NCBI GenBank assembly: GCA_000004985.1
Contig: GG738897.1
Reading direction: 5' to 3' (one strand)
DNA length: 64,000 bases
DNA from: Naegleria gruberi
Taxonomy: Eukaryota
Notes under the pieces: generated by a model
Databases searched by the model: none
The model's input: only the letters and a program-made list of their open reading frames with translations
What the model was told of the DNA's origin: nothing
Part shown: positions 1 through 64,000 of the stretch, in pieces
Position numbering within the stretch: the stretch's first letter is position 1
Layout: each line of letters opens with the position of its first letter
Made by a program: the position numbers and the translations under genes

Positions 1-295
1 CATCTTTAACCACATTTTCCATTTCCTTGAAATTAGTAATGTAGGAATATCTTTTTCTAAAAGATTCGAGTATGAAAATAGATATCGATAGGAAGAAGCT
101 TAACTTGTTTTGGAAATCTCTTATTTTAAAATCTCTTATTTCAGAAGAACTTTCTGCAATTCCATTGGGCTTGTCATTAATGTATCTAATCACCTTTTTA
201 AACTTTTTAGATGATGTTCCAAGAATATGGTAATGCTTTATACATTGAACAAAATCTTCAAAAACTTGAGGTGGAAGAATTGTCTACGTGTGTTA

Positions 296-1291
296 TTAAA
301 ATATATTTAAACTACAAACCTGTAACGATTCAATGTGTGATGATAACTCCTCTATTTCAATATTCATTTTATCCTTCTCAATGGACCATCCTCTTTTGTT
401 TTTCACCTTCTCCACTAAACTTGTGTAATTTAACAGCAAGTCGTTAGATTTAATTTGGAGACTATTGGATTTACTTTCCTTATCCTTTGATTCCTTCCTT
501 ATGGAATCCAATTCCAAAGCAAGTTGAAATACTTTTGATTTAAACATTTCTATAGTCCTTTCTTTTTGGTCTACAAGAATTTGAACTTCCTCCAAGTATT
601 TTTCAAAATCATAAAAATCATTTTCTCTATCTTCAAGCTCCTCTTTCAAAATGGCTATCTCTTCTTTGGCAATTATTTCCATTTCCAAAGATAATTCCTT
701 GAACAACTCTAAATCCTTAACTTTTGATTCCAAATCATTGATAATTTTTGAGAGATCCTTGTTCTTTTCGATCATTTCATGAAGAATTTGATTCGTTGTT
801 TCATCATTTTGAGTTTTTACAGTAGAGCTATAATTCTGTATTAAATCACCTGTATATCCAGCATTTGCCAAATCATTCACTATACCATCTAATTGCTCTC
901 TATATGAATTAACATGCTCCTCTGCCATCTCCTTATCCAACTTCAACTCTTCCAATTGTAATTCGTAATTTACAAGTTTATCTTCAAAATTTTGTTTTAA
1001 ATTTTCCATTTCTGCCTCCAATTGTATCTTTTGATTGATAGCTATTTGAAGTTGCTTCCTATATTCAATAAGCCTTTGTTCAATTTGACTTTCTTCTGGA
1101 TGTTTTCGTTCTCTTTCAATTCTTTTCTGAGCCAATTGCTCCAGTTTTTTCTCCTTATTTTGTTGTTTTTCTAGCATTTCATTTAGATTGATTGAAAGCC
1201 TAGAAGAGATAGAAGAGAATGAATCTGACAAGTCAACACTACTATTTACACTATTATTTCCACCTATTGTTTTTGAATAATACAAATTCAT
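296..1291 (-). CDS. Coiled-coil protein of unknown function. It is E/K/L/Q-rich with heptad-like periodicity.
   Basis: 331-aa ORF. The translation is dominated by charged heptad repeats (LEELKLDKEMAEE..., KNKDLSKIINDLESKVKDLE). No catalytic motif was recognised. The small ORF at 1371..1580 on the same strand might be an upstream exon, but I did not find a clean splice junction. Confidence 0.45.
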   Translation of the reverse strand: MNLYYSKTIGGNNSVNSSVDLSDSFSSISSRLSINLNEMLEKQQNKEKKLEQLAQKRIERERKHPEESQIEQRLIEYRKQLQIAINQKIQLEAEMENLKQNFEDKLVNYELQLEELKLDKEMAEEHVNSYREQLDGIVNDLANAGYTGDLIQNYSSTVKTQNDETTNQILHEMIEKNKDLSKIINDLESKVKDLELFKELSLEMEIIAKEEIAILKEELEDRENDFYDFEKYLEEVQILVDQKERTIEMFKSKVFQLALELDSIRKESKDKESKSNSLQIKSNDLLLNYTSLVEKVKNKRGWSIEKDKMNIEIEELSSHIESLQVCSLNIF

Positions 1292-1902
1292 TACTAATAA
1301 ACCTACTCCTCATGCTCATCGTCAAAGCGTCCAAATTGTGTCTAATTTTCTCCCTCTTACTCCTTAATTCCTAAACATTTATAGGTATCGAAATTATATC
1401 ATCTTGAATACAACAATAAAAACCTACACTCAAACTTGGTGATCTCGATTCAGATTGTATTGGCCTTCCGAACTCACCACTATCCCCAACATTCACCTCA
1501 TCGTCATCCTCACCAATGAGACTCTTCCCATTTCTTACTGGGATGTTCCTCGTCTCTGAGGGTGAATCTCGTCCCATCATTTTTTTTGATTTTTTATGAT
1601 GGTAAAACCGTTACGCTTAGAAATAACTGGAAACACATTACCATCAACAAGCAGATATCTTGAAGGTTCCTTAAAATAGAATTGAGTATTGTTTGTTGTG
1701 AAATAAGGATATCTTATTGAGGTCTGAATAATATTGTTAATAATAAATATGATAAATAATTTAGGAAATAATTTAATGTAATGTTCTTCTCTCTCGAAAA
1801 TGTTTCAAAATGTAATTGGAATATGTGCTGATGATACATGATTTTAAAACTCAAAGTTCTATACTTTACATCTGTTAACTCGATAATCAGCCATATCTTA
1901 GC

Positions 1903-2704
1903 TCAATAAACGTAGGTTGAGTTATTGAGGACGAATCTAATATTTCTAGGACCATTGTATCCAACAAGATAATTACTGCCATCTTGAGGAGTGACAACTT
2001 GCATGGCAATAAGTACAACATCATAAATCCACTAATCCAAGTTTAAAATTTCAATTCAATAATACATACCAATAATCCAATTCCTCCAAATGTAAACATC
2101 TTGAATAATCCATAACCAACATAACCCAAATAAAATCTATCAAATCCACAGAATCCAAAGAAAATGCTCAATCCAAGAGCTGTTGAAAATGCATATCCAG
2201 TACTATAATAATATTCCAGTAAATTATTCCAGAACTAAATACCTACGTGTAAAAACATGAAATTTCTTTGTAAAATGTCTTGTCACCTGTACAATTTACA
2301 CCTTCTCTTGCATAACATTTGACTGGAACAGTATTATTGGATCTACACCCTTCAAATTCATATGTAGTGGAAGAAATAGGAGGAATGTCACAACTAAATT
2401 GAGTACCAAATAAATTATTACAAGAAGGTAAATCGTCATCATAATGAATATTGTCACTATTGGTGTCAATGACACGGAATGAATTCATATTTGAATTTGG
2501 AGAATACTTGTTGTCTTGTAAATAAACATTTGCTATTGTTGTTGACTGATCTGATGTACTTCTGACAAATGCTGCATGAATAAATTCAATAATGAATAAA
2601 TTGACAAAATACAACAGTATCACTACAGATATCAAATAATAATTTAATTTTTGTTTTGTGGATGATGATGGATGATAGTTTCTCGTGCCAGATGATGAAA
2701 ACAT
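1903..2704 (-). CDS. TM2-domain-containing membrane protein, three exons. It has an N-terminal signal anchor, a Cys-rich ectodomain and a C-terminal TM2 domain.
   Basis: Listed ORF 2243..2704 has a hydrophobic segment (ISVVILLYFVNLFIIEFI) and a Cys-rich region. It stops at a GTAGGT donor (ac|gtaggtatttag...). Splicing to the exon near 2060-2198 gives ...TGYAFSTALGLSIFFGFCGFDRFYLGYVGYGLFKMFTFGGIGLL. A second intron (gtatgtatt...ggattag) then gives WIYDVVLIAMQVVTPQDGSNYLVGYNGPRNIRF with a stop near 1903. The pattern CG.FG.DRFYLG...G..K..T.GG.G.WW..D..LIA.Q...P.DGS.Y is the TM2 domain signature (TM2D1-3/almondex family). Exon ends are approximate. Confidence 0.6.
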
Positions 2705-2792
2705 TTTTTTATTACAAAAACCCAGTTATTGGTTCGGTGTCGAGAGAAGTTAAAATAGAGAAATTATTGGAGAGTTTAAAACGGAGGGAAAT

Positions 2793-3437
2793 TTAGTGGA
2801 GACCAATTTCAGTCTTAGCAGAACGGACAGCAGCCAAAACTTCTTCATTGGTAACGGTTTGCTTACCACTGAATTCCTTGAACAACTTGCTGGTGTTGTT
2901 GTGCTTAGCCTTGGCCAAAACTTCAGAAACAACCAAATAGAAAGACTTTGGTGTTTCAACGCCCAAGTGAATCATTTCTTCCAAATAGTTAACAGCTCTC
3001 AATGGGTTAGCATCGAAGAGAGTAGATCCAATCAACATGGAGAAAGTTTCAACATCAGGAACAATGTTTTCAGCTCTCATTTCGTCGAACATGTATTTAG
3101 CCTTGTCAGATTGAGCATTTTCAACACACTTCCAAATAATTTCATTGTAGTGATCAACAGTAATTGGCATACCCATATATTTGAGAGAAGCGAACTTTTG
3201 GATAGCAATTTCAGCAGCTTGAGTTCTTACTATTTAAATTTTCATCGTCATCATATTAAAATAATATTATTTTACGATTATTATTTTAATTTTATCATAT
3301 TGTTCTATAAATTCCTCTATTCATCATAAAAACATACCTGTTGGGTTAGCTTCGAATCGGATACTTCTAACTTGGAGTGATGAAGCAGCGAAACACTTGT
3401 TGTTCTTTGAAGCAAATCTGGAGAGTCTGGCGAGCAT
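2793..3437 (-). CDS. Small mitochondrial-targeted PPR-like protein of about 175 aa, two exons.
   Basis: Exon 1 (rc of ~3347-3437) reads MLARLSRFASKNNKCFAASSLQVRSIRFEANPT. It is basic/hydroxylated and presequence-like, and ends at a GTATGT donor. The intron (~3190-3346) is ~90% AT. Exon 2 is the listed ORF frame ...AAEIAIQKFASLKYMGMPITVDHYNEIIWKCVENAQSDKAKYMFDEMRAENIVPDVETFSMLIGS.... This matches the pentatricopeptide-repeat pattern (Y/F-N-x-L/I-I...P-D-x-x-T-F/Y-x-x-L-I). The + strand ORF 2796..3329 is an antisense artefact. Confidence 0.45.
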
Positions 3438-3812
3438 TTTTTTGCGATATTTTTAATGAGTTTTACAAAATTATTCGGGCAGGCTTTTCAGCAGGAAAAA
3501 ACAACTTCAAGCTCTTGAGCATTGAATAATATTTCCATGAGACCACCCTGTCAAATAACATTATCCATGATAAAACTATGAAGCTTATGCCCATTAATCA
3601 TATCATCACAACAATATGTACATTATCTGTGTTGCTGCTCAAGTGAGCAAAATTAGATTGACAGTACAAGTAAAGGATTTTTACTCGTTTAGTTTCCATT
3701 CAATTTGTATCGAGTACTTTTTAAAACCCTTTGATGACTGTATGGCTTGGGAAGGAACGGAAACAAATTAAAAAAATTTGGCTTAACACCTACAACAATA
3801 ACCATCATCAAA

Positions 3813-5033
3813 ATGAATAAGAAGAGTATTGAAGATGTTGACTTTTCTGGTAAGAGAGTTCTTGCTAGAGTAGATTATAACGTCCCTCTCAAGAATGGAA
3901 TTATCAAAGATAATACCAGAATCAAGGAAACACTTCCAACTTTGAAATATATTTTAGATCATGGTGCTTCTCAAGTTGTTTTGATGAGTCACCTCGGAAG
4001 ACCTGATGGTAAAGTTGTTCCAGAAGCTACTTTGGAACCTGTTGCCAAGGAACTTGAAAAGTTGTTGGGAGAACCAGTTAGATTTGCTAAAGATTGTGTT
4101 GGTCCTGATTCTGAAAAGGCTGTTCTTGAAGAAAAGGCCAAGATTGTCTTGTTGGAAAATCTTAGATATCATCCAGAAGAAGAAGTCTTGAAGGGTACTC
4201 CAGAAGAAGATGTTGAAAAATTCAGAACCCAATTAGCTAAATATGGTGATGTTTATGTCAATGATGCTTTTGGTACTGCTCACAGAGCTCACTCTTCAAT
4301 GGTTGGTTTGAAGAGATTGGGTTGTTGTGTTTCTGGTTATCTTTTGAAGAAGGAATTGGATTACTTCCGTAAGGCTTTGGTTGAACCATCAAAGCCATTC
4401 GTTGCTATTTTAGGTGGTGCTAAAGTTAAGGATAAGATCAAATTGATTGAAAACATGTTGGATAAGGTTGATGAAATGATCATTGTTGGTGGTATGGCTT
4501 TCACTTTCAAGAAGGTCTGTTTCGGAGTTTCAATTGGTAAATCATTGTTCGATGAAGATGGTGCCAAGATTGTTGAAAAGTTGCTCGAAAAGGCCAAGAA
4601 GAATGGTGTTAAGCTCCATTTCCCAATTGACCACGTTTGTGCTGATGCTCTCACTGAAACTGCTCAAAAGTCTGTTTACACTGATGAACAAGGTATTCCA
4701 GATAATTTGATGGGTTTGGATATTGGTCCAAAGTCTGTTGAACTCTTCAGAGAAGTCATTCTCAATGCCAAGACTTTGGTTTGGAATGGTCCTGCTGGTG
4801 TCTTTGAAATTAAGCAATTTTCTGCTGGTTCTATTGGTTTGTTAGATGCTGTTGCTACTGCTACTGAACAAGGTTTGGTTTCAATTATTGGTGGTGGTGA
4901 CACTGTCAGTTTGGTTCAAAACAATAATGCTCAAAATAAGGTTTCACACATCAGTACTGGTGGTGGTGCTTCTTTGGAATTGTTGGAAGGCCGTAAACTC
5001 CCAGGTGTTGAAGCACTCGATGATAGACAATGA
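3813..5033 (+). CDS. PGK: Phosphoglycerate kinase (glycolysis).
   Basis: Translation contains the hallmark PGK motifs: KRVLARVDYNVPLKNGIIKDNTRI, VLMSHLGRPDGK, AFGTAHRAHSS, AILGGAKV.DKI, GGMAFTFKK, WNGPAGVFE, IIGGGDT and STGGGASLELLEG. The ORF track starts at an upstream alternative start (3747). The first ATG in an appropriate context (aaaATGaataag) is at 3813 and gives a normal ~406-aa PGK. Confidence 0.95.
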   Translation: MNKKSIEDVDFSGKRVLARVDYNVPLKNGIIKDNTRIKETLPTLKYILDHGASQVVLMSHLGRPDGKVVPEATLEPVAKELEKLLGEPVRFAKDCVGPDSEKAVLEEKAKIVLLENLRYHPEEEVLKGTPEEDVEKFRTQLAKYGDVYVNDAFGTAHRAHSSMVGLKRLGCCVSGYLLKKELDYFRKALVEPSKPFVAILGGAKVKDKIKLIENMLDKVDEMIIVGGMAFTFKKVCFGVSIGKSLFDEDGAKIVEKLLEKAKKNGVKLHFPIDHVCADALTETAQKSVYTDEQGIPDNLMGLDIGPKSVELFREVILNAKTLVWNGPAGVFEIKQFSAGSIGLLDAVATATEQGLVSIIGGGDTVSLVQNNNAQNKVSHISTGGGASLELLEGRKLPGVEALDDRQ

Positions 5034-5150
5034 AGGCCACTGTATAGTAATTTGTAAATAAATTGATTTTACCACACAATATCTGAATTATTTCATTCTT
5101 GTATGAGCTAGTTTTATAGATCTAATTCAATTTTCAAAAAATTAAAAAAA

Positions 5151-5450
5151 ATGAAAAAAGAAGAAAGAGAAGTTTGTTGGGCATCTAAAGAAGTTCTCTT
5201 TGCTTGTTTAGATCAATCAAAGGATGATGTAAAAAAATGTGAAGCGGAATTTATGAAATTAAAAGAATTATGTCCTGATTCTTGGGTGAAAAGATTTATC
5301 GGAAAGAGAAAATTTGACAAGGAAAAGGATGGAATTGTTAAAGCTTGGGGTGATAAATATGTTGAGGAACGTAGAAACAAAATTGAAACACTTAAACAGA
5401 AAAGAGCTGAAAAGAAAAATCAACAACAACAACAAGATGATGAAATTTAA
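5151..5450 (+). CDS. COA6: Cytochrome c oxidase assembly factor 6 (COA6)-like twin Cx9C/Cx10C CHCH protein.
   Basis: 99-aa ORF. EREVCWASKEVLFACLD...CEAEFMKLKELCPDSWVKRFIGKRKF has Cx9C and Cx10C pairs. The flanking residues (ER.xCW...CLD...C.....CP..W(V/I)K.F..KR) match animal and fungal COA6. The C-terminus is a poly-Q tail. Confidence 0.7.
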   Translation: MKKEEREVCWASKEVLFACLDQSKDDVKKCEAEFMKLKELCPDSWVKRFIGKRKFDKEKDGIVKAWGDKYVEERRNKIETLKQKRAEKKNQQQQQDDEI

Positions 5451-6061
5451 AGCACGGAAAATAATGATGGTTACCTTTGAATATTGAAGTTAGGATCTTT
5501 GATAAATTATCGGAAATCATTTAATAATTTAATAATTTAATAATTGATTTTAAAGTTACATGTGGATATCCGACAAATAAAATTCAAGGGATTTAATGAG
5601 ATATGGATTGTGGATTAATAGTATTGTCTAAGATAGGTTTTGTTCATTTCATCATCTTTATCAACTTGGCCCTCAACTGATACAATATCATTACAACCAC
5701 CACCATCATTGAAATAGCTTTTAACAACATTATTTCTGAAAATACTCTCTTCCAAAACACTTGATCACAATGGCTTCTCTCCACATTTAATCACTCTTAA
5801 TATTTTGGTCATCTCATCCAAGTAAGGTAACAGGAAATAGATGTGATCGTATCGCAGCTGACGACACTCATTTTGTTGTGATGTATTATTCACTGTAAAC
5901 TGAAGAGACAATGTTATCACTCTGAATCAAAAGGGTTCAACTTATAAACATCAATGACCAAAGTCTCACACAAATTGATGTTGTGGCATTTAGGAATGAT
6001 GTGTCCAATAATTAACTTAATATAAATTCGACCAATAGGTTTGTATCCAAACACAAAAAAA

Positions 6062-7900
6062 ATGAAAAGAAAGCAAGGCTTTGTGGCTGATGGCGCGAAT
6101 TCGGAGAAGAGAAGAAAACAAACATCATCAAAAAAGGAATTAAATACTGATGGTGATCAAGTTTTGATGAAAACATTATTAAAGGCTAATTTGAATGAGG
6201 ATGTATTGGGAGTTATTTTCGACTTTTTAGATTATTCATTCTTGTCCAGAAAATGTAGATTTGTCTGTTTGCAATGGAATGAAGCCTTTTGCAATATGCC
6301 TGTTCTTTCATCTCATATTTCTGCTCCATTGACAGATTTTTTCGCAAGGAAAGCAAATGAAGGTGAATTGTATATGATTAGAGATTTGAGTTTGGAAGGA
6401 ATCTCAAAAGATTTTGATTTTTCATTGTTATATAATCTTGAAAAGTTGTCTCTTCGATCCCAAGGGCATACTATGGTGCCTGACTCTATTCAATGTTTGC
6501 CTAAATTGAAAAGTCTACAATTGTTCAAATTTATTATAACAGCTACACATATTGAATCTTGGACTAAACTACCTAAATTAGAGGAGCTCTCAGTTAAACA
6601 CAATCCAGAATTCTTTGAATTTTCAGCTTACCATGATTTTTCGAATGTAAAAAAATTGGAATTATGCATCAAGAACGAGGATTATCTTGATTATTCTGTG
6701 ATTATTAATGGAAAGATTTCAAAGAATTTAACTCATTTCACTTTATTACTTTCACATGGTTCTATTTCCATTGTTGAACCATTACCTAAATTAACTTTTT
6801 TGAAATTGTCGTATTGTGACATAAAGAAGGTTGATGCAATTTGTATTCCATTACTTTCAGAGATTACATTCGACGCAGCATTTACAGATGATGACTCTGC
6901 AATTTGTATTTTAAAAGCCCCTTTACTAAAGAAGGCAGCACTGAAATCAGACTATTTGGACGAAAAATGTGCAATGATGAGTTCTACCCATATAGAGGAT
7001 CTGGAATTGGATGATTTGGATAATGACCCAGTATTTAGCATATTCAATCCAAAGTTTAGTGCTTTGAAGAGATTATCTGTTCCAAATTCATTTATTGGGA
7101 ACAGAAATGATTTTTCTATGTTCAAAAACCTTACAGAGTTGAATGTTAATGAAACCAAAATAGGAAATAAGGTTCTATTGGCTATTTCAAAAATGACACA
7201 ATTAACTTCTCTTAATATTGGAAAAAACGATATTACAAAGAATGTTTTCAAACATTTGAAAAAATTAGATAATTTAACAGCTCTTGATTTAGAGGATTGT
7301 GGAGTAAAAGATATCACTCCACTGGCAAAATTAACCAAAATTACAAAGTTGAATTTGAAAAATAACTATTTGAAAGGAGAATGGTTGCAAAAATTAGTAT
7401 CATATTTACCAAATTTAAGGAAGCTGAATTCGGAAGGAAACGAGCTGACTTCTTTGGCTCCATTATCACTATTAACAAATATTCAAAAATTGAAGTTGAA
7501 AAGTCTTAAGTTTAGTGATATCAAAGAAATGCAGCTACAACATCTCTTGAAATTAGAATATTTGGATAAACTTTCAATCACATCAATGGATATTGGAGAG
7601 GAAGGAGCTAAGATATTAGGTAGAGGAAGATTTAAACATCTCAAACTTAATATTTGTGAGCTACACGATAGAGCATTACCATTCATCCTAACAAATACCT
7701 CCCTCAGAACTCTTGATCTTCAGAAAAATAATCTTACCGAAAAAGGAGTTAATATAATTTCAAAATCATATTTGCCATTCATGCAAAAAGTTAACGTTTC
7801 TGAAAACAAATACTATGCATCAATTGAGGAAGATGATTCAAAATTCCAAATTGTAAACAAGAATGCAAGACCATTACCATTTAGAGTTATCTTTTTTTAA
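6062..7900 (+). CDS. F-box/leucine-rich-repeat protein.
   Basis: N-terminal F-box-like segment (DVLGVIFDFLDYSFLSRKCRFVCLQWNEAF) followed by many LxxLxLxxN/C leucine-rich repeats (LTSLNIGKNDIT, LTALDLEDCGVKDITPL, LRKLNSEGNELTSLAPL, LRTLDLQKNNLTEKG). The ORF-track start at 6041 is TTG; the first ATG is 6062. Confidence 0.6.
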   Translation: MKRKQGFVADGANSEKRRKQTSSKKELNTDGDQVLMKTLLKANLNEDVLGVIFDFLDYSFLSRKCRFVCLQWNEAFCNMPVLSSHISAPLTDFFARKANEGELYMIRDLSLEGISKDFDFSLLYNLEKLSLRSQGHTMVPDSIQCLPKLKSLQLFKFIITATHIESWTKLPKLEELSVKHNPEFFEFSAYHDFSNVKKLELCIKNEDYLDYSVIINGKISKNLTHFTLLLSHGSISIVEPLPKLTFLKLSYCDIKKVDAICIPLLSEITFDAAFTDDDSAICILKAPLLKKAALKSDYLDEKCAMMSSTHIEDLELDDLDNDPVFSIFNPKFSALKRLSVPNSFIGNRNDFSMFKNLTELNVNETKIGNKVLLAISKMTQLTSLNIGKNDITKNVFKHLKKLDNLTALDLEDCGVKDITPLAKLTKITKLNLKNNYLKGEWLQKLVSYLPNLRKLNSEGNELTSLAPLSLLTNIQKLKLKSLKFSDIKEMQLQHLLKLEYLDKLSITSMDIGEEGAKILGRGRFKHLKLNICELHDRALPFILTNTSLRTLDLQKNNLTEKGVNIISKSYLPFMQKVNVSENKYYASIEEDDSKFQIVNKNARPLPFRVIFF

Positions 7901-8023
7901 ACACCTACTCTGTCAACCATAATGTAAATAAATCCTGGAAATGTAAGTAAAATAATTGAGCGCTTTTTTGGAAACTACAAGTTGATTATTTCATTCTGAT
8001 TGACTCTTTCCAAAATCAAAAAA

Positions 8024-9331
8024 ATGCAAAATTTGTGGAAAGGCTTATTTGCCAAGCCTTCACAGAAACCCTCTGCTGCTGATCAACAAGAATCGGCACT
8101 TGTAAAATCAACAGCCAATAATCAAGTAGTAGAAAATTCAAACTTGTCATCAACTTCGGGAAAATACAAAAAAGATGAACACATATTAATGAAAGTTGTT
8201 AGATATTACTACAATTATTATAAACCAACACCACAGACTATGGCTGGATATAAGAGTGGTGCCTTCAAGTATATTGTAAAGCCAGCTGGTTTTTTGGGGT
8301 TGGGTGCTTTGGGAGTTGTCTTGCTGGATGTAGGATATCGGAAATTTCATGTTAATGAGGATGCTCCTTCAATTTTCACAACAAATAAGAAGATTACACC
8401 TCATCAATTATTAAGAAATTCAGATTGGCTTGAAATTAATATACCAGAGGAAAAGAAGGAAAGAACTCCGAATAGAATTCGTGAATACTTTATAAATAGG
8501 AGAAATAAGAAACTGGCTCTTGAAGAAACAAAGCCAGCAGAGGAGCAAGTTCCAATTGAGCACGATTTTAAAAAGTTTTATGCAAAATTAGATTACAAAC
8601 CTCCTGTGGATGATTTTAATGAAGAATCGATTATTACACATATTCATGTGGAGAAATTTCATCCTTTTATGAAGGAAGGTCAAGGATATTGGTCAACCTT
8701 AATTGAATACGCAATGATTAGGGATAAAGTTGGAGATAGTGATTTGGCATTACACTTAATTAAGGAGCAAAATGAAGCTTTTGGATCGAAAATATGGAGA
8801 AAAATTTTCACCAACAAGGAATTTGAAAAATACAAGGAATCAAATATTTGGTTAGAAAAGCCATGGATTTTAAATGAATTGAATATAGATTTGAATATGG
8901 AAAAGGAATATAATGTCAAATCGCTCAAAGACTATGTTGAAAATCATGAAGCAAATCCAGGAATTCAACAGGTATTGAAAAACACATTGAACAAGCATGA
9001 TAGTCTATTAACATCGGATGATTTACTTCAACAAAATTACTATCTCTATGTGAGTGAAGAGGCCTTTGATGAATTTAAATCTACCAGAAATTCCAATATT
9101 CGAGTTGTACAAAAATCTGCCAAACAAGGTGACATGTTCTTTGTAGTTGGAAGTAAGAAGCCACAAATCAAGGATGATATTTCATCACTCACTTTCTTGA
9201 CACATAAGAAAGAGGATGACTATATACAAGAATCAAAGGAGCAAGAAAAGAAAAATCATTCACCTCTCTGGATGAGATCTGCTGTAATTGCAGGAGCTCT
9301 TGGCTTGGCTGTTTCATCCATTATTTTGTAA
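8024..9331 (+). CDS. Uncharacterised protein with predicted transmembrane segments.
   Basis: ~435-aa ORF from the first ATG at 8024. Hydrophobic stretches near the N-terminal third (AGFLGLGALGVVLLDVGY) and at the extreme C-terminus (SAVIAGALGLAVSSIIL). No enzymatic motif recognised. Confidence 0.4.
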   Translation: MQNLWKGLFAKPSQKPSAADQQESALVKSTANNQVVENSNLSSTSGKYKKDEHILMKVVRYYYNYYKPTPQTMAGYKSGAFKYIVKPAGFLGLGALGVVLLDVGYRKFHVNEDAPSIFTTNKKITPHQLLRNSDWLEINIPEEKKERTPNRIREYFINRRNKKLALEETKPAEEQVPIEHDFKKFYAKLDYKPPVDDFNEESIITHIHVEKFHPFMKEGQGYWSTLIEYAMIRDKVGDSDLALHLIKEQNEAFGSKIWRKIFTNKEFEKYKESNIWLEKPWILNELNIDLNMEKEYNVKSLKDYVENHEANPGIQQVLKNTLNKHDSLLTSDDLLQQNYYLYVSEEAFDEFKSTRNSNIRVVQKSAKQGDMFFVVGSKKPQIKDDISSLTFLTHKKEDDYIQESKEQEKKNHSPLWMRSAVIAGALGLAVSSIIL

Positions 9332-9378
9332 AATATTTTGTAATCAAGATCTGTTCTTGAAAGGTAATAAAAGGAAAA

Positions 9379-10549
9379 TTAAACCAATGACAGCCTATCT
9401 CTCCTACAAATATTAGGTCCATATTCTTGGTATGACTCTTTTGTAATCCAACCTGTTGTAATAGTGGATCTGCTTGAATAAATTGAGGCTCCAATAAACG
9501 AAGAAAATTGAGGGGAATCCATGCTAATAAATTTCTTTCTGACATTCTTTGGAAGAAGTAAATCCAACTCTTGTTCAAGTCTCTTGTCTAGTCCATCTAT
9601 TAGGGAATTTCCCCCACATAATACTATATTTCCATAAAGATCTAAGCGAGAATCTATTGGACATTTTGTAAAACTGTTGTGAACCATTTCGTGAAGACCA
9701 TCCACATTCTTATTCAAAATGAATGGATTAAATAAACATTCTGCAGAGAGATTCTGTTCGCCTGACATTTCTATCTTTGTAAGATCTGGAAGGAAGTAAT
9801 CTATTTTTTGAGAATTAATATTCGGTTCACCATTGAAACAAACAACTTTCTCCTTCATTTCTCTGACAATTTCTAGCTCAGAACTTGTATGAAAAGAAAA
9901 TCCTTTCTGATTCAATAATTGTCTCAAGTGGTCTGTCACCATCCTTCCATTCACAATATTGCTCCTCAAAATTGCATTTTCAATCACAAAGCAGTCCCAG
10001 ATTGGGACTATTTGCGTTAAATCCTCACCCATTTCAATAATTATTGCTGAATTTCTTCCACTCGCAAATAAGGACATTATTGGTTGATATCCAAAATCCA
10101 ATCCCAAAATTCCAAACCTCTCAAACAATAAACTTGTCATTCGTTCTCTTTCTGATTTTGGATTTAAAATTGCCTCCGTACAGAAAAAACATTCTTCACT
10201 GGCATACATGTGCAATTCCTCTTTAATCAAATATTCTAACAAATTTTCAAAATTATCCCAATCCACAATTACACCATTCCTAGTCACTTCCGATTCATTA
10301 ACCATTCCTCTCATCCTTTTTAAAGCCTCTCCGATATATCCCAATTTTTGTGATTCAACAAGAGGCATTGCAATTGGATATTTCGGATAACCAACAACTG
10401 AACGAATGATACATGCTGGCTCACTCCTTGAATTAATTCCTGGGATTCAAAATTAATCATCATCAAAAACAACAATAAAATTCCAATTTTTCAATCCTTT
10501 ACCTACCAGCCTTGATAGAGTGAGAGCCTAAATCCAACACGATTGTCAT
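9379..10549 (-). CDS. Divergent actin-related protein (Arp family), two exons.
   Basis: Exon 1 (rc ~10507-10549) reads MTIVLDLGSHSIKAG, the actin phosphate-1 loop. It ends in a GTAGGT donor. A ~67-nt intron follows. Exon 2 continues INSRSEPACIIRSVVGYPKY...MPLVESQKLGYIGEALKRMRGMV... (listed ORF 9379..10368). Other actin-fold elements are present (IVLCGGNSLIDGLDKRLEQEL, FIGASIYSS). Divergence is too high to name the Arp class (Arp10/11-like or nuclear Arp possible). Confidence 0.65.
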
Positions 10550-10877
10550 TTTTTTTTATTGTAATTAATAATCTGATAAGATTTAATTGGGAGGGTGATG
10601 AACTTGGATGTTTTTTTCTTTCTTAACGAAATTGTAATTCCTCAGACGAAATGTTCCCTCCAAGAAAACCATCTTTGCGAGTTAAAAACAATCTTGTTTA
10701 TTCAAATGTTCAGCCCATCTCCATTGTAAAACTTCTTCACAGTTCTTTCTCACACTGGATCCTATAATCTATTTTTAAAATTTGAATTTCAAACTCATCA
10801 CACAAAAATTTTTAAGTGAGTTGAACTCGTTTTGTAAAAGAGACAACAATACATTTCGAAAAAAATATTCCAAAACC

Positions 10878-11114
10878 ATGCAAATTAACATCAAGACATT
10901 GTCAGGTGGTATTACCAAGTTGGACGTCGAAGATACTGACAAGGTTACCTATCTTAAACAACTCATCCAAGAAAAAGTTGGTATTGCTGTTCCGCAACAA
11001 AGACTTGTCATGAACGGTAAGATTTTGCCTGATGATAAGACTTGTGTGGATGCTGGTCTTAAGGCTGGTGATACCGTCCAATTGATTTTGCAATTGAAGG
11101 GAGGTTGTTTGTAA
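10878..11114 (+). CDS. Ubiquitin-like protein: a 76-residue beta-grasp ending in Gly-Gly followed by a 2-residue tail (Cys-Leu).
   Basis: MQINIKTLSGGITKLDVEDTDKVTYLKQLIQEKVGIAVPQQRLVMNGKILPDDKTCVDAGLKAGDTVQLILQLKGG-CL aligns residue-for-residue with ubiquitin/NEDD8 (MQIxVKTL.G......V...D.V...K..I....GIP..QQRL...GK.L.D..T.......).....L.L..GG). The ORF-track start at 10782 is a TTG; the first ATG is the MQIN start. Confidence 0.6.
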   Translation: MQINIKTLSGGITKLDVEDTDKVTYLKQLIQEKVGIAVPQQRLVMNGKILPDDKTCVDAGLKAGDTVQLILQLKGGCL

Positions 11115-11481
11115 ATTCATCACGATCTTGTAATTTATGTAATAAATAATTTAAAAATTGTACAATTTAATATTGTTATTATTATTAATTGATGTGATGA
11201 TGATCAAAATTTTGTATTTATGTTCAACATGATCGTCATCAGCAGCACAACAATAATTATCCACACACGGTGAACTTGTTTTAGCTAGAGAACTTTATGA
11301 TCAGCAGCTGCCATACAATGTGTATTCACTCTCTACAGCACAGAAGAGAGACAATCCAAGAATGATTAATTTCCTTTTCCCTTCCTTCATAATAGAGAGT
11401 CTCTCCTGTGTAAAGCAACAAACAAAAGGAACATCATCATACGACTGCCATTTGGTGATAAAGTAAAAATAGTACAAAAAA

Positions 11482-12974
11482 ATGGCCAAAGTGAACATGA
11501 TAGCCTACACCTTGCTGAGGTGGTTCTTTGAGTAGGTTTTTAAAAAAGTGATGAGGATTAATAACTTCTTTTAATATGGTGACTTTAGATTTTGTATTCA
11601 CATGTTCTATGGTAATGTGAGTGCAAGAGGAACAGAAAATATTCCAAAAGATCGTCCTGTCATATTGTAAGTGATCAATCATTTAGAAATGATCAATAAT
11701 GAGGATAAAGTGTTGTCAATCATTATAATGGATTAGTGGATGCATTGTTTCTCTATTCAGAAGTGAGCAATAGACTTATTAGAGGTGTTGCTAAACAAGA
11801 ATTATTTAATTTACCTGTTGTTGGATTCTTTATGAAATTACTCGGAATTATTCCAATCATTAGACCATGTGATGTGAATGGAAAGGATTTGGAAGAACAA
11901 AGAAAATTATCGAATCTAGCTGCTATTAATGCTATGGCCGAAGTGTTGATTGATGGACATTGTATAGTCATATTCCCTGAAGGAACAAGTCACAATAATA
12001 GTGACATTCTAACAATCAAGACAGGTTTTGCCAGAGCAGCTTTTACTTGTTTGGAGAAGTGTGAAAATTTGGATAAGATTTATCTAGTACCAGTTGGATT
12101 AAACTATGATAGTAAGAATGAATTTAGATCAGATGTTTATGTTCAATTTGGAAAGGAAATTCCTATTGATAGAAATGATTTACAAGAATACCAACAAGAT
12201 AGTGGAAAGACTTTGCATAGACTTGCTGATGTTGTAAAGGATGCTTTGAGAAATGTCACAGTTGTTGCCAAGGAACCAGATACAATTTTGGCTGCTCAAG
12301 TCGCTAGATCACTTGTTAGAAATAGATCCTTCCCATTAACTCAAGAAGAATACTTGCTCATTACTCAAAGATTTATTGATTTATTTGAAAATGAGCCAGA
12401 GGCAAAACCTGTTTACGAGACTCTCAAACAATTCAATGCCCATATCAGATTATTGAATATGAAGTATTATGAAATTTCTATGAAATATTCATTTGTCAGA
12501 AAGATTATTACCCTATTGTTCACTTTACCAATTTGTTTACCTGGTTCTTTGTATCATGGTCCTATTGGTCTACTTTGTTCTCATCTTGGAAAAAAGCTTG
12601 CTGCTGGATATAAAGATCAAGAGGCTCACTACAAGCTTATGATTGTTATCAGCTTACTTCCAATTTATTATTTGATAACCATTGGAATATTGACCTATTT
12701 ATTTAGTTTCTACTTTGCCTTGTACTGTGCACTTTTATTGGCAATTTCAGGAATTTTAGCTGTTAGAATTAGACCAGTTGCCGTCTCATTGCAAATTATG
12801 AAATCTCTAGGAAAATTGCTAGTTATTAATAGAGAAGAAATCTTGAAGGTCCAAAGACAAATTAGAAATGATTTGGCACCACTAGTTGGAAAGCACTGTC
12901 AAGATCTTATCAAACTTAATTTATTCGATACTGAAATTGTTGCCAAGAGTGAAAGCTCTATTAAACAAAATTAA
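11482..12974 (+). CDS. Glycerol-3-phosphate / dihydroxyacetone-phosphate acyltransferase (GPAT, Sct1/Gpt2-like), three exons.
   Basis: Exon 1 (~11482-11531) MAKVNMIAYTLLRWFF ends in a GTAGGT donor. Exon 2 (~11589-11666) reads E FCIHMFYGNVSARGTENIPKDRPVI and ends in a GTAAGT donor. Exon 3 (~11711-12974) starts FVVNHYNGLVDALFLYSEV... The joined sequence parallels yeast Sct1/Gpt2 (WIF..F..FFREI..RG..NIP..GPVIFVAAPHANQFVDPVIL). It has motif I N-H-x-N-x-x-V-D and motif III VIFPEGTSHN, followed by C-terminal transmembrane helices. The ORF-track entry (11736..) starts at an internal GTG. Confidence 0.8.
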
Positions 12975-13011
12975 TTCACTACCATTATTACTCACACAAT
13001 AACATTTAATA

Positions 13012-15146
13012 TTACAATGATTTTTGCATCTTGTTAAGAGTTTCGTCCAATTTACAAGCAGCAGAAATAAGAGAAATGAAAGTGAACGCTTGTGGGAAAT
13101 TTCCAAGTGCAGAACCATTGAAACTCATTTCCTCCGAGTATAAATTCAAGTGATTTCCATAGGTAATCATTTGTTCAAGCATCATTCTACCTTCCTGAAG
13201 GAGATCCTTCGATTCACCATAACTACATGCTCTAGCAATTGATTCAATCAACCAGAAAGTACACAAATTGAAGGTTCCCTCCTCTCCTCCACTAAACCCA
13301 TCATCAGTTTTTTCAACCAGATATCTGTAGACAAGACTAGAGCTCACTAATCCATTTTCTTCGGGCGGCTTATTGATTGCCTTAATGGTATTGACTACGA
13401 GAGTATCGGATGGACTCAGGAAGGAAACTAATGGAATAATCAAAGTGGAAGCATCAAGTGTATCAGATCCGTAGAAACTTGTGAAGGATTCAAGTTCTCT
13501 ATTGTAACCCTTTTCGATTACTTGTTCGAATATTTGATTTCTGACTTTAATCCATTTGTCAACATCCGCTGGGAAAGATCTGGATTGTGCAATTTTTATA
13601 GCTCTATCCAAACAAACCCATGTCATGATTCTACTGTAAACAAAATGTTGTCTTCCACCTCTAACTTCCCAAACACCCTCTGCCAAATGTCATTTCTATT
13701 GAAATTCACAAAAAACTTACCATCTTTTTCATCCCAATTATTACAAACCCAATTTGTAATAAATCTCAAATGCTTCCAAAAGTCATAAGAAATTGAATTC
13801 CCATACTTGTCATAAATATACATTGAATCCATCAATTCACCATAAATATCCAATTGCAATTGATCATAGGCTCCATTTCCAATTCTAACAGGTTTAGAAT
13901 TCATATAACCAGACAAGTGATCAATAGTTCTCTCAATCAACTCATGTTCTCCATCAATACTGTACATGACCTGAAGTGGGGGTGGAGAACCCTTCTCATC
14001 TGATTGTTTGTACTTTAAATTCATTTCTGATATTCTAGCTTCCAGATATTTCACAAATTTAGTTGCTTCCTCCATGAAACCAATGCTCATGAAACTGTAG
14101 AGTGTGAAGGAGGCATCTCTAATCCAAGTGAATCTGTAATCCCAATTTCTCACCCCACCAATGCCTTCAGGAAGTGATGTGGAGGCAGCTGCTAGAATGG
14201 CACCTGTCTTTTCATAGGTTAAAAGCTTGAGAGCTAGTGCACTTCTTTTCACTTGTTCTCTCCATCTGCCTTTATAGGTACATTTTTGAAGCCAATCATG
14301 CCAATAATCGAGAGTTTCATTGAGCATTTCTTCACCATATTGAGTAATTGTCTTGGAACCAAAGATGGATGATAGTTCTTGCTCTGGACAAGTCAAAGCA
14401 TCGTCGAATGTACCAAATACGAAAGTTACACTTTCATCTTCCTCAATGGTAAATTCGCATTCAACACAATTACCAGTCATTGAATCAACGTATGGATCCA
14501 TCATACACATGGATTGTCTTCTGACAGTTGGGGATAGAGTATTCGATTGAGTATTTACACCATTCACAATTGGAATGATTGGTAAAACTGGAATAATCTT
14601 GAGAATTGGCTTACTACAATACAATGTAGCGTGTTCACAATTGATACTACTCTCTGGAATGTTCAATGGATTCATTGGATTATAAAATGGTTTAAAGAAT
14701 GCTTTTTTACCATGAGCTCCAATTTTACATTCATGCAAATCACTTGCATAATTAAAGGATGGACAGCAACTAACCTTAAATGTCATGGATCCATGGATAC
14801 AGTTAACTTTTCTAATAAGAAAGTTTGTACAAGGCCTCTTTTCAGAAACTGGCATAAAATCAATCAATTCACCAATTCCATGCTTGGACATGAATCTTGT
14901 AATGAGAATATTTGTATCAGGCCAATAATGTTGTTTAGTTTTTGTGTAATTCATAGCACGAATTGAGAAACTTCCACCCTTTCTACAATCGAGAATTCGT
15001 CCAAAAACACTTGAAGAATTGAATTGTGGATAACACATCCAGTCAATTGTGCCTTCGGTTCCAACCAATGCACAAGTTTCCATATTTCCAATCATTCCAT
15101 GAGAATCTATTGGAAGATAATCGATTCGTTGTGCTGGAGAGGACAT
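13012..15146 (-). CDS. Glycoside hydrolase family 15 (bacterial/archaeal-type glucoamylase / trehalase-like), two exons, about 700 aa.
   Basis: N-terminus is MSSPAQRIDYLPIDSHGMIGNMETCALVGTEGTIDWMCYPQFNSSSVF, the conserved start of prokaryote-type GH15 and the PHK alpha/beta glucoamylase-like domain. The catalytic (alpha/alpha)6 region follows: NWDYRFTWIRDASFTLYSFMSIGF, GVWEVRGGRQHFVYSRIMTWVCLDRAI, and LNLYSEEM near the C-terminus. The two listed ORFs (13623..15146 and 13012..13686) are joined by a ~41-nt intron (GTAAGT...CAG) at ~13650-13700. Splicing restores the conserved WE.RG motif. Confidence 0.75.
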
Positions 15147-15396
15147 GTTAGAGAGTTTTTTTTAATGATTGAATAAGTAAGTTGCAAAATTGTACTCCTC
15201 AAGCAATTCTAATAAAAAAATTAATTTGGAAAGTTTCCATATTTATTTTGGATGAATAATGTAATGTTTAGAAACTGTTTCAAATACTAAAGATAATTAC
15301 ATTTCCAATTTCAGGAAAAGGTAACCAGAATGTACTGCTTGCCTTAGAAGAGTATTTGAGATTCTTTTGTTAATATTTAATCTTAAATGCTCAAAT

Positions 15397-16119
15397 TCAA
15401 TCCATGAGTTTATAAACTTCTAAGTCTTCAATAAGGAAACCAATTCTTGGAAAGTACTGATTCTCCAACAATTCACCATATTCATTGACTTGATTACCAC
15501 CCTCTTTCTTTAGTAATTTACACTCTGGAAAAATGTGATCCTCCATTTCATCATGTGATCCAGACGTGGCAGATGTGTTTGCATTGGTACCAATCCAAAA
15601 GCAATATCCAAACGCAAATAAATGAAATGAGCTATATCTATACAATGCATAGATCCTATCTTCAGGTAATAATCTGAAAATACACAATCGATTGTTATCA
15701 AATCGAAACGTAAACATTTCTTCATCCTTGACATACATTCCTCTCTCATCAAGTTTCATACTTTCACTCGTATATCCTCCAAATAAATCTCCACATTTAG
15801 ATTTTAAAATAATTACAATCTTTCCTTGATCATCACAATGTTTATGAAAATCTGAATCTGAAAATCCATCCCTACTCGCTCTGAATATTAATTTTGGAGT
15901 TTGATGAGTTCTCAATTCCTTTCTAAATAATTGATGATATTGAGTAGAGTTAATCAGTGCACGGGAAAGCTTGGCTTCTTTCCGATATAAATGAGTGAGT
16001 GTAGGTGATCCGATGTGTTGATCGAGCTTGATTGTGATACACTCTCCGATTGGTTCTTCAAAGTTTTCCATTTTTTTGTAATTATTTAATAAATACTTAT
16101 TCATCAGAAATATATCCAT
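15397..16119 (-). CDS. TLDc-domain protein.
   Basis: LIFRASRDGFSDSDFHKHCDDQGKIVIILKSKCGDLFGGYTSESM...EEMFTFRF matches the TLDc domain core (L.YRAS.DGF....FH..CD..G.T...I....G..FGGYT). 240 aa. Confidence 0.7.
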   Translation of the reverse strand: MDIFLMNKYLLNNYKKMENFEEPIGECITIKLDQHIGSPTLTHLYRKEAKLSRALINSTQYHQLFRKELRTHQTPKLIFRASRDGFSDSDFHKHCDDQGKIVIILKSKCGDLFGGYTSESMKLDERGMYVKDEEMFTFRFDNNRLCIFRLLPEDRIYALYRYSSFHLFAFGYCFWIGTNANTSATSGSHDEMEDHIFPECKLLKKEGGNQVNEYGELLENQYFPRIGFLIEDLEVYKLMD

Positions 16120-16305
16120 TATTTAAAGGTCAAACGGTGAAATAATAAGGCTGTTATCTAACGAAAACCTGTCGCAATTTAGTAAGCTATGGGTATGTTA
16201 TTAATCAACTCATTTCAATTAATTTTCATCAAACCAAAATTTCAATCACCACTAAAGTCAAATATTTTTTATAAATAAATTTAAAAAAAGTTAGCGCTAA
16301 AAAAA

Positions 16306-18550
16306 ATGAGTGACTCTGAATCAACGGCTTCGTCATCCAATATGATGGTGGATGAACAAACATCATCATCAACACGAAACGGAGATGAACAATCTGATAA
16401 GATGAAAGAGTTGGTCATTAAATATTTACAACAACAAGGATATCACCGATCATTGAAAGCCTTGGAGGAAGAAGCTATTGTCGGATCATCTTCACTGCCA
16501 GAATATGCAGCAGTTTTGGAAAGGGAAAGAATGATACGATCATCAGGTAGGTTTTGTAGTACAATAGTAATATAATGTTGTTATTAGGAGATTCTTTGAA
16601 TAGTTTTCTAAGTGAAGCACCAAGTGGAAAGGGATTTCTTCAAGCCTATCAATCTCTCACAGATTGGGTATTCTCCTCTCTGGAAATCTATAAGGTATGT
16701 GTTGTATTATGGACAGTCAATAATATTGAATATCATAATAATATTAGAATGAATTGATTCAAGTATTGTATCCTGTCTTTGTCCATTGTTATTTGGAATT
16801 AGTAAGCAAAAATCATTCTGAGGAAGCTAGAAAATTCTTGAACAAGTACAAGACACAACATTCACATTTTCACTATGATGACATTTTAACACTTCAAAGT
16901 TTACAAACTCCTGAAATTGTAAATCAAAATGAATTTTCTAAAAGATTATTGTCACACAAATTTATAATCAGATTAAGTGAAGCTAGTTTTCACTTATTAA
17001 TGAAGTTCTTACAAGACTCTAGTGAACTAAGACTTTTATCTATTCTCAATAGATTTGTTAATTTTAAAACATACAAAGGACAACCTAGCTTACAAGCACC
17101 AGCAATGATTGATGGAATTCTTCTAATGGATCATGATATTAAAAGCCAACAACAAAAAAAGAAAAGAAAATCTGAGGATGTGGAAGGATCGGATGATGAT
17201 GACTCTGAGGATGATGACGACGAATTTGAAGCTATTTTCGGAAGAAATAAGAAAATTTCATGGGAAGTTGAAAACAGAGAAAAGGAGGAAGCATTAGCTG
17301 CCACTGCTGTTGTTCAACCTACTGCACCAACAGCACCTCAACCTAGTAGAAGAGGAAGAAAGAAAAAAGGAGCAGCCACAGCTCAACAAGAAATTAAGAA
17401 ATTGATTGATGTTGCTAAGGAACAGGTTCCACCTTGTCCTTCTGCATGTTTCTATACACTTTTCAATTGTAATAATAATTTAAATGCTGTGGAAATCGGA
17501 ACAAACTTTGAACACAAACCATCCAACTATTTTGTTGATGATGGCGATTTTGCTCCTCAATATAACCTAAGAAATGGTCCTGTTATTGCAGCAGGTTTTG
17601 CTGATTCTACTATTAAATGTTGGAATTGGAGAACTCTTAATGGTACCATCCCTAATACTAAATCATATCAGAGAAATTATGAAAGTATTAATCTTGAAGA
17701 TAATGAAAATAGAGAATGTCAATATGATACATTAATTGGTCACTCAGGACCAGTTTACTCCCTATCATTCAATTCTGATCAACAATGGCTTTTATCCTCC
17801 AGTGAAGATTGTACAGTACGTTTGTGGAATGTCAATAATGCAGAATCTGTTGTTGTGTATAAGGGACATCAATATGCTGTTTGGAATGTTAGTTTCAGCC
17901 CAACAGATTACATGTTTGCAACAGCATCACATGATCGTACAGCAAGACTTTGGGTTACTGATAGAGTTACTCCTGTCAGAGTTTTTGCTGGACATTTAGC
18001 TGATGTTGAATGTGTCAAATTCCATCCAAACTGTAATTATGTTGCAACTGGTTCTAGTGATAAGACTGTTCGTTTGTGGGATGTACAAACTGGAGAATGT
18101 ATGAGAATGTTCATAGGTCATCATGGGTCTATTAACACCTTAGCATTTTCACATGATGGTAGATATTGTGCCTCTGCAGGTGATGATGGTCAAGTTCTAG
18201 TTTGGGATATTGGATCTGGAAAGATTGCTTACAAATTTATTGGACATACCAAACCAGTGTGGTCTCTTGACTTTAATAGAAATGACACTTTCCTTGCTTC
18301 AGCTTCATTAGATTCAACTGTTAGAGTTTGGTCAATGTTTGACACTATTGATACAGGTTCTGTTGAGGGAAGTCAATCTGCTGCTCAAATCCTCAAAGAA
18401 AAGAAACTTGAATTGGACAAGCACAAGATTATTTCAAAAGAACCATACAAGACTTACTATTCGAAACAAACACCAGTTTATTCACTCAAGTTCACACAAC
18501 AAGACTTTATGGTGGCAGGTGGTGTTTTCACTCCAAATTTAACTTTGTAA
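16306..18550 (+). CDS. TAF5: TFIID subunit TAF5 (LisH + NTD2 + WD40 propeller), three exons.
   Basis: Exon 1 (~16306-16546) carries the LisH-like LVIKYLQQQGYHRSLKALEEEA and ends in a GTAGGT donor. Exon 2 (~16588-16694) ends in a GTATGT donor. Exon 3 (~16748-18550) begins NELIQVLYPVFVHCYLELV, the TAF5 NTD2 signature. Six or seven WD repeats follow (LIGHSGPVYSLSFNSDQQWLLSSSEDCTVRLWN, YKGHQYAVWNVSFSP..ATASHDRTARLW, FAGHLADVECVKFHPNCNYVATGSSDKTVRLWDV, FIGHHGSINTLAFSHDGRYCASAGDDGQVLVWDI, FIGHTKPVWSLDF..LASASLDSTVRVWS). An acidic/poly-K linker lies between the domains. Confidence 0.85.
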
Positions 18551-18864
18551 AAGCAAAACTATTATAAATTATTATTATTAAATTTAATTTATTTAAAAAG
18601 TGGAATACTGTGAAAAAAGGGAAGGAAATTTGATTTCAAAAAGAAGGAGGGAATATTGTGTGGTAGTCTAATCTCCTATAAATTGTTTGTTGTTGTTATT
18701 ATTACTCTAATAAATAGGAGAGAGAAAATAGTGAAATGAGAAAGAATGGAAGAGAAAGTGTGTGTGGAAAAAGAAAGTGAACAAAGATGAGCACTTCGGG
18801 GAGAGAGAAGGTTATGTAGTGTTGTTGATAGATGGTTTCATATGATTATTGAAGCCATCACAAA

Positions 18865-19260
18865 TTATTGATTCTTACAACCACCAGCATTTGCTTTTCC
18901 TTCTTCCTTTGGTGCTGTCCTAGAGAGTTTCTTTCCTTCAATAACATCCTGAGCAGTACAAACAATTCCATCAAATTGACCAACAGCTACACCATGTCGA
19001 GCCAATTCAATAGCTTTTTCAGCTCCCTTTTCCTTGTTAAATTGTATCACAGCAGAGCTGAAAACGAGGGCATTAGCTTTGATCACATCAATAGAACTAA
19101 TTCCTCCACTAACTTTCTCAAAGAATTCTCGAATTTGTTTTTCTTCAGCAACGAAAGGCAGTTCAAATACTACAATTGTTCGTTTCAAAAGTTTTTCACC
19201 TTCCTTATCGTTGAGCATTTCTTCAAGTTTTTGTTTTATAAGATTTCTTGATGTAGACAT
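18865..19260 (-). CDS. Small RRM-like (ferredoxin-fold) RNA-binding protein of unknown function.
   Basis: 131-aa ORF. RTIVVFELPFVAEEKQIREFFEKVSGGISSIDVI...AVIQFNKEKGAEKAIEL has RNP2/RNP1-like spacing. Family assignment is uncertain. Confidence 0.4.
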   Translation of the reverse strand: MSTSRNLIKQKLEEMLNDKEGEKLLKRTIVVFELPFVAEEKQIREFFEKVSGGISSIDVIKANALVFSSAVIQFNKEKGAEKAIELARHGVAVGQFDGIVCTAQDVIEGKKLSRTAPKEEGKANAGGCKNQ

Positions 19261-19339
19261 TTTCTATATATTTGTTTTAATTATTTGATGATGAAATCCT
19301 TGTCCAAGCTGTTTATCGTTGTGTGTGTTCTTCTCGGGT

Positions 19340-19400
19340 TGATGATGGCAGCTTGACAGCAATTATTTTTTTTAAATTGTGATGGATGCTTGACAAGTGA
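19340..19400. promoter_or_regulatory. Two copies of GATGG(C/A)(A/T)GCTTGACA spaced ~36 bp apart, in the 5' region upstream of the RRM-like gene (18865..19260, minus strand).
   Basis: tgatgGATGGCAGCTTGACAgcaatt ... gtGATGGATGCTTGACAagtg. These repeats are GC-richer than the surrounding DNA and lie 90-140 bp upstream of the ATG at 19260. Confidence 0.25.
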
Positions 19401-19531
19401 AAAAAGCAGCAGCGATGTTAACCAAAGGTGAGAAGACGGAATAACGTTTCTCATATTCACAAAATATGTAAATAATAGTTATTATTCAGTTAGTATTCTT
19501 TAAAATTGGATAATTATTCTATTGTACTAGT

Positions 19532-19984
19532 TTACCACTTTTCATTGAGTAATTTGTAATATTCTTTCAGTTCCTCGTCATCCTCTGAAATATTATCATT
19601 TGATGATTTAAAATTCAGACTCTTCAAAGTTCTTGAAGGCAAAGAAGGCTTTTGAATAGTTGTAGATGATACAGTATATTGAGTCGATTCCCACTGAAAC
19701 CCTTCTCCTTTCTTTATGGTTGATGTTGAAGGAGGAAGCCTTTCATTATCAAATGAATCATTCCTTGATAGAGAAGGTTCTTGTTTTGAAGGCTTAGTTG
19801 ATTTGAATTCATTATCCTTGATCGTTGTTTTGTTTTGTTTTTTCCTCTCCTTTCGTGAGTTGATTTGATTTCTTTGTTTACGAGTCGATGAAGGAACACC
19901 TAATGTAGGACTCTTTGGAGCCTTCTTCTTCAAGACGATCATCTTTGATTGAGGTGAAACTCTTACTGTATGAGTGGTGGTCAT
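19532..19984 (-). CDS. Basic Ser/Lys-rich protein of unknown function (nuclear-type low complexity).
   Basis: 150-aa ORF rich in K/R/S/T (KKKAPKSPTLGVPSSTRKQRNQINSRKERKKQNK). No domain recognised. Confidence 0.35.
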   Translation of the reverse strand: MTTTHTVRVSPQSKMIVLKKKAPKSPTLGVPSSTRKQRNQINSRKERKKQNKTTIKDNEFKSTKPSKQEPSLSRNDSFDNERLPPSTSTIKKGEGFQWESTQYTVSSTTIQKPSLPSRTLKSLNFKSSNDNISEDDEELKEYYKLLNEKW

Positions 19985-20219
19985 AGTGAGTTGTTTTTTT
20001 TAAATTTTATTTGTAGACTTAATCATTCAATTTGGCGCCTAATTTCTTTCCACAAGAATAAGAGTTCCCAATGCTGATGATGTAATAATTATCTTCCTAT
20101 TGCATCAATATTCAAAAGGAATTACTTGTTAGAAGAAACAAATATGATTTCTTGGAAGGCTTGTGAAGTTATATCCCCGTAAGCTAGCCGTTACATTTTA
20201 AAATTTAAAAAAAAGGCAA

Positions 20220-23066
20220 ATGTTCAGATCATCACCAAGTAGTCCCTCCGAAACTCAAACTCTTGTCGCTTGTTCTTCTCCTCTCTCATTGATGGGCTTT
20301 TCTGATGATGAAGAGGATGAACAGCCAAAACATGAACTTAACATCCACACACCAATTACACCTCAAATTAAAAACATTCCTTCTCATAATAATTTAATGA
20401 ATTCTCCACTAAAGTCTCCTCCGAATACTAATACATCAAATGGTAAATTATTACTCAATCTTCAACAAGGTAGTACTTCCATCACTAATAAGAATCCATT
20501 CAATATGAGCAATACAATGGATAGTAGTGATGATGATTTATTGGTTGATATTGATTCTCCACTATTAGAATTTGGACAAGACAATGTATTTAATAACAAC
20601 ACCACCACCTCTACAGCAATTAATAGAAACAACAATTCAGGAAAGTCTTCAAGTGATTCATCATCTTCGGAGAAGACTTCCCAAGGAGGCTCCTCTGATA
20701 CATCATCAAGTTCTTCAAGTAGTAGTAAGAAATCTTCATCACTTAAAGGCAGCAATAGCAGTAATAGTATTGCAAGTACGAGTAATACTAATAATAATGG
20801 AGGATCAACTCTTACTATTAAGCCAAAGGCTAAATCCACAAAAGAAAAGAAAGAAAAGAAAGAAAAGAAAGAAACTAAATCTCCAAAGAAAAAGAAGGAA
20901 ACTCCAAAAAAGAAAGTCGAATTCAAGAAGGTGGAAAGTAGTTTCAGTGACAGTAGTCCATCACCCCAAAGAGAATCAGAAAGTTCTAAGAAGAGAAAGA
21001 AATCCACTCCTGAAGAGGTTCCTAAAAAGTGGAAAAAGAAGAAAGTGGAAGAAGTTCCTCCTCTAGCTCAACCACCTCCATCAGTTGGAGGAAAGAAAAG
21101 TCTCTGTCGACAATTTACTGACATGATTACAGAAATTAAAAAGACAGCAAAGAAAAAGAAGTATCATGATGATTTGGATGTGAGTGAGGATGATTCAGAT
21201 GATTTGATGGATATTTCATCAAGTGAGGAGTTGCTATCTTCTGATTCAGAGGATGAAGTGGTTGTGAGAAAGAGAAAGAAATTAACTCCAAAGAAAAAGA
21301 AGCTCTTTGCAAATATGCGTTTTGTAATTTCAAATTCTCTTATTGAAAGTGATAAAGAAAAACTGGAAAAGAAAATTAAGGAAGAAAATGGAACAATTAT
21401 AAGACAATTATCATCTAGTAATTTGGATAGTTGTGAAATTGGTAAAACTGTACTCATTTCAGAAAAGACATCAACAAAACCAACCTATTTAATTGCACTA
21501 TTACTCGATATTCCAATACTGAAGAAGGATTGGATATTCGATTCAATTACCGAGAAGAAACTCATAACAGATGAGAAGACTATACAGAAGTATCTATTAG
21601 ATAGAGGTACAACTAGTTCTAGATTGGATCCATCTACTCTTCATGTTGAAAAACAAACATTCAATTCATCAATGATGTGCTGTAAAAAGGAAAATAGAAT
21701 TTTCTATGGTTGTCGAGTGAAGATTTTGGGAAATGAAAAAGAATTGTCCAGTTGGATCAGTATATTGGTTGCTGGTGGAGCCATCATAGATAATGAATTG
21801 ACTACACAAACAAGTGAAGGATCGAATTTCATTTTTGTAAAAGATTCGAATAAGCTTACTGAAGAAGATGTGGAGAAGGCAACATCTATGAAGCTTCCAA
21901 TACTTGATGGAGAAAGTTTGCTTCAAATTGTAATTACACTAGAAAGAAAATTCTCAGAAGAGCAAGTTTTAAACTATGCAGAGCTTTCGCAGATAACTAG
22001 AAAGATGCAACCACTTCCTTCGATCAATCTATTGGAAATGTCAATGCCACTAATTGAATTGCCAGATGAAACTGATGTTATCAACAATATGGATCTCATA
22101 GATAAGATTGAGTTTGGTAACTTTTTTAATATTAATGAGAAAGATTCCATTCAAAAAACCTCATTCACAAGAGTTACAACTTGTAGTGGTGATACTATAT
22201 GTGAAAAGTATTACATTCATGATATGGTTGTTTTGGATTATTTGAATGAGGAGTTAATTTGTAGAATAGATAGTTTATACTATTGTGGAAATATTCCAAC
22301 ACTAAGGGCTACCCAATATTATTCGAATCCAAAACGAAAGCTTCAAAAAACTGAAAGAGTAGTCAATTGTTCCGTAGAGCATATCAAGTACAAGCTTAAT
22401 ATTTGTGGACCTACCCGTCACAAATCCCAACACTTTTATTCGAATCAACGTTTCAACACCAAGACACAGGTCATTTCTGATATTTTGGAAGATATCAAAA
22501 CAGTTGGAGAAACTTGTCTTGGCTTGGAACAATGTAAAGAGCACAAATTCAAATGGCTACCACCTTTCAAAACCAATATTTTCAATGACCACATTATGGT
22601 TAGCACACTCAAATGGAGGAAGCAATTATTCCAACAGGGAGACTTTGTTCTCATCAAACAAAAACAATCTGATTTACAAATTGTTGGATGCATAACAGAG
22701 ATGAGGGAGAATGATACCAATATTTTCGCCATTCCATCTTCCAGAAAGTTTCCAATTTCACAGGGATCACTCTTTGTGGAAATATTCGAAAAGCTCGACC
22801 AAGATTTTTGTGTACTCTCCAAAAACTCCAACGTGATAACAACAACAACTGATAACCACCAACAAGGAAACACTGTTGTCAGTCAATTGTGTGTGAATAA
22901 CAGTAATAATCAACAGTACAAGACAACTCACCAAGTTTCAAGATTGGATGTTGAATCTATTCAGCACATCCAATCATTTGTAGCCATTAATGGTCAATTA
23001 ATTGGAGACAATTCAATTAACACGCTAGTCCAACAATACTCTAACAATCTGATCATCATCCACTAG
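20220..23066 (+). CDS. Large nuclear-type protein with tandem BRCT-like domains and long Ser/Lys/Glu low-complexity regions.
   Basis: 948-aa ORF. After a long S/K/E-rich region there are two segments with BRCT-like spacing (FANMRFVISNSLIESDKEKLEKKIKEENGTII...TYLIALL and IFYGCRVKILGNEKELSSWISILVAGGAII). The protein contains a (GAAAGA)n-encoded KEKKEKKEKKE repeat. Function not assigned. Confidence 0.5.
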   Translation: MFRSSPSSPSETQTLVACSSPLSLMGFSDDEEDEQPKHELNIHTPITPQIKNIPSHNNLMNSPLKSPPNTNTSNGKLLLNLQQGSTSITNKNPFNMSNTMDSSDDDLLVDIDSPLLEFGQDNVFNNNTTTSTAINRNNNSGKSSSDSSSSEKTSQGGSSDTSSSSSSSSKKSSSLKGSNSSNSIASTSNTNNNGGSTLTIKPKAKSTKEKKEKKEKKETKSPKKKKETPKKKVEFKKVESSFSDSSPSPQRESESSKKRKKSTPEEVPKKWKKKKVEEVPPLAQPPPSVGGKKSLCRQFTDMITEIKKTAKKKKYHDDLDVSEDDSDDLMDISSSEELLSSDSEDEVVVRKRKKLTPKKKKLFANMRFVISNSLIESDKEKLEKKIKEENGTIIRQLSSSNLDSCEIGKTVLISEKTSTKPTYLIALLLDIPILKKDWIFDSITEKKLITDEKTIQKYLLDRGTTSSRLDPSTLHVEKQTFNSSMMCCKKENRIFYGCRVKILGNEKELSSWISILVAGGAIIDNELTTQTSEGSNFIFVKDSNKLTEEDVEKATSMKLPILDGESLLQIVITLERKFSEEQVLNYAELSQITRKMQPLPSINLLEMSMPLIELPDETDVINNMDLIDKIEFGNFFNINEKDSIQKTSFTRVTTCSGDTICEKYYIHDMVVLDYLNEELICRIDSLYYCGNIPTLRATQYYSNPKRKLQKTERVVNCSVEHIKYKLNICGPTRHKSQHFYSNQRFNTKTQVISDILEDIKTVGETCLGLEQCKEHKFKWLPPFKTNIFNDHIMVSTLKWRKQLFQQGDFVLIKQKQSDLQIVGCITEMRENDTNIFAIPSSRKFPISQGSLFVEIFEKLDQDFCVLSKNSNVITTTTDNHQQGNTVVSQLCVNNSNNQQYKTTHQVSRLDVESIQHIQSFVAINGQLIGDNSINTLVQQYSNNLIIIH

Positions 23067-23126
23067 TGATGAATTTGCAATGCCACATGTCACTACTAAT
23101 TATTATAATGAAACACCAATAAAAAA

Positions 23127-26100
23127 ATGAGCAATTCCAACCCGAGAGGAGGAGGATATGGTGAGTCAGCATCATCATCTCTGGGTGGTGGTGGTCAAGT
23201 AAAGGAATCTAAACGATATACGATGGATTTTAAAAAACTTGGTCTCAATCCCATGAATTTGAATAAATCATCAAATAATAGCAAGACAAATAATTTAGGA
23301 GGAGCTAACAGTTTATTACAACAAATAATTAATGATGATAAGAATTATCATTTGCAACAAGTGGGTGAAGTGATTGAAGGACAAACTACGGAGGGAATTA
23401 ATGATGTGTTTTTTAATGTACCTCCAGGTAAATTTAAAGTACAAGTTTCGAATACGACTGGAACTGGATTGAGAATATTTTCATCTGTAGTGTTGAGAGC
23501 TGATGTTTCATGTCAATCATCAGTGACATCAACTATTCAAAATGATAATGATCAATTACATAATTCAGAAAATATAGAAAAAGGTAATTCATGGAGTACT
23601 CTTGTTACAACACCAATGGATTCACAACAATCTACAATTAGAATTACTTTATTTTGTGAACCACCTGATGCTAAATGTAGTTACAAAATTCAAGTTCATC
23701 AAATTTTTAATATTGTACATACTAAAGGTTTCGAATTGGGAAAAGGTGAGGAAAATGATTACAAATTTGATTTGAGTCCTGGTCAATATCACATATTTGT
23801 TCAATCATTGAATTCTCAACCATTTGCTTGTAGTTATCAATTAGCCAATTCTACAAGTTATTCAGAGGATAATATCAAAGATTTAAAGATTCTTCCACAT
23901 CCAATTGTGGTCATCATTGAAGATGATCAACAACAGAGTACCAATTTACTTGATGTGAAAGTTGCATCAAAAACACAAAAAGCAGTCAAGGCAAAATTAT
24001 TAATTTTACAATCTATTAGTGAATTTGAATTGAAAAGAACTCTGGATAGTGAACAGAGAGTTACAATTAATGAGTTTAAATCATTAATTGATGATAGTTA
24101 CAGAGAAAGAAATGTAGAAACAATGCAAGGATTGGAATTAATGTTGACAGATTTATATGAAAAGAAGGGGTCAAGATTTCAACCTATTCATGCCTATGGG
24201 AAGGCAATGAAAACTCATTTGGAAGAATCTTTGGAATTGGAAAAACAGTTAAAAGAAATCACTCATGTTGATAATAATTTGTTAAAATCAAATTTGTTGG
24301 ACAATTTGATTAAACAATTTAAGAATTTGAAATACTTGACAGAGAAAAACAAACTTGACACTAAGGTTTTGATCAATCTTTCTGAATCAGAGCAAAAAGT
24401 AATCAAATTCAAGGAAATTGTAAAGAAAATCAATGAATGGAAACCAAAATTGAAGGAAGTCCTGCACAATCCAGACAGCAAAGTTCTCCAGGAAACACTT
24501 GATCAAATTAGTGACGATACACTTTTACAAGATGATTCGTGCTCTGAAATTATCAATAACATGCTTGAAGAACCGTCAATTTTGCTGAAACGACTTCAAG
24601 CAGTTGACAAGACCAAAAAGAAAATCAAAAAGTTCGTTGCTGAGGAAAATGAAACTGCTCTTCAATCACTTAAACCTGTCATTGAAGATTATGACAAGGT
24701 AGAGAGAAAATACATTGAAAAGGAGTATAATCTCATTCTCCAAACATTGGAAAAGATTAGTTTGAGAAAGAATGCAGAAAAGAAATTGAGAGAAGCCATT
24801 TTAACAAAACAAACTCACAGAATTGGTGCTGATATCAAAGCTTTTGAACCATATCTGAAAGGAACTGATCTACTCAGAGATGCCAAGCAAATATTGGAAG
24901 ATTTACTTGACAATGGTGATGCCGACGTTTCTAAATATTTACATGGAGCAGATGAGGTGATTGTTGCTTCTCCACCAATTCAAAAATCAACACCCAAACA
25001 ACCAGAACCTAAAAATCCATCGAGTCCAGTAGTGAAAATTCCACTCACCAACAAGGAAGATTTACTGAATAGTTTACTTGCTGAGGATGATGGCTTACCG
25101 AGTGCCAGAGGAGAAAATACAGAACCACTGAAAGCAACAACAATTAATTCGCCAACCACTTCAACAAGTGCTGTTGAACCATCTACTGCCTCCTCTGTTA
25201 AATCGCCACAGGAGGAACAAGTTCAAACTGAAAGGGAAAAGAAGGATGCCTTGTTGAATTCCATTCTTGCAGATGATGATGGATATGAAGAACAAGTGAC
25301 CAATATTCAACAACCATCAGCAGCTGTTGTTGCAACAAAAACGGTCAAGAAGATTCCAACCAAGATTTCAATTCCAAAAACTAAAAAGATTACAAAAAAT
25401 AGTGATTCTGGTAAGATAATCAACTCTATCAGATCTCCAATGACAGATAAACAAAAGACTGGAAGTACAGATACTCAATCTGATATTAGTGAGCTTTCTG
25501 ATAGTGATTACGAAATGTCAGATGATGAAGATGAAATTCCAAAACCAAAAGCTTCACTTTTAGAATCACTTGGATCAATATATAGTGATGTGTTAACAGA
25601 GGATGACAAGAAGAGTTCTGAAAATATTGCATCATCACCAATACCACTTGATATTCTTTTGAGAAAACCATCTTCAACTCCAACTGAAATACCAAAGAAG
25701 GATCAAGACTTTACTCCAAAGAATAGCAGTCCAATCGTCAGTTCCATGTCTCCAAAGGAACAACAACCATTGCCAACCATTAAAACAAGTATTGAGAAGA
25801 AAGCAGAACAAACAGTTACCTTCTCTCCTCAATTTCCAACTCCAAAACCTAAAAAGACAGTCTTCTCTCAAGCATCTGTTCTCCAAAATAAGAAGCAATG
25901 GCAAGATGAGTTGAAGCAGAAAGAAAACTCACTCTTGGAGAGATTTGAAAGGATGATTTCCAAACCAGTGAGTAATACATTGGATATTAACAATAAGGAA
26001 ATGGTAAAACTCATGATGAGACAACACAAAATATCAAACCATCCTCTGCTTAATCAACTTCACCAGGAAATACTCATTCTCATTAATAGCAATGGAGGCG

Positions 26101-27326
26101 ATCCTAGAAATAATGGTGTGATAACAGTCACCAAATTTGATCATTTTGTGGAACATGATATTGTGTATAGTCCAATTAATACTCAAAATGGAACACTTTC
26201 ACAATATACAGCTCAATACTATGATCACTTTATCAAAATATTGGCAAGTGTTTGTTTGAATAGAACTAAAAAGAAGTTCTTTGGAATGTCAGAAAGAACA
26301 TTCTACAGTATTCTATACGATTGTGTTTCTGATAACAGTTTGGTAATGATTAATGATCCATCACTGAGATATATGAATACTCATAGAATTCACTTGTTAT
26401 TGGAATATTTTGATTCAAAGAAATATGCCCAGAAATATCAACAACAATATCAACAATCCAAGGATATTAGTTTAATGGAATTCTTGTTGGATATTGGTGA
26501 ATTGGTTGATATTTTCAATTTTATTTGTAAATATTGTAATAATTACTTATCAACAGTTTATGATCCAACATCAATCATGGTAGATAGTACTCATAGAGAT
26601 GAATTCCTCTCAATTGTTGAATTATTGAATCAGATGAACTTTTGTTTAGGATACACTCCAAAAAAACTTGATGTTTATGCAATTAATATTCATTTGAAAG
26701 GAAGTGTTGAAAATGTACTTCAACTCACAAGAGCAACAGAGGATATTGCTAAATTTGTTGGATCTAAGAAGAATCTCAAAGTTGATGATCTAGTTCACAT
26801 ATCAAAGTTTGCCAGATGTACTCTGTGTCCAATTCTTGAACGAATTTTCAAGCAGGGAATTAAATTCCAATCAGTAATGAAAGGATACTATCACATATGG
26901 AGTGTAATTCTTGAAATGTTTTATTATTTACAATATCAATTGCCTGATTATGTAAAGAGTGGGTTGTCGACTGCCATTGCCCAACAGGAATTAATTGACA
27001 CTTCAGGTTTGAGTAATGAACAATTACACTACTTTGATTTTGTTCATTACACACTCCTTATTTCTAAATCCATTACTAGAAACGAGCTGCTTTTCGATAG
27101 GCATTTACATTTTAGAACTTGGTTGTGTTTGGCATTGAATCATCACAGATTATTCAATTTTATTAATTTAATATTCAAGAATCAAGCTATACTGAAGAGA
27201 TATTACAATATTGAAGCATCTATATTAGATCCTCACGTTCAAGAATTAATATTATCATGTGTGAACACACTGTGTGAAATTGATTTCCAAATCAAATTGG
27301 ACCATCCTGAAATGTATAATTTTTAA
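23127..27326 (+). CDS. Very large (1399 aa) uncharacterised protein with coiled-coil middle region and Ser/Thr/Pro-rich linker.
   Basis: Single uninterrupted 4.2-kb ORF. There is a predicted coiled-coil region (LKRTLDSEQRVTINEFKSLIDDSYRERNVETMQGLELMLTDLYEKK...) and a conserved-looking C-terminal globular region (FFGMSERTFYSILYDCVSDNSLVMINDPSLRYMNTHRIHLLLEYF...). No motif I can name confidently. Confidence 0.5.
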   Translation: MSNSNPRGGGYGESASSSLGGGGQVKESKRYTMDFKKLGLNPMNLNKSSNNSKTNNLGGANSLLQQIINDDKNYHLQQVGEVIEGQTTEGINDVFFNVPPGKFKVQVSNTTGTGLRIFSSVVLRADVSCQSSVTSTIQNDNDQLHNSENIEKGNSWSTLVTTPMDSQQSTIRITLFCEPPDAKCSYKIQVHQIFNIVHTKGFELGKGEENDYKFDLSPGQYHIFVQSLNSQPFACSYQLANSTSYSEDNIKDLKILPHPIVVIIEDDQQQSTNLLDVKVASKTQKAVKAKLLILQSISEFELKRTLDSEQRVTINEFKSLIDDSYRERNVETMQGLELMLTDLYEKKGSRFQPIHAYGKAMKTHLEESLELEKQLKEITHVDNNLLKSNLLDNLIKQFKNLKYLTEKNKLDTKVLINLSESEQKVIKFKEIVKKINEWKPKLKEVLHNPDSKVLQETLDQISDDTLLQDDSCSEIINNMLEEPSILLKRLQAVDKTKKKIKKFVAEENETALQSLKPVIEDYDKVERKYIEKEYNLILQTLEKISLRKNAEKKLREAILTKQTHRIGADIKAFEPYLKGTDLLRDAKQILEDLLDNGDADVSKYLHGADEVIVASPPIQKSTPKQPEPKNPSSPVVKIPLTNKEDLLNSLLAEDDGLPSARGENTEPLKATTINSPTTSTSAVEPSTASSVKSPQEEQVQTEREKKDALLNSILADDDGYEEQVTNIQQPSAAVVATKTVKKIPTKISIPKTKKITKNSDSGKIINSIRSPMTDKQKTGSTDTQSDISELSDSDYEMSDDEDEIPKPKASLLESLGSIYSDVLTEDDKKSSENIASSPIPLDILLRKPSSTPTEIPKKDQDFTPKNSSPIVSSMSPKEQQPLPTIKTSIEKKAEQTVTFSPQFPTPKPKKTVFSQASVLQNKKQWQDELKQKENSLLERFERMISKPVSNTLDINNKEMVKLMMRQHKISNHPLLNQLHQEILILINSNGGDPRNNGVITVTKFDHFVEHDIVYSPINTQNGTLSQYTAQYYDHFIKILASVCLNRTKKKFFGMSERTFYSILYDCVSDNSLVMINDPSLRYMNTHRIHLLLEYFDSKKYAQKYQQQYQQSKDISLMEFLLDIGELVDIFNFICKYCNNYLSTVYDPTSIMVDSTHRDEFLSIVELLNQMNFCLGYTPKKLDVYAINIHLKGSVENVLQLTRATEDIAKFVGSKKNLKVDDLVHISKFARCTLCPILERIFKQGIKFQSVMKGYYHIWSVILEMFYYLQYQLPDYVKSGLSTAIAQQELIDTSGLSNEQLHYFDFVHYTLLISKSITRNELLFDRHLHFRTWLCLALNHHRLFNFINLIFKNQAILKRYYNIEASILDPHVQELILSCVNTLCEIDFQIKLDHPEMYNF

Positions 27327-27327
27327 T

Positions 27328-28554
27328 TTATTTAACAATATTAAATTTTGAAATTTTCTTAGCTAGATATGTTGATAAAAAGTTTAATCCCTTCACTGTA
27401 ATGATTATCTCAATTTCGAATTTTCTTAATTTCATACTTTGCAATTCATCTCTGACATGATCTAGTTCTTTTCTTTTGATGGAATCCTTGATATGACGAT
27501 CAATAAGATTAATTTCTCTTTGAGATATTGGCTGATTGTAATAATGTGGAATGTCCTTAACATCTTCGTAATTCATTCCAAGCCATTGAAGTCTATCTTT
27601 GAGTGCTGACTCTTGTTGAACTTTGTGTCTACTCATTTCAACACTTCCATACTTGTATGTACTCATAATTTGATATCCAAAAATATTGAAATCACATAAA
27701 GCATATAATCTAGCATTTGGAAATCTAGTAGAAACATGTTTCACAACATAACGAGTCACAATCGATGGATATCCACATCCAGTAATCAACAAACAATTCC
27801 TAACAAGTTTGAAAATCTTATCTTCCACAAGTCTTCTAAATATTGCATCTTTCTCAATAATTAACACAGTGTCCACATTTCCAAAATAATCAATTGAGGG
27901 AAAATCTCCTGGAATGCTTTCCACTGAGGCCTGTTTGTTTCCATTAAGCGATAACAAGCTATTTCCTCTTCCATCATTGCTGTAAATAAATCCCTTACTC
28001 ATGCAAATGATATTCAATAAGGATCTGTCAACCTTCAACACATCACCAACAGTTGACAAACATCTATTACATTGAATTTGATCCCTGAATGTAGTAACAT
28101 TCATATAAAACAATTCTCTCTGAGTAATCTTCTTCCTACAATTCAACAGTAAATGAACATCCTTCATCAACAGCCAAACAAGATGATTCTTCTTAAGATG
28201 ATTATTTTTCAAACTCTTCTTCTCAAATGTTCCACTTTTTGATTTAATTATTTGATGAAGCCTTTCTCCATTAGACTGATTCGAATCCCTTGTTCCGAAT
28301 GAATAATTTAAAATCAAATCTTGTCCATTCTTTTCATCATTCTCAATCAATTTAAATAGAAACTCCAAAACATATGATTCAATCAATGATATAATCTCCT
28401 CATTCGGTAGTAAATAGTGAATCTCACACATCTTTTCAATATCAAACAAGTTTAATTCATCTTCCATATCATCTTCATTCTCCTCCAAAACAAGCCTTGT
28501 TGCATTTTCAGACAAGCCTTGTTCCTCATCCTCAGCATCGTTCTCATGATTCAT
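27328..28554 (-). CDS. SPO11: Spo11 / topoisomerase VI subunit A homolog (meiotic DSB transesterase family).
   Basis: 408-aa ORF. The 5Y-CAP catalytic tyrosine motif QRELFYMNVTTF corresponds to R-D/E-I/L-F/Y-Y. The Toprim acidic motif VLIIEKDAIFRRL...LLITGCGYPSIVTRYVV corresponds to (I/V)L.VEK.A.F.RL...I.T.KG.PD..TR. The following TYKYGS motif is also present. The second acidic Toprim motif reads ALCDFNIFGYQIM where the consensus is D-x-D-P-x-G (see findings). Confidence 0.8.
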   Translation of the reverse strand: MNHENDAEDEEQGLSENATRLVLEENEDDMEDELNLFDIEKMCEIHYLLPNEEIISLIESYVLEFLFKLIENDEKNGQDLILNYSFGTRDSNQSNGERLHQIIKSKSGTFEKKSLKNNHLKKNHLVWLLMKDVHLLLNCRKKITQRELFYMNVTTFRDQIQCNRCLSTVGDVLKVDRSLLNIICMSKGFIYSNDGRGNSLLSLNGNKQASVESIPGDFPSIDYFGNVDTVLIIEKDAIFRRLVEDKIFKLVRNCLLITGCGYPSIVTRYVVKHVSTRFPNARLYALCDFNIFGYQIMSTYKYGSVEMSRHKVQQESALKDRLQWLGMNYEDVKDIPHYYNQPISQREINLIDRHIKDSIKRKELDHVRDELQSMKLRKFEIEIIITVKGLNFLSTYLAKKISKFNIVK

Positions 28555-28723
28555 TGTAATACAATTTACTCTAAATCTCTTTCAATGTTGTTTTATTTTT
28601 TTTAAAGCCTAAAATTAATCAATTAATAATGAATTTGAATGAATTAATCGATAAATTAATGAGTGGTGCATTGTTTTTGTACATTAAGAGTAATCTAACT
28701 TCTCCTATTGGCAGCTTTAATAT

Positions 28724-29392
28724 TTACATTAATTTTGTTGTTTGTAGACTACAATTTGAGTTAATAAGATGTTGGAATATATTAGTTTCATAATACTTAC
28801 AATGAGGATTAAGTCTTAGTTTGTTTAAAAACTTTTGTAACCATGTATCTAGAATATTGGTTGGCAAAACGAGCATTTCTCTCATAGTACCTGATTCATT
28901 AACTTGATATGGCTTAGTAAAGCTTGACATGAAATTGAATAAATCATTGGCAATAGCCTTGACTAATTGTTGAACTTGAGATTGTTCCATTTGTTGTTTT
29001 CCGACAGCATTACAAGTCAAATTATTAATTGTATCAATTGGTTCTAAGGAAATACCAACAAATAATTGATCAACATTATTATTATAATTAATTCCTTGGA
29101 AAGCAGATTGAACACTTGATGATGAATCAAAGGATAAAGGAACGTGAATATGTGTACTTGGTTTATCAATTGTCAAGAAATCCAAAAATTCCCAATTATT
29201 TGAATCTTTAGAAATATAAATTGTAAATCCGTGGCTTAATGGAGGCATTCCAACATTTGGCAATGCAAAAATCGTCAACTCCGATATCGATTGTCCATTC
29301 ACTTTATCAGGTATTTGTATAAACCAACGATTTTCACCCACTTGATTAAAATTTGCATAACAAGGTCTTCCAGGACTAACCAATCCAAACAT
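28724..29392 (-). CDS. HIKESHI: Hikeshi (Hsp70 nuclear-import carrier; DUF775/C11orf73 family).
   Basis: MFGLVSPGRPCYANFNQVGENRWFIQIPD... parallels human Hikeshi [29 protein letters not shown]. The C-terminal region is also conserved (NDLFNFMSSFT..., MLVLPTNILDTWLQKFLNKLRLNPHCKYY vs ...[25 protein letters not shown]). Confidence 0.8.
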   Translation of the reverse strand: MFGLVSPGRPCYANFNQVGENRWFIQIPDKVNGQSISELTIFALPNVGMPPLSHGFTIYISKDSNNWEFLDFLTIDKPSTHIHVPLSFDSSSSVQSAFQGINYNNNVDQLFVGISLEPIDTINNLTCNAVGKQQMEQSQVQQLVKAIANDLFNFMSSFTKPYQVNESGTMREMLVLPTNILDTWLQKFLNKLRLNPHCKYYETNIFQHLINSNCSLQTTKLM

Positions 29393-29486
29393 TTTTTTGA
29401 TTTTGTTTTCTAAAAATAAATTTTCATCAATTTTTTGATATTCTTTTTAGGACCTTCTTCGGAATTGGTTTTCGGAATCAGAAAAA

Positions 29487-30146
29487 ATGCCAAAAAAACA
29501 AAAATCTTCTCCACCAGCAACACAAACTTCCGAAGTTATTGAAGAAAAGGAAGTAACATTAACTGCTGATGAGTCAAAAGTAACAAAGGAGGATAAAGAA
29601 AATTTGGAAATAACAGAAGAATATACAATTAATTATTTATCACTTGTTGATCGATATATGAATATTTATAAAAATGATTTGATACCAAATATTAAAAGTG
29701 GATTTTTTGGTTTGTCTACAACCAGATTGAATATGGGTGCTGAATATTTAGGAATCGAGCATATTCCTAATGAAGATATATTAAAATCAAAAATTCATTT
29801 GGATTCACAATCATTGGAAATTATAGATTTTGATAATGTTGCCAGCCATTTTGATAAATCATTAAAAGAAGAGGATGAAGAAGAAAATGGAAAATCCAAA
29901 CTCAGGAATAGAAAATCGAAAAAAGAAACAGAGGAAACTGAGGAATCAAATGGCTCCAAATTGGAAGCTGACTATGAAGAAAATTTAAAAAAGAAGAATC
30001 CTATTTATTGGTATGGAACCATTCAACTTTCAGAAGATTTAGTTCAAGCTCAATCATATTTTGTAAATGCTCTCAAATCTGCTCTAGAATTAGGGAAAAT
30101 TGTAAAGGAGTTGAATGAATTGGAAGCAAAGAAAACTACCATGTAA
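29487..30146 (+). CDS. Uncharacterised acidic protein.
   Basis: 219-aa ORF with an acidic/K-rich middle and predicted helical ends. No recognisable domain. Confidence 0.35.
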   Translation: MPKKQKSSPPATQTSEVIEEKEVTLTADESKVTKEDKENLEITEEYTINYLSLVDRYMNIYKNDLIPNIKSGFFGLSTTRLNMGAEYLGIEHIPNEDILKSKIHLDSQSLEIIDFDNVASHFDKSLKEEDEEENGKSKLRNRKSKKETEETEESNGSKLEADYEENLKKKNPIYWYGTIQLSEDLVQAQSYFVNALKSALELGKIVKELNELEAKKTTM

Positions 30147-30216
30147 ATTCTCATTCCCATCAATTAACTAAAGCCATACTTCCATCATTACTGCCACCAA
30201 GTAGATGTTGTGTTCA

Positions 30217-30696
30217 TTAAGGGCACAATTTCACAAGAGTCTCATTTCCATATTTATCTTTCATAACCTCATAAAATTCATTTGCAATATCACCATCATC
30301 ATCCATATAATAAGGTTGAGCTCCAATTTTATATTCTTTAATATCTTGCAGTGTGAGAATATTTCCTCTTTCATTCATTAATTTTTCTATATTTTCCACT
30401 ATTTTGAAAGATGGATCTATTTGTTTCCTATTGCTACGTTTCAATCCAATATATTTTGATTGTGATGATAGATGAGAAATTGATAAATCACTTTCCATTG
30501 CTTTTGAGGGAAATAAATGTCGGATCAAGGAAGAAAGTCTAGTCACATGTTTAGAAGTCATGTAATGACCACTACATGAATTTTCCGATATTAATAATCC
30601 ATCACCTCGATGACCTATTGTATCTGTTAAATTCCATTCATTCAATTTGATTTCATTTAGTCTTGCCCTGCTGGATATGAAACTCTCCTCTATCAT
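30217..30696 (-). CDS. Uncharacterised protein (159 aa).
   Basis: ORF with non-repetitive composition and good coding-like codon usage. No motif recognised. Confidence 0.35.
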   Translation of the reverse strand: MIEESFISSRARLNEIKLNEWNLTDTIGHRGDGLLISENSCSGHYMTSKHVTRLSSLIRHLFPSKAMESDLSISHLSSQSKYIGLKRSNRKQIDPSFKIVENIEKLMNERGNILTLQDIKEYKIGAQPYYMDDDGDIANEFYEVMKDKYGNETLVKLCP

Positions 30697-30783
30697 GTTG
30701 TTTAATATTTTTTTATTCTTATTTAATTATTGGAATTAATAGATATTAAAACAATAATTAATAAATCATTGTAAAAGGAAAAT

Positions 30784-31194
30784 TTATTCAGTAGGATTGA
30801 AAATGGTTCTATAAATCTTTCCATCTTGTTCATTACGTTCAGCTTGAACAACCATTGAACACTTGAATAATTCCTCATCCTTTTGATCAACTAAAGCTAC
30901 AACAATAACAGCTACATTATTCAACAACATTGGCGATACTCCATCCAAATTAATTCTATCAATTTGATATTTAAATGTTGTTTCTTCCGAAGGTGAATAA
31001 TTCATCACTTCACTCTGTCCCAAAACTACCGACTGTTTAGTATTAGCCATATCCACCACATAGGTTATCTTCCAGTGTACATTTTCCAAATTTTCCAATA
31101 CATTCAGAGAGAAATCCACAACAAAACCATCTTCCAACAAGCCAGCCTTGTTTTCCAAGGTCACTCTCTTCAGGAGAACATTTTTGTTTTGCAT
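30784..31194 (-). CDS. Divergent ASF1-like (histone chaperone fold) small protein.
   Basis: From the first ATG: MQNKNVLLKRVTLENKAGLLEDGFVVDFSLNVLENLENVHWKITYVVDMANTKQSVVLGQSEV...LNNVAVIVVALVDQKDEELFKCSMVV. This aligns with the ASF1 core (V.LL.I.VLNNPA.F.DP.EFEITFECLE.L..DLEWKLTYVGS....D.ILVGP...LVSVTVILLSCSY). It lacks the highly conserved PVPVGVNKF / GYYVNNEY strings of canonical Asf1, so it is a divergent paralog or a convergent fold. The ORF-track start at 31212 is TTG. Confidence 0.45.
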   Translation of the reverse strand: MQNKNVLLKRVTLENKAGLLEDGFVVDFSLNVLENLENVHWKITYVVDMANTKQSVVLGQSEVMNYSPSEETTFKYQIDRINLDGVSPMLLNNVAVIVVALVDQKDEELFKCSMVVQAERNEQDGKIYRTIFNPTE

Positions 31195-31281
31195 TTTTGT
31201 TGTTGGCTGCAATTTTTAGATTTCTAGCCGTTACATTTAATTTCATCATCAAATAAAACAAGTAAAAAATTACCTTGATTT

Positions 31282-32356
31282 TTGTACATACAAAAGATGA
31301 CCAAAGTTGTTCGAACAACTCCTATTGATAGATCCAAGAGAACAGCTGTTAAAGGAGATGTTGTATCAGAAGTGAATATTATTCACGGAAAGAGAAAACG
31401 TCGATTGAGTAATAACTCGTTTACTGATGATTATATTGTTTCAAGTCCTAAAACACCAAAGAAGAATAAGAAAAAGACTAAAAAGACACAGCAGAAAAAG
31501 AAGGAATTATCGGAATCCTCAGAGGATGATGATGAACAAGCTGAAGAATCAGAATCAGGAGATGAAATTATTATTCCTCTCTCTGGTAATAGAAATAAGT
31601 ATAAAATTGTGGATGAAGATGATGAGGAAGAGGAAATGGAATTAAAACAAGAACCTGAGGAAGAAATGTATTCATTATTTAGTCAGGAATTGAAAAGAAC
31701 TGAAAGAAAGAAGAAACAATCTTCTTCATCTGCTCCTAAAGAATTATCAACCAAAGTTAAGACTGAAGAACCAGCTATTGCTGTTTGTGATTGTAGTGAA
31801 TTTGGACCTATTCCTGTGGATCCATATAAATTCTTTTCGAAAAAGATTGTAGATAATGTAAAACGTTTGGGTGGTGAATTTCCAGAATTTTACGATTCCA
31901 GAATTCCAATTGTTTATAATGATGTCAAGTTTTTCTCACCTGATTCTTTGAGATTATTTACCCTAATTAAGTGGGGAGGAAAGCAATGTACGTTTTATTC
32001 TATTATTTAGATTTATTATAACTTTAATTCAAGTCAAGAGTTCACTAGTTTCTGAAATTATTGGGCTGAAAATTGAATTGTTTGTTATTGAGGAAATTAA
32101 GAACTTTGAATTTATTCTATCTTATGTTGATCGTATTGTATTAATTGGTGATGCTGCTGATTGTGTTTTGGGTGTAGATGCTTGCTACCCAATCTGTGTT
32201 AATGAGGAACTTGGAGATTTTTGGATCTATATCATAATAGATGATAAACGAAAAGAAGCACCTCATAAACTGCGTTTATCAACTCTACTGGAAAGTCTTA
32301 CAATAGATGAAACTGATTATGATGTGCTAGTTGATGTTGAATTCACTCAAAAATAA
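31282..32356 (+). CDS. Uncharacterised nuclear-type protein (basic N-terminus, acidic stretch, conserved C-terminal region). Probably two exons.
   Basis: ORF 31282..32010 ends ...KWGGKQCT at a GTACGT donor (~31971). A ~45-nt intron and AG acceptor (~32015) join in frame to ORF 32078..32356 (...SSLVSEIIGLKIELFVIEEIKNFEFILSYVDRIVLIGDAADCVLGVDACYPICV...). No domain assigned. Confidence 0.35.
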
Positions 32357-32357
32357 A

Positions 32358-33881
32358 TTAAACTGTATTACTATTCTTATCATTGGCAAAAACATCGAAA
32401 TAATGGATACATCCATGGTCATTCAGATAATTTTTGATGGATTCCTCATCCTCAAACTTTTGGAATTTAAAGTATTGGAAATTTCTTTTTAAAACAGTTC
32501 CTTTCCATAACATTCTGGCACTAGGTTGGTTGTCTGATTGTGTTGGAATGGTATTTTCTGATTGTACACCTTCAACTTTTGACCAGTCAATCTTATTTAA
32601 TATTACATCGTCGTATTTCTTTAAAAACTTTTTACCTCCTTCAGCAATAAGTAAAATTCTATCTTTGTCTCTTGTTTGGGATGGATATGATAGGACAGCT
32701 CCTGTTATACCCTTTTCTTTGGCAGTATTAATCTTGAATCTGGTTTGAGGATGAGCAATATTTGGTATAGAATAGAGAATTGTAATGAGTTCTGATTCGG
32801 CATCTTCAGTAATCTTTCTAATTTTCTTTTCTTTCCGTTGCTCCTTGGTTAACTTTTCATTGTTATTTCTTTCTTCGTGAGCTTGCATTCTTTCCTCAAT
32901 TTCCTTCTTAATTTTCATTTCCAATTCAGTTGCATCCTGACCAGAAGCCAATAGAGCTTTCATGTAATTTCCCATATTGGCCTTTGGTGGTGGAGGAGGT
33001 GTCAATCCAAGAGCAATCTTTCTTTGATTTTCCTTTTCACGTTGAATTCTTTGTTGTGTTCTCATCTTCTTTTGTTCTTTCTTTGTTAACATGAGAGGTA
33101 ATGGACCAGCATCAACCTTCTTCTTGAGTGGATCAACAATGATTGGGTGTTCCACAAAATCATGTTTCACTAATTTCTCCTTGATAGAATACACTTCATT
33201 TTCTGCATCAAAATCTCTCTGATAAATATCTACATGGTTATTAACATTTTCATCTGCTTTTTTACAACTCTTAAGAATCTTTTTATCCCACCAGAAAGCA
33301 TCTGGAATAGTTGATTCAAAATCCTCAATTCTTCTACAACCTAGCATCATGTGTAATTCTCCAATTTCTAATTCTTCTTGAATTAATCGAAGTCTTTCCT
33401 TTTCTTTTTCAATTTTTTCTTGTTCCTTTCGTTCTTTTTCCAATTGTTCTTTCAAAAGTGCTCTTTGTCTTTCTTCCTCTTCCAATTCTCTCATCATTTT
33501 GGCTTTCTCAATAAATTCGCCTTGTTCATGGAAAGCTAATCCTCTATTTCTTTTCTTTCTTTCAGCCTTTGGAACACTTAAAGTAGAATCATAAAAATCT
33601 AATTTCTTAATATTTGGTGGCTTTTCAATTTTCAAAATATTTTCCTTCTTTTGTTTTCTATTTTGATTAATCTTTGCACTGCTGACAGTCCTTTTAGATT
33701 GTATAATTTTACCATTAGCATCCACCAAATTACCAAACTCATCCATAATTAATGATCCATAATCTACTTCCTCTTCCTTTTGTTCAGCACCATCCCGACC
33801 ATCATTTTCCTGTTGTTGCTGATGTTCTGCTCGTTGTTGTTGCGTCGAAGATGATGATGATTGCTTTCTATTTAAAAACAT
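32358..33881 (-). CDS. PRP3: U4/U6 snRNP protein PRP3 (PRPF3).
   Basis: 507-aa ORF. The C-terminal PRP3/DUF1115 region ...SARMLWKGTVLKRNFQYFKFQKFEDEESIKNYLNDHGCIHYFDVFA parallels human PRPF3 ...[44 protein letters not shown]. The upstream region has a coiled-coil/charged stretch and a PPPPPKANMGNYMKALLASGQDATELE segment typical of Prp3. Confidence 0.8.
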   Translation of the reverse strand: MFLNRKQSSSSSTQQQRAEHQQQQENDGRDGAEQKEEEVDYGSLIMDEFGNLVDANGKIIQSKRTVSSAKINQNRKQKKENILKIEKPPNIKKLDFYDSTLSVPKAERKKRNRGLAFHEQGEFIEKAKMMRELEEEERQRALLKEQLEKERKEQEKIEKEKERLRLIQEELEIGELHMMLGCRRIEDFESTIPDAFWWDKKILKSCKKADENVNNHVDIYQRDFDAENEVYSIKEKLVKHDFVEHPIIVDPLKKKVDAGPLPLMLTKKEQKKMRTQQRIQREKENQRKIALGLTPPPPPKANMGNYMKALLASGQDATELEMKIKKEIEERMQAHEERNNNEKLTKEQRKEKKIRKITEDAESELITILYSIPNIAHPQTRFKINTAKEKGITGAVLSYPSQTRDKDRILLIAEGGKKFLKKYDDVILNKIDWSKVEGVQSENTIPTQSDNQPSARMLWKGTVLKRNFQYFKFQKFEDEESIKNYLNDHGCIHYFDVFANDKNSNTV

Positions 33882-34340
33882 TTTTTTTGAAGGTGAATCA
33901 AAAAATTAAAGCCTAAATTTTTCATCATTTCAAAATCAAACAACAATTAACAAAAAAGCCTTCTGAAATAATTTTCCAATTTAAAATATTCAAAGAATTG
34001 TAGTTCATTTTCTTTTGAATACCAAATAGGTTCACCATCCAATCAGTAACCATTAGAAAAACAAGGTAACTTTTTCAAATAGAATCTATTTGATTTTTAT
34101 ATTGATGCGAAAGCCTTTCCTCAACGGTTCTATTTTTTAAAATGTAGTTGATGGCTAATGACCAAAGAGGGGAGATGGGTTTTATTTAGATTTTTAAAAA
34201 AAAATTTCAAACTTTAGCTGTTACTCAAGAGGAAGTTTTCTCAGAGTTCTTTGATTATTGTTATTGGTTTAATTTGAATAATATAATTATTATTACTATT
34301 GATTAGGAATATCTAGTTGGATAAATTGATCGGATAAAAC

Positions 34341-35113
34341 ATGCCTATTAAATATTTTCTCGTAACTGATGGTGCTGATGTTATTGCTGAACATCCATCA
34401 CAACAAAAATTGAGAAGTGTTCTTTTGGATAAAGTTATTCCAAAGTTGGAGAGAACTAATCACAAGAGAGTATTAACAAACGACGAGTAGGTTTAATTAT
34501 ATTTATACAATATTGATTATATTGTATCAACAAAACAGTAATAATATTTATGTCAAGTACAGTGGTAGATATTATTATTTTTGTATTGCTACTCAAGAAA
34601 TCAAACAAAGAGTTTCTTGGAGTTTGATTGATGAAGTTGAAAATGAAACATTGAAGAATAATCTCGATAAAAATCTTTTGAAGGAAAAGGTTAAATTCTA
34701 TAACAATCCAGATAATGACAAGATTCAAAGATTGCAAAACGAAATTGACAAGGGTAAGTGACAATATTTATTCTACTTTGTATTAATGAATTCAGTCCGA
34801 GATGTCATGGTTGAAAACGTTGACAAGATTTTGGCCAACCAAGTTGTTATGGATGGTTTGATTGAAACAACAGAAGAATTAGCTCAACAAGGTGAAGAGT
34901 AAGTTGAAATTCAATGATTTTAGTTGACTAATTTAAAATAGATTCCAAAGAGGTGGTAAAAAGTTGAAATGGAGCATGAGAAAGCGTTTGATTATTATTA
35001 TTCTTATTGCCATTATCATTTTCGCTATTATTATTGCCATTATTGTTATTGTTCTTATTTCTGTCTTTGCTGGCAAAGGTAGTAGCAACAACAACTCAAC
35101 TAAATCTGTTTAA
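34341..35113 (+). CDS. Longin-domain R-SNARE (VAMP7/synaptobrevin-like), about four exons.
   Basis: Exon 1 MPIKYFLVTDGADVIAEHPSQQKLRSVLLDKVIPKLERTNHKRVLTNDE is longin-like and ends in a GTAGGT donor. Exon 2 is ...YVKYSGRYYYFCIATQEIKQRVSWSLIDEVENETLKNNL...IDKG with a GTAAGT donor at ~34756. Exon 3 is SRDVMVENVDKILANQVVMDGLIETTEELAQQGE (SNARE heptads) with a GTAAGT donor at ~34900. Exon 4 is FQRGGKKLKWSMRKRLIIIILIAIIIFAIIIAIIVIVLISVFAG... (C-terminal TM anchor), with a stop near 35113. Confidence 0.65.
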
Positions 35114-35157
35114 TTAAATTATTTATTATTATTTATTTGTATCACTAGTCTATCAAT

Positions 35158-37588
35158 TTATTTGAGTAATTTAGATATGGCATCCCATCTTTCAAGTAAT
35201 CCACCAACAAGCTCACTAATATCACAAATATCACTAAACTCTGAAAATACAGATTCTGTACCAACAATTTGACTAATTTGTTTAACTTTTTTGTCGGCAA
35301 TATCTCTTATTGCTAAGAGCTCTGCATAAGCATTTGCAAACTTGGTGTGTTTCTTGTCATGCAAATTCATACCACCCTCAATTTGAAGATAATAAGTGGC
35401 AAGTTGGTCTATTAATTGCAACATAAAGTTAAGCAGAGGAGTTAAATTAAGTAACAATTCCTTGTGCTCATAATTTTTCAAGATGGCTGCTTCTTTCTCC
35501 TTATTGAGATTTGTAATGGATTTTTGAAGCTCCTCCAATTGATTTTTCACACTAGATAGATTATCCGTTAAGGTTGATTTTTCAAGCTTAAGCGAGTCTA
35601 TGGTCTTTTGATTTTCATCTAAGGATTCTTTTTGTGTATCGTTGGTCTTTTTTAATAGGTCCATATCTGCAAGTAACTGCTTGTGTTTAGATTCATAATT
35701 TTTCACCTCAGTTTCAAGAGAGCTAATTTGTACAAGTTGACCCTTTGATTTTGATTCACTGGCTTCCAATTTCTTCTTTAGGTCTGCAGACTCTTTCATG
35801 GCATCCTCGGATATGTGCATATTCTTTTGATAAATTTCCAATTCCAGTTCTTTTTCAGTCAAACTCGTCATTAAATTACTTGTTTTCATTTGCTCTTCAG
35901 CAATTAGTTTCGAGTGAGATTCGGAAGATTTCTTGTGTTCTTCCAATAACCTCTTCAATTCTTCATTTTCTTTCAAAATGGCTTCGAGCTTTGTACATGT
36001 TTCATCCTTGGTAAGTATTACTGATTGCAAATTTGACTGTAAAGTTTCGATTTGCTTTTCGTATGCTTCATTTTGTTGTGTGATTTCAGAAAGTTTCATA
36101 TTCAATTCTGAATTTTTTTGAGAGAGCTCTGTCAACTCTTTACTATTCTTTGTGGATCCCAGAAAAGAGAATGTCTTTACAAATGAAAAGTCAGAACTAT
36201 TTTCTAAAGAGTCATCAATATCTGAGTATTTGATTTTGAACTTGAAGAGACTTTGAGAGTGTTTTTTAACTAACTCATTTACAGTTTCATCACTCAGAGA
36301 TAGGTCTGGAGTGATAAAAGAGCTCTTATTTACATAACTAACTGTCTGCTCAACACATGGTATTATTGTAGAAATATTGACAAGTGAATAATTACTATCT
36401 TCTGTGATCAGGTCGATAAAGTAGTTTCTTCTTTCATTTTCTTCTTTTATGAATGAGTTAATTTCGTCTATAGTAGCACTCAGAATATTTCTAAACTTAT
36501 TTCTCTGGTGCAATTCTAAAATTGTAAGCTCGTATGTTCTATCAAGAGTTGACAATGCCTTTTGAAGTTATTACATCAATATTTGATGGAAAGACTTACT
36601 TTAATACGTGGATAAAACCTGTCAATCATAAGTTTCAAATTACTGAAAGAAACTGAAAATTTGATCGTGTAACTGCAAATTCTATAGAACTCATCTGTTA
36701 CATTCTTTCTTCTTGTAATGATATCAGAAGAACTATTTTGTAAATCTATTGAGGAGAACTTTTGTGACAACATTAACTTCAATTCATTATATTTTGGAAA
36801 TATCTTTTCATTGAATAGACTGAGATTCTTCTCTGGTTCCTTAAAATAATCAATTAACGATTTTCCTCCAAACTTTTTATCCACAATAACATCCGAAACG
36901 TGATCGAAATTCATATTTTTACATTCTTCCAATTTACCATGTAATTCCTCCAATTTGGTGGCATACTTTTGTTGAATAATTTCAATATATTTAAGAAATA
37001 CTTCCAATGATTCAAATTGAATTTTACACGATTCCACTAATGAGTCTTCTCTCGATTGATCTTGTTTATAATTTAAAAGTAATTGATCCTCAATTATTTC
37101 AGGAATGATTATATAAAACCTATTACTTCTTTTAAACTGTTAATGGTTTCAACCGATTAGAATTGTGTCATCATCAACCTACCTGTTGCAAACAAGAACT
37201 CAATCTATGAGGAGCATATCCATCACTATTAATAATTAATGGAGTTGTTTGTAATTTCAAACGATCAGCAATAAACGATCCAAAATCACTCCAACTATTT
37301 AAATTGTAATTGGAGAGTGTTTTCATATGAAACAAACCTTGTCAGAGTAGGTGGTACATTATTATTCAAATCAAGTAGCCTTTCTCCTGTATTTGCTACA
37401 ATCAATTCAACTTGAGCAATGAGAGTTCCGTTTTCTTGTTGTTGATCAGCAAGAATAGAAGAAGAGGTGGTGGCTGCATTGGTATTATTACTCTCATCTA
37501 ACAATGGAGAAGAAGGTGAATCAATCACATCAAGACATTTAAATTGACAAAGTTTCGGAGGTGTTGTTGTTATTTGATGATGCTTCAT
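35158..37588 (-). CDS. Coiled-coil protein with N-terminal globular region, four exons (35158-36555, 36576-37037, ~37090-37290, ~37300-37588).
   Basis: Listed ORFs 35158..36555 and 36576..37037 are joined by a short GTAAGT...AG intron. Upstream, ORF 37295..37588 (MKHHQITTTPPKL...) splices via a small intron to SWSDFGSFIADRLKLQTTPLIINSDGYAPHRLSSCLQQ, which ends at a GTAGGT donor. That in turn splices to FKRSNRFYIIIPEIIEDQLLLNYKQDQSREDSLVESCKIQFESLEVFLKYIEIIQQKYATKLEEL.... The C-terminal 400 aa are continuous coiled coil (EKQIETLQSNLQSV..., SLKLEKSTLTDNLSSVKNQLEELQKSITNLNKEKEA). Function unknown. Confidence 0.5.
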
Positions 37589-38003
37589 AATAATAAAATT
37601 CTTTTTGCTTTTATGATAAAAAGGCTTTTTTTCTTCTAATTAATTTCAAAAATAGATTTTTGCACCAAGAATTCATGTGATACATGAGGAATCGGAAGGC
37701 AAGAAGTGTTGCATTGATTCAAGAGTTGGTAATGTAGAACATCTTTAAACTGAACATTAAGAAGGATAATGAATTGGACTGGTTTTGATTTTAAGTTTGC
37801 CTTCTTTATTGCTTAGTAGTGATAATTTCGAATATAAGAGATGGAATCAGGTAAAGTTTCAATTACATGTTCACATTCCGTAACGGTGCCCTATTGTTCA
37901 ACAATTTGATATCAGCTTCCAATCAATTCATTGTTGGTTTAATTATTAATAAATTGATTTGGTGATGAACTAAATCATCAAGGAATTATTAATAATTAAA
38001 AAA

Positions 38004-39235
38004 ATGTTGAAATCAATAAAGCCAGGTTCTCATTCCTGGAGAAAGGCTTTTTCAGTAAATAATTTAAATTTGAGAGATTTTCATACCAAATCGTCATGTT
38101 TATTAGATCCGGTACGAGTTATTGTCTCCCAATCTAATAATCCATACTTTAATTTGGCTACTGAAGATTATTTGTTTTCCATTGATAAAGAGGCTTTGGA
38201 ATATCCAACTCTATTCTTGTGGAGAAATGATAAGACTGTTGTTATTGGAAAACATCAAAATCCATTCAAGGAATGTAATCTTGCTCGGATGGAACAAGAT
38301 GATGTTAATTTAGTGAGACGTAGATCAGGTGGAGGTGCTGTCTATCAAGATATGGTATGTATTAATTTGTTTTGAATCTTCATTATTAATAATCAATTAT
38401 ATACCAAATTGAATAATAATAGGGAAATAGTATTTTCACTTTCTTATCACCAAAGGAAAGTTATTCAAAGGAATTGAATTTTAAAATTCTGATGGAATCT
38501 CTTAATAATGGATTTAATATTAACAGTGAATTGAGTGGAAGAAATGATCTTATATTATCAGATTGTAAAAGAAAAATAAGTGGTTCAGCATTTAAACAAG
38601 GAAAGGATGTTTGTTTTCATCATGGTACAATGCTCTTAAATCTTGATACAGAAGCTTTACAAAAATATTTGACACCACACAAACTCAAATTACAAAGTAA
38701 GGGAGTAGCAAGTGTTGCTAGCAGAGTTTGTAATTTGCAAACCGTTTGCCCAACTATTTCACATGACAAATTTAATGAAGAACTTATCAGAGCCTTTTGT
38801 AGTAGATATGGACAAACTGCTTCAAGTGTTGAAATTGAAAATGTGAATGAGAGCTACTTTTCTAATAATCAATCATGGAAAAACTTTTATGATGAATTGA
38901 GTGATAAGGAGTGGAATTACGGGTTAACTCCTGATTTTTCAAACAATATTGAAACAAAATTTGATTGGGGTCTTGTTGACCTACATATTGATTACAAAGC
39001 TGGCAAAATAGCTAATGTTAAAATGTACAGTGATGTCTTATTCCCAGTATTTGTAGAAATAGTCGAAGAGGGTCTTGTAAATAATGATTTTTCAAAGGAA
39101 GGTATTGACAATTTTGAAAGCTGGACTAAAGAGAGAATCAAGTTACTTCCAAATATCGACGATGCTTCTAAGGAAATTTTAACCAATTTTTCGAAACAGC
39201 TTTCCTCTTGGATGTCAGTAGCGCTATTCGAGTAA
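38004..39235 (+). CDS. LPLA: Lipoate-protein ligase (LplA family), mitochondrial-type, two exons.
   Basis: Exon 1 (38004-~38354): MLKSIKPGSHSWRKAFSVNNLNLRDFH (presequence-like) then VIVSQSNNPYFNLATEDYLF...PTLFLWRNDKTVVIGKHQNPFKECNL..MEQDDVNLVRRRSGGGAVYQDM. RR.SGGGAVY.D is the LplA/LipB-fold signature. A GTATGT donor and ~68-nt intron follow. Exon 2 (~38423-39235) is GNSIFTFLSPKE...CKRKISGSAFKQGKDVCFHHGTMLLNLD.... Confidence 0.8.
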
Positions 39236-39338
39236 ATAACCCTGCAATTGGATTACTAGTATTAATTTATAAAGTAGGAACTCTTTTGATAAGCAAAGAA
39301 CAAGATTAGTTTCGTGGAACTCGAAAAAAAACCACAAA

Positions 39339-40394
39339 ATGCACACATCTCTTCACCAATTACCGTACGAGTTGTTTTGTGAAATCTTGTCATTTCTCCA
39401 CTCCCACACCATAGTATCAACTTGTTCATTGGTATCAAAGGAATGGCTCGAAATGATCAAGAACCATGTAAAATTATTAATTGAATTTAAATTATTGAAA
39501 CTATCCGGTGATGAAATATTAACAATGATGATTAATAGTCAATTCAAGGATTGTATCACAAATATTGAGAAAATTTATCCAAAGAAAATTACACATGAAG
39601 TATTACAAAATATTACAAAATTGGAGAAGGTTAATTATGTTGATATTGCAGCAATAAGAATAGGTGATGAAGGAGCTAGTATGATTGGGCAAATGAAACA
39701 ACTGACATATCTCGATATTTCGTTTACTGGTATCAGTTATAATGGAATGAGATCTATTGGTCAATTGACCAATTTAACCCAATTGATTTTTTCTTCAGAT
39801 GATTATGAAAACTATTCCGCTCCAAAAGGTGTTACAGTTGCTATACATTTGAGAAATTTGAAAAAATTAACACACCTTGATATTACTTACAATGAAATAG
39901 GTGATGAGGGATCTCAATTTATTAGTGAATTGCTGAATTTAACTTACTTGGAAATGCCAAATAATCAATTGAGAAACGAAGGTTTCAAAATGATTTCTAA
40001 ACTTGAAAATTTAACACATCTCAATATTAGTAATAACGATTTCAATTGTGAAAGTATGAAACATTTATGTGAATTGAAAAATTTAACAAGCTTGGAAGCA
40101 TTCAACACTGGTATAACTTCAAATGATGTTAAATTAATTGCAAATCATTTAAAGTACTTGACAGAGCTTGATTTATCCTGCAATGATATTGGAAATGAGG
40201 GTGCAAAGTATGTTAGTGAACTAAAACAATTACAATCTCTTCAATTGGCCCAAACTAATTTAGATTCTGAAGGAGTTAAATATTTAGTTAGATTGGACCA
40301 ATTGACTGATCTTGATGTTAGTGAAAATTCCATTGATGCAGAAAGATGTAAATATCTTAATGAAATGAAACAATTAGAAGAACTTTCAATTTAA
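39339..40394 (+). CDS. F-box / RNI-like leucine-rich-repeat protein.
   Basis: N-terminal F-box (LPYELFCEILSFLHSHTIVSTCSLVSKEWLEMI) followed by ~24-28-residue LRRs with conserved I/L-G-D/N-E-G (IGDEGASMIGQMKQLTYLDIS, IGDEGSQFISELLNLTYLEM, IGNEGAKYVSELKQLQSLQL). Confidence 0.6.
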   Translation: MHTSLHQLPYELFCEILSFLHSHTIVSTCSLVSKEWLEMIKNHVKLLIEFKLLKLSGDEILTMMINSQFKDCITNIEKIYPKKITHEVLQNITKLEKVNYVDIAAIRIGDEGASMIGQMKQLTYLDISFTGISYNGMRSIGQLTNLTQLIFSSDDYENYSAPKGVTVAIHLRNLKKLTHLDITYNEIGDEGSQFISELLNLTYLEMPNNQLRNEGFKMISKLENLTHLNISNNDFNCESMKHLCELKNLTSLEAFNTGITSNDVKLIANHLKYLTELDLSCNDIGNEGAKYVSELKQLQSLQLAQTNLDSEGVKYLVRLDQLTDLDVSENSIDAERCKYLNEMKQLEELSI

Positions 40395-40846
40395 TGATAG
40401 TGAAATTGTTAAATATTTCTTATTAACATTAAAGGAAATTTCTTTTAAACGAGAGAGTTAACATGGGCAATAACATATCCTTCTACACAACCATGTACTT
40501 TCTATTCCACTAAAGGGAAACTCTATCCCTTATTTGATATCTATTTGAATTCTAGATAATTAGTTGGTTAGAATGATTTTGGAATCTACTCAAATATTTT
40601 GAATTATCAGAGGAGGAATAAAACTATTGGAAACTTAATAAACAATGCTCAAACAGAAGAGTTCTACTGTTTCATTTGCTCACTCATCACCATTCCAACA
40701 TTTATGAAGATTGTTCCGTTGAGTCCTGTCACCCATCGCTCTGTGCTTTCACACTTTAAAAAAAACGAGTTCTCATTCTTCCAACACAGAGCACATACAA
40801 TTAACACCCACCCACACAGCTGTTGTAGTTTTCCATCATCATCATT

Positions 40847-43419
40847 ATGAGTATCACAACATCAACAGCCGAGTCCAAACATTTAAAAGCTGGACAACGG
40901 CTCAACATTATGAAGGAAATTCTCGACACGGAAAAGAATTACATTGAAGAATTGGATGTATGTAATATTAAACAGTAATGTAAATTAAATTGTTATATAT
41001 ATACACTGATGACTATTATGATAATTGAAAAGATTCTTGAAGATTTCTATGCAAAACCATTGAGGGAGTTAATTGGACAAAAACAAAAATTCATCACCAA
41101 AGAATTGCACAGTAAAATATTTAAAGGAGATTTGGTGATTATTAGAAAGACGAATGGAGAGTTGTATGGTGAATTGATTGAGAATTTTGAAATGGAAAGA
41201 GCAAACAAAGTTCGTAAGTGTTATTTTGAAAAAGATTGTTAAATACTTTACAATATTATAAATAATTAAACTTTACAATGATAGCAAACAAAACATTTGG
41301 ACAAATATTTCTTCAATATGCACCTTTTATCAAGGGATATACACGTTATTTTAATGAATTTGATAATATTAATGCAACATTGGAAGATATTCGAAAGAAT
41401 AATAAACCTCTCCAACAATGGATGGATGATCAGAGAAGAGAAGCCAAAAACAAACCATTGGGAGGATTATTAATTACTCCAATTCAAAGAGTACCAAGAT
41501 ATAAACTCCTACTTACAGAATTAGTGAGATATACATCACCTTACAATAAGGATTATTCAATGTTACAAAATGCATTAAAGGAAATTTCAGAAGTTGCAAC
41601 AGAGCTCAATAAGAAAATCACTGAAAATCAAAATAGAGGTCGTTTATATGCAATTGGTGATATGATAAAAGGAAGAGAAAGATTAATTGAATTGGAACCA
41701 AACAAACAAATTGTTAAACCTGGAAGAATGTTTTATCAGGAAGTTAATTTAACAGGTGTCTATAGCAAAAAGTTTAATGTTAATATTAACAATTGTACTT
41801 TATTGATTTTTAATAACATGTTTGTGTTGTGTAAGAATAATGATTCAACCAGAACAACAATGGCAGATATTGATGGAAGAGTAACCTATGATTATGAACA
41901 TTTGGAATTTATATTTGAACCTATTGTTTGTGAGGCACGTGTTATTGAAAAATCACCTGATTTATATCCATTCCCATGGATTATTGATATTCCAAGTGAA
42001 GAAGAGAATAGAATTGAAGAGGATGTTGCCACTACTGGAAGTAAACCAACAAGTTCAAGTGGACCACTTGTTGACTCGGAACCAAAGAGAACCAAACACA
42101 ATATCAATGAATTGTACATTTTCAAGAAACCACTCTTCCAATTGGTTTCTCAAAAGGATGTTTACACATTACAATTTAGTGGTGTTGAGGAAAAACTTGA
42201 TTGTTTGAAAGCAGTTCACGATGCCATTGATGAACAATACAAGGATTGTAAATTAAAGGACAAGGAAAATAGAAGATGTCCATTTTTGAATTACGAAAAG
42301 GAGAGAATTCAATTCTATTCGGAGAAGAAGGTTAATCCATTCCCTAAGGAACAAGTTGATGAATCAGATACAGTTGCTCAACTTTTCACAAATTATTCCT
42401 ACATGTTAGGAAAGGATTTACCAAAATCAAGCTCAAAGAAGAAACAAGAAGAAATGGCAAATATTGTTAATGAGAAAGTATTGGAAGAGCTGAGACAGAA
42501 ATTCAATTCCAAATGTATTGAAGAACAAGCTTTGGGTGCTTTCTATGCTACGTATGATTGTTGTGAAGCTGATGCATCTCAATTCCAATTGAATTTCCAT
42601 GTTGGTGACATTTTCATTTTATGGCAAAAGGTAAAGAAGGGTAAGAAATGGTTGCTGGTCCAGAAAACTGGTCTCAATTTCAGTCCAGTTAGAAAAATGC
42701 AACTTCTCGATGAATTATTGCCAAATAATCTCAAAGATATGAAGAGTGTGATGAGAAAACAAAATCTTGCAAAGAAGAAGAAACCAAAAACACCAAAACA
42801 AGTAATTGCCATCACTGATCATTATTGTAAAATAGAAAAAGAAATGGAAGCTGACAAATTATATGAAGAAATTGCTTTGGAATTGAACTTTTTATCACTT
42901 TTGTCTGAAACAAGCTTTGGAGTTTCCGCAAAGAAATCATCAGAAAGGGATAAGAATGAATATAAGAATCAAATCAGAAAATCAGTTCATCCAAGTTTAT
43001 TAGGAGCAAAGAAGGATGAATACAAGCAAAACCCAGAAACTGTATTTTTCAAGAATATATTCAATGTGAGCGCAGATAGAAATCAGGTTGGTATTGTCCC
43101 AACTAAGGTTCTATCTGAGCTACCAAATCAAACCTTCAAAACTCTCATTACACTCATGGAAAAGAGAGATGCACTCGAAGAGAAGAAGATTAGAAATTTC
43201 ACAGTTTCTAAAAAGGGTCCAACAACAACAACAATTGGAGCAGGTAATAGCACACCTTCCACTTTGAGTACAGGCAATTCCAATAGTAAGACCAATTCTT
43301 CCAATAATACCCCAACTTCACCTTCTACCACTACTGAACAAGTTTCTCAAAGTGTTGATAATTTACAAACAGAAGGAAAGAGAAATAGACTCTTCTCCAT
43401 ATTTACAAAGAATAAATAA
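40847..43419 (+). CDS. Rho guanine-nucleotide exchange factor (DH domain, followed by PH-like region and Ser/Thr/Asn-rich tail), three exons.
   Basis: Exon 1 (~40847-40957) MSITTSTAESKHLKAGQRLNIMKEILDTEKNYIEELD (start of the DH domain, E.L.TE..YV..L) ends in a GTATGT donor. The middle exon (~41009-41213) is ...ILEDFYAKPLRELIGQKQKFITKELHSKIF... with a GTAAGT donor. The last exon (41278..43419 region) is QIFLQYAPFIKGYTRYFNEFDNINATLEDIRKNNKPLQQWMDDQRREAKNKPLGGLLITPIQRVPRYKLLLTELVRYT, the DH-domain core (L...LI.P.QR.PRY.LLL.EL). Exon boundaries are approximate. Confidence 0.7.
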
Positions 43420-43515
43420 TCATCTCTAATAGATTGATTTCATAAAAACTCAAATAAAACTTCAATTTCTCAATGCTAAACGCTGCCAATTTTTAAATTA
43501 GAAATTCAAAAAAAA

Positions 43516-44682
43516 ATGGGAAGAAAAACAAAAGGATTTGATGATGACGGTTACTACAATAATAAAGAAAAAGCTGGTGGTAGTGCTGGTAAAGCATTAA
43601 AAGGAGTTTTTAATAAGAGAGGATCAAATCATAGAGGATATAAAGCCGGAGGATATGGTGGATATTACAAGGCTATGGAAATGCTCGATAATGAATCATC
43701 TATGGAAATGGAAAGAAAGAAAAAACCAATAGAAGATTCTGAAGAGGAGGAAGAAGAGGAGAAAGAAGAAAAGGAAGAAGAAAAATCTGAAGAAGAGGAA
43801 GAAGAATCCGAAGAAGAAGAGGAAGAAGAAAAATCGGAAAAGCCTAAAATTGATGATGGTGAATTCCAACCTCAAAGAGTACAAAAAACTAAAAAGCAAA
43901 TGCGTTTAGAAAGATTAGCACAAAGAAAATCAGAGAAGGAAAAGGAAAAACCCGAAGTTAAAAAAGAAGCACCTAAAAAGAAGACAAATTTCCCTATTGA
44001 TTTAGCAATGTGGGATTTCCAACAATGTGATTCAAAGAGATGTACAGGTAAAAAGTTAGAAAGAATGAGAATGTTGAGATCATTACCTGTCTCTTGTCAC
44101 TTTAGAGGAGTTGTTCTTACACCACAAGGTAAACAATCAGTTTCAGCAGCAGATAGAGAAGTTGTTAAAGAACATGGTGCATGTGTTGTGGATTGTTCAT
44201 GGAATTGTTTAGATATGGTACCATTCCATAAATTGAAATCACCAAATAATAGATTATTACCTTACCTTGTTGCTGCCAATCCTGTAAATTATGGTAGACC
44301 ATTGAAATTAAGCTGTGCTGAAGCTCTTGCTGGAACTATGTATATTTGTGGATTGAAAGAAGAAGCTAAAGCTCTTTTAGCAAAATTCAAATGGGGACAT
44401 TCATTTATTGAACTCAATTATGATTTATTAGAAGCTTATTCACAGTGTAAGAATAGTGCAGAAGTTGTCGCCGTTCAACAAGATTATATTACAAAATTAG
44501 AAAAGGAAGCTAGTTCAAAAGAAAAGAGTGATTCTTCAGGAAATATTGTTTCTGCTGATGATTTATATGGCGAATATTTTACAAAAGATGATGAAAATGA
44601 AGAAGAAGGTGTTGAAGATGATTTGGTAGAACCACTTTCTGATGAAGAAGAGGAAGATGATGACGATGAAGAAGAAGAATAA
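43516..44682 (+). CDS. TSR3: Tsr3-like 18S rRNA aminocarboxypropyltransferase (DUF367/RLI-N family) with long acidic N-terminal extension.
   Basis: The C-terminal half reads FPIDLAMWDFQQCDSKRCTGKKLERMRMLRSL.....GVVLTPQGKQSVSAADREVVKEHGACVVDCSWNCLD...LLPYLVAANPVNYGRPLKLSCAEALAGTMYICGLKEEAKALLAKFKWGHSFIELNYDLLEAYSQC. This matches the Tsr3 core (MWDF.QCD.KRC.G.KL...NPVNYG...L.C.EA.AA..YI.G....A..L...F.WG..F..LN..LL..Y..C). The N-terminal ~150 aa are poly-Glu/Lys, encoded by GAA/GAG repeats. Confidence 0.75.
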   Translation: MGRKTKGFDDDGYYNNKEKAGGSAGKALKGVFNKRGSNHRGYKAGGYGGYYKAMEMLDNESSMEMERKKKPIEDSEEEEEEEKEEKEEEKSEEEEEESEEEEEEEKSEKPKIDDGEFQPQRVQKTKKQMRLERLAQRKSEKEKEKPEVKKEAPKKKTNFPIDLAMWDFQQCDSKRCTGKKLERMRMLRSLPVSCHFRGVVLTPQGKQSVSAADREVVKEHGACVVDCSWNCLDMVPFHKLKSPNNRLLPYLVAANPVNYGRPLKLSCAEALAGTMYICGLKEEAKALLAKFKWGHSFIELNYDLLEAYSQCKNSAEVVAVQQDYITKLEKEASSKEKSDSSGNIVSADDLYGEYFTKDDENEEEGVEDDLVEPLSDEEEEDDDDEEEE

Positions 44683-44815
44683 ATTATTATAAACAAAATA
44701 AGATCCAATGAAGAAAATTATTTATCGTTGTTATCTTTGTGTTTTTCTTGTAATTTCTTGGTAATTGGTTCTATGGCTTGATGGAAAATCAAATTAAATT
44801 TTTTTCCAGTAAAAA

Positions 44816-46451
44816 ATGAACAAACGTCGAAGCACCTCTTCCGTTGGATCATCAACAGCCTCTTCTTCATCATCAATGAGTGTCGTGCAACAAAGAGGCT
44901 TTAATTTATATGATGGTTCAACTAATCACAGTACAGCTAGCAGTACAACACTTTCATCAAATTCTGTTAGTCAGAGCATGTTTCCAGGACAAACACCTCT
45001 TCTTTTTCCACCACAACAACAAAACCTTCAACAACAACAACAAGTGTTAATAACTGCTACAAAGACTGGACACTTGTGTACGGAACAAGAAGAGGAAACT
45101 AGATTGCAATATCTCTTTCAAAAATACTATAATCTTGAGAAGAGACACCGAATTGAAATGCAGTGGTATGGGCATCCAATCAGGTATGTAAATTTTGTGC
45201 GATCAAGCATGCTAAATAATTTTACCACATGATAACAGTAATAATAATAACTGTCCAGCTATGGTTGATATTTTGGTGACTAGTAGAAAGTTGAAAAACG
45301 AAGAAACCTCACCAACAGAAGTACTATTCAAAACACATTCATACGAAATTAAATTAATACCGAATGAGTATTTCTTTGAGTGGAATGGTGGAAAAAAGAG
45401 TGGATATAATGTTGAACTTAAATTATTTAAAAAAGCTGTTAGTGGAAAAAAGAAGAAAGGAGAGGAATCACAAGAAGTATATAATGAACACACTGATTGT
45501 GGTGTTCCATTGATTAGTTATACATATACAGAGGATGTGTTCACAAATTCTTGGATTTTGAACTTGATATGGCCAGATGAAAAAACTAAAACATCCTTCA
45601 GAGGAGACTTTTACTTTTCAATTTCTGTTTATAGAAAAATTGATGAAGATACATTTAGAAGACTTTTCACAAGAGTTTCAAGTAGATTTAAGATTGTATC
45701 AAAACCTGGTGTATATTTAAGTAAGAAGAGAAAAAAGTCTGAGGAAGATGAAGAAGTTTCCAATGAAGTACCAAGCTCTAAGAAACTTCAACCACCACAA
45801 AAGGTCATTCCTCCAAATTCATCATCAAGTGCCACCTCAACTTTATTACTTCCAAGCTTAGAAGCTACTCCAATGCCAACTTCCAATTCAAACCTAAATA
45901 CTATTTTCACAAATACTGTACATGATGCATCATTATTCCTTCCTCTTCCACAAACAATCAAGCAACAACCATTATCTCAATTATCTACACAAGAGAATCT
46001 CCTATCTGATAATCAATTCTTTGCAGAAATGGACTCTAATAGAAATTTGATGCAACCACCAATAACCAATGAATCTACCAAGTCTGTGGATACATCTTTA
46101 AAGATTGATAACTCCCAGCTGAAGCCATCCTTTGATAATTTATTCTTTTCACAAGCTTCTCAACCATTCCTTTCATTTTCTCTTATTGAACCAACTCCAA
46201 AACCATCATCAGAAGAAATTAATCCATTCTCACCAATAACACCTCATACACCATCAACACCAAATGGTATTTTTGGAGAACATCAACAAAATCCTCAAAA
46301 AGGTGTGTTGACACTCAATTTTTCACAAGAGGGAGCAACTGAAAATGATTGGTGGTTCTACAATACTTCTCAATTACCAGAGAAAGAAGCTCAAACCAAT
46401 GATGATTTCTATCACAAAATGTTGGAAGATACTAATAATAGGAAAGTGTAA
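44816..46451 (+). CDS. Uncharacterised Ser/Gln/Pro-rich protein, two exons.
   Basis: ORF 44816..45232 ends ...MQWYGHPIR at a GTATGT donor (~45186). A ~60-nt intron ends at cag (~45256). It joins in frame to ORF 45261..46451 (...VDILVTSRKLKNEETSPTEVLFKTHSYEIKLIPNEYFFEWNGGKKSGYNVELKLF...). It has a poly-Q tract and a long S/T/P-rich C-terminus. No domain recognised. Confidence 0.4.
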
Positions 46452-46500
46452 ATTTGAATTTATTAAATAATTATGATGACTAACAAGTGTGTTTTGAAAG

Positions 46501-47703
46501 TCAAAGGTTAAAATCCTCTACAATTATTGTGCAGGCAGGATCTAATGTAGAATCACTAACATGACTCAACGAAATTAGAGTTGCAGTATTAGTATTAACA
46601 CTGCCAGTTAACTCTTCGTCTATTGATTGTCTATTAGAGGAATCAGTAATGCAATCAAAATTGTCTAATGAATTCTTAATCATTTGACTAGTGCATTTAG
46701 ATTCTCTCCAAGTACGGTATTCTTTAGTTTGTATAAATCTGGAAAAGGAATCAAAAAGATTTGTACAAACATCTCTTTTCAAAAATTCCAAAACTGTTTT
46801 GGAAGTTTCAACATCAATCTTCTTTGAAAATCTTTCTCTTTCAACAAGTTTTCTACTTGAATGGGAAACATTCACCTCTTTATCACTTGAACTACTAAGA
46901 AATCTATCATGAATTGATTTGATATGTTTACTTCTCTTACTTGATGAAATATTTGACAAGCGTTGTTCAAGTATTTCTAATTCTTTAAATAATTCAATAT
47001 TTTCAGTACATAATTGTTGTTCACAAAACTCATAAAACAATTGCATTCCACTTGGATCTCTCAAAAGTGCAATTATTTCTTGTATATTAATTGATGGATT
47101 TAAACTATTGAAAATATCTTCGTCTTCGTTAGAGGATGAGGATAAGATTGGTGATGTTGAAACTGATGATGTTAGTGATGATTTGTTTGGTGATAATTGT
47201 AATAATCTCTTATGTTTTGGAATGGTAGTTGAACTTGGAGAAAGTGAAACTGATTTACGGTCATTAAGTATATTTTTGCTGTTTGGCATATTGACAAGTG
47301 AAAATCTTTTTTCTTGACTGTTAGATTGATCATTAGAATGTTTGTTGGAAGAATTAATGTCGTTCGGATGACGTTGTTTCTTATCCTTTGTTGGTGTGCC
47401 CAAAGACACTGTAAATCTCTTATTAGAAGAAGCAGAAGAATTCGGTGATGATGAATTATTATTGTTGGTACTAGTAATAATACTTGATGAAGTTATTGTC
47501 AAATGTGTTGGAAGATGTGAATTGGTAAGACTCTTACGATCACCACTACCTCCAACCATCATCAAACGACCAAGACTATTTCTATTAGTAGTCGTAGATT
47601 TAGATTCATCAATAGTGGATTCAAAATCATCGGCATATTCATTCGAATGTCCATACAGAACTGAATGACGTTTCAGGGAGGATTTCTGTTGATTATTTCC
47701 CAT
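46501..47703 (-). CDS. RGS-domain protein (regulator of G-protein signalling) with N-terminal myristoylation-type start (MGNNQQKS).
   Basis: From the first ATG the protein starts MGNNQQKSSLKR (Gly2, Ser6 = N-myristoylation consensus). The C-terminal region SGMQLFYEFCEQQLCTENIELFKELEIL...SIHDRFLSSSSDKEVNVSHSSRKLVERE...VLEFLKRDVCTNLFDSFSRFIQTKEY matches the RGS box (F..FL..EFSEENLEFW..VE.....). The middle is Ser/Asn/Thr low complexity. Confidence 0.65.
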   Translation of the reverse strand: MGNNQQKSSLKRHSVLYGHSNEYADDFESTIDESKSTTTNRNSLGRLMMVGGSGDRKSLTNSHLPTHLTITSSSIITSTNNNNSSSPNSSASSNKRFTVSLGTPTKDKKQRHPNDINSSNKHSNDQSNSQEKRFSLVNMPNSKNILNDRKSVSLSPSSTTIPKHKRLLQLSPNKSSLTSSVSTSPILSSSSNEDEDIFNSLNPSINIQEIIALLRDPSGMQLFYEFCEQQLCTENIELFKELEILEQRLSNISSSKRSKHIKSIHDRFLSSSSDKEVNVSHSSRKLVERERFSKKIDVETSKTVLEFLKRDVCTNLFDSFSRFIQTKEYRTWRESKCTSQMIKNSLDNFDCITDSSNRQSIDEELTGSVNTNTATLISLSHVSDSTLDPACTIIVEDFNL

Positions 47704-48130
47704 TGTATATATATTGATCAAAATTGTTTTAAAGGTATGTAGTTGATGCAGATGATTGAATCCAACTCCTAACGACTGAGATCTTGAATATCACACAACA
47801 CTTCGTTTCTTTTTTTTTCGAACGCACCATTCACCAACAGGCAATTAAATATTTGATTGATGTCCTCTTTTTTTGATGCGAAACTAAAAGGCCTTAAGGC
47901 ACTCACGGTCTGTTGGTTTTTGGTGCTGATTACTCAATCATCACCTTAATTGGCACAAATTGTTTGTCATTTCTTAGATTACCATCTTTGAAATTAAGAC
48001 ACTCTCTGAATTTGTTTCTTTTCATTATACCCTCAATAATTTTTCAATGTAGTAATTAGTTTGGCAAGATTAAACACGAATGTGAAAATGTCTTTTTCTT
48101 TTTAACTTTTTTATTCGTGAATTTGATATC

Positions 48131-49717
48131 TTACATCAGCTCATCTTTAATGATATGAACGATGGATTGAATCCACGAATTCAAAATTTGAGGAAGTGTT
48201 ATTGAGGAATGTAAATTCTGAAAAGGTATATTATCAATACTTTTTCCAATACCAAACAATGCTTTACCTCCAATTAAATTATTAAAATATCTTCGTATAT
48301 TTACAAATAAACTATTCTTTTCTGTTGCATAATTATTTTTAAATGTTATCGAACATGGAAGAATATTTAAATCCTCTACAAGTACATCAATATTTAAATT
48401 TGGGAGTGTTATAGTTCCCTTTTCTCTTGGATGTACAATAAATATTACTGTATATACTGTATCAGATTGTTTTTCTACCTTAATTAGAGGTAGATCTACA
48501 ATGTTACATGTTAGAGAGGGTAATTCATCCAATTTTACCTCATTTATCAAACTTCGTTTTATAATATCTATAGCTGCAAGTCTCTTTTTAGGATTTGGTG
48601 GTAAATTCAGTATAGTATCTCTCTTCTTAGTCGAGGGTATTAAATCAAAACAATTTAAATCTCCTACAATTGAATTTGATGAAATTAAATATGAAAATCC
48701 TAAATTTTCAGTCAATATTTCAATACCAGCTTGAAGTTCCTTTTCTGGTAATTTCAGAATATCAAAATCTTGATCAAATTGAATTTTAAATTTCTTCTTT
48801 AAACCTTCTTTCAGAGAAGAAATAAATTTCATATGACCCTCGTTAGGTTTAAAAGTAGTTTTTTTTTCAGGAGTATTAAACAAATTGAGTAAAAATTCTA
48901 AATGTTTGGCATTTTCATTTTGTTTTGTACAGTCAATAGTTAATTTTTCATATTCATTCGATCCTTTTGGAAATTTATCCAATTTTAATTTACTTTCCTC
49001 AAGCCTTTTTTGTAAGGGTGTCAAAACTTCTGCTCTAATAAAATCTGCATGTTTTTTCAATTGTTCATAAACTTTCCAATATACAGCTGTAAAATCCTCG
49101 GTGCTATTATTTTGTAAATTATTGGAAGCAATATTACTCGTTCCAATATTAGATTTAGTATTAATACAATCAAACAATTCCTTTTGAATATTTTCTAATG
49201 TATAAGATGCTGGTTTATAATTTGTAAATATCAATTTTGCTATTGAACTTAGAAATACTTCTTTTGAAGAAGCCTTTTTCCAACCATCCACAATTTTCTC
49301 TAAAAAGTCCTTATTATCTTCTTGTGTAATATTAGCAATTTTAGATGCCAATGAAAATAATTCCTTTCTCTTCTCTCTATTAATTTCATCCCTCCATGAA
49401 GGTTCCGATGGTGCCTGTTGTTGTTGTTGTTGATGTGCTGATGTTATTTGATGTTGTTGTTGTTGTTGTTGTTGTAGCAGTGGATTAATACTACCTCCTG
49501 TAAGTATTTTAACAGGTTGTTTGTTATTCTTGAGTAACGACATCGGAGCAGTCCCACCTAATGGTAAGCCAATATTTGATGTCATAATATTCGGTGGAAC
49601 ACCAGCAACTAAAGTAGAAGAAGGAACCTTCGAAGTCATTGTCTGTATCGATGATGATAAAGGCTTGTTCGAGGTTGTTAAACCACCACCACCAGCTGCC
49701 GATGAAGAGGGTTTCAT
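48131..49717 (-). CDS. Uncharacterised protein with poly-Gln tracts (about 528 aa).
   Basis: ORF from the first ATG (the listed start at 49732 is TTG). The N-terminal third is Gln/Ser/Pro-rich, including QQQQQQHQITSAHQQQQQQ. The C-terminal 350 aa are non-repetitive and look globular. No motif assigned. Confidence 0.4.
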   Translation of the reverse strand: MKPSSSAAGGGGLTTSNKPLSSSIQTMTSKVPSSTLVAGVPPNIMTSNIGLPLGGTAPMSLLKNNKQPVKILTGGSINPLLQQQQQQQHQITSAHQQQQQQAPSEPSWRDEINREKRKELFSLASKIANITQEDNKDFLEKIVDGWKKASSKEVFLSSIAKLIFTNYKPASYTLENIQKELFDCINTKSNIGTSNIASNNLQNNSTEDFTAVYWKVYEQLKKHADFIRAEVLTPLQKRLEESKLKLDKFPKGSNEYEKLTIDCTKQNENAKHLEFLLNLFNTPEKKTTFKPNEGHMKFISSLKEGLKKKFKIQFDQDFDILKLPEKELQAGIEILTENLGFSYLISSNSIVGDLNCFDLIPSTKKRDTILNLPPNPKKRLAAIDIIKRSLINEVKLDELPSLTCNIVDLPLIKVEKQSDTVYTVIFIVHPREKGTITLPNLNIDVLVEDLNILPCSITFKNNYATEKNSLFVNIRRYFNNLIGGKALFGIGKSIDNIPFQNLHSSITLPQILNSWIQSIVHIIKDELM

Positions 49718-50170
49718 TTTTTCATCGAACAAATTTCAATGATAATTATTATTACGGAAAGTTATTTTGTTTTGGCTGCAATGTATTTCACTGTGGTGGA
49801 AGTTTTTTAGAGTGTGATGAGTCATCAAGGAAGATCACGTTATGTTCTTTAAAGTATCCTCCTGTGAATGTTAACAAACTCATTCAAGTGAAGGACAATT
49901 TTGGTGGGTGCGTAGTTTGGAAATTTTGAGAGACAATTTCAAAATTGAGATTCCATGCTTGCTTTTTGATTGCATCCCTTCCCCCTGAGACAAACCAAAA
50001 GATATATGTAAATCATTGATGAAGAGAATATATGATATTCTGGATTGGAAAATTAGATTATCAGAATGATGGTGATGATAATTAAACATAATAAAAAATG
50101 TCTGGAGTGGTATGTGTTTATATTTGATGATACTGATGATGTTGATCACAAAATCTCTTAGGAAGACTAC

Positions 50171-51011
50171 ATGTTAGATATTTATGATGATGTATTAAAA
50201 TCGAATGGAAATAACAATGCGAGTGGAAATGTTGATAGCACCACCACCAGTAGTAGTAGTAGCATTAATCAACAACAATCTAATAATTTATTGTACAAAA
50301 GTAATGATCAACAGAGAAGTGGTGTAGAATATCGATCACATTCGGAAAGTGTAAATAATTATGAAGATGAGGCTGATGCCACTTCATCTATTAAAATTAG
50401 TAATTTACAATGGGTAGGTGTTTAATGATCATTCAACATTATTAATGATTAAACATTATTTAAATATATTATAGTGGACAACAGATGAATTTATGGAAAA
50501 CATTTTACGAAAATACGGAATAATTAAAAGCCTAAAATTTGAAGAAGACAAGAATAATGGAAAGAGTAGAGGAATTATAAATTGTGAATTTGAGGATAAA
50601 TATCAAGCAATGAAGGCAAAGGAAGCAATGTTAGGAATGAAAATTCGTGGAAGTTTAATTCAAATAGAATATATTCAAAAAGGAGGAGCAGTACAACCAA
50701 GGTATACAAGTTCCTCTTCATTGGGAAGATCTTCTGAGAATGATCAAGAATCATCATCATCAAGGAATGATTATTATGATTCAGATAGAGATTCCAATAG
50801 AAATTCATCTGGAGGAAGAAATGATTCTGATAATAGAAAAAAGGGAAATAACAGTAGAAATGATTCTAGAAATGATTCCAGAAATGATTATTACAGATCT
50901 TTATCTAATAATTATGATAAGAAGAGAGATCGAAATAGTAGTGGAAATGGCAATAGATCTTCCTATGAATCATCAAGAAAGTCTCCAAGAAGATACAGAG
51001 ATTATAGATAA
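50171..51011 (+). CDS. SR-like RNA-binding protein: one RRM followed by Arg/Ser/Asp/Asn-rich tail. Two exons.
   Basis: Exon 1 ends ...SSIKISNLQW at a GTAGGT donor (~50413). The intron ends at ttatag (~50478). Exon 2 is WTTDEFMENILRKYGIIKSLKFEEDKNNGKSRGIINCEFEDKYQAMKAKEAMLGMKIRGSLIQIEY (RNP2 I.ISNL, RNP1-like KSRGIINCEF). The tail is ...SRNDSRNDSRNDYYRS...RKSPRRYRDYR. Confidence 0.55.
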
Positions 51012-51033
51012 AAATTTATTGAGCTATATAGGT

Positions 51034-51765
51034 TTAATCATTTCTCTTTCTCTTACCTGCCTTGTCAACAGATTCAACATTTTTATCAAAAGATTCCTTA
51101 GCTCTTTTTGTATTGAATTTAACTTTTCTAGCTTGTTTCTTCTTATATGCATGTCCAGGATTAGGTTGAGTATTTTTCTTAACAGTTGGTTGTGGAGTTG
51201 GTGTTTTCTTATCGTTTGAAGATTGAGGAAGTGTCTTCATCTTATTCTTTAAATGTTGTTGAATAACTTGAAGAGGATTGGATTGAAAAACTGGATGATT
51301 TAAAACATTTGTAAATTGTTCAATTTCATTCTTCATTTTCTTATTCTTCTTTGCAACTTCATTCGATTCCTTTTTAGGTTTTTCTGGTTTTTTCATATCT
51401 GATGTTTCTTCATTTTGTAAAAGTTTTGACATTGGATCAAAACTGAAAATTCCTTGTTGTTTTTGTTGTTGTTTCTTATTCTTATTCATTGATTCTTTAG
51501 TTTCCGTTATTCTTTGTAATAAACCTTTTCTTTTCTCAAATTTTTCTTGTTTTTTAAGAGTTTTTCTCTTTCTTCTTGATAATCCTCTTTCAAATTCCAA
51601 ACGATCAGTTGCTGTAATATTTTCATCAATTGTTGGTTCCGATATTGTTGTTGATGTTTCATCATTAACTGTTGGTTCTTCAGCTTTTTCTACAAGTGTA
51701 GAGTGAGAAGCATCATTACTATCTTCCACAAAACGTCTTCTCTTATTAATTGGTTGTTTAATCAT
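51034..51765 (-). CDS. Lys-rich basic protein (nucleolar/ribosome-biogenesis-like composition), function unknown.
   Basis: 243-aa ORF with KR-rich stretches (RRKRKTLKKQEKFEKRKGLLQ, KKNKKMKNE, KKQARKVKFNTKRAKESFDKNVESVDKAGKRKRND). No domain assigned. Confidence 0.4.
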   Translation of the reverse strand: MIKQPINKRRRFVEDSNDASHSTLVEKAEEPTVNDETSTTISEPTIDENITATDRLEFERGLSRRKRKTLKKQEKFEKRKGLLQRITETKESMNKNKKQQQKQQGIFSFDPMSKLLQNEETSDMKKPEKPKKESNEVAKKNKKMKNEIEQFTNVLNHPVFQSNPLQVIQQHLKNKMKTLPQSSNDKKTPTPQPTVKKNTQPNPGHAYKKKQARKVKFNTKRAKESFDKNVESVDKAGKRKRND

Positions 51766-51922
51766 TTTTTTTCAACTTGTTTTTTGAATTAAATATTCAA
51801 TAATAATTTTATAATATTATATTAAATATTATAAAATTATTATTACTAATAATAGTACTGGCTAGTATAATAAAAACTAGAAGAACATGAATAGCTGCTA
51901 ATAATTATTACAATATTTACAT

Positions 51923-52242
51923 TTAGTTTAATAATTTTAAATCTTCATCATCGGGAGCGAAGAGTGATTTTTTCTTCCATTTATCTCTTCTGGTCATATT
52001 TTCTGATAATTTTAAATTATGATCATATTCCCACTTCGGAACATGAGGTATTTTGAATTTTCTTAAAATGTAATAAAATACAATTTCACCAGATCGACTG
52101 TATTAACACATTTTAAATATTATTAAATTAATTATAATAAAACAACATACAATAAAAACCATCCCCAAATTAAAGTATTAAAAATAAATTTTGGAATGTC
52201 CAAAGATGATGAGGACGAATCTCTTACCATAAGAGAAGACAT
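51923..52242 (-). CDS. Candidate unannotated small two-exon gene encoding an ~87-aa protein with one transmembrane helix.
   Basis: Not in the ORF track (exons <60 aa). The minus strand reads ATG TCT TCT CTT ATG GTA AGA GAT...; exon 1 (MSSLMVRDSSSSLDIPKFIFNTLIWGWFL) ends at a GTATGT donor. An ~85-nt AT-rich intron ends at acag. Exon 2 is FRSGEIVFYYILRKFKIPHVPKWEYDHNLKLSENMTRRDKWKKKSLFAPDDEDLKLLN, with a stop near 51923. It resembles small single-pass mitochondrial membrane subunits, but I cannot assign it. Confidence 0.25.
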
Positions 52243-52327
52243 TTTTTACAATTTGAATTTAATCAATTATTAATTTTGAATTGTAAAAATGATTAAGAGA
52301 AATTTACTTGAGGATGATATTGGAATT

Positions 52328-53982
52328 CTACAGCTGAGTTATTGTAACATTATGTGAAGGTTTAATCCAAGAAGGACTATGATCATAGGTTCCTGGACCA
52401 ATGTGTGGTGATTCAAATCTAGATATTGGAGCTGTCTGTACACGTGTATTCTTTGATAAATCAATTCCTTTTGGTTTCTTATCTGTAAATGAGGGTGGTA
52501 AATAATTCGGTCCAACAATTGCTGCTCTATCTCTTGGTAATTTCTCTGTAAATCTACTCGTTGTTGATGTGAACCCAGTTGTTCGTGTGGAAAATGATTT
52601 CTTTGACCAATTTTCATTTGCAATTGCATAAACTCCAACTGGAGGTGTTGTATCTTTCACTAATTTTCTTTCATTGTTATCAGAGCTTCTTGTTGTCCTG
52701 GATTGGAATGTACTAGATCTTGCATCTGTCTTTCTTACTTGATTTAGTTTTTCAGGTACGTTATATGAACCTGGTGGAGGTGCTTTTGCTTTTTCTATAT
52801 TTGTAAACCTAGCAGATGTTGAGCCAAATACACCAAAAGCACCTCTTGGTTTCTTTGTTAAATCATTTGTAAGATAATTACTATCATTGTAGCTTCCAGG
52901 TCCTGGAGGAGCATCTTTGGATTTGTAATTAAATCTTTCAGTTTTAGCATTGAATGGTCCATGAACTTTTGTACGATCACTACTAACATATTTCTCCTCA
53001 AAAACTCTAATATATTCACCAGGTCCAGGTGCACTTGAAAATGTACTTGAAAAATCAAAAGGCCTAGATGTTGTACTTCCAAATGGTTGGTGTTTTGTTT
53101 TGTGAGCAAGTTTTGGCTCCTTAGAATCATAAGCTCCAGGTCCTAAATTTGGTGACCTTATTTTGTCAATTGGAACAAGTGATGATCGTTGAGTCCTAGA
53201 TCCAAATATCGAACCATAACTTCTTGACATATCATTCACTTTGCTGTCATATGCTCCAGGTCCTGGATTTTTTGGAATTTTAAATATGTCTCTTGTAGTT
53301 GAACTTGTAAATATTCCTTGTGTTTTCCTTGGTGCTGTAATTTCTTCTACAAAATATTGACCTGGTCCAATTGAATCTTGATATGTTCCTTTATATCCTC
53401 CATCTGGTGGTCTTTGTCTTATTAATTCACCACGTGGACCTTCTTCATATCCATGTGATTGTGTATTAGCTGGAATTGATGGGGCAGTTGATAGTTGTTT
53501 AGTTGGAGTTGATGGATTTCTTGTTTTTGGAGGTGATTTACTAAACTTTTTTTCAAGGAAACTGTCAATATCCGATTTTACTTGATAACTTCCAGGTCCT
53601 TAATTCATCAATTCAACATTAAATTATTATTCATATTAAATAGAAGAAATATAGAAAAAAAATTGGTCATAATAAACCTACCTGGATTTTCCTCAATTGA
53701 TGTATTTAAATCAAATCTTGTTGTTGCAGATTTAAAAACAGAGGAACGATCGGTTTTTGAGGTGAAGGCTGTTGGACTTGAATAAGTACCAGGTCCAGGA
53801 GTGAGAAACTTTTCATTGGTTGATGTTGTGTACCTCTTTTCCGTTGAGAAGAATGGTGCTGAGGCATATTTAGGCTGTTTTAAGAATGGTTCATGAGAAA
53901 TGTAACTACCCGGTCCTAGTGCATCACTTGTGTTTGTTTTGGAGAGATCAAAGTCTCTTATGGATCGGCTTACCCATGCCAT
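52328..53982 (-). CDS. Sperm-tail PG-rich repeat (STPG / SHIPPO-repeat, ODF3-like) protein, two exons, about 520 aa.
   Basis: More than 10 copies of the P-G-P-G-(S/A/T/E)-Y motif at regular ~35-40-aa spacing (LGPGSYISHE, TPGPGTYSSP, NPGPGSYQV, IGPGQYFVEE, NPGPGAYDSK, LGPGAYDSKE, APGPGEYIRV, PPGPGSYNDS, PPPGSYNVPE, IGPGTYDHS). Exon 1 (ORF 53608..53982; MAWVSRSIRDFDL...EENP) ends in a GTAGGT donor at ~53683. An ~85-nt intron follows. Exon 2 runs from ~53598 to the stop at 52328; the ORF track shows only the part after an internal GTG. The intron splits one PGPG repeat (EENP|G|PGSYQ), which supports the splice. Confidence 0.7.
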
Positions 53983-54069
53983 TAGGTGTTGATGATGATG
54001 AAATTATTGTTTATTGTACTACTATCTAGATCCTAGTTGTTTATTTTTTTTAAAAAATTTTAATCGGTT

Positions 54070-54100
54070 TTTAAGGGCGCCAAATTATTTACGGCCGTTG
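54070..54100. promoter_or_regulatory. Isolated GC-rich element (GGGCGCCAAA = reverse complement TTTGGCGCC, E2F-like consensus; followed by ACGGCCG) in the otherwise ~85% AT 5' region of the STPG gene.
   Basis: Sequence ttaagggcgccaaattatttacggccgttg lies ~90-120 bp upstream of the STPG start codon at 53982 (minus strand). TTTSGCGC is the canonical E2F site. The functional assignment is inference only. Confidence 0.25.
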
Positions 54101-54331
54101 AAAGATTGTGCTGATAATTCAGATGTTTTGCTATTACTAATACCATTGATACTCAATTAATTGAGTTTGTGTGTTCGGCATCAACTCCAATCTTTCCTTA
54201 GTTTCATTTTGCATAAAGAAAGAAAAATTTAATGCCAATAATTTGGGATATTAATGAGAAATTTCTTTTATTTACACTACTTTTTTAATTTAAATTTTGT
54301 TAGTCAAATTTTATTATTTAACCGTTGTAAA

Positions 54332-55239
54332 TTAAAATACACCAGAGTAATATTCTTCATAGGCTTGCATAATTTCCTCTCTCGTATTCATAACAAATGG
54401 TCCTTGTCTTGCAACTGGTTCCTTAATAGGTTGACCTGATAAAATTAAGAATTGAACTTGATCAGATGTACTTTCAAATTCAAATTGAGTATTTTCAATT
54501 GTTTCATCGAATAAAACTGCAGATTTTTCAACAACTTGTTGATTTTCAAATATTCCATTTCCTTCAAATAAATAAATTAAACCTTGAAATCCTTTTGGAA
54601 TTGTTTCTATGAATTTTTCATTCTTCTTATTGATTTTAACATGACCTACTAATACAGGAGTTTTTAAAAGCACTGGACTATTTAAATCATGTGAAATACT
54701 TTTACCTGCCAGAACAGAATAAAGTACATTTTCCGTAATTTGCTTTTTTGGAATTTCACTTGCTCTTAAATCTTGATAATATGGATCAATTAATTTATCT
54801 TGAGATTTTAAATTAATCCAAATTTGAAACCCATGCATAGGTCCATCTCCAATTGGTGTTTCTTCATGTCTAATTCCTCTACCAGCTATTGTAATTATAT
54901 TATTGTAAATAATTGTAAAGTATTAACAAGTATTAACATACCAGTCATCCATTGAGCATCACCAGAAGATAAATAACCACTTCTTCCCAAACTATCTCTA
55001 TGCCTAGTTTGACCAGTTAATATATAAGAAAGTGTTTCAAATCCCTTATGAGGATGTTCTGGAAATCCATTTTTAGCATTTGGTATTTTAGCTTCATCCA
55101 ATAATAAGAATGGATCATGAACTGAAACTGTTGGTCCACCAATGGTTCTACACACTTTAACACCTGCACCTTCATTCACTTCCTTTCCGAGAATTGTTTT
55201 AAGAATTTTTAATTTCATAGCGTGTTGTTGTAGACTCAT
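54332..55239 (-). CDS. Pirin (bicupin) family protein, two exons.
   Basis: Exon 1 (ORF 54895..55239): ...[73 protein letters not shown] ends at a GTATGT donor. A ~49-nt intron follows (~54899-54947). Exon 2 is RGIRHEETPIGDGPMHGFQIWINLKSQDKLIDPYYQDL... (ORF 54332..54838). HPH.G.E...Y.L.G...H.D..G......GD.QWMTAG.GI.H.E and Q.W.NLP are pirin signatures. Confidence 0.8.
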
Positions 55240-55512
55240 TTTATTTGATTGTTTTATTTGCTTAATTGTTTATTGCTCAAGAGATGAAATATCAAAATAG
55301 ATGCGTTCGGACATGGGAGGTTATGTAATCTTTCATTTATTCCGAATTGAGTGGCTTATTTCTTGCATTTCATCCGAATGTGTATTGGTTTTTTTGTTAC
55401 AATGTGTTTAATAATTGTTGTTCTTCATCATTTAATTGTAAATAATAGTTTAATGTCAATCATTCATCAATCACCACTCATAAATAATAATTTAAATAGT
55501 TCAATTTAAAAA

Positions 55513-56532
55513 ATGTTTAAACTTGCATTTCCAATACGAGTTACCAAATTATACATGGTGATGATGATCATCATTTCCATCTCTATATTATTCATCATTA
55601 TATTTACACTTTACAATAAAAACATACAGAATAATCATGGAAAATCTACACAAGTAGAACATATATTACATGAATCATTATATCATCGGAATGATGGATT
55701 TCCATATATTCCTTATCAGATGGGAAATAATCAACTCATTCCACGAATAATTCATCAAACATTTAAAAGTCAAACTAGAAATGAAATGACAAGTGGCATG
55801 CAAAATGCAAGTAAAAGTTATGAATCCAATTCAAAATTTAAATATATTTATTATAATGATGATGCAGTTTTACAATTTTTAATTGATAATTATGGAGAAA
55901 ATTCTGATGAATTTCATGCATTTAATAATTTAATTCCATTTGCATATAAAATTGATTTTTGGAGATTGGCAGTTTTATATAAAATTGGAGGTTATTATTC
56001 AGATATTGATTCAATTTTATTAAAAGATTTAGATAAGTGGATTGAAAATAATGCAACAATGGTATTACCTGTTGGATATGCTTCATTTGCTTGGTTTGGA
56101 TTTGAATTTGCATTCATTGGAAGTATTCCTCATCATCCATTATTGAGAATTGCTATGGATATGATTATTTATAATGTGAAAAATAAGTATATTCCAGAAG
56201 TTCCTAGAAAATTACATGAACTTGATTTATTTCTTAAATTTGTTACAATTTCAGGACCTGTTCTTATGGGAAAAGCTTTTAATAGATATATGAATGAACC
56301 TGATGAAGCTCCTCATAATATTGTAAAGGGAAGAAGAGAAGGTTTTCAATTTCTTGGATTTTGTGATAATGGTATAAAATATTTTACAACAATTCCACAT
56401 CAGAGAGATTATAGAGAATGTAGAGGTGAAATTGTCATACAATTCAGATATGAGGAATATCGTCAAGAGAGGAGGAAATCTTATAAACCATATTGGGCAA
56501 GTTTTAAGGAAGGTAACATTTTTAAAACTTAG
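55513..56532 (+). CDS. GT32-family glycosyltransferase (Och1 / alpha-1,6-mannosyltransferase-like, DXD motif), type II membrane topology.
   Basis: N-terminal signal anchor (VMMIIISISILFIIIFTLY) then IPRIIHQTFKSQ...DDAVLQFL...FNNLIPFAYKIDFWRLAVLYKIGGYYSDIDSILLKDL. This is the GT32 sugar-binding region (IP..IHQ.W......D........D..RY..LY.YGG.Y.D.D). 339 aa. Confidence 0.7.
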   Translation: MFKLAFPIRVTKLYMVMMIIISISILFIIIFTLYNKNIQNNHGKSTQVEHILHESLYHRNDGFPYIPYQMGNNQLIPRIIHQTFKSQTRNEMTSGMQNASKSYESNSKFKYIYYNDDAVLQFLIDNYGENSDEFHAFNNLIPFAYKIDFWRLAVLYKIGGYYSDIDSILLKDLDKWIENNATMVLPVGYASFAWFGFEFAFIGSIPHHPLLRIAMDMIIYNVKNKYIPEVPRKLHELDLFLKFVTISGPVLMGKAFNRYMNEPDEAPHNIVKGRREGFQFLGFCDNGIKYFTTIPHQRDYRECRGEIVIQFRYEEYRQERRKSYKPYWASFKEGNIFKT

Positions 56533-56834
56533 AAAAAAGTTGTAATGCACTAACACAGAAACGAGATTAATGTTGTCGATTAATAAACGAGAAGAAATCA
56601 AAGATTTTAGGTAAAATCTAATTGATTGTGTCATTCAGCTATTTAAAAATGATCTATTAGATGAAGAGATGGTCATTGCATGAGGTAGAACATGAAATTG
56701 TTGTCTTGATTTTTAAATTAAGGGCTTCAAAGTTTTTTGATTTGTTCACAAGAGGTCAGATAGAAAGATCGAAACAATAGTGTTATTTATTCGAATTAAT
56801 TTAGGGTATTTATTTATTTTAGACATAGAGAAAA

Positions 56835-59800
56835 TCAAATAAAACTTTGATTTGATTTTGTTGGAGATGAAGAAGGTGAAGAATTAGTTGATAATTGTTT
56901 TAAATTTTTCAATCTTGGACTATTTGGACTTGAATTTCCATTTAAATTATTATTGGTAAAAGGTGATTCTAATGAAATATTTCCATTTATAGTATTATTA
57001 TTAACAATTGAACAAATATTTGGAATTGGTAAATTAATATTTCCACTATTTAATTTAATTAAAGAATATTGTTGTAATTTTTTAATAATATTTACATAAG
57101 AATTATTTAAATCACCATTTAAAAGTAATAAAATAATAAAAAATAAATCATCTGAATATTGAATTAAAGGTTTTTTAAATTTAAATGTTAAAAATGTTTT
57201 TAATTGATTAACATCAATATTTGTATTAATTAAATCCTTATTTGGATTAATTTCCAAAATTAGAAGTTGTAATAAAATAAATCCAATACATTTTATATCT
57301 TTTTTAAAATAATCATTTTGATTTTGATTTAAAAGTTCATTCATATTTTCATATTGAATTTGTTCAAATACTAAATTTGTATCGTGATGTTTTTTTAACA
57401 TTGAATTAATTCTTTGTTTTAAAATTCTATTTTGGTTTTGAATTTCTAAATTTGTAAAATCTTGTAAATATTCAATTCCACTTAAAATTATTTCAAAATC
57501 TTTTTCATTAAAAAGTAAAGTTTCTAAATTTAAATGATTATGTACTTGTTGCCTTTTATGGAGATATTGAATAACTTCAATTAATTGTTTTCCTATTTTG
57601 TAAATTTCAATTTCTTCAAATAATATTGTTTGATTTTGTAAAAATTGTTGAAATGTTGGATAATAGTTTGTAACATAATAATAATTATCATTAAAATAAA
57701 ATTCTTCTATTTTTGATTGTAAATATTTATGTTTAAATATATTATATTTAGAAATCTAATTAAATTAAATATAAAAATATAAAATAAATATTAAATTAAA
57801 TATTAAATTAAATTAAAATATATTATAAACATACCATATTTGTAAATTCTGATAAAGTATTAAATTTACTAATAAATGAAATTTCTAATTTTTGTAAATC
57901 ATTTACTTTATAAATAGTATATTGATTTAAATGTTTAATATTTTCAATAATTTTAAATCTTCCATTATAAATAAATTGATCATTAAATTTCTTTAAAAAA
58001 TTAAAAATTGCCTTTTTCTTTTTTCTTGAACTTTTTAATTCTGGTAATTTTAATAAAACTTTATCAAATCTATTTAAACATTCCTTTCTAGCATTACTAT
58101 CATCTAAATGATTTACAAAAACATTTAAAATATCAACAATTGTATCAATAGTTGGTCTTGTTAATGGATGTAATTGTAACATTGATATTACTAATCGAAT
58201 TATTAATTCTGGTATTCCATTATTTTTTAACTTGTTACAAATAATTGAATGAGTTTCATTTTCATCGGTTTTTATAGCTTCATGCATTAAAAATTTAGTT
58301 TCTTGATTTTTTACATTTCTAATAATTTGAATTTCCAATGTTAATAATTCATAAAATACACATCCCAATGAAAATATATCTATTATTATTATTATTATTA
58401 TTATTATTGGTATGAATTAGTATGAATTAGTATCATGATGATGATGATGATATTAAGGTGATGATAAATCCAATTAAATGTTATTAAAATATTAAATATA
58501 TTAAAATATTAAACATACCACTATTTTTATCAATTTTAAAATTACCAGTTGAACATTCAGGTGATAAAGTAATTGGTGTTCCTCTAAAACTAATTGTATT
58601 TAAATCATTTGTTGAAGTTAATAAACCAAAATCACCAATTGCAACTTCTTCCATATTTAGAGTTGAAGAATAATTAATTAAAATATTTTCATTTTTTAAA
58701 TCTCTATAAATTAAATTATTAAAATGAATTTGTTGTAAACCTAAACAAATTTGTAATAAAATATTTAACCAATTTGGAACTGTTTTTAAATTTCTTAATT
58801 TTGAATTTGTAATTAATTGTTGTAATGAAGATTTATAAAAAGGCATAACAAGACAACATGAATATTCATCATTTTTCTTTTCAATTGAATAATCTAAATA
58901 TGGTATTAGATTTGGATGTTTTAAATTTGAAACTTGTTCAATATTCCATTGTAATTCTTTTAATTTAATTGAATCTAAATTTTGTATTAATTTTTTAATA
59001 GCAACATCTCCAAATTGAATTGATTTACAATGAAATACAGTTCCTTCTCCTCCACTTGCTATTTTTTTTAAAACAACATATTTACCATTACATAATGTAT
59101 GTACTGTTATGGATTTTAACCAAATTGGTTCAATTTGAATTAAATTTAAAATTAAATATTTTAATAACATTGAAATATGATTTCCTTTAGAAAATTCAGG
59201 TAATTTACCAATTATTTGTTTACCAAATATCCACATATGTTTTAATGTATAACTAACTAATTGTATATTAAATATTTCCTTCTTTTTCTTTTTTTGATTA
59301 TTCAATTTTTTTAAATCTTGTTCAATAAAACTTTTTATAGCTTCCATACTTGTTTGAAAGGCAATTTGTTCATCTTTAGATATTTTAGAATCGGGAAATT
59401 TAACCCTATCAGATTTTACAAGTAATTTTATAGCTGCCAATATTGAACATGTTAAAATAAAGATTAAATGTGAACATGATTTTTGTGATAATAATGTATA
59501 ATATCTATTCAATTCTATATCTATATTATTACTAGTAGTAGTTGTATTATTTGTATTATTTGTATTATTTGTATTATTTGTATGAGTATTATTAGAATTA
59601 TTAGAATTATTAGATGATGAATTACCCTGATCAATAGTTGCTCTAAATGAAGTTGTAGGTAAATGTAAATTAATTTCCTCAGTGAGTGGATTATGATCAT
59701 TGGAATTGAAAAAATTATTCATACTACTTCTATTTTGATTATTTTGATTATTATTATTGAATGATTTTAAAACTCTACCAAATGTTGCAGGTGTTGGTAA

Positions 59801-62279
59801 TTGTTTTCTATCAACAAAACCAAAAGCATCAATAACTAATTTTTGTAAATCATCAAAATTATTTGGTATTTGAGTAAAGAATGGTTCATTAGAATCTTCA
59901 TCAATTGAACTTAAAATTGTATCTTCTAAATATTGAATAAAAGTTTCAATTATAATTGTAATATTTTGTTCAAATGCAATCATTAGAGTATAAATTAATT
60001 CATTCAATCTTGTTGAATTTTGAAAGAAATTTGTTATATTAATATAAACAAACATGAAATCCTTATTTGATTTTAAATTTAAATGATGATTTTGTATAAA
60101 ATCTTTCATTCTCTTTTTAATTAAAAATAAATAATCAAAATTTTGACCAAATTTATCAATTTGTAATTTTTGAAATTCAATTTGATTTTGTAAATAAGCA
60201 TCAGAAGAAGCTTTAAAATAAAATTCAAAATATTTTAAATCATATTCACCTTGTATCATATCATATAATGAAAGTGATTGAAAATAATCTAATAATTTTT
60301 TATAATTAATTGATTTTTCTGTAATTGAATGTAATGTAAAATAATTATCTAATAATTGAATTTTACTAAATTTATCCATTGGATATATTGCTGATTTTAA
60401 TACTGTTATTACTTTACCATCACATAAAAAATCAAAATGATCAATTTTATAATAATATTGATTAAAATATTTTGTAAAAAATCTACTTTTAATATTTCCA
60501 TTTATAGTAATTATTTTACCTCTATCTGCTATAAATAAATCATTTTCTAATAATTCTGTTACATAATGTGTTAATAATATTTTAATTGGTTTATAATTTG
60601 TATATTCTCCACTACAATATACACTTCCTGAATTACTTAAAAAGTAACAATTATTTTTAGAACATTCAATATCTATAATTGGTATATCTTGTTCTATAAA
60701 ATATGTTAATTTTTCAAATTCTCCATATATATCATTAGTATGATTTAATCCAAATTTACCAAATTGATTTTCACCATATACATATATATTAAATGTTGAT
60801 GTTAAAATTAAAATACTTTTATCATGACATGAAATTTTTTTAATAAAATCTTTTTGAATATTTCTATTATTATTTAAATTATTTATATTATTTAAATTAT
60901 TATTTAAATTTATATTATTTATATTATTATTTAAATTATTTATATTATTTAAATTAGAATTATTTAAATTAGAATTATTTAAAATTAATTGATTATTAAA
61001 ATTTGGAAATGGAATTGGTTTTGTACAAAAATTTTTAACATCTTTACATTTAATTCCAATTTCATCATCATTACAAATTCCACAAATAAATAAATCAAAA
61101 TCTTTTGTAATCATTAAAACATAATATTTTGTTAATGATGAAATTGAATGAATATTTGATGTAATAAGTGTTGGTGTTTTAATTACTTTTAATCTATTAT
61201 CTGTATTACTTGTTATATCTGAATAATAATTAATTCCACATCCATATAAATTACCACTTTCTATATTATTTTAAATATTATTTATTTAATAAATATATTT
61301 AATATTATATTTAGTTCTATATTATTTTAAATATATTGTAAACATACCAGTTAAAAATAAAGTACTTTCATATAAAGTTGTAATTTTCTTAATTTTTTCA
61401 CCTTTAAAATTATTAAATTGTAATCTAGTTGGTATTTGAGTGAGAGGTTTATTATGTCCTAATCCTAATTGATAATTATTATTATTACCTGCTACCCAAA
61501 TACTTTCATCCTCTTTTATTAAATATTAAATATTAAATATGATAAATATTTAAAAACATACCCATTACTATAAAAGTACAATAATTTTCAGTATAAATAT
61601 TTCTAATTCTAGAAACATCAATTGAATCTCTATATTCATTCTTTACACCTAACATTATTAAATGATTTTCATACACTTCAGAGTCTTGTTGATCATCAAA
61701 TTGTTGTTGATCATCATCACCATATAATATATAATCATCATCATCAATGGCTACTAAATATTGTCCATAATTAGTATTCTCTTTAATAATACCACTATTT
61801 AATATTAATGTACTTGATCCACTCAATTTATTTAAGTGATTAATTTTATAAAACAAATATTCTACATTAATAGTATTCTTATTGATCATATATTTACTTA
61901 GTGATGATAATGCTGATGCTGATGCTTTTATATTTTGATTAGATGATGATCCTACTCCTACTATAATATTACTACCACTATTACTACCAGGTGATGATAC
62001 AGGTGAATCTATTGGTGTAGCAATTGATGATCTAAAGCCTAGTGCATTGTTATAATTACCTGAAAGGCTTGTTGATGATGATGATGGTGATATTGAAGTA
62101 TCATTTTTATGAATACTAAAATATTCTTGATCCGAAGTAAATAATTTTAATAAATTCTGAGAACTTGTAGTACTGCCACTAGATGTTGACAGTCTATTAT
62201 TATTGTTATTGGTGAGAATGGATGGTGAAGAATTGGAGGGTGATAGAGAAGGTGAATTTAATGAATGTCTTGAAGACAT
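56835..62279 (-). CDS. Large multi-exon gene encoding an RCC1-repeat + Ser/Thr protein kinase with long Asn/Ser/Thr low-complexity inserts. At least 5-6 exons with very AT-rich introns.
   Basis: Exon ORFs on the minus strand: 61533..62279 (MSSRHSLNSPSLSP...; Ser-rich N-terminus), ~61350-61530 and 58484..61114. The last contains RCC1-like repeats (LYGCGINYY..., YVYGENQFGKFGL, SGSVYCSGEYTNY), then kinase subdomain I-VII (IASGGEGTVFHCKSIQFGDVAIKKL, HPNLIPYLDYS, IYRDLKNENILI, IGDFGLLTS). A ~115-nt intron contains (ATT)8. Then 57823..58368 (kinase subdomains IX-XI: MGCVFYELLTLE..., LHPLTRPT), and then 56835..57401 plus probably the 57402-57720 segment (Asn-rich C-terminal tail). Exact exon ends were not resolved. 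Confidence 0.55.
58381..58404. repeat. (ATT)8 microsatellite. A directly duplicated GTATGAATTA 10-mer lies immediately downstream. Both are inside an intron of the kinase gene.
   Basis: tattattattattattattattatt followed by ggtatgaattagtatgaattagtatc. This is an intronic simple-sequence repeat. Confidence 0.8.
59521..59600. repeat. Coding tandem repeat: ~5 copies of the 10-mer GTATTATTTG (imperfect). It encodes a Thr/Asn-rich (NTNNTNNT...) insert in the kinase gene (minus strand).
   Basis: gtattatttgtattatttgtattatttgtattatttgtatgagtattattagaattattagaattatt is visible directly. It is in frame within ORF 58484..61114. Confidence 0.75.
60841..61000. repeat. Imperfect 12-15-bp AT tandem repeats (aaattatttatatt / atttaaatta variants). 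They encode the poly-Asn/Leu/Ile tract NNSNLNNSNLNNINNLNNNINNINLNNNLNNINNLNNN of the kinase gene.
   Basis: Direct inspection. Repeat units vary by 1-3 nt. The region is in frame on the minus strand. Confidence 0.7.
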
Positions 62280-62468
62280 TTTTTATACTGTCTGACACTT
62301 GGCGTTTGATTGATCAACATTGTGGATAATTGATGGATAAAAACTCTTGAGCAGCAAAGAAAGAGCGGGAAGGTAGTTAACTTCCTTTTTTGAGTGTTAG
62401 CCACAATATTATGAATCAAATTTTGACAACAAAACAATTTAGTGTTGATTATAAATTTAAATGAATCA

Positions 62469-64000
62469 ATGAGTGAATCAGAATCATCACAAGAACAAGT
62501 TGAAATTCTAGATGATTTATCATATATACATAATTATAAAGATGATATATTATTATTAGATGAATTTTATTTATTAAATGATGAAAATGTTTACATTTCA
62601 TTAACTGATAATAATAATAAACAATCTATTTCTATATATGGAATATTATATAATAGTAATAAAATACCAAATAATTTAATTATAGATATGAATAATTTAA
62701 TTCATGAAGATTTAAATATAATAATTTCAAAATTAAAATTAGAATCAAAATTTATTGGAAAATTAATTAATTTTAATATTGAATATGATAAATGTAAAAA
62801 ACCAATAATTTTATTTACTATAAATAGAAATGATAAAATATTTGAATGTGAATGTCTAAGATGTGATTCAGATTATTTTAAAATTTTTAAAAAAATTTAT
62901 AATTTATCTTCAATTACATTTTGTTTAATTTTATCTATTTTTAAATTTCCTAAACATGGAATTAATAAAATTATAAATGAATCAAATTCAATTTCAAAAG
63001 AATTTAAATTAAATATAAATATAAATTTAGAAATAATTAAAAATAATTATAATTTTATTATTGATGAAATTCATAAATTAAATAATGAAAAAATATTTAA
63101 AAGTAAATTTATTAATGAAATTTCAAATATTTTATTTAATAATTCTGAAATGGAAGAATATTCATCAGATTCTTCAGATTCATCTGATTATGATTATAAA
63201 TTAACACCTAAAAAGGAAAGAAAACAATTAAAAAGAAAAAATGAAAATTTAAATTCTAAAAAAAGAAAAAAATTTAAAGAATTTAAAAATGAATTTGAAA
63301 TTGAATTTTTAAAAGATGAAAATTCTATTAAAATTAATAATGAAATTATTCAAGATGGAGAAGCAATATATTTATTTCCATATTTAGAATTATTTCCAGA
63401 TTTTTTAAAAAGTAAAATTGATATAAATTATTATCCTTATTTTATTTTTCAAATTAAATTTAAAAATAATGAAATTTATGGTAAAAGATTATTTAGACAT
63501 TATGATTTAGCCTTTTTAAGTTTAAAAAATAATTTAAATATTTTAACTAGAGATGTAAATGAATTATTTTTAGATGAAAATGAAATTTTAATTCCAATAC
63601 AAAAATACTATATAAGGAAATGTTATGTTTTTTATTTAATTGAAACAAATGAATTTGAATCAATTTCTAAAGATATAAGAGAACGAAGAGATATTTTTTA
63701 TTGTAAACATTTAATTAATATTAAAAATAATTTTCAAAATTTTGAATTACTAAATATAGAAAAATTATATTGTAAAAATATGTTTAATTTAATTGATAAT
63801 TATTCTAAATTTATTTTAAATAATTTAATTATTGAAAATGAAAATACAAGAAATTTATTAATTGGATTGGATTTATTTGGTGGATGTGGAGGTTTATCTT
63901 TTGGTTTATCTAAATCTGGAATTAATATGAAATATGCAATTGATAATAATATTGATGCTATAAATAATTTTCAATTAAATTTTAAAAATTCAAATACTTT
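62469..64000 (+). CDS. 5' part of a large DNA (cytosine-5)-methyltransferase gene. A ~480-aa N-terminal region is followed by C5-MTase motif I. The ORF is open at the window edge.
   Basis: Reading from ATG 62469 I get 510 sense codons with no stop through position 64000, in DNA that is ~85% AT (where random frames hit a stop every ~15 codons). The last 45 residues read LLIGLDLFGGCGGLSFGLSKSGINMKYAIDNNIDAINNFQLNF. This matches C5-MTase motif I and its following helix (L.LFSG.GG...G...AG......A.E.d..A..t...N). It is not in the ORF track because there is no in-window stop. It is preceded by a tiny uORF (ATGAATCAATGA at 62461). Confidence 0.7.
   Translation, partial: MSESESSQEQVEILDDLSYIHNYKDDILLLDEFYLLNDENVYISLTDNNNKQSISIYGILYNSNKIPNNLIIDMNNLIHEDLNIIISKLKLESKFIGKLINFNIEYDKCKKPIILFTINRNDKIFECECLRCDSDYFKIFKKIYNLSSITFCLILSIFKFPKHGINKIINESNSISKEFKLNININLEIIKNNYNFIIDEIHKLNNEKIFKSKFINEISNILFNNSEMEEYSSDSSDSSDYDYKLTPKKERKQLKRKNENLNSKKRKKFKEFKNEFEIEFLKDENSIKINNEIIQDGEAIYLFPYLELFPDFLKSKIDINYYPYFIFQIKFKNNEIYGKRLFRHYDLAFLSLKNNLNILTRDVNELFLDENEILIPIQKYYIRKCYVFYLIETNEFESISKDIRERRDIFYCKHLINIKNNFQNFELLNIEKLYCKNMFNLIDNYSKFILNNLIIENENTRNLLIGLDLFGGCGGLSFGLSKSGINMKYAIDNNIDAINNFQLNFKNSNT

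What the first reader, a model, noticed from the sequence alone, without database searches (positions are those of the whole stretch)
27328..28554. Spo11/TopoVIA homolog in an AT-rich amoeba-like genome, with a non-canonical D-x-N in the second Toprim acidic motif
The ORF has both Spo11 hallmarks: the 5Y-CAP catalytic tyrosine motif (RELFY) and the Toprim glutamate (VLIIEKDAIF). Where Spo11/TopoVIA proteins almost invariably carry D-x-D-P-x-G (Mg2+ ligands; yeast D288/D290 are essential for DSB formation), this protein reads L-C-D-F-N-I-F-G (Asp-x-Asn, Pro replaced by Ile). That suggests either a catalytically altered Spo11 paralog or lineage-specific metal coordination. Separately, genome composition and gene content here look dictyostelid-like, yet sequenced dictyostelids are reported to lack SPO11. 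So either this organism is a different, Spo11-retaining lineage, or this is an unusual retention.
Basis: partly seen in the sequence, partly recalled or inferred. Interest (0 to 1): 0.6.

Follow-up and report, generated by a model that had tools for sequence, protein, structure and literature searches.

The report
Naegleria SPO11-2 gene with its usual DxN motif
This is the already catalogued SPO11-2-type meiotic DNA-breaking enzyme gene of the amoeboflagellate Naegleria gruberi, and its odd Asp-x-Asn metal-binding motif is the published, conserved signature of the SPO11-2 branch, so the finding is real but ordinary.

Summary
The ORF at 27328..28554 (minus strand, 408 aa) is a genuine Spo11/Top6A protein. 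It scores 1.8e-14 against Pfam TP6A_N and 1.9e-30 against the Toprim domain. R146, Y150, E234, D288 and G293 are all in place, and the second Toprim acidic position reads D288-F-N290-I-F-G as reported.

The window is Naegleria gruberi, not a dictyostelid. Removing a 102-nt annotated intron from the ORF gives exactly XP_002672555.1 / NAEGRDRAFT_81222. That gene is one of two N. gruberi Spo11 genes already listed in published meiosis inventories.

The Asn is not an error. N. fowleri, N. lovaniensis, Willaertia magna and a metagenomic relative all read D-F-N-I-x-G, and N. lovaniensis uses different synonymous codons.

It is not a Naegleria oddity either. All ~120 plant SPO11-2 proteins retrieved read D-W-N-P-A-G. 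The closest non-heterolobosean relatives in an exhaustive search are all DxN. The protein groups with SPO11-2 in trees (84-94% bootstrap).

Allen & Maxwell 2024 already describe DxN as the SPO11-2 signature. Yu et al. 2024 report that yeast D290N has little effect, because this residue serves only the non-catalytic metal site B.

Only the Pro-to-Ile change after the Asn is specific to heteroloboseans. Verdict: already known, low interest.

The parts
27328..28554 (-). Complete intronless SPO11-2-type gene (408 aa), N. gruberi NAEGRDRAFT_81222
   Evidence: ORF listed; both Pfam domains. After removing 27396..27497 the translation is identical to XP_002672555.1. The syntenic N. lovaniensis orthologue is a single exon.
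28345..28404 (-). N-terminal helix (residues 51-70) with conserved I58, E59 and L69; probable contact with the B-like subunit
   Evidence: AF2 model predicts helix 51-70 with block pLDDT 84/77. I58, E59 and L69 are invariant in A1. The role is inferred from Brinkmeier et al..
28009..28188 (-). 5Y-CAP / winged-helix domain (residues 123-182), Pfam TP6A_N
   Evidence: E 1.8e-14.
28105..28119 (-). R146-E-L-F-Y150: catalytic tyrosine motif, aligned to yeast R131/Y135
   Evidence: Searches align it to yeast RDIFY. R146 and Y150 are invariant columns.
27352..27867 (-). Toprim domain (residues 230-401), Pfam TOP6A-Spo11_Toprim
   Evidence: E 1.9e-30, model positions 2-170 of 170.
27853..27855 (-). 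E234, Toprim glutamate (metal site A ligand; equals yeast E233)
27676..27693 (-). D288-F-N290-I291-F-G293: the DxN form of the DxDPxG motif. D288 is the site A/B ligand, N290 replaces the site B Asp, and I291 replaces Pro.
27396..27497 (-). 102-nt in-frame GT..AG stretch removed as an intron in the public gene model; it encodes the conserved ELxxMKxxKFEIE segment and is most likely coding
   Evidence: One search shows the exact match of the spliced translation to P0001. M374 is invariant, and E370, E380 and I381 are near-invariant. The Pfam Toprim match runs through the stretch.

Best explanation
The ORF is the SPO11-2 orthologue of Naegleria gruberi (NAEGRDRAFT_81222). It is a type IIB topoisomerase A-subunit relative that cuts DNA through Tyr150 of one protomer acting with the Toprim metal pocket (E234, D288) of the partner protomer. 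Asn290 is the normal state of the SPO11-2 paralogue. It sits at the residue that in yeast Spo11 (D290) helps bind only the structural, non-catalytic metal B, so the catalytic metal A site (E234 + D288) is intact and the enzyme is expected to be cleavage-competent. Shown here: family membership, paralogue assignment, conservation of DxN, and organism identity. Inferred: that it makes meiotic double-strand breaks, probably together with the second Naegleria Spo11 gene (NAEGRDRAFT_50278) and a TOPOVIB-like subunit, as SPO11-1/SPO11-2/MTOPVIB do in plants.
For: Both Pfam domains score far above their cut-offs. The AF2 model (mean pLDDT 74, Toprim blocks 81-95) has only Top6A and Spo11 structures as PDB matches with E<=0.001 (E 2e-13 to 4e-10). 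R146, Y150, E234, D288 and G293 lie in invariant or near-invariant columns. The spliced translation is identical to XP_002672555.1 / NAEGRDRAFT_81222. D-F-N-I-x-G is conserved in N. fowleri, N. lovaniensis, a JGI metagenome relative and Willaertia magna. N. lovaniensis uses GAC TTC AAC where N. gruberi uses GAT TTC AAT, and gene order Vma22 - Hikeshi - Spo11 - large convergent gene is conserved. All ~120 plant SPO11-2 proteins read DWNPAG. In an exhaustive HMMER search, ranks 3-10 after the heteroloboseans are all DxNP, and the four that could be named are Mesostigma, Gefionella, an unidentified MMETSP transcriptome and Chara. In NJ trees the grouping heteroloboseans + streptophyte SPO11-2 against named SPO11-1 has 94% bootstrap, or 90% with the motif columns masked. 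With two archaeal Top6A sequences added the values are 84% and 69%, and grouping with Top6A gets <=2%. The Q in TQR co-occurs with DxN (33 Q/N, 68 K/D, 3 Q/D, 0 K/N). Literature: DxN is always present in plant SPO11-2 and sometimes in protist SPO11-2 (PMC11302465). Yeast D290N has little effect, and D290 binds only site B (PMC11746154). N. gruberi has two Spo11 genes, 50278 and 81222 (PMC8296547). N. gruberi SPO11 and TOPOVIBL appear in the alignments of Brinkmeier et al..
Against: No functional or expression data for this gene were available. Meiosis has never been observed directly in Naegleria. With the motif columns masked and archaeal outgroups included, support for the SPO11-2 grouping falls to 69%, and an alternative grouping with SPO11-1 gets 18%. 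The trees are NJ only, without named eukaryotic SPO11-3 references. The paralogue type of the second Naegleria gene (50278) was not examined, so the heterodimer model is by analogy with plants. The Pro-to-Ile change next to N290 is restricted to heteroloboseans among the DxN proteins seen, and its effect on the metal loop is unknown.
Confidence: 0.82

Rival explanations
1. A catalytically altered or inactive Spo11 paralogue: loss of the second Toprim aspartate (and the Pro) cripples Mg2+ binding, so the protein is a non-cleaving scaffold or regulator.
For: The DxD motif is almost universal in Toprim enzymes, and mutating the second Asp in E. coli topo I strongly reduces DNA binding (cited in PMC11302465). 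Pro291 is also lost.
Against: Yeast spo11-D290N has little effect on recombination, and D290 serves only metal site B (PMC11746154). Plant SPO11-2, which carries DxN, needs its catalytic Tyr for DSB formation (Hartung et al. 2007, as cited). Mamiellales algae have only a DxN SPO11-2. In the Naegleria protein R146, Y150, E234 and D288 are all conserved across five heteroloboseans at only ~46-54% overall identity, which is not the pattern of a dead enzyme.
Confidence: 0.08
2. A SPO11-2 protein that has been recruited to a non-meiotic role, as proposed for Plasmodium SPO11-2, in an organism where sex has never been seen.
For: Allen & Maxwell note that Plasmodium SPO11-2 is essential in asexual stages. 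Giardia Spo11 has been linked to encystation (title of PMC8584520). No meiosis has been observed in Naegleria (text).
Against: Naegleria keeps a full meiotic toolkit (HOP2, MND1, DMC1, MSH4/5 and others) and shows heterozygosity and recombination signatures (PMC9928731). Nothing in the sequence distinguishes this protein from meiotic SPO11-2.
Confidence: 0.08
3. A genuine topoisomerase VI A subunit (SPO11-3/TOP6A) working with a Top6B ATPase.
For: By single-sequence phmmer the best PDB hit is S. shibatae Top6A (1.4e-11), marginally ahead of yeast Spo11 (3.1e-10).
Against: Grouping with archaeal Top6A is recovered in <=2% of bootstraps. Top6A proteins carry DxD. BIN4 and RHL1, whose presence strictly correlates with TopoVI (A and B), were not found in excavates.
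Confidence: 0.02
4. Sequencing or assembly error, or a pseudogene, at the Asn codon.
For: GAT to AAT is a single transition.
Against: Asn is present in five independent heterolobosean sequences, encoded by AAT in N. gruberi and AAC in N. lovaniensis. The ORF is intact, and the domain matches are full length.
Confidence: 0.005

Closest known systems
Plant SPO11-2 (e.g. Arabidopsis AtSPO11-2; here Amaranthus P0006, Camellia P0087, Vitis P0098)
   Same: Same two-domain architecture and similar length (~380-410 aa). It shares TQRELFY at the catalytic Tyr, the EK Toprim Glu, and D-x-N in place of D-x-D. P0006 is the best non-heterolobosean hit in the word-index search (31% identity over 88% of the query). 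The two group together in trees.
   Different: Plants read D-W-N-P-A-G and V-E-K-H. Naegleria reads D-F-N-I-F-G (Pro replaced by Ile) and I-E-K-D. Naegleria also has an acidic, low-confidence N-terminal extension of ~47 residues. A partnership with SPO11-1 and MTOPVIB is shown in plants and only inferred here.
Protist and algal SPO11-2 (Mesostigma, Chara, Gefionella, Galdieria, Paulinella)
   Same: They are the closest representatives in the exhaustive search, and all carry D-[WYF]-N-P-x-G.
   Different: They keep the Pro after the Asn. Identity to the Naegleria protein is low: the one measured, Galdieria P0014, is 24-25%.
S. cerevisiae Spo11 / animal SPO11 (SPO11-1 type)
   Same: Same fold and catalytic residues (yeast R131, Y135, E233, D288). 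PDB 8urq is among the top structural matches.
   Different: The SPO11-1 type has TKRD[IL][FY]Y and D-x-D-P-x-G. It forms a separate clade.
Archaeal topoisomerase VI subunit A (S. shibatae 2zbk, M. jannaschii 1d3y, M. mazei 2q2e/9o0g)
   Same: Same 5Y-CAP + Toprim fold; these are the best Foldseek matches (E 2e-13).
   Different: These are true topoisomerases with a GHKL B subunit and DxD. Phylogenetically they lie outside the eukaryotic SPO11-1/2 group (99% bootstrap).

Membership tests
Spo11 / Top6A (type IIB topoisomerase A subunit) | 5Y-CAP/winged-helix domain with the catalytic Tyr in an R-x-x-x-Y context | tested here: met
   Pfam TP6A_N scores 53.7 bits against a cut-off of 26. R146 and Y150 are invariant columns aligned to yeast RDIFY.
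Spo11 / Top6A (type IIB topoisomerase A subunit) | Toprim domain with the conserved Glu (E-K) and the first Asp of DxD (metal site A) | tested here: met
   Pfam TOP6A-Spo11_Toprim scores 106.5 bits against 24.1. E234 and D288 are conserved.
Spo11 / Top6A (type IIB topoisomerase A subunit) | Second Asp of the DxD motif (metal site B) | tested here: not met
   N290 occupies this column. [quoted passage not shown]
Spo11 / Top6A (type IIB topoisomerase A subunit) | Overall fold | tested here: met
   For the AF2 model, the only PDB matches with E<=0.001 are ten Top6A/Spo11 chains.
Spo11 / Top6A (type IIB topoisomerase A subunit) | DNA cleavage with covalent 5'-phosphotyrosyl linkage | not testable with these tools
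   Needs biochemistry or genetics.
SPO11-2 paralogue clade | Phylogenetic grouping with plant SPO11-2 rather than SPO11-1 or Top6A | tested here: met
   NJ bootstrap is 94% (90% with motifs masked) against SPO11-1, and 84% (69% masked) with archaeal Top6A added. Alternatives get <=18%. The top HMMER neighbours are all DxN type. The method is NJ only, so support is moderate.
SPO11-2 paralogue clade | D-x-N in place of D-x-D | tested here: met
   DFN here; DWN in all ~120 plant SPO11-2. Described as the SPO11-2 signature in PMC11302465.
SPO11-2 paralogue clade | Gln before the catalytic-motif Arg (T-Q-R), which co-varies with DxN | tested here: met
   The window reads TQRELFY. The contingency among the closest representatives is Q/N 33, K/D 68, Q/D 3, K/N 0. 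This is an empirical correlate found here, not a published criterion.
SPO11-2 paralogue clade | Co-occurrence with a SPO11-1 partner and a TOPOVIB-like subunit in the same genome | not tested
   The literature lists a second N. gruberi Spo11 gene (50278) and a N. gruberi TOPOVIBL.
Topoisomerase VI A subunit proper (SPO11-3/TOP6A) | Groups with archaeal/plant Top6A; partner GHKL Top6B plus BIN4/RHL1 | tested here: not met
   Grouping with archaeal Top6A appears in <=2% of bootstraps. BIN4/RHL1, strictly correlated with TopoVI, were not found in excavates. No eukaryotic SPO11-3 reference was included.

The most novel reading that the evidence does not exclude
Heteroloboseans carry a derived form of the SPO11-2 metal loop, D-F-N-I-[FHY]-G. 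It lacks both the second Asp and the otherwise near-universal Pro. If this abolishes metal site B in this protomer, a Naegleria SPO11-1/SPO11-2 heterodimer would have two chemically different half-sites. That would offer a natural test of whether site B is needed for cleavage or only for DNA-end retention. Separately, the in-frame 102-nt GT..AG segment could be a real alternative intron producing a Toprim-truncated regulatory isoform, analogous to the SPO11 splice variants of plants and mammals.
Probability: 0.12. Interest if true: 0.35.

Novelty: already known. Interest (0 to 1): 0.12.

Why it matters
It matters little beyond bookkeeping. The gene is already in the Naegleria meiotic-gene inventories, and the DxN motif is a published hallmark of SPO11-2. 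The apparent conflict with the Spo11-less dictyostelids disappears once the organism is identified.

Two small practical points remain. First, the public N. gruberi gene model (XP_002672555.1) probably removes a conserved part of the Toprim domain as a false intron and should be corrected before it is used in alignments. Second, heteroloboseans add a Pro-less variant (DFNI) to the catalogue of SPO11-2 metal loops. This could interest groups now reconstituting SPO11 cleavage in vitro and asking what metal site B does.

Tried and rejected
(1) A second word-index protein search with the mixed alignment A1 returned almost only Penicillium and Aspergillus Spo11 and added nothing on paralogues.

(2) The exact look-up of the annotated N. 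gruberi model found no contig. Organism identity therefore rests on the exact protein match and the accessions.

(3) Malik et al. 2007 (PMID 17921483) and Hartung & Puchta 2000 (PMC102794) are not held. No supplementary text is held for Brinkmeier et al.. The published paralogue assignment of the Naegleria genes could therefore not be read directly.

(4) I considered that P0211 and P0221 (D-W-D-[IV]-W-G, also Pro-less, with E-D-H instead of E-K-D) might be the second heterolobosean paralogue. P0221 turned out to be Balamuthia mandrillaris, an amoebozoan, so this was rejected.

(5) A strict DxN | DxD bipartition over all 58 taxa is recovered in only 1-2% of bootstraps. A few DxD sequences sit in the DxN clade and the reverse, so the motif is a strong but not perfect clade marker.

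(6) The first bootstrap attempt timed out, and an early tree script failed on alignment parsing. Both were redone.

(7) tRNA and Rfam scans of the window found nothing. A viral-contig scan with the AT-rich kinase ORF was negative.

Full report
**Observation**

The window holds an uninterrupted 408-codon ORF at 27328..28554 on the minus strand.
- It contains TQRELFY (R146, Y150), VLIIEKDAIF (E234) and LCDFNIFG (D288, F289, N290, I291, F292, G293).
- The codons GAT TTC AAT ATT lie at 27693..27682.
- Pfam places TP6A_N at residues 123-182 (E 1.8e-14) and the Top6A/Spo11 Toprim domain at residues 230-401 (E 1.9e-30, the whole model). Both are several-fold above the curated cut-offs.
- Sequence searches of the PDB align D288-F-N290-I-F-G column for column with D-A-D-P-Y-G of S. 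shibatae Top6A, D-G-D-P-Y-G of M. jannaschii Top6A and D-A-D-P-Y-G of yeast Spo11.
- An AlphaFold2 model (mean pLDDT 74; Toprim blocks 81-95, disordered N-terminus) has only Top6A and Spo11 structures as PDB matches with E<=0.001 (E 2e-13 to 4e-10).

**Organism**

The best database hit is a Naegleria gruberi 'predicted protein' of 374 aa.
- Removing window 27396..27497 (102 nt, GT..AG, in frame) from the ORF reproduces that protein exactly, 374 of 374 residues.
- Its accessions are XP_002672555.1 / EFC39811.1 / NAEGRDRAFT_81222.
- The window is thus N. gruberi (Heterolobosea, Discoba), not a dictyostelid or any amoebozoan.
- Herman et al. 2021 list two N. gruberi Spo11 genes, JGI 50278 and 81222, and two in two of the three N. 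fowleri strains (PMC8296547 Table S2).
- The Naegleria pangenome paper also reports SPO11 with paralogues (PMC9928731).
- Brinkmeier et al. include N. gruberi SPO11 and TOPOVIBL in their alignments, and confirm that dictyostelids are the group lacking Spo11.

**Is the Asn real?**

- N. fowleri, N. lovaniensis, a JGI metagenomic relative and Willaertia magna share only 46-54% identity with the window protein. All read D-F-N-I-[FHY]-G and keep R146, Y150, E234, D288 and G293.
- N. lovaniensis encodes the motif as GAC TTC AAC ATT against GAT TTC AAT ATT here. The synonymous differences at both the Asp and the Asn codons exclude a sequencing error and indicate selection for Asn.
- The N. lovaniensis gene lies in the same neighbourhood (Vma22/CCDC115, Hikeshi-like, Spo11, then a large convergent gene) and is a single exon.

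**Is DxN special to this protein?**

No.
- The next-best hit after the heteroloboseans, Amaranthus P0006, reads D-W-N-P-A-G, and Galdieria P0014 reads D-Y-N-P-H-G.
- Searching with P0006 returned 540 proteins. The 120 listed are plant proteins, many named 'meiotic recombination protein SPO11-2' by NCBI. Every one that covers the column reads D-W-N-P-A-G (121 D/N/P rows).
- An exhaustive HMMER search of 1.84 billion representatives used a profile of the five heterolobosean sequences. Ranks 3-10 were all D-x-N-P.
- Of those eight, the four that could be named are Mesostigma, the malawimonad Gefionella, an unidentified MMETSP transcriptome and Chara.
- Among the 148 non-heterolobosean representatives, 53 are D-x-N-P and 77 are D-x-D-P.
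- A Gln before the catalytic-motif Arg (TQR against TKR) co-varies with the Asn: 33 Q/N, 68 K/D, 3 Q/D and 0 K/N.

**Phylogeny**

A midpoint-rooted NJ tree of 148 sequences splits into two groups.
- The largely DxN clade holds plant SPO11-2 and the heteroloboseans.
- The DxD clade holds Zea SPO11-1, animal and fungal SPO11, and Guillardia (names).

| Grouping tested | All columns | Both motif windows masked |
|---|---|---|
| Heteroloboseans + streptophyte SPO11-2 vs named SPO11-1 | 94% | 90% |
| Same, with S. shibatae and M. jannaschii Top6A added (sequences) | 84% | 69% |
| Heteroloboseans with SPO11-1 | 9% | 18% |
| Heteroloboseans with archaeal Top6A | <=2% | <=2% |

This supports assignment to SPO11-2. 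Confidence is moderate rather than decisive, because the method is NJ only and no named eukaryotic SPO11-3 was included.

**What the literature already says**

Allen & Maxwell 2024 (PMC11302465) state the following:
- This was first noted for Arabidopsis SPO11-2 by Hartung & Puchta 2000.
- Mamiellales algae have only a DxN SPO11-2, so the substitution is compatible with DSB formation.

Yu et al. 2024 (PMC11746154) state the following:
- Yeast E233 and D288 coordinate the catalytic metal A and are essential.
- D290N has little effect, and D290 contributes only to the non-catalytic site B.

DxN does not imply catalytic alteration in any strong sense.

**Mechanism**

The protein most likely acts like plant SPO11-2.
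- Tyr150 of one protomer attacks the DNA backbone next to the E234/D288 metal A site of the partner protomer. The amide of N290 offers a weaker or absent ligand for the structural metal B.
- By analogy with plants, the partner would be the second Naegleria Spo11 (50278) within a TOPOVIB-like complex.
- The conserved N-terminal helix (residues 51-70; I58, E59 and L69 conserved) fits the B-subunit-binding helix described by Brinkmeier et al..
- These functional steps are inferred, not shown.

**What is particular to this lineage**

Only the residue after the Asn is particular.
- Heteroloboseans have Ile where nearly all relatives have Pro. This gives six D/N/I rows, which are the window ORF, the annotated model of the same gene, and four other heterolobosean sequences.
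- Among the other DxN representatives, only one reads DxN-S and one reads DxN-V.
- Non-Pro variants also occur sporadically among DxD proteins (V, A, I, L; 13 of 148). The position is therefore variable and the change is minor.

**Gene model**

The public model removes 27396..27497 as an intron. That stretch is most likely coding, for four reasons.
- It is in frame and free of stop codons.
- It encodes ...ELQSMKLRKFEIEII..., which includes the invariant M374 and the near-invariant E370, E380 and I381.
- The Pfam Toprim match runs straight through it.
- The N. lovaniensis orthologue is called as one exon.

The intron is most probably an annotation artefact. A real alternative isoform cannot be excluded without transcript data.

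**Verdict**

This is a correct observation of a known feature in a known gene of a misidentified organism. Novelty: already known. Interest: low.

Noticed in passing
window 27396..27497 (minus strand): The public N. gruberi gene model XP_002672555.1 splices out this 102-nt in-frame GT..AG stretch. It encodes the conserved ELxxMKxxKFEIE part of the Toprim domain, and the N. lovaniensis orthologue is a single exon. The intron is probably false.
   Followed up: yes
window ~56900..64000: GC falls abruptly to 13-23%, against 30-35% in the rest of the window. The island carries Asn/Ser-rich minus-strand ORFs. One is 58484..61114 (876 aa, RCC1-like repeats plus the N-lobe of a protein kinase). Another is 57823..58368, which begins with the kinase subdomain IX motif (GCVFYELLT) and so is probably the next exon of the same gene. 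A viral-contig scan was negative, and the origin of the AT-rich island is unexplained.
   Followed up: partly
window 27324..27330: The stop codon of the 1399-aa RUN-domain gene (23127..27326, +) and the stop codon of the Spo11 gene (27328..28554, -) are separated by a single base. The 3' UTRs of these convergent genes must therefore overlap. The same convergent arrangement with a ~1425-aa gene is seen in N. lovaniensis, but with a 127-nt gap.
   Followed up: partly
window 28724..30146: The upstream neighbours are a Hikeshi-like gene (28724..29392, -) and a Vma22/CCDC115 gene (29487..30146, +). The order Vma22 - Hikeshi - Spo11 is conserved in N. lovaniensis locus L001.
   Followed up: yes
L002 5001..6182 (P0211, ENA metagenome) and L003 4001..6109 (P0221, Balamuthia mandrillaris): Two Spo11-family proteins have E-D-H in place of the Toprim E-K-[DEH], and D-W-D-[IV]-W-G (Pro lost, Trp before the Gly). 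They are 42% identical to each other and group near Guillardia SPO11. This is an amoebozoan-type variant of the metal pocket that was not pursued.
   Followed up: partly
whole window: No tRNA genes and no Rfam family reaching its gathering score were found in 64 kb.
   Followed up: yes

What the first reader, a model, noticed from the sequence alone, without database searches (positions are those of the whole stretch)
52328..53982. Sperm-tail PG-rich (STPG/SHIPPO) repeat gene implies a cilium/flagellum-bearing organism
The two minus-strand ORFs join across an 85-nt GTAGGT...AG intron into a ~520-aa protein made almost entirely of P-G-P-G-x-Y repeats (Pfam STPGR/SHIPPO-rpt type; ODF3-like). The intron falls inside one repeat and splicing reconstitutes the motif. 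This family is essentially confined to organisms that build axonemes. Together with the Dictyostelium-like composition of the window, it points to a flagellated amoebozoan/protist rather than a cellular slime mould. The ORF track splits and truncates the gene, so automated annotation would likely miss its true extent.
Basis: partly seen in the sequence, partly recalled or inferred. Interest (0 to 1): 0.5.

Follow-up and report, generated by a model that had tools for sequence, protein, structure and literature searches.

The report
Naegleria STPG2 flagellar microtubule-binding gene
This is the already annotated two-exon gene for the Naegleria gruberi orthologue of STPG2, a conserved repeat protein that lines the outside of flagellar doublet microtubules, so it is real and correctly read but ordinary.

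Summary
A minus-strand gene has exon 1 at 53982..53682, an 83-nt GT..AG intron at 53681..53599, and exon 2 at 53598..52328. It encodes 523 aa. Pfam SHIPPO-rpt (PF07004) matches at E=3.5e-22.

The spliced product is 100% identical over its full length to the public model NAEGRDRAFT_52250 / XP_002672561.1 of Naegleria gruberi. That organism is a heterolobosean amoeboflagellate, not an amoebozoan. The gene is therefore not missed by annotation.

The intron sits at the same codon and phase in N. lovaniensis and N. fowleri. The junction residues fall in columns that are invariant or nearly so across 26 orthologues.

The protein is colinear with STPG2 from heteroloboseans to a frog, rather than with ODF3. 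It has 12 PGPGxY-type motifs plus one conserved QSxGY unit, spaced about 40 aa apart.

The closest solved relative is Leishmania tarentolae DMAP5/STPG2, an external doublet-microtubule MAP with 96-nm periodicity. Published Tetrahymena structures show that the PG motif binds tubulin once per 8 nm.

The most likely function is an extended strap along one protofilament groove of the flagellar doublet, spanning about 96 nm. The gene, family and organism are all already known, so interest is low.

The parts
53682..53982 (-). Exon 1 of NAEGRDRAFT_52250 (STPG2 orthologue). ATG at 53982. Encodes residues 1-100 plus the first base of the Gly101 codon, and carries PG motifs 1, 2 and the first half of 3.
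   Evidence: The product is 100% identical to P0001.
53599..53681 (-). Intron: 83 nt, GTAGGT...TTAAG, phase 1, 18% GC.
   Evidence: The position and phase are the same in N. lovaniensis (65 nt) and N. fowleri (94 nt). tblastn HSPs break at this point.
52328..53598 (-). Exon 2: residues 101-523 plus the TAG stop. Carries the rest of PG motif 3, the central QSxGY segment and PG motifs 5-13.
53470..53568 (-). Approximate coding stretch for residues about 139-170 (APSIPANTQSHGYEEGPRGELIRQRPP). This is the most conserved non-PG segment of the family and the only part that AlphaFold2 predicts with some confidence.
   Evidence: Invariant columns P140 S141 P143 Q147 G150 Y151 G157. A beta-hairpin at 151-161 has block pLDDT up to 80. 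The segment is absent from the kinetoplastid solved chains: the alignments skip profile positions 112-160.

Best explanation
[quoted passage not shown] It encodes a 523-aa, 57.7-kDa protein that is basic (pI 9.85) and hydrophilic, and is predicted to have no globular fold. It consists of 13 positionally conserved units about 40 aa apart: 12 PGPGxY-type motifs and one QSxGY unit.

The likely mechanism is inferred from solved relatives. When the amoeba differentiates into a flagellate, the protein is made and laid along the outer surface of the axonemal doublet microtubules. Each PG motif docks in the groove between two protofilaments at one tubulin dimer. The roughly 40-aa spacers each bridge 8 nm, so one molecule spans about 96 nm, the axonemal repeat. 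There it would stabilise the lattice, or help register 96-nm-periodic complexes near the radial-spoke bases, or both.

Shown here: gene structure, splice, family membership, orthology pattern and motif spacing. Inferred: binding site, periodicity and role in Naegleria.
For: - Splice and CDS.
- Pfam SHIPPO-rpt, E=3.5e-22.
- Identity with the N. gruberi model.
- Intron conserved in position and phase in three Naegleria species whose proteins are only about 50% identical.
- Local synteny kept (kinase ... STPG2 - SLX9 - RRM - RGS).
- Full-length colinear alignment of 26 orthologues from Heterolobosea, stramenopiles, ciliates, a haptophyte, a green alga, Trimastix and a frog STPG2. All 13 motif columns are kept in 23-26 of the 26 sequences. 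BLASTP against frog STPG2 gives 1e-28 end to end.
- Mean motif spacing is 39.8 aa in N. gruberi and the median is 41 across the family.
- The family profile hits the 476-aa chain 9y6s_4F at 2e-51 and 9e5c_0r at 3e-45. 9Y6S is the L. tarentolae 96-nm DMT model. Its chain table lists DMAP5, alias STPG2, 476 aa, under 'External MAPs' with periodicity 96 nm: PMC12637542.
- Kubo et al. [quoted passage not shown] They infer that 12-motif proteins span 96 nm.
- Tetrahymena STPG2 is reduced in RS1/RS2 mutants and is proposed to lie near the spoke base: PMC12399478.
- AlphaFold2 gives mean pLDDT 47.7 and no domain, as expected for a chain that orders only on the lattice.
- There is no hydrophobic segment (maximum KD(19) 0.15) and the pI is 9.85.
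Against: - No expression, localisation or proteomic data for this Naegleria gene could be found in the tools. The Fritz-Laylin and Cande 2010 differentiation dataset is not held, and later supplements had no entry.
- A single-sequence search of the PDB finds nothing. The link to the solved chain rests on a family profile.
- Naegleria and most orthologues have 13 units, not 12, because of a central segment that the solved kinetoplastid chains lack. The 96-nm arithmetic is therefore not exact for this protein.
- The protein that Kubo et al. call STPG2 in Tetrahymena has a different PGPxY motif and partly enters the lumen. It was not hit by the profile, so the name 'STPG2' is not used uniformly.
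Confidence: 0.85

Rival explanations
1. It is an ODF3/CIMAP1-type protein: a short SHIPPO protein of the outer dense fibre or doublet surface, rather than STPG2.
For: It belongs to the same Pfam repeat family. ODF3/CIMAP1A/B chains from sea-urchin, bovine and mouse sperm doublets are weak hits of the family profile, at E=5e-8 to 1e-4.
Against: Those chains are 251-303 aa and match only about 95-150 profile positions. The 476-aa DMAP5/STPG2 chain matches over two stretches covering most of its length at 2e-51. Frog STPG2 aligns end to end, including the non-repeat APSIP..QSxGYEE segment and the C-terminal K.SFN.T motif. [quoted passage not shown]
Confidence: 0.04
2. It is a microtubule-binding PG-repeat protein, but in Naegleria it acts mainly on non-axonemal microtubules, such as basal-body triplets, rootlet microtubules or the mitotic spindle, rather than on the flagellar doublets.
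For: The PG motif binds the generic tubulin lattice (PMC10105768). Nothing tested here fixes the localisation in Naegleria.
Against: The STPG2 phylogenetic profile follows cilia (10.1101/153437). The closest solved relative sits on axonemal doublets with 96-nm periodicity. The 13-unit architecture is conserved across organisms that share only the axoneme.
Confidence: 0.07
3. It is an unrelated PG-rich extracellular or cell-wall protein, or the two ORFs are separate or pseudogenic and the splice is an artefact of reading.
For: None beyond the low-complexity look of the sequence and the ORF track splitting it in two.
Against: There is no signal peptide or hydrophobic segment, GRAVY is -0.92 and pI is 9.85. 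The intron position and phase are conserved in three species. Junction residues P100, P102, G103 and Y105 lie in invariant columns, and G101 in a nearly invariant one, in an alignment that includes transcriptome-derived orthologues. The product is identical to the deposited gene model.
Confidence: 0.01

Closest known systems
DMAP5 / STPG2 of Leishmania tarentolae (LtaP35.3930; PDB 9Y6S chain 4F) and the 476-aa 'Sperm-tail PG-rich repeat' chain of PDB 9E5C
   Same: It is the best solved relative of the family profile (E=2e-51 and 3e-45). It shares the order of PG motifs at about 40-aa spacing and the C-terminal K.SFN.TI motif. Both organisms belong to Discoba. It is listed as an external doublet-microtubule MAP with 96-nm periodicity (PMC12637542).
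   Different: The kinetoplastid chains are 476 aa and lack the conserved central APSIP..QSxGYEEG..GEL segment (profile positions 112-160 are skipped). Pairwise similarity to the Naegleria protein is too low for phmmer.
Vertebrate STPG2 (example: Spea bombifrons, P0108)
   Same: The alignment is end to end (BLASTP 1e-28, 27% identity). All 13 units and the central segment are present.
   Different: The sequences are only 27-29% identical, and the vertebrate protein has longer spacers in the C-terminal half. The profile found no chain named STPG2 from an animal in the PDB.
Tetrahymena STPG1A (PDB 8G2Z) and the PG-motif binding rule of Kubo et al. 2023
   Same: It has the same PGPGxY motif and ~40-aa spacer. 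It gives the mechanistic template of one motif per tubulin dimer in the outer wedge between protofilaments.
   Different: STPG1A has 5 motifs in 364 aa, a 48-nm repeat, and weaves into the B-tubule lumen. Similarity to the profile is only partial (E=6e-10).
ODF3 / CIMAP1A-B (SHIPPO1), the founding members of the family
   Same: Same Pfam repeat. They are also found on sperm doublet microtubules (PDB 8SNB, 8OTZ, 8IYJ).
   Different: They are about half the length (251-303 aa), lack the central segment, and give weak partial matches only.

Membership tests
Pfam PF07004 SHIPPO-rpt (sperm-tail PG-rich repeat) | Whole-protein score above the curated gathering threshold, with multiple repeat hits | tested here: met
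   78.2 bits against a cut-off of 20, E=3.5e-22, 6 stretches.
STPG2 orthogroup | Full-length colinearity with named STPG2 proteins, including non-repeat signature segments | tested here: met
   In the 26-sequence alignment, all 13 motif columns, the APSIP..QSxGYEE segment and the C-terminal SFN.T motif are conserved. BLASTP against frog STPG2 gives 1e-28 over residues 6-520.
STPG2 orthogroup | Closer to STPG2 than to STPG1, ODF3/CIMAP1 or other PG-rich paralogues | tested here: met
   Profile against the PDB: DMAP5/STPG2 2e-51; STPG1A 6e-10; DMAP7 8e-10; ODF3/CIMAP1 5e-8 to 1e-4. No formal reciprocal-best-hit test or tree was run.
STPG2 orthogroup | Taxonomic distribution restricted to organisms with cilia or flagella | tested here: inconclusive
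   The named hits among the top 120 (Naegleria, Willaertia, Percolomonas, oomycetes, ciliates, Prymnesium, Cymbomonas, Trimastix, a frog) are all taxa I know to be flagellated or ciliated. The literature states that the profile follows cilia. Absence from unciliated genomes such as Dictyostelium was not tested with these tools.
External doublet-microtubule MAPs with 96-nm periodicity | About 12 tubulin-binding PG motifs spaced about 40 aa (8 nm) apart | tested here: met
   There are 12 PG-type motifs plus 1 QSxGY unit, with a mean spacing of 39.8 aa. The rule comes from PMC10105768. The extra unit makes the span 12 or 13 dimers.
External doublet-microtubule MAPs with 96-nm periodicity | Physical location on the outer surface of axonemal doublets | not testable with these tools
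   This needs a flagellar proteome, tagging or cryo-EM of Naegleria axonemes.
Naegleria flagellar differentiation gene set | Transcript induced during the amoeba-to-flagellate transition | not tested
   The relevant dataset (PMC2987438) is not held. Searches of other supplements for 52250, XP_002672561 and STPG found nothing.
ODF3 / CIMAP1 | A protein of about 250-300 aa that is colinear with ODF3 | tested here: not met
   The protein is 523 aa. ODF3 chains match only 95-150 profile positions, at E=5e-8 or weaker.

The most novel reading that the evidence does not exclude
The central segment (residues about 139-170, APSIPxxxQSxGYEEGxxGELxxQxPP) is conserved from Naegleria to vertebrates and is the best-conserved part of the protein. 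It is the only part with a predicted local structure, a beta-hairpin. It is absent from the only solved STPG2 chains, which are kinetoplastid. It could be a still uncharacterised element: either the point where the strap passes through or anchors in the microtubule wall, or a docking site for a 96-nm-periodic complex such as a radial-spoke base. That would make STPG2 a register-setting adaptor rather than a passive strap.
Probability: 0.25. Interest if true: 0.3.

Novelty: already known. Interest (0 to 1): 0.08.

Why it matters
It matters little beyond bookkeeping. The gene model, the repeat family, the link between the family and cilia, and the flagellate stage of Naegleria are all on record. 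The useful outcomes are these:
- An 'uncharacterized protein' (NAEGRDRAFT_52250) can be named STPG2/DMAP5-like.
- A splice junction is supported by three-species comparison.
- The eukaryote-wide STPG2 architecture has 13 units, including a conserved central segment for which no structure yet exists.

Tried and rejected
- A single-sequence PDB search found nothing. A family profile was needed.
- An exact-product contig look-up for the N. gruberi protein returned nothing. The orthologues' contigs were used instead.
- Literature searches for DMAP7, NAEGRDRAFT_52250 and SHIPPO+Naegleria found nothing. Supplement searches of the Naegleria microtubule-network preprint also found nothing.
- The Fritz-Laylin and Cande 2010 paper is not held, so induction during differentiation could not be checked.
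- AlphaFold2 with the 26-sequence alignment gave no usable model (pLDDT 47.7). No fold search was run, because a low-confidence model gives meaningless matches.
- Thirty other ORFs in the window were scanned for a second axonemal gene. None was found, which says nothing about the genome as a whole.
- Rejected readings: extracellular PG-rich protein, unspliced or pseudogene, and ODF3 orthologue.

Full report
**1. Observation**

On the minus strand an ATG at 53982 opens a frame that runs to ...GAA AAT CCA G at 53682. It is followed by GTAGGT. If that frame is read on, it stops 24 codons later, which gives the 124-aa ORF.

A second frame carries the rest of the protein. It is closed by a TAA immediately upstream of the AG at 53600-53599. 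The two parts can therefore be joined only by removing 53681..53599. That stretch is 83 nt, GT..AG, and 18% GC against 37% in the CDS.

The join gives a 1572-nt CDS and a 523-aa protein. It rebuilds P-G-P-G-S-Y at residues 100-105, with the intron in phase 1 inside the Gly101 codon.

The repeat signal is not chance:
- Pfam SHIPPO-rpt scores 78.2 bits against a cut-off of 20, at E=3.5e-22.
- [PG]GxY occurs 10 times, against a mean of 0.24 and a maximum of 3 in 5000 shuffles.

**2. Identity of the locus**

The spliced product is 100% identical over 100% of its length to a 523-aa 'predicted protein' of Naegleria gruberi. That record is EFC39817.1 / XP_002672561.1 / UniProt D2VU16, locus NAEGRDRAFT_52250.

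The window is therefore N. gruberi, in Discoba, Heterolobosea. I know it as a classic amoeboflagellate. The public gene model already uses exactly this splice.

The other ORFs of the window are ordinary eukaryotic genes. They include pirin, SLX9, RGS, an RCC1-kinase, Spo11, PRP3, TAF5-like, Tsr3, PGK and an actin-family gene.

**3. Support for the intron**

The orthologues in N. lovaniensis (P0002, 51% identity) and N. fowleri (P0003, 50%) lie in syntenic loci. The shared order is kinase ... STPG2 - SLX9 - RRM - RGS.

Each orthologue has a single intron, of 65 and 94 nt. Both sit at the same place and phase, CCAG|GT...AG|GACC, in the Gly codon of the third PGPG motif.

In a 26-sequence alignment that includes transcriptome-derived orthologues, the junction residues P100, P102, G103 and Y105 are invariant and G101 is nearly so.

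**4. What kind of protein**

The protein aligns end to end with homologues from Willaertia, Percolomonas, oomycetes, ciliates (Stentor, Blepharisma), Prymnesium, Cymbomonas and Trimastix. It also aligns with a frog protein named STPG2 (BLASTP 1e-28 over residues 6-520).

Thirteen unit positions are conserved in 23-26 of the 26 sequences: twelve PGPGxY-type motifs and one QSxGY unit. The QSxGY unit lies inside the best-conserved segment, APSIPxxxQSxGYEEGxxGEL. Mean spacing is 39.8 aa in N. gruberi and the median is 41 aa across the family.

The protein is basic (pI 9.85), hydrophilic (GRAVY -0.92) and has no hydrophobic segment. AlphaFold2 predicts no domain (mean pLDDT 47.7), except a short hairpin at 151-161 in the central segment.

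**5. How it most likely works**

The single sequence finds no solved relative. The family profile does:

| PDB chain | Description | E-value |
|---|---|---|
| 9y6s_4F | 476-aa 'Sperm-tail PG-rich repeat' | 2e-51 |
| 9e5c_0r | 476-aa 'Sperm-tail PG-rich repeat' | 3e-45 |
| 8g2z | Tetrahymena STPG1A | 6e-10 |
| 9e78 / 9y6s | DMAP7 | 8e-10 |
| 8snb, 8otz, 8iyj | ODF3 / CIMAP1 chains | 5e-8 to 1e-4 |

9Y6S is the 96-nm repeat of the Leishmania tarentolae doublet microtubule (PMC12637542). Its chain table lists a 476-aa protein, DMAP5 alias STPG2, under 'External MAPs' with periodicity 96 nm.

Kubo et al. 2023 (PMC10105768) showed from the Tetrahymena doublet that PGPGxY is a microtubule-binding motif seated in the outer wedge between protofilaments. 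They showed that the ~40-aa spacer equals one 8-nm tubulin dimer, and inferred that 12-motif proteins should span 96 nm.

A Tetrahymena study found STPG2 reduced in RS1/RS2 mutants and placed it near the spoke base (PMC12399478). A comparative ciliome study reports that STPG2 has a phylogenetic profile that follows cilia (10.1101/153437).

The best-supported mechanism is therefore this. On differentiation to the flagellate, the protein is laid along one outer protofilament groove of the doublets, with one motif per dimer over about 96 nm. It acts as a stabilising or registering strap. The anatomy and homology are shown here. Localisation, periodicity and role in Naegleria are inferred.

**6. 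Rivals**

- ODF3-type identity is not supported. Those chains are half the length and give partial weak matches.
- An extracellular PG-rich protein, or an unspliced pseudogene, is contradicted.
- A mainly non-axonemal microtubule role cannot be excluded without localisation data. It is unlikely, given the family's distribution and the solved relative.

**7. Comparison, novelty and verdict**

The locus passes the tests for the SHIPPO repeat family and for the STPG2 orthogroup. No formal tree or reciprocal best-hit test was run.

It differs from the solved kinetoplastid DMAP5 in having the ancestral central segment, which those chains lack. This is the only point not yet covered by published structures, and it is the basis of the 'novel case'.

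Everything else is already on record: the gene model, the family, the link with cilia and the organism's flagella. It was wrong that annotation would miss the gene. It was imprecise on two points: ODF3 rather than STPG2, and amoebozoan rather than heterolobosean.

Interest is low.

Noticed in passing
window 54332..55239 (-): A pirin gene is split into two ORFs. The Pirin N-terminal domain is at 54895..55239 and Pirin_C is at 54332..54838. The ~56-nt gap between them is probably a short intron. In N. lovaniensis this position, between the kinase and STPG2, is occupied by an F-box-like gene instead.
   Followed up: partly
window 27328..28554 (-): There is an intact 408-aa Spo11 / topoisomerase VI-A ORF (TP6A_N plus Toprim domains). 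This is a meiosis-associated gene in an organism for which, to my knowledge, sex has not been observed directly.
   Followed up: no
window 48131..49732 (-): A 533-aa ORF has no Pfam hit. It has no counterpart in the syntenic N. lovaniensis and N. fowleri loci, where it would lie between the RRM and RGS genes.
   Followed up: partly
window 9379..10368 (-): An actin-family ORF of 329 aa matches Actin profile positions 47-407 only. The N-terminal exon must lie upstream across an intron, or the ORF start is mis-set.
   Followed up: no
window 45261..61114; L001 and L002: Gene order around STPG2 is conserved across three Naegleria species despite about 50% protein identity. The order is RCC1-kinase ... 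STPG2 - SLX9 - RRM (opposite strand) - RGS - next gene. N. gruberi has specific insertions: pirin plus a DXD glycosyltransferase at 54332..56532.
   Followed up: yes
window 53470..53568 (-), protein residues about 139-170: The best-conserved segment of the STPG2 family is not a PG motif (APSIPxxxQSxGYEEGxxGEL). It is missing from the kinetoplastid STPG2 chains, which are the only STPG2 chains with a solved structure.
   Followed up: partly
window 1..64000: None of 30 further ORFs scanned against Pfam is an obvious axonemal gene. The STPG2 gene sits among housekeeping genes (PGK, PRP3, TAF5-like, Tsr3, Hikeshi, Vma22, lipoate ligase), not in a flagellar cluster.
   Followed up: yes

Follow-up and report, generated by a model that had tools for sequence, protein, structure and literature searches.

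The 64,000-nucleotide stretch of Naegleria gruberi DNA analysed here (the window) ends within a long open reading frame (ORF), whose last residues resemble the start of a cytosine-5 DNA methyltransferase domain. This raises the question of whether the ORF belongs to a functional methyltransferase gene, and if so to which type of enzyme. We consider, with a probability of roughly 88%, that it makes up the 5' half of an N. gruberi NEG-M nuclear gene, which encodes a second, divergent paralog in the DNMT1 family (referred to below as group B) and whose predicted catalytic half lies downstream of the window. The gene is well supported and yet mostly expected, because N. gruberi is already known to methylate its DNA. 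It is a new gene in an already-known enzyme family, overlooked by public protein sets.

The open reading frame and methyltransferase motif I

The ORF starts with an ATG, continues for 510 codons without a stop and is interrupted by the window end, where its translation terminates in LIGLDLFGGCGGLSFGLSKSGINMKYAIDNNIDAINNFQLNFKNSNT. The closest in-frame upstream stop is a TGA at 62424-62426, and the start codon is the first ATG downstream of it. The ORF has a GC content of 14.6%, falling to 2.2% at third codon positions (GC3). At this composition one codon in ~8.6 should be a stop, and the probability of 510 open codons is ~1e-27 (log10 P ~ -27). In 500 shuffles of the ORF bases the longest open stretch was 58 codons on average and 131 codons at most. 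An earlier note on this DNA had pointed out the 510-codon frame, which was missing from its list of ORFs, and translation confirms it. The note had also taken the frame to be the longest stop-free stretch in the AT-rich part of the window, which is incorrect: the frame containing position 62469 ranks second, with 524 open codons, behind the minus-strand RCC1-kinase ORF (58484-61114), which has 928.

No record of the methyltransferase ORF was found in the protein databases searched. Ten further ORFs in the window, together with alternative starts, had no match in the protein collection either. Two other window ORFs are exact matches to the N. gruberi proteins XP_002672558.1 and XP_002672497.1, which rules out a dictyostelid or giant-virus source, as the poly-Asn runs and the AT-richness might have suggested. 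A gene with a GC3 of 2% in a genome of 33% GC can escape gene prediction, so that DNMT counts may come out too low where gene repertoires are tabulated from proteomes.

The last 60 residues of the ORF match the DNA_methylase family (PF00145, profile positions 4-45) with an E-value of 7e-6 and a score of 26.1 bits, above the curated cut-off of 22. This match upholds the claim that the ORF ends in motif I of the C5-DNA-methyltransferases. The AdoMet-binding FxGxG loop of this motif is DLFGGCGGLSFGL (aa 468-480, 63870-63908), and the strand that follows finishes in the acidic residue of YAID (63933-63944). The columns of the motif I region are invariant among the relatives of the ORF, and a phmmer search of PDB sequences matched a bacterial C5-methyltransferase (3g7u, E=0.002) and MET1. 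For the window sequence alone, motif I was the sole match above threshold in Pfam and PDB sequences. The whole 510-residue ORF matched nothing in Pfam at E<=1, DNA_methylase and a weak BAH match being found from sub-segments only. The window closes 17 residues past motif I, so that the predicted motifs IV-X of the N. gruberi copy fall outside it. The features of the locus are collected in Table 1.

Table 1. Features of the methyltransferase locus, in window positions
Feature	Position	Strand	Evidence
Intergenic region separating the methyltransferase ORF from the divergently oriented RCC1-kinase gene (minus strand, start codon 62279)	62280..62468	.	GC content, synteny
Partial CDS, DNMT1/CMT-family cytosine-5 DNA methyltransferase, first 510 codons	62469..64000	+	Open frame, ortholog match, synteny
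RFTS-like domain (DNMT1 replication-foci-targeting), predicted core aa 93-223	62745..63137	+	Model, Foldseek, profile
Disordered linker (predicted)	63138..63293	+	pLDDT 25-32, sequence
Single BAH (bromo-adjacent homology) domain, aa ~276-445 (predicted)	63294..63803	+	Weak Pfam match, profile, model
Start of the methyltransferase domain: motif I DLFGGCGGLSFGL and the next strand	63858..63983	+	PF00145, phmmer, invariant columns

Motif I is also found in Dnmt2 (TRDMT1). Dnmt2 begins directly at this motif, whereas the ORF has 467 residues ahead of it, which sets it apart from Dnmt2-type enzymes. A separate Dnmt2 is present in N. gruberi (XP_002681354; eLife 2023).

Domains of the N-terminal half

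The N-terminal domains were assigned from a 10-sequence profile of the ORF and its relatives and from an AlphaFold (AF2) model of the ORF with a mean pLDDT of 64. The profile matches DNMT1 chains in the PDB with an E-value of 1.8e-29. The first Foldseek matches of the model are full-length mouse DNMT1 and plant (Arabidopsis) MET1, with E-values from 5e-10 to 5e-8 (4.7e-10 for mouse DNMT1 3av5), and these alignments span ~500 columns. The long N-terminal extension had been proposed to indicate an enzyme of the Dnmt1, DIM-2 or chromomethylase (CMT) class; these matches, together with the RFTS-like and BAH domains described below, argue for the same conclusion and mark the extension as a regulatory module of that class.

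The core of the RFTS-like domain is modelled as a beta barrel followed by a helical bundle, with pLDDT values of 67-93. Low-confidence strands from aa 27 (62547) may also be part of this domain. The isolated RFTS domain of bovine DNMT1 (6pzv) is matched by Foldseek with a TM-score to the target of 0.57-0.60 (E-values from 8e-6 to 3e-5), and the profile aligns to the RFTS of mouse DNMT1. The Pfam DNMT1-RFD family was not detected in the window sequence alone. It is significant in the paralogs P0005 and P0023, and weak and sub-threshold in the group B orthologs P0006 and P0001 (E-values from 1e-3 to 3e-2). By predicted fold and by profile, an RFTS domain is present N-terminal to the BAH domain.

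The linker that follows contains an acidic Ser/Asp run, SSDSSDSSDYDY (aa 232-243), and then a basic stretch, KKERK...KKRKK (aa 248-273), which on composition only is a possible nuclear localisation signal.

The BAH region of the model has pLDDT values of 80-91 and matches the BAH domains of Orc1, Sir3, polybromo, ASH1L and TNRC18, with TM-scores to the target of 0.35-0.55. Pfam BAH is matched at aa ~337-423 with an E-value of 3.5e-4 and 20.9 bits, which is below the cut-off of 30.8. The profile of the ORF and its relatives matches the polybromo BAH domain with E-values from 4e-12 to 1e-9, the BAH domain of DNMT1 is likewise matched, and Pfam BAH is significant in the paralogs P0023, P0005 and P0007. 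The segment NNEIYGKRLFRHYDLAFL (aa 333-350, 63465-63518) had been picked out as a weak resemblance to a BAH core, and its place in the BAH fold of the model and the sub-threshold Pfam match agree with this. Among the domains that HMM searches of the N-terminal region had been suggested to reveal, Pfam BAH was thus found in the window sequence, weakly and below threshold, and Pfam RFTS and CXXC families gave no match.

No second BAH domain was found between the linker and motif I, where the model and the alignments leave no space for one. For the CXXC zinc finger there was no Pfam match, and none of the nine cysteines in the 510 residues are in a CXXC-type cluster. Plant MET1 and fungal DNMT1 are not known to have CXXC either, so its absence does not exclude membership of the wider DNMT1 family. 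The order of domains (RFTS, BAH, methyltransferase) is that of DNMT1 and MET1, which are also the top structural and profile matches of the ORF. It differs from them in having one BAH domain rather than two, in lacking CXXC and in its much shorter N-terminal half.

Orthologs and a chromo-like insert in the catalytic half

The best relative of the ORF is N. lovaniensis XP_044544034.1 (E=6e-99, 41% identity over aa 5-510). Among 1.8 billion representative sequences no relatives were found beyond heterolobosean-like sequences. The N. lovaniensis ortholog (L001) includes the motifs PCQ, ENV, QxRxR, motif IX and GNAVP. The same motifs are present in an ortholog on a metagenomic contig (L002), from which an intact protein of 1097 residues was rebuilt over four GT-AG introns; this protein matches PF00145 with an E-value of 3e-51. 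In both orthologs, therefore, the refuting case set out in the earlier note, a downstream part lacking PCQ and ENV, does not arise. Judging from these orthologs, the N. gruberi protein would continue for ~550-600 residues beyond the window. A chromo-like insert between motifs I and IV would come first, followed by motif IV (GGPPCQG, with the catalytic cysteine), motif VI (ENV), motif VIII (QSRSR), motif IX (RE..R.QGFPD) and motif X (GNAVP).

A second set of heterolobosean proteins, group A, comprises N. gruberi XP_002682263, N. lovaniensis XP_044555355.1 and Willaertia magna KAL9657727.1. These proteins are from the same lineage and have the same overall architecture as the ORF, with Pfam RFD, BAH and DNA_methylase all significant, and they also bear an insert at the same site as the group B orthologs. 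They differ in having only ~28% identity to the window ORF and in being encoded at a separate locus. Unlike the group B gene, which has no protein record, group A has been annotated and appears in the literature. XP_002682263 has been listed as an "other DNA methylase" (eLife 2023), and group A is presumably the DNMT1 of the MBE 2025 paper (PMC12344493).

The insert in the group B orthologs is ~60 residues long and is found at the position of the chromodomain of plant CMTs; in N. gruberi this part of the gene falls past the window. It aligns residue-for-residue with the chromodomain of maize ZMET2 (VEK..., FKVQW/LKIVW, TW/QW, NL). ZMET2 is the best solved match of the L002 catalytic half, with 163 bits compared with 126 for MET1 and ~120 for mammalian DNMT1, and the alignment to ZMET2 is unbroken through its chromodomain. 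The Pfam Chromo family did not match the ortholog insert. A comparison by hhalign with seven canonical chromodomains placed the insert in the right register with an E-value of 0.41, which is not significant. The AF2 model of the insert (P0004 1-186) has a beta-beta-beta-alpha topology with a low-confidence pLDDT of 55. In a Foldseek search with this model ZMET2 was the top match at a non-significant E-value of 0.016, and ~15 chromodomains were among the top 50. The aromatic cage for methyl-lysine in the ZMET2 chromodomain consists of F441, W466 and Y469. On our reading of the alignment, one of the three is kept in L002, the tryptophan, and the other two positions are Leu and Asn. The chromodomain tests on the insert thus gave mixed results, and we therefore do not claim that the protein is a CMT.

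The likeness to plant chromomethylases (maize ZMET2, Arabidopsis CMT3 and CMT2) includes the N-terminal BAH domain followed by a C5-methyltransferase domain, and the published non-CG methylation of N. gruberi at H3K9me3 regions resembles CMT biology. The difference is the RFTS-like domain of the Naegleria ORF; CMTs are not known to have an RFTS domain. A tentative suggestion is that the heterolobosean group B proteins, and probably those of group A too, might be RFTS-bearing chromomethylases, which would combine a CMT-type chromodomain insertion with a DNMT1-type RFTS. CMTs have otherwise been described in the green lineage, haptophytes have CMT-like forms, and the chromodomain insertion has long been regarded as a green-lineage feature. 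If the suggestion is true, either the insertion is ancient and was already present in an ancestral DNMT1/CMT before the split of excavates and diaphoretickes, or two separate insertions took place at one and the same position. A specific enzyme could then also be named for the all-context ("CX") methylation of H3K9me3 heterochromatin in Naegleria, which is so far unexplained.

The insert is absent from DNMT1. It is also absent from fungal DIM-2, a member of the DNMT1 superfamily that has BAH in its N-terminal part, is recruited via HP1 and carries out heterochromatin-directed methylation in all contexts. Apo-DIM2 (9bap) is a structural match of the window model (E=2.4e-5), and the sequence match of DIM-2 to the L002 catalytic half is much weaker, at 57 bits.

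Probable activity and the published enzyme set

The methylomes of N. gruberi contain 5mC in all dinucleotide contexts, which is sparse and located at repeats and at H3K9me3/H3K27me3 regions, and "two DNMT1 enzymes" have been reported (PMC12344493). The earlier note had reasoned that an enzyme of this kind would imply genomic 5mC, and this is in agreement with the published EM-seq and WGBS data (PMC12344493); 447 hypermethylated regions are also on record. A Tet or UHRF1-like partner, which it had proposed to look for, is also on record, since TET-like and UHRF1-like proteins have both been published (PMC12344493; eLife 2023), the UHRF1 homolog being XP_002680882 (eLife 2023).

We propose that motif I would bind AdoMet while the catalytic half flips out the target cytosine and uses the PCQ cysteine to methylate it, and that the N-terminal half would target the enzyme and probably gate it. 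As in DNMT1, the RFTS could contribute auto-inhibition and recognise H3 that a UHRF1-type ligase has ubiquitinated. For the BAH domain, and perhaps the chromo-like insert, the expected role is nucleosome binding in heterochromatin. The sparse all-context 5mC of repeats and H3K9me3/H3K27me3 regions is most likely due in part to the group B enzyme, together with XP_002682263.

A variant of this explanation is that the protein is a classical DNMT1, which RFTS, UHRF1 and ubiquitinated H3 recruit for replication-coupled maintenance of CpG methylation, as opposed to a chromomethylase-like enzyme that is directed to heterochromatin and relaxed in its sequence context. The RFTS-like domain and the UHRF1 homolog are consistent with this variant, as is CpG depletion, the observed/expected ratio being 0.38 in the bulk of the window and 0.13 in its AT-rich block. 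We regard it as unlikely: the methylomes have no CpG preference and their strand symmetry is weak (r=0.25; PMC12344493), the ORF has a single BAH domain and no CXXC, and the catalytic half and insert of the orthologs are closer to ZMET2 than to DNMT1 or MET1.

Naegleria is one of few excavate-side lineages that retain 5mC and is therefore used to infer the role of DNA methylation in the last eukaryotic common ancestor. Already published for N. gruberi are 5mC, TET, UHRF1 and a DNMT1, with "two DNMT1 enzymes" in one 2025 paper. The published enzyme sets are in conflict: no DNMT1 and one "other" methylase (eLife 2023), "a single DNMT1" (bioRxiv 2025) or two (MBE 2025). Defining this locus, with its RFTS-BAH front half, its intact orthologs and a likely CMT-type insert, settles which genes have to account for the all-context methylation.

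The AT-rich block and the integrity of the gene

The GC content of the window falls sharply from 32% to 18% near 56.8-57.0 kb. The AT-rich block that begins here covers the methyltransferase gene and its RCC1-kinase neighbour, with a GC3 of 2-5%, and is specific to N. gruberi; the syntenic region of N. lovaniensis has a normal GC content of 30-36%. Could the gene be a decaying or catalytically dead copy, cut short downstream, which does not methylate DNA and is perhaps only a chromatin-binding RFTS-BAH protein? Its location in a block of extreme AT drift would fit such a copy, as would the fact that the window covers the gene only as far as the motif I region. The gene is also faster-evolving than its neighbour, with 33-56% identity to N. 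lovaniensis vs 47-72% for the kinase gene. In addition, a TAG interrupts the frame of the assembled N. lovaniensis ortholog (PYSW02000041.1, around position 45,322), two codons ahead of a conserved intron donor, and the annotation splits this ortholog into two gene models; in some lineages, then, group B may be decaying or dispensable. The contigs that carry P0003 (L003, L004) stop short of this junction. An unconstrained frame at the composition of this ORF should, however, close within tens of codons, and conservation with N. lovaniensis peaks in the segment from BAH to motif I. No changes affect motif I or the acidic residue that follows strand 2, the gene of the related species represented by L002 is complete, and the kinase neighbour retains open ORFs in the same block. 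A decaying copy is improbable. RIP-like inactivation of the block was considered and rejected, because the ORFs stay open.

It is very improbable that the block is foreign DNA, such as an inserted transposon, a giant-virus fragment or an assembly chimera with its own methyltransferase: retrotransposon-captured DNMTs occur in other protists, the compositional boundary is sharp and a Phage_integrase-domain gene lies ~7 kb downstream of the N. lovaniensis ortholog, but the head-to-head order of the RCC1-kinase and DNMT genes is shared with N. lovaniensis, both species, seen from the DNMT, have a SHIPPO-repeat gene past the kinase gene, the RFTS-BAH-methyltransferase architecture is of eukaryotic type and the relatives are heterolobosean-like only. 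An assembly chimera at the GC boundary in particular was rejected, since synteny with N. lovaniensis speaks against it.

One speculative explanation of the extreme AT drift is that it may be the mutational footprint of chronic methylation of the enzyme's own locus. The region between the two divergent genes is 31% GC, compared with 14-18% in the other intergenic stretches of the block, and is presumed to be a promoter shared by both genes.

Domains of the open reading frame

The frame at the end of the window is 510 codons long, begins with an ATG and ends, where the window cuts it, in the residues LIGLDLFGGCGGLSFGLSKSGINMKYAIDNNIDAINNFQLNFKNSNT. The closest upstream in-frame stop is a TGA at 62424, after which 62469 is the first ATG. 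Translation confirms the absence of stops that the earlier note reported. At the base composition of the ORF (14.6% GC; GC1 23.5%, GC2 18.0%, GC3 2.2%) a stop is expected about every 8.6 codons and the probability of 510 open codons is ~1e-27; in all base shuffles the open stretch was 131 codons or fewer. It is the second longest open stretch of the AT-rich block and not, as had been stated, the longest, which is a minus-strand ORF of 928 codons in the RCC1-kinase gene.

A Pfam search with the entire ORF gave no match. The last 60 residues match PF00145 above the cut-off (E=7e-6, 26.1 bits), confirming the C5-methyltransferase motif I, and residues ~337-423 give a sub-threshold match to BAH (E=3.5e-4). 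Searching PDB sequences with the window sequence alone detected motif I and nothing else, as expected because 53% of the residues of the protein are F, Y, M, I, N or K. With the ORF at the head of 10 aligned sequences, a profile search finds DNMT1 chains at E=1.8e-29, the alignments covering RFTS, BAH and motif I, as well as polybromo BAH domains.

The AlphaFold2 model of the ORF has a mean pLDDT of 64, with 67-93 at residues ~95-223 and 80-91 at residues ~275-445. In the PDB it is matched best, over ~500 columns, by full-length mouse DNMT1 (3av5, E=4.7e-10), Arabidopsis MET1 and human DNMT1; behind these rank maize ZMET2 and the isolated DNMT1 RFTS (6pzv, TM to target 0.57-0.60). Isolated BAH domains (from Orc1, Sir3, polybromo, ASH1L and TNRC18) match as well. 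The segment NNEIYGKRLFRHYDLAFL, previously suggested as a BAH core, falls inside the BAH domain. Of the N-terminal domains proposed for checking, BAH and an RFTS-like domain were recovered by profile and model; neither a CXXC nor a second BAH was found in the ORF. The ORF contains the N-terminal regulatory half and the AdoMet loop, and its interpretation as a DNMT is supported.

Features of the window and of the protein encoded by the methyltransferase ORF
Feature	Position	Strand	Remarks
Methyltransferase ORF	62469-64000	+	cut by window end
RFTS-like domain	aa ~93-223		
Disordered linker	aa 224-275		acidic then basic
Single BAH	aa ~276-445		contains NNEIYGKRLFRHYDLAFL
Helix			between BAH and motif I
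Motif I	aa 468-480		
RCC1-kinase gene	56835-62279	-	multi-exon; ORFs 61533-62279, 58484-61114, 57823-58368, perhaps 56835-57401
Glycosyltransferase	55513-56532	+	DXD motif, N-terminal membrane anchor; just before GC boundary
Pirin-like gene	54332-55239	-	two exons, Pirin_C domain; just before GC boundary
AT-rich block	56800-64000		

Relatives and the catalytic half

A word-indexed protein search with the ORF found no relatives; an exhaustive phmmer scan gave 18 matches among 1.84 billion representative proteins. The top match, N. lovaniensis XP_044544034.1 (728 aa), has 41% identity over residues 5-510 (E=6e-99). Three fragments from a single 7.2-kb metagenomic contig (P0006, P0002 and P0004) jointly tile the ORF, and more distant matches include Willaertia magna KAL9657727.1 (1188 aa) and N. 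lovaniensis XP_044555355.1 (1230 aa). The relatives split into two heterolobosean paralog groups. Group A comprises the Willaertia protein, XP_044555355 and, from the literature, N. gruberi XP_002682263; group B comprises the ORF, XP_044544034 and the metagenomic contig (L002, ENA ERZ27315067 k141_819941). The Pfam families DNMT1-RFD, BAH and DNA_methylase are each significant in group A, and the RFD match is weak in the group B orthologs (E=1e-3 to 3e-2).

The N. lovaniensis locus (L001, PYSW02000041.1) is syntenic with the window: minus-strand kinase and RCC1 models, 47-72% identical to window ORFs within 57823-62279, lie head-to-head with the DNMT. Another model, of 435 aa and strongly matching PF00145, lies 3' of the 728-aa model, and exons read from the DNA encode GGPPCQGFS, MENVTG, PQSRSRLF, RECARIQGFPD and QIGNAVPV. 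The two models are separated by an in-frame TAG (L001 12347-12349) two codons 5' of a conserved GTATAG donor. L002 shares this intron position and has Leu (TTG) where N. lovaniensis has the TAG, so that the TAG is either a nonsense mutation of recent date or an error of sequencing. L002 (7252 bp, Naegleria-like) carries a group B gene of five exons and four GT-AG introns, with an intact 1097-aa reconstruction containing all motifs (PF00145 E=3e-51); no better full-length reference for this paralog is available. A dynamin-family gene follows the methyltransferase gene on L002. By orthology with these genes, a further ~550-600 codons of the N. gruberi gene are expected past the window end.

Short GT-AG introns common to L001 and L002 at ORF residues ~170 and ~375 are absent from the N. 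gruberi ORF, so that N. gruberi has by implication lost two introns. In N. lovaniensis the methyltransferase is directly followed, tail-to-tail, by a 1710-aa SNF2-family ATPase (SNF2-rel_dom and Helicase_C; L001 14041-19173) and then by a gene with a Phage_integrase domain (L001 20819-22349).

A chromodomain-like insert

Both paralog groups contain an insert of ~50-65 residues between motifs I and IV. In chromomethylases (CMTs) the positional counterpart of this insert, seen here in orthologs of the ORF, is the embedded chromodomain. A profile of the insert and motif IV scores 46 bits on ZMET2 versus 33-37 bits on DNMT1/MET1, and its ZMET2 alignment begins within the chromodomain. For the whole catalytic half of L002, too, ZMET2 is the highest-scoring match (163 bits, E=1e-46; MET1 126 bits, mammalian DNMT1 ~120 bits), in an alignment unbroken across the chromodomain (nelrVEKikkIrfGsgD...lKivW...qW.kIkNL vs DEFVVEKLVGICYGGSD...FKVQW...TWEPIDNL). 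Pfam Chromo does not match the ortholog insert, and hhalign against canonical chromodomains finds the expected register with a weak E=0.41. A low-confidence model of the insert (pLDDT 55) has a beta-beta-beta-alpha topology; its top structural match is ZMET2 (E=0.016) and ~15 of the top 50 are chromodomains, none significant. Of the three residues that we take to be the ZMET2 cage aromatics, one is retained in L002 in our reading of the alignment.

Because the independent tests are weak, we describe the insert as chromodomain-like and as equivalent in position to the CMT chromodomain. We do not assign the protein to the CMTs, which, unlike the ORF protein, are not known to carry an RFTS. The gene would become more notable should the combination of an RFTS with an embedded chromodomain, and the AT-rich block, turn out to have significance.

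From family knowledge, the RFTS may mediate recruitment and auto-inhibition as in DNMT1, the BAH and possibly the insert could bind heterochromatic nucleosomes, and the catalytic half predicted from the orthologs would act covalently through the PCQ cysteine.

Known methylation and the AT-rich block

N. gruberi methylomes have been obtained by EM-seq and WGBS (2025 MBE paper, PMC12344493), so the genomic 5mC deduced in the earlier note is correct and already published. 5mC stands at 0.28% and shows no CpG preference; hypermethylation is reported for 447 regions, which overlap H3K9me3 and H3K27me3. Methylation of this kind, in all contexts and weakly symmetric, agrees better with a CMT/DIM-2-like mode than with strict CpG maintenance, a preference of moderate confidence. 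The text of the paper counts "only two DNMT1 enzymes", its supplementary table one DNMT1 and one DNMT2, and its preprint "a single DNMT1". For N. gruberi the eLife 2023 survey records no DNMT1 and a single "other DNA methylase", XP_002682263 of group A, together with DNMT2 XP_002681354, UHRF1 XP_002680882, HELLS and a CDCA7-like protein. TET-like enzymes are likewise well established (cited in PMC12344493), so both partners sought, TET and UHRF1, were already on record.

We found no description of the window gene in the literature and no public protein record. No match of ~100% identity was found in a protein collection that includes the N. gruberi proteome, and the ORF is therefore without a public protein model. 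Its gene most likely corresponds to the second of the two enzymes that the journal article counts. The gene, which has no annotation, is a new member of a known family; cytosine methylation as such was already established in this organism.

The block, which has a sharp boundary at ~56.8 kb, has 18.6% GC versus 32.3% in the first 50 kb, coding GC3 of 2-7% versus 17-26% elsewhere (five ORFs before 45 kb), intergenic GC of 14-18%, and a CpG O/E of 0.13 versus 0.38. Only the 189-bp region between the two divergent genes, a presumed promoter, departs from this, at 31% GC. The orthologous N. lovaniensis region has 30-36% GC, and a SHIPPO-repeat gene is found in both species beyond the kinase gene, on the side opposite the DNMT; both findings argue against foreign DNA or a chimera. 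From these sequence comparisons the block is therefore read as in-place drift specific to N. gruberi, and the long open frames argue that both its genes are still under selection. Chronic methylation with deamination and loss of GC-biased conversion are candidate causes of this drift.

CpG is also depleted in the ordinary part (window 1-50000; O/E 0.38, TpG/CpA 1.27), which is notable against the low, CpG-indifferent methylation reported.

Other long window ORFs encode typical eukaryotic proteins (TAF5-like TFIID-NTD2+WD40, PRP3, RhoGEF, RUN, BRCT, LRR), and two are exact matches of N. gruberi NEG-M XP_002672558.1 and XP_002672497.1, which belong to a scaffold of 326,913 bp. Ten simple ORF translations from the 45-61 kb stretch were all absent from the public protein collection; presumably the models annotated there are different, or there are none. 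The RCC1-kinase gene, head-to-head with the methyltransferase, encodes RCC1-like repeats and a protein kinase domain that is interrupted at the end of its 876-aa ORF; its N. lovaniensis counterpart is annotated as two genes.
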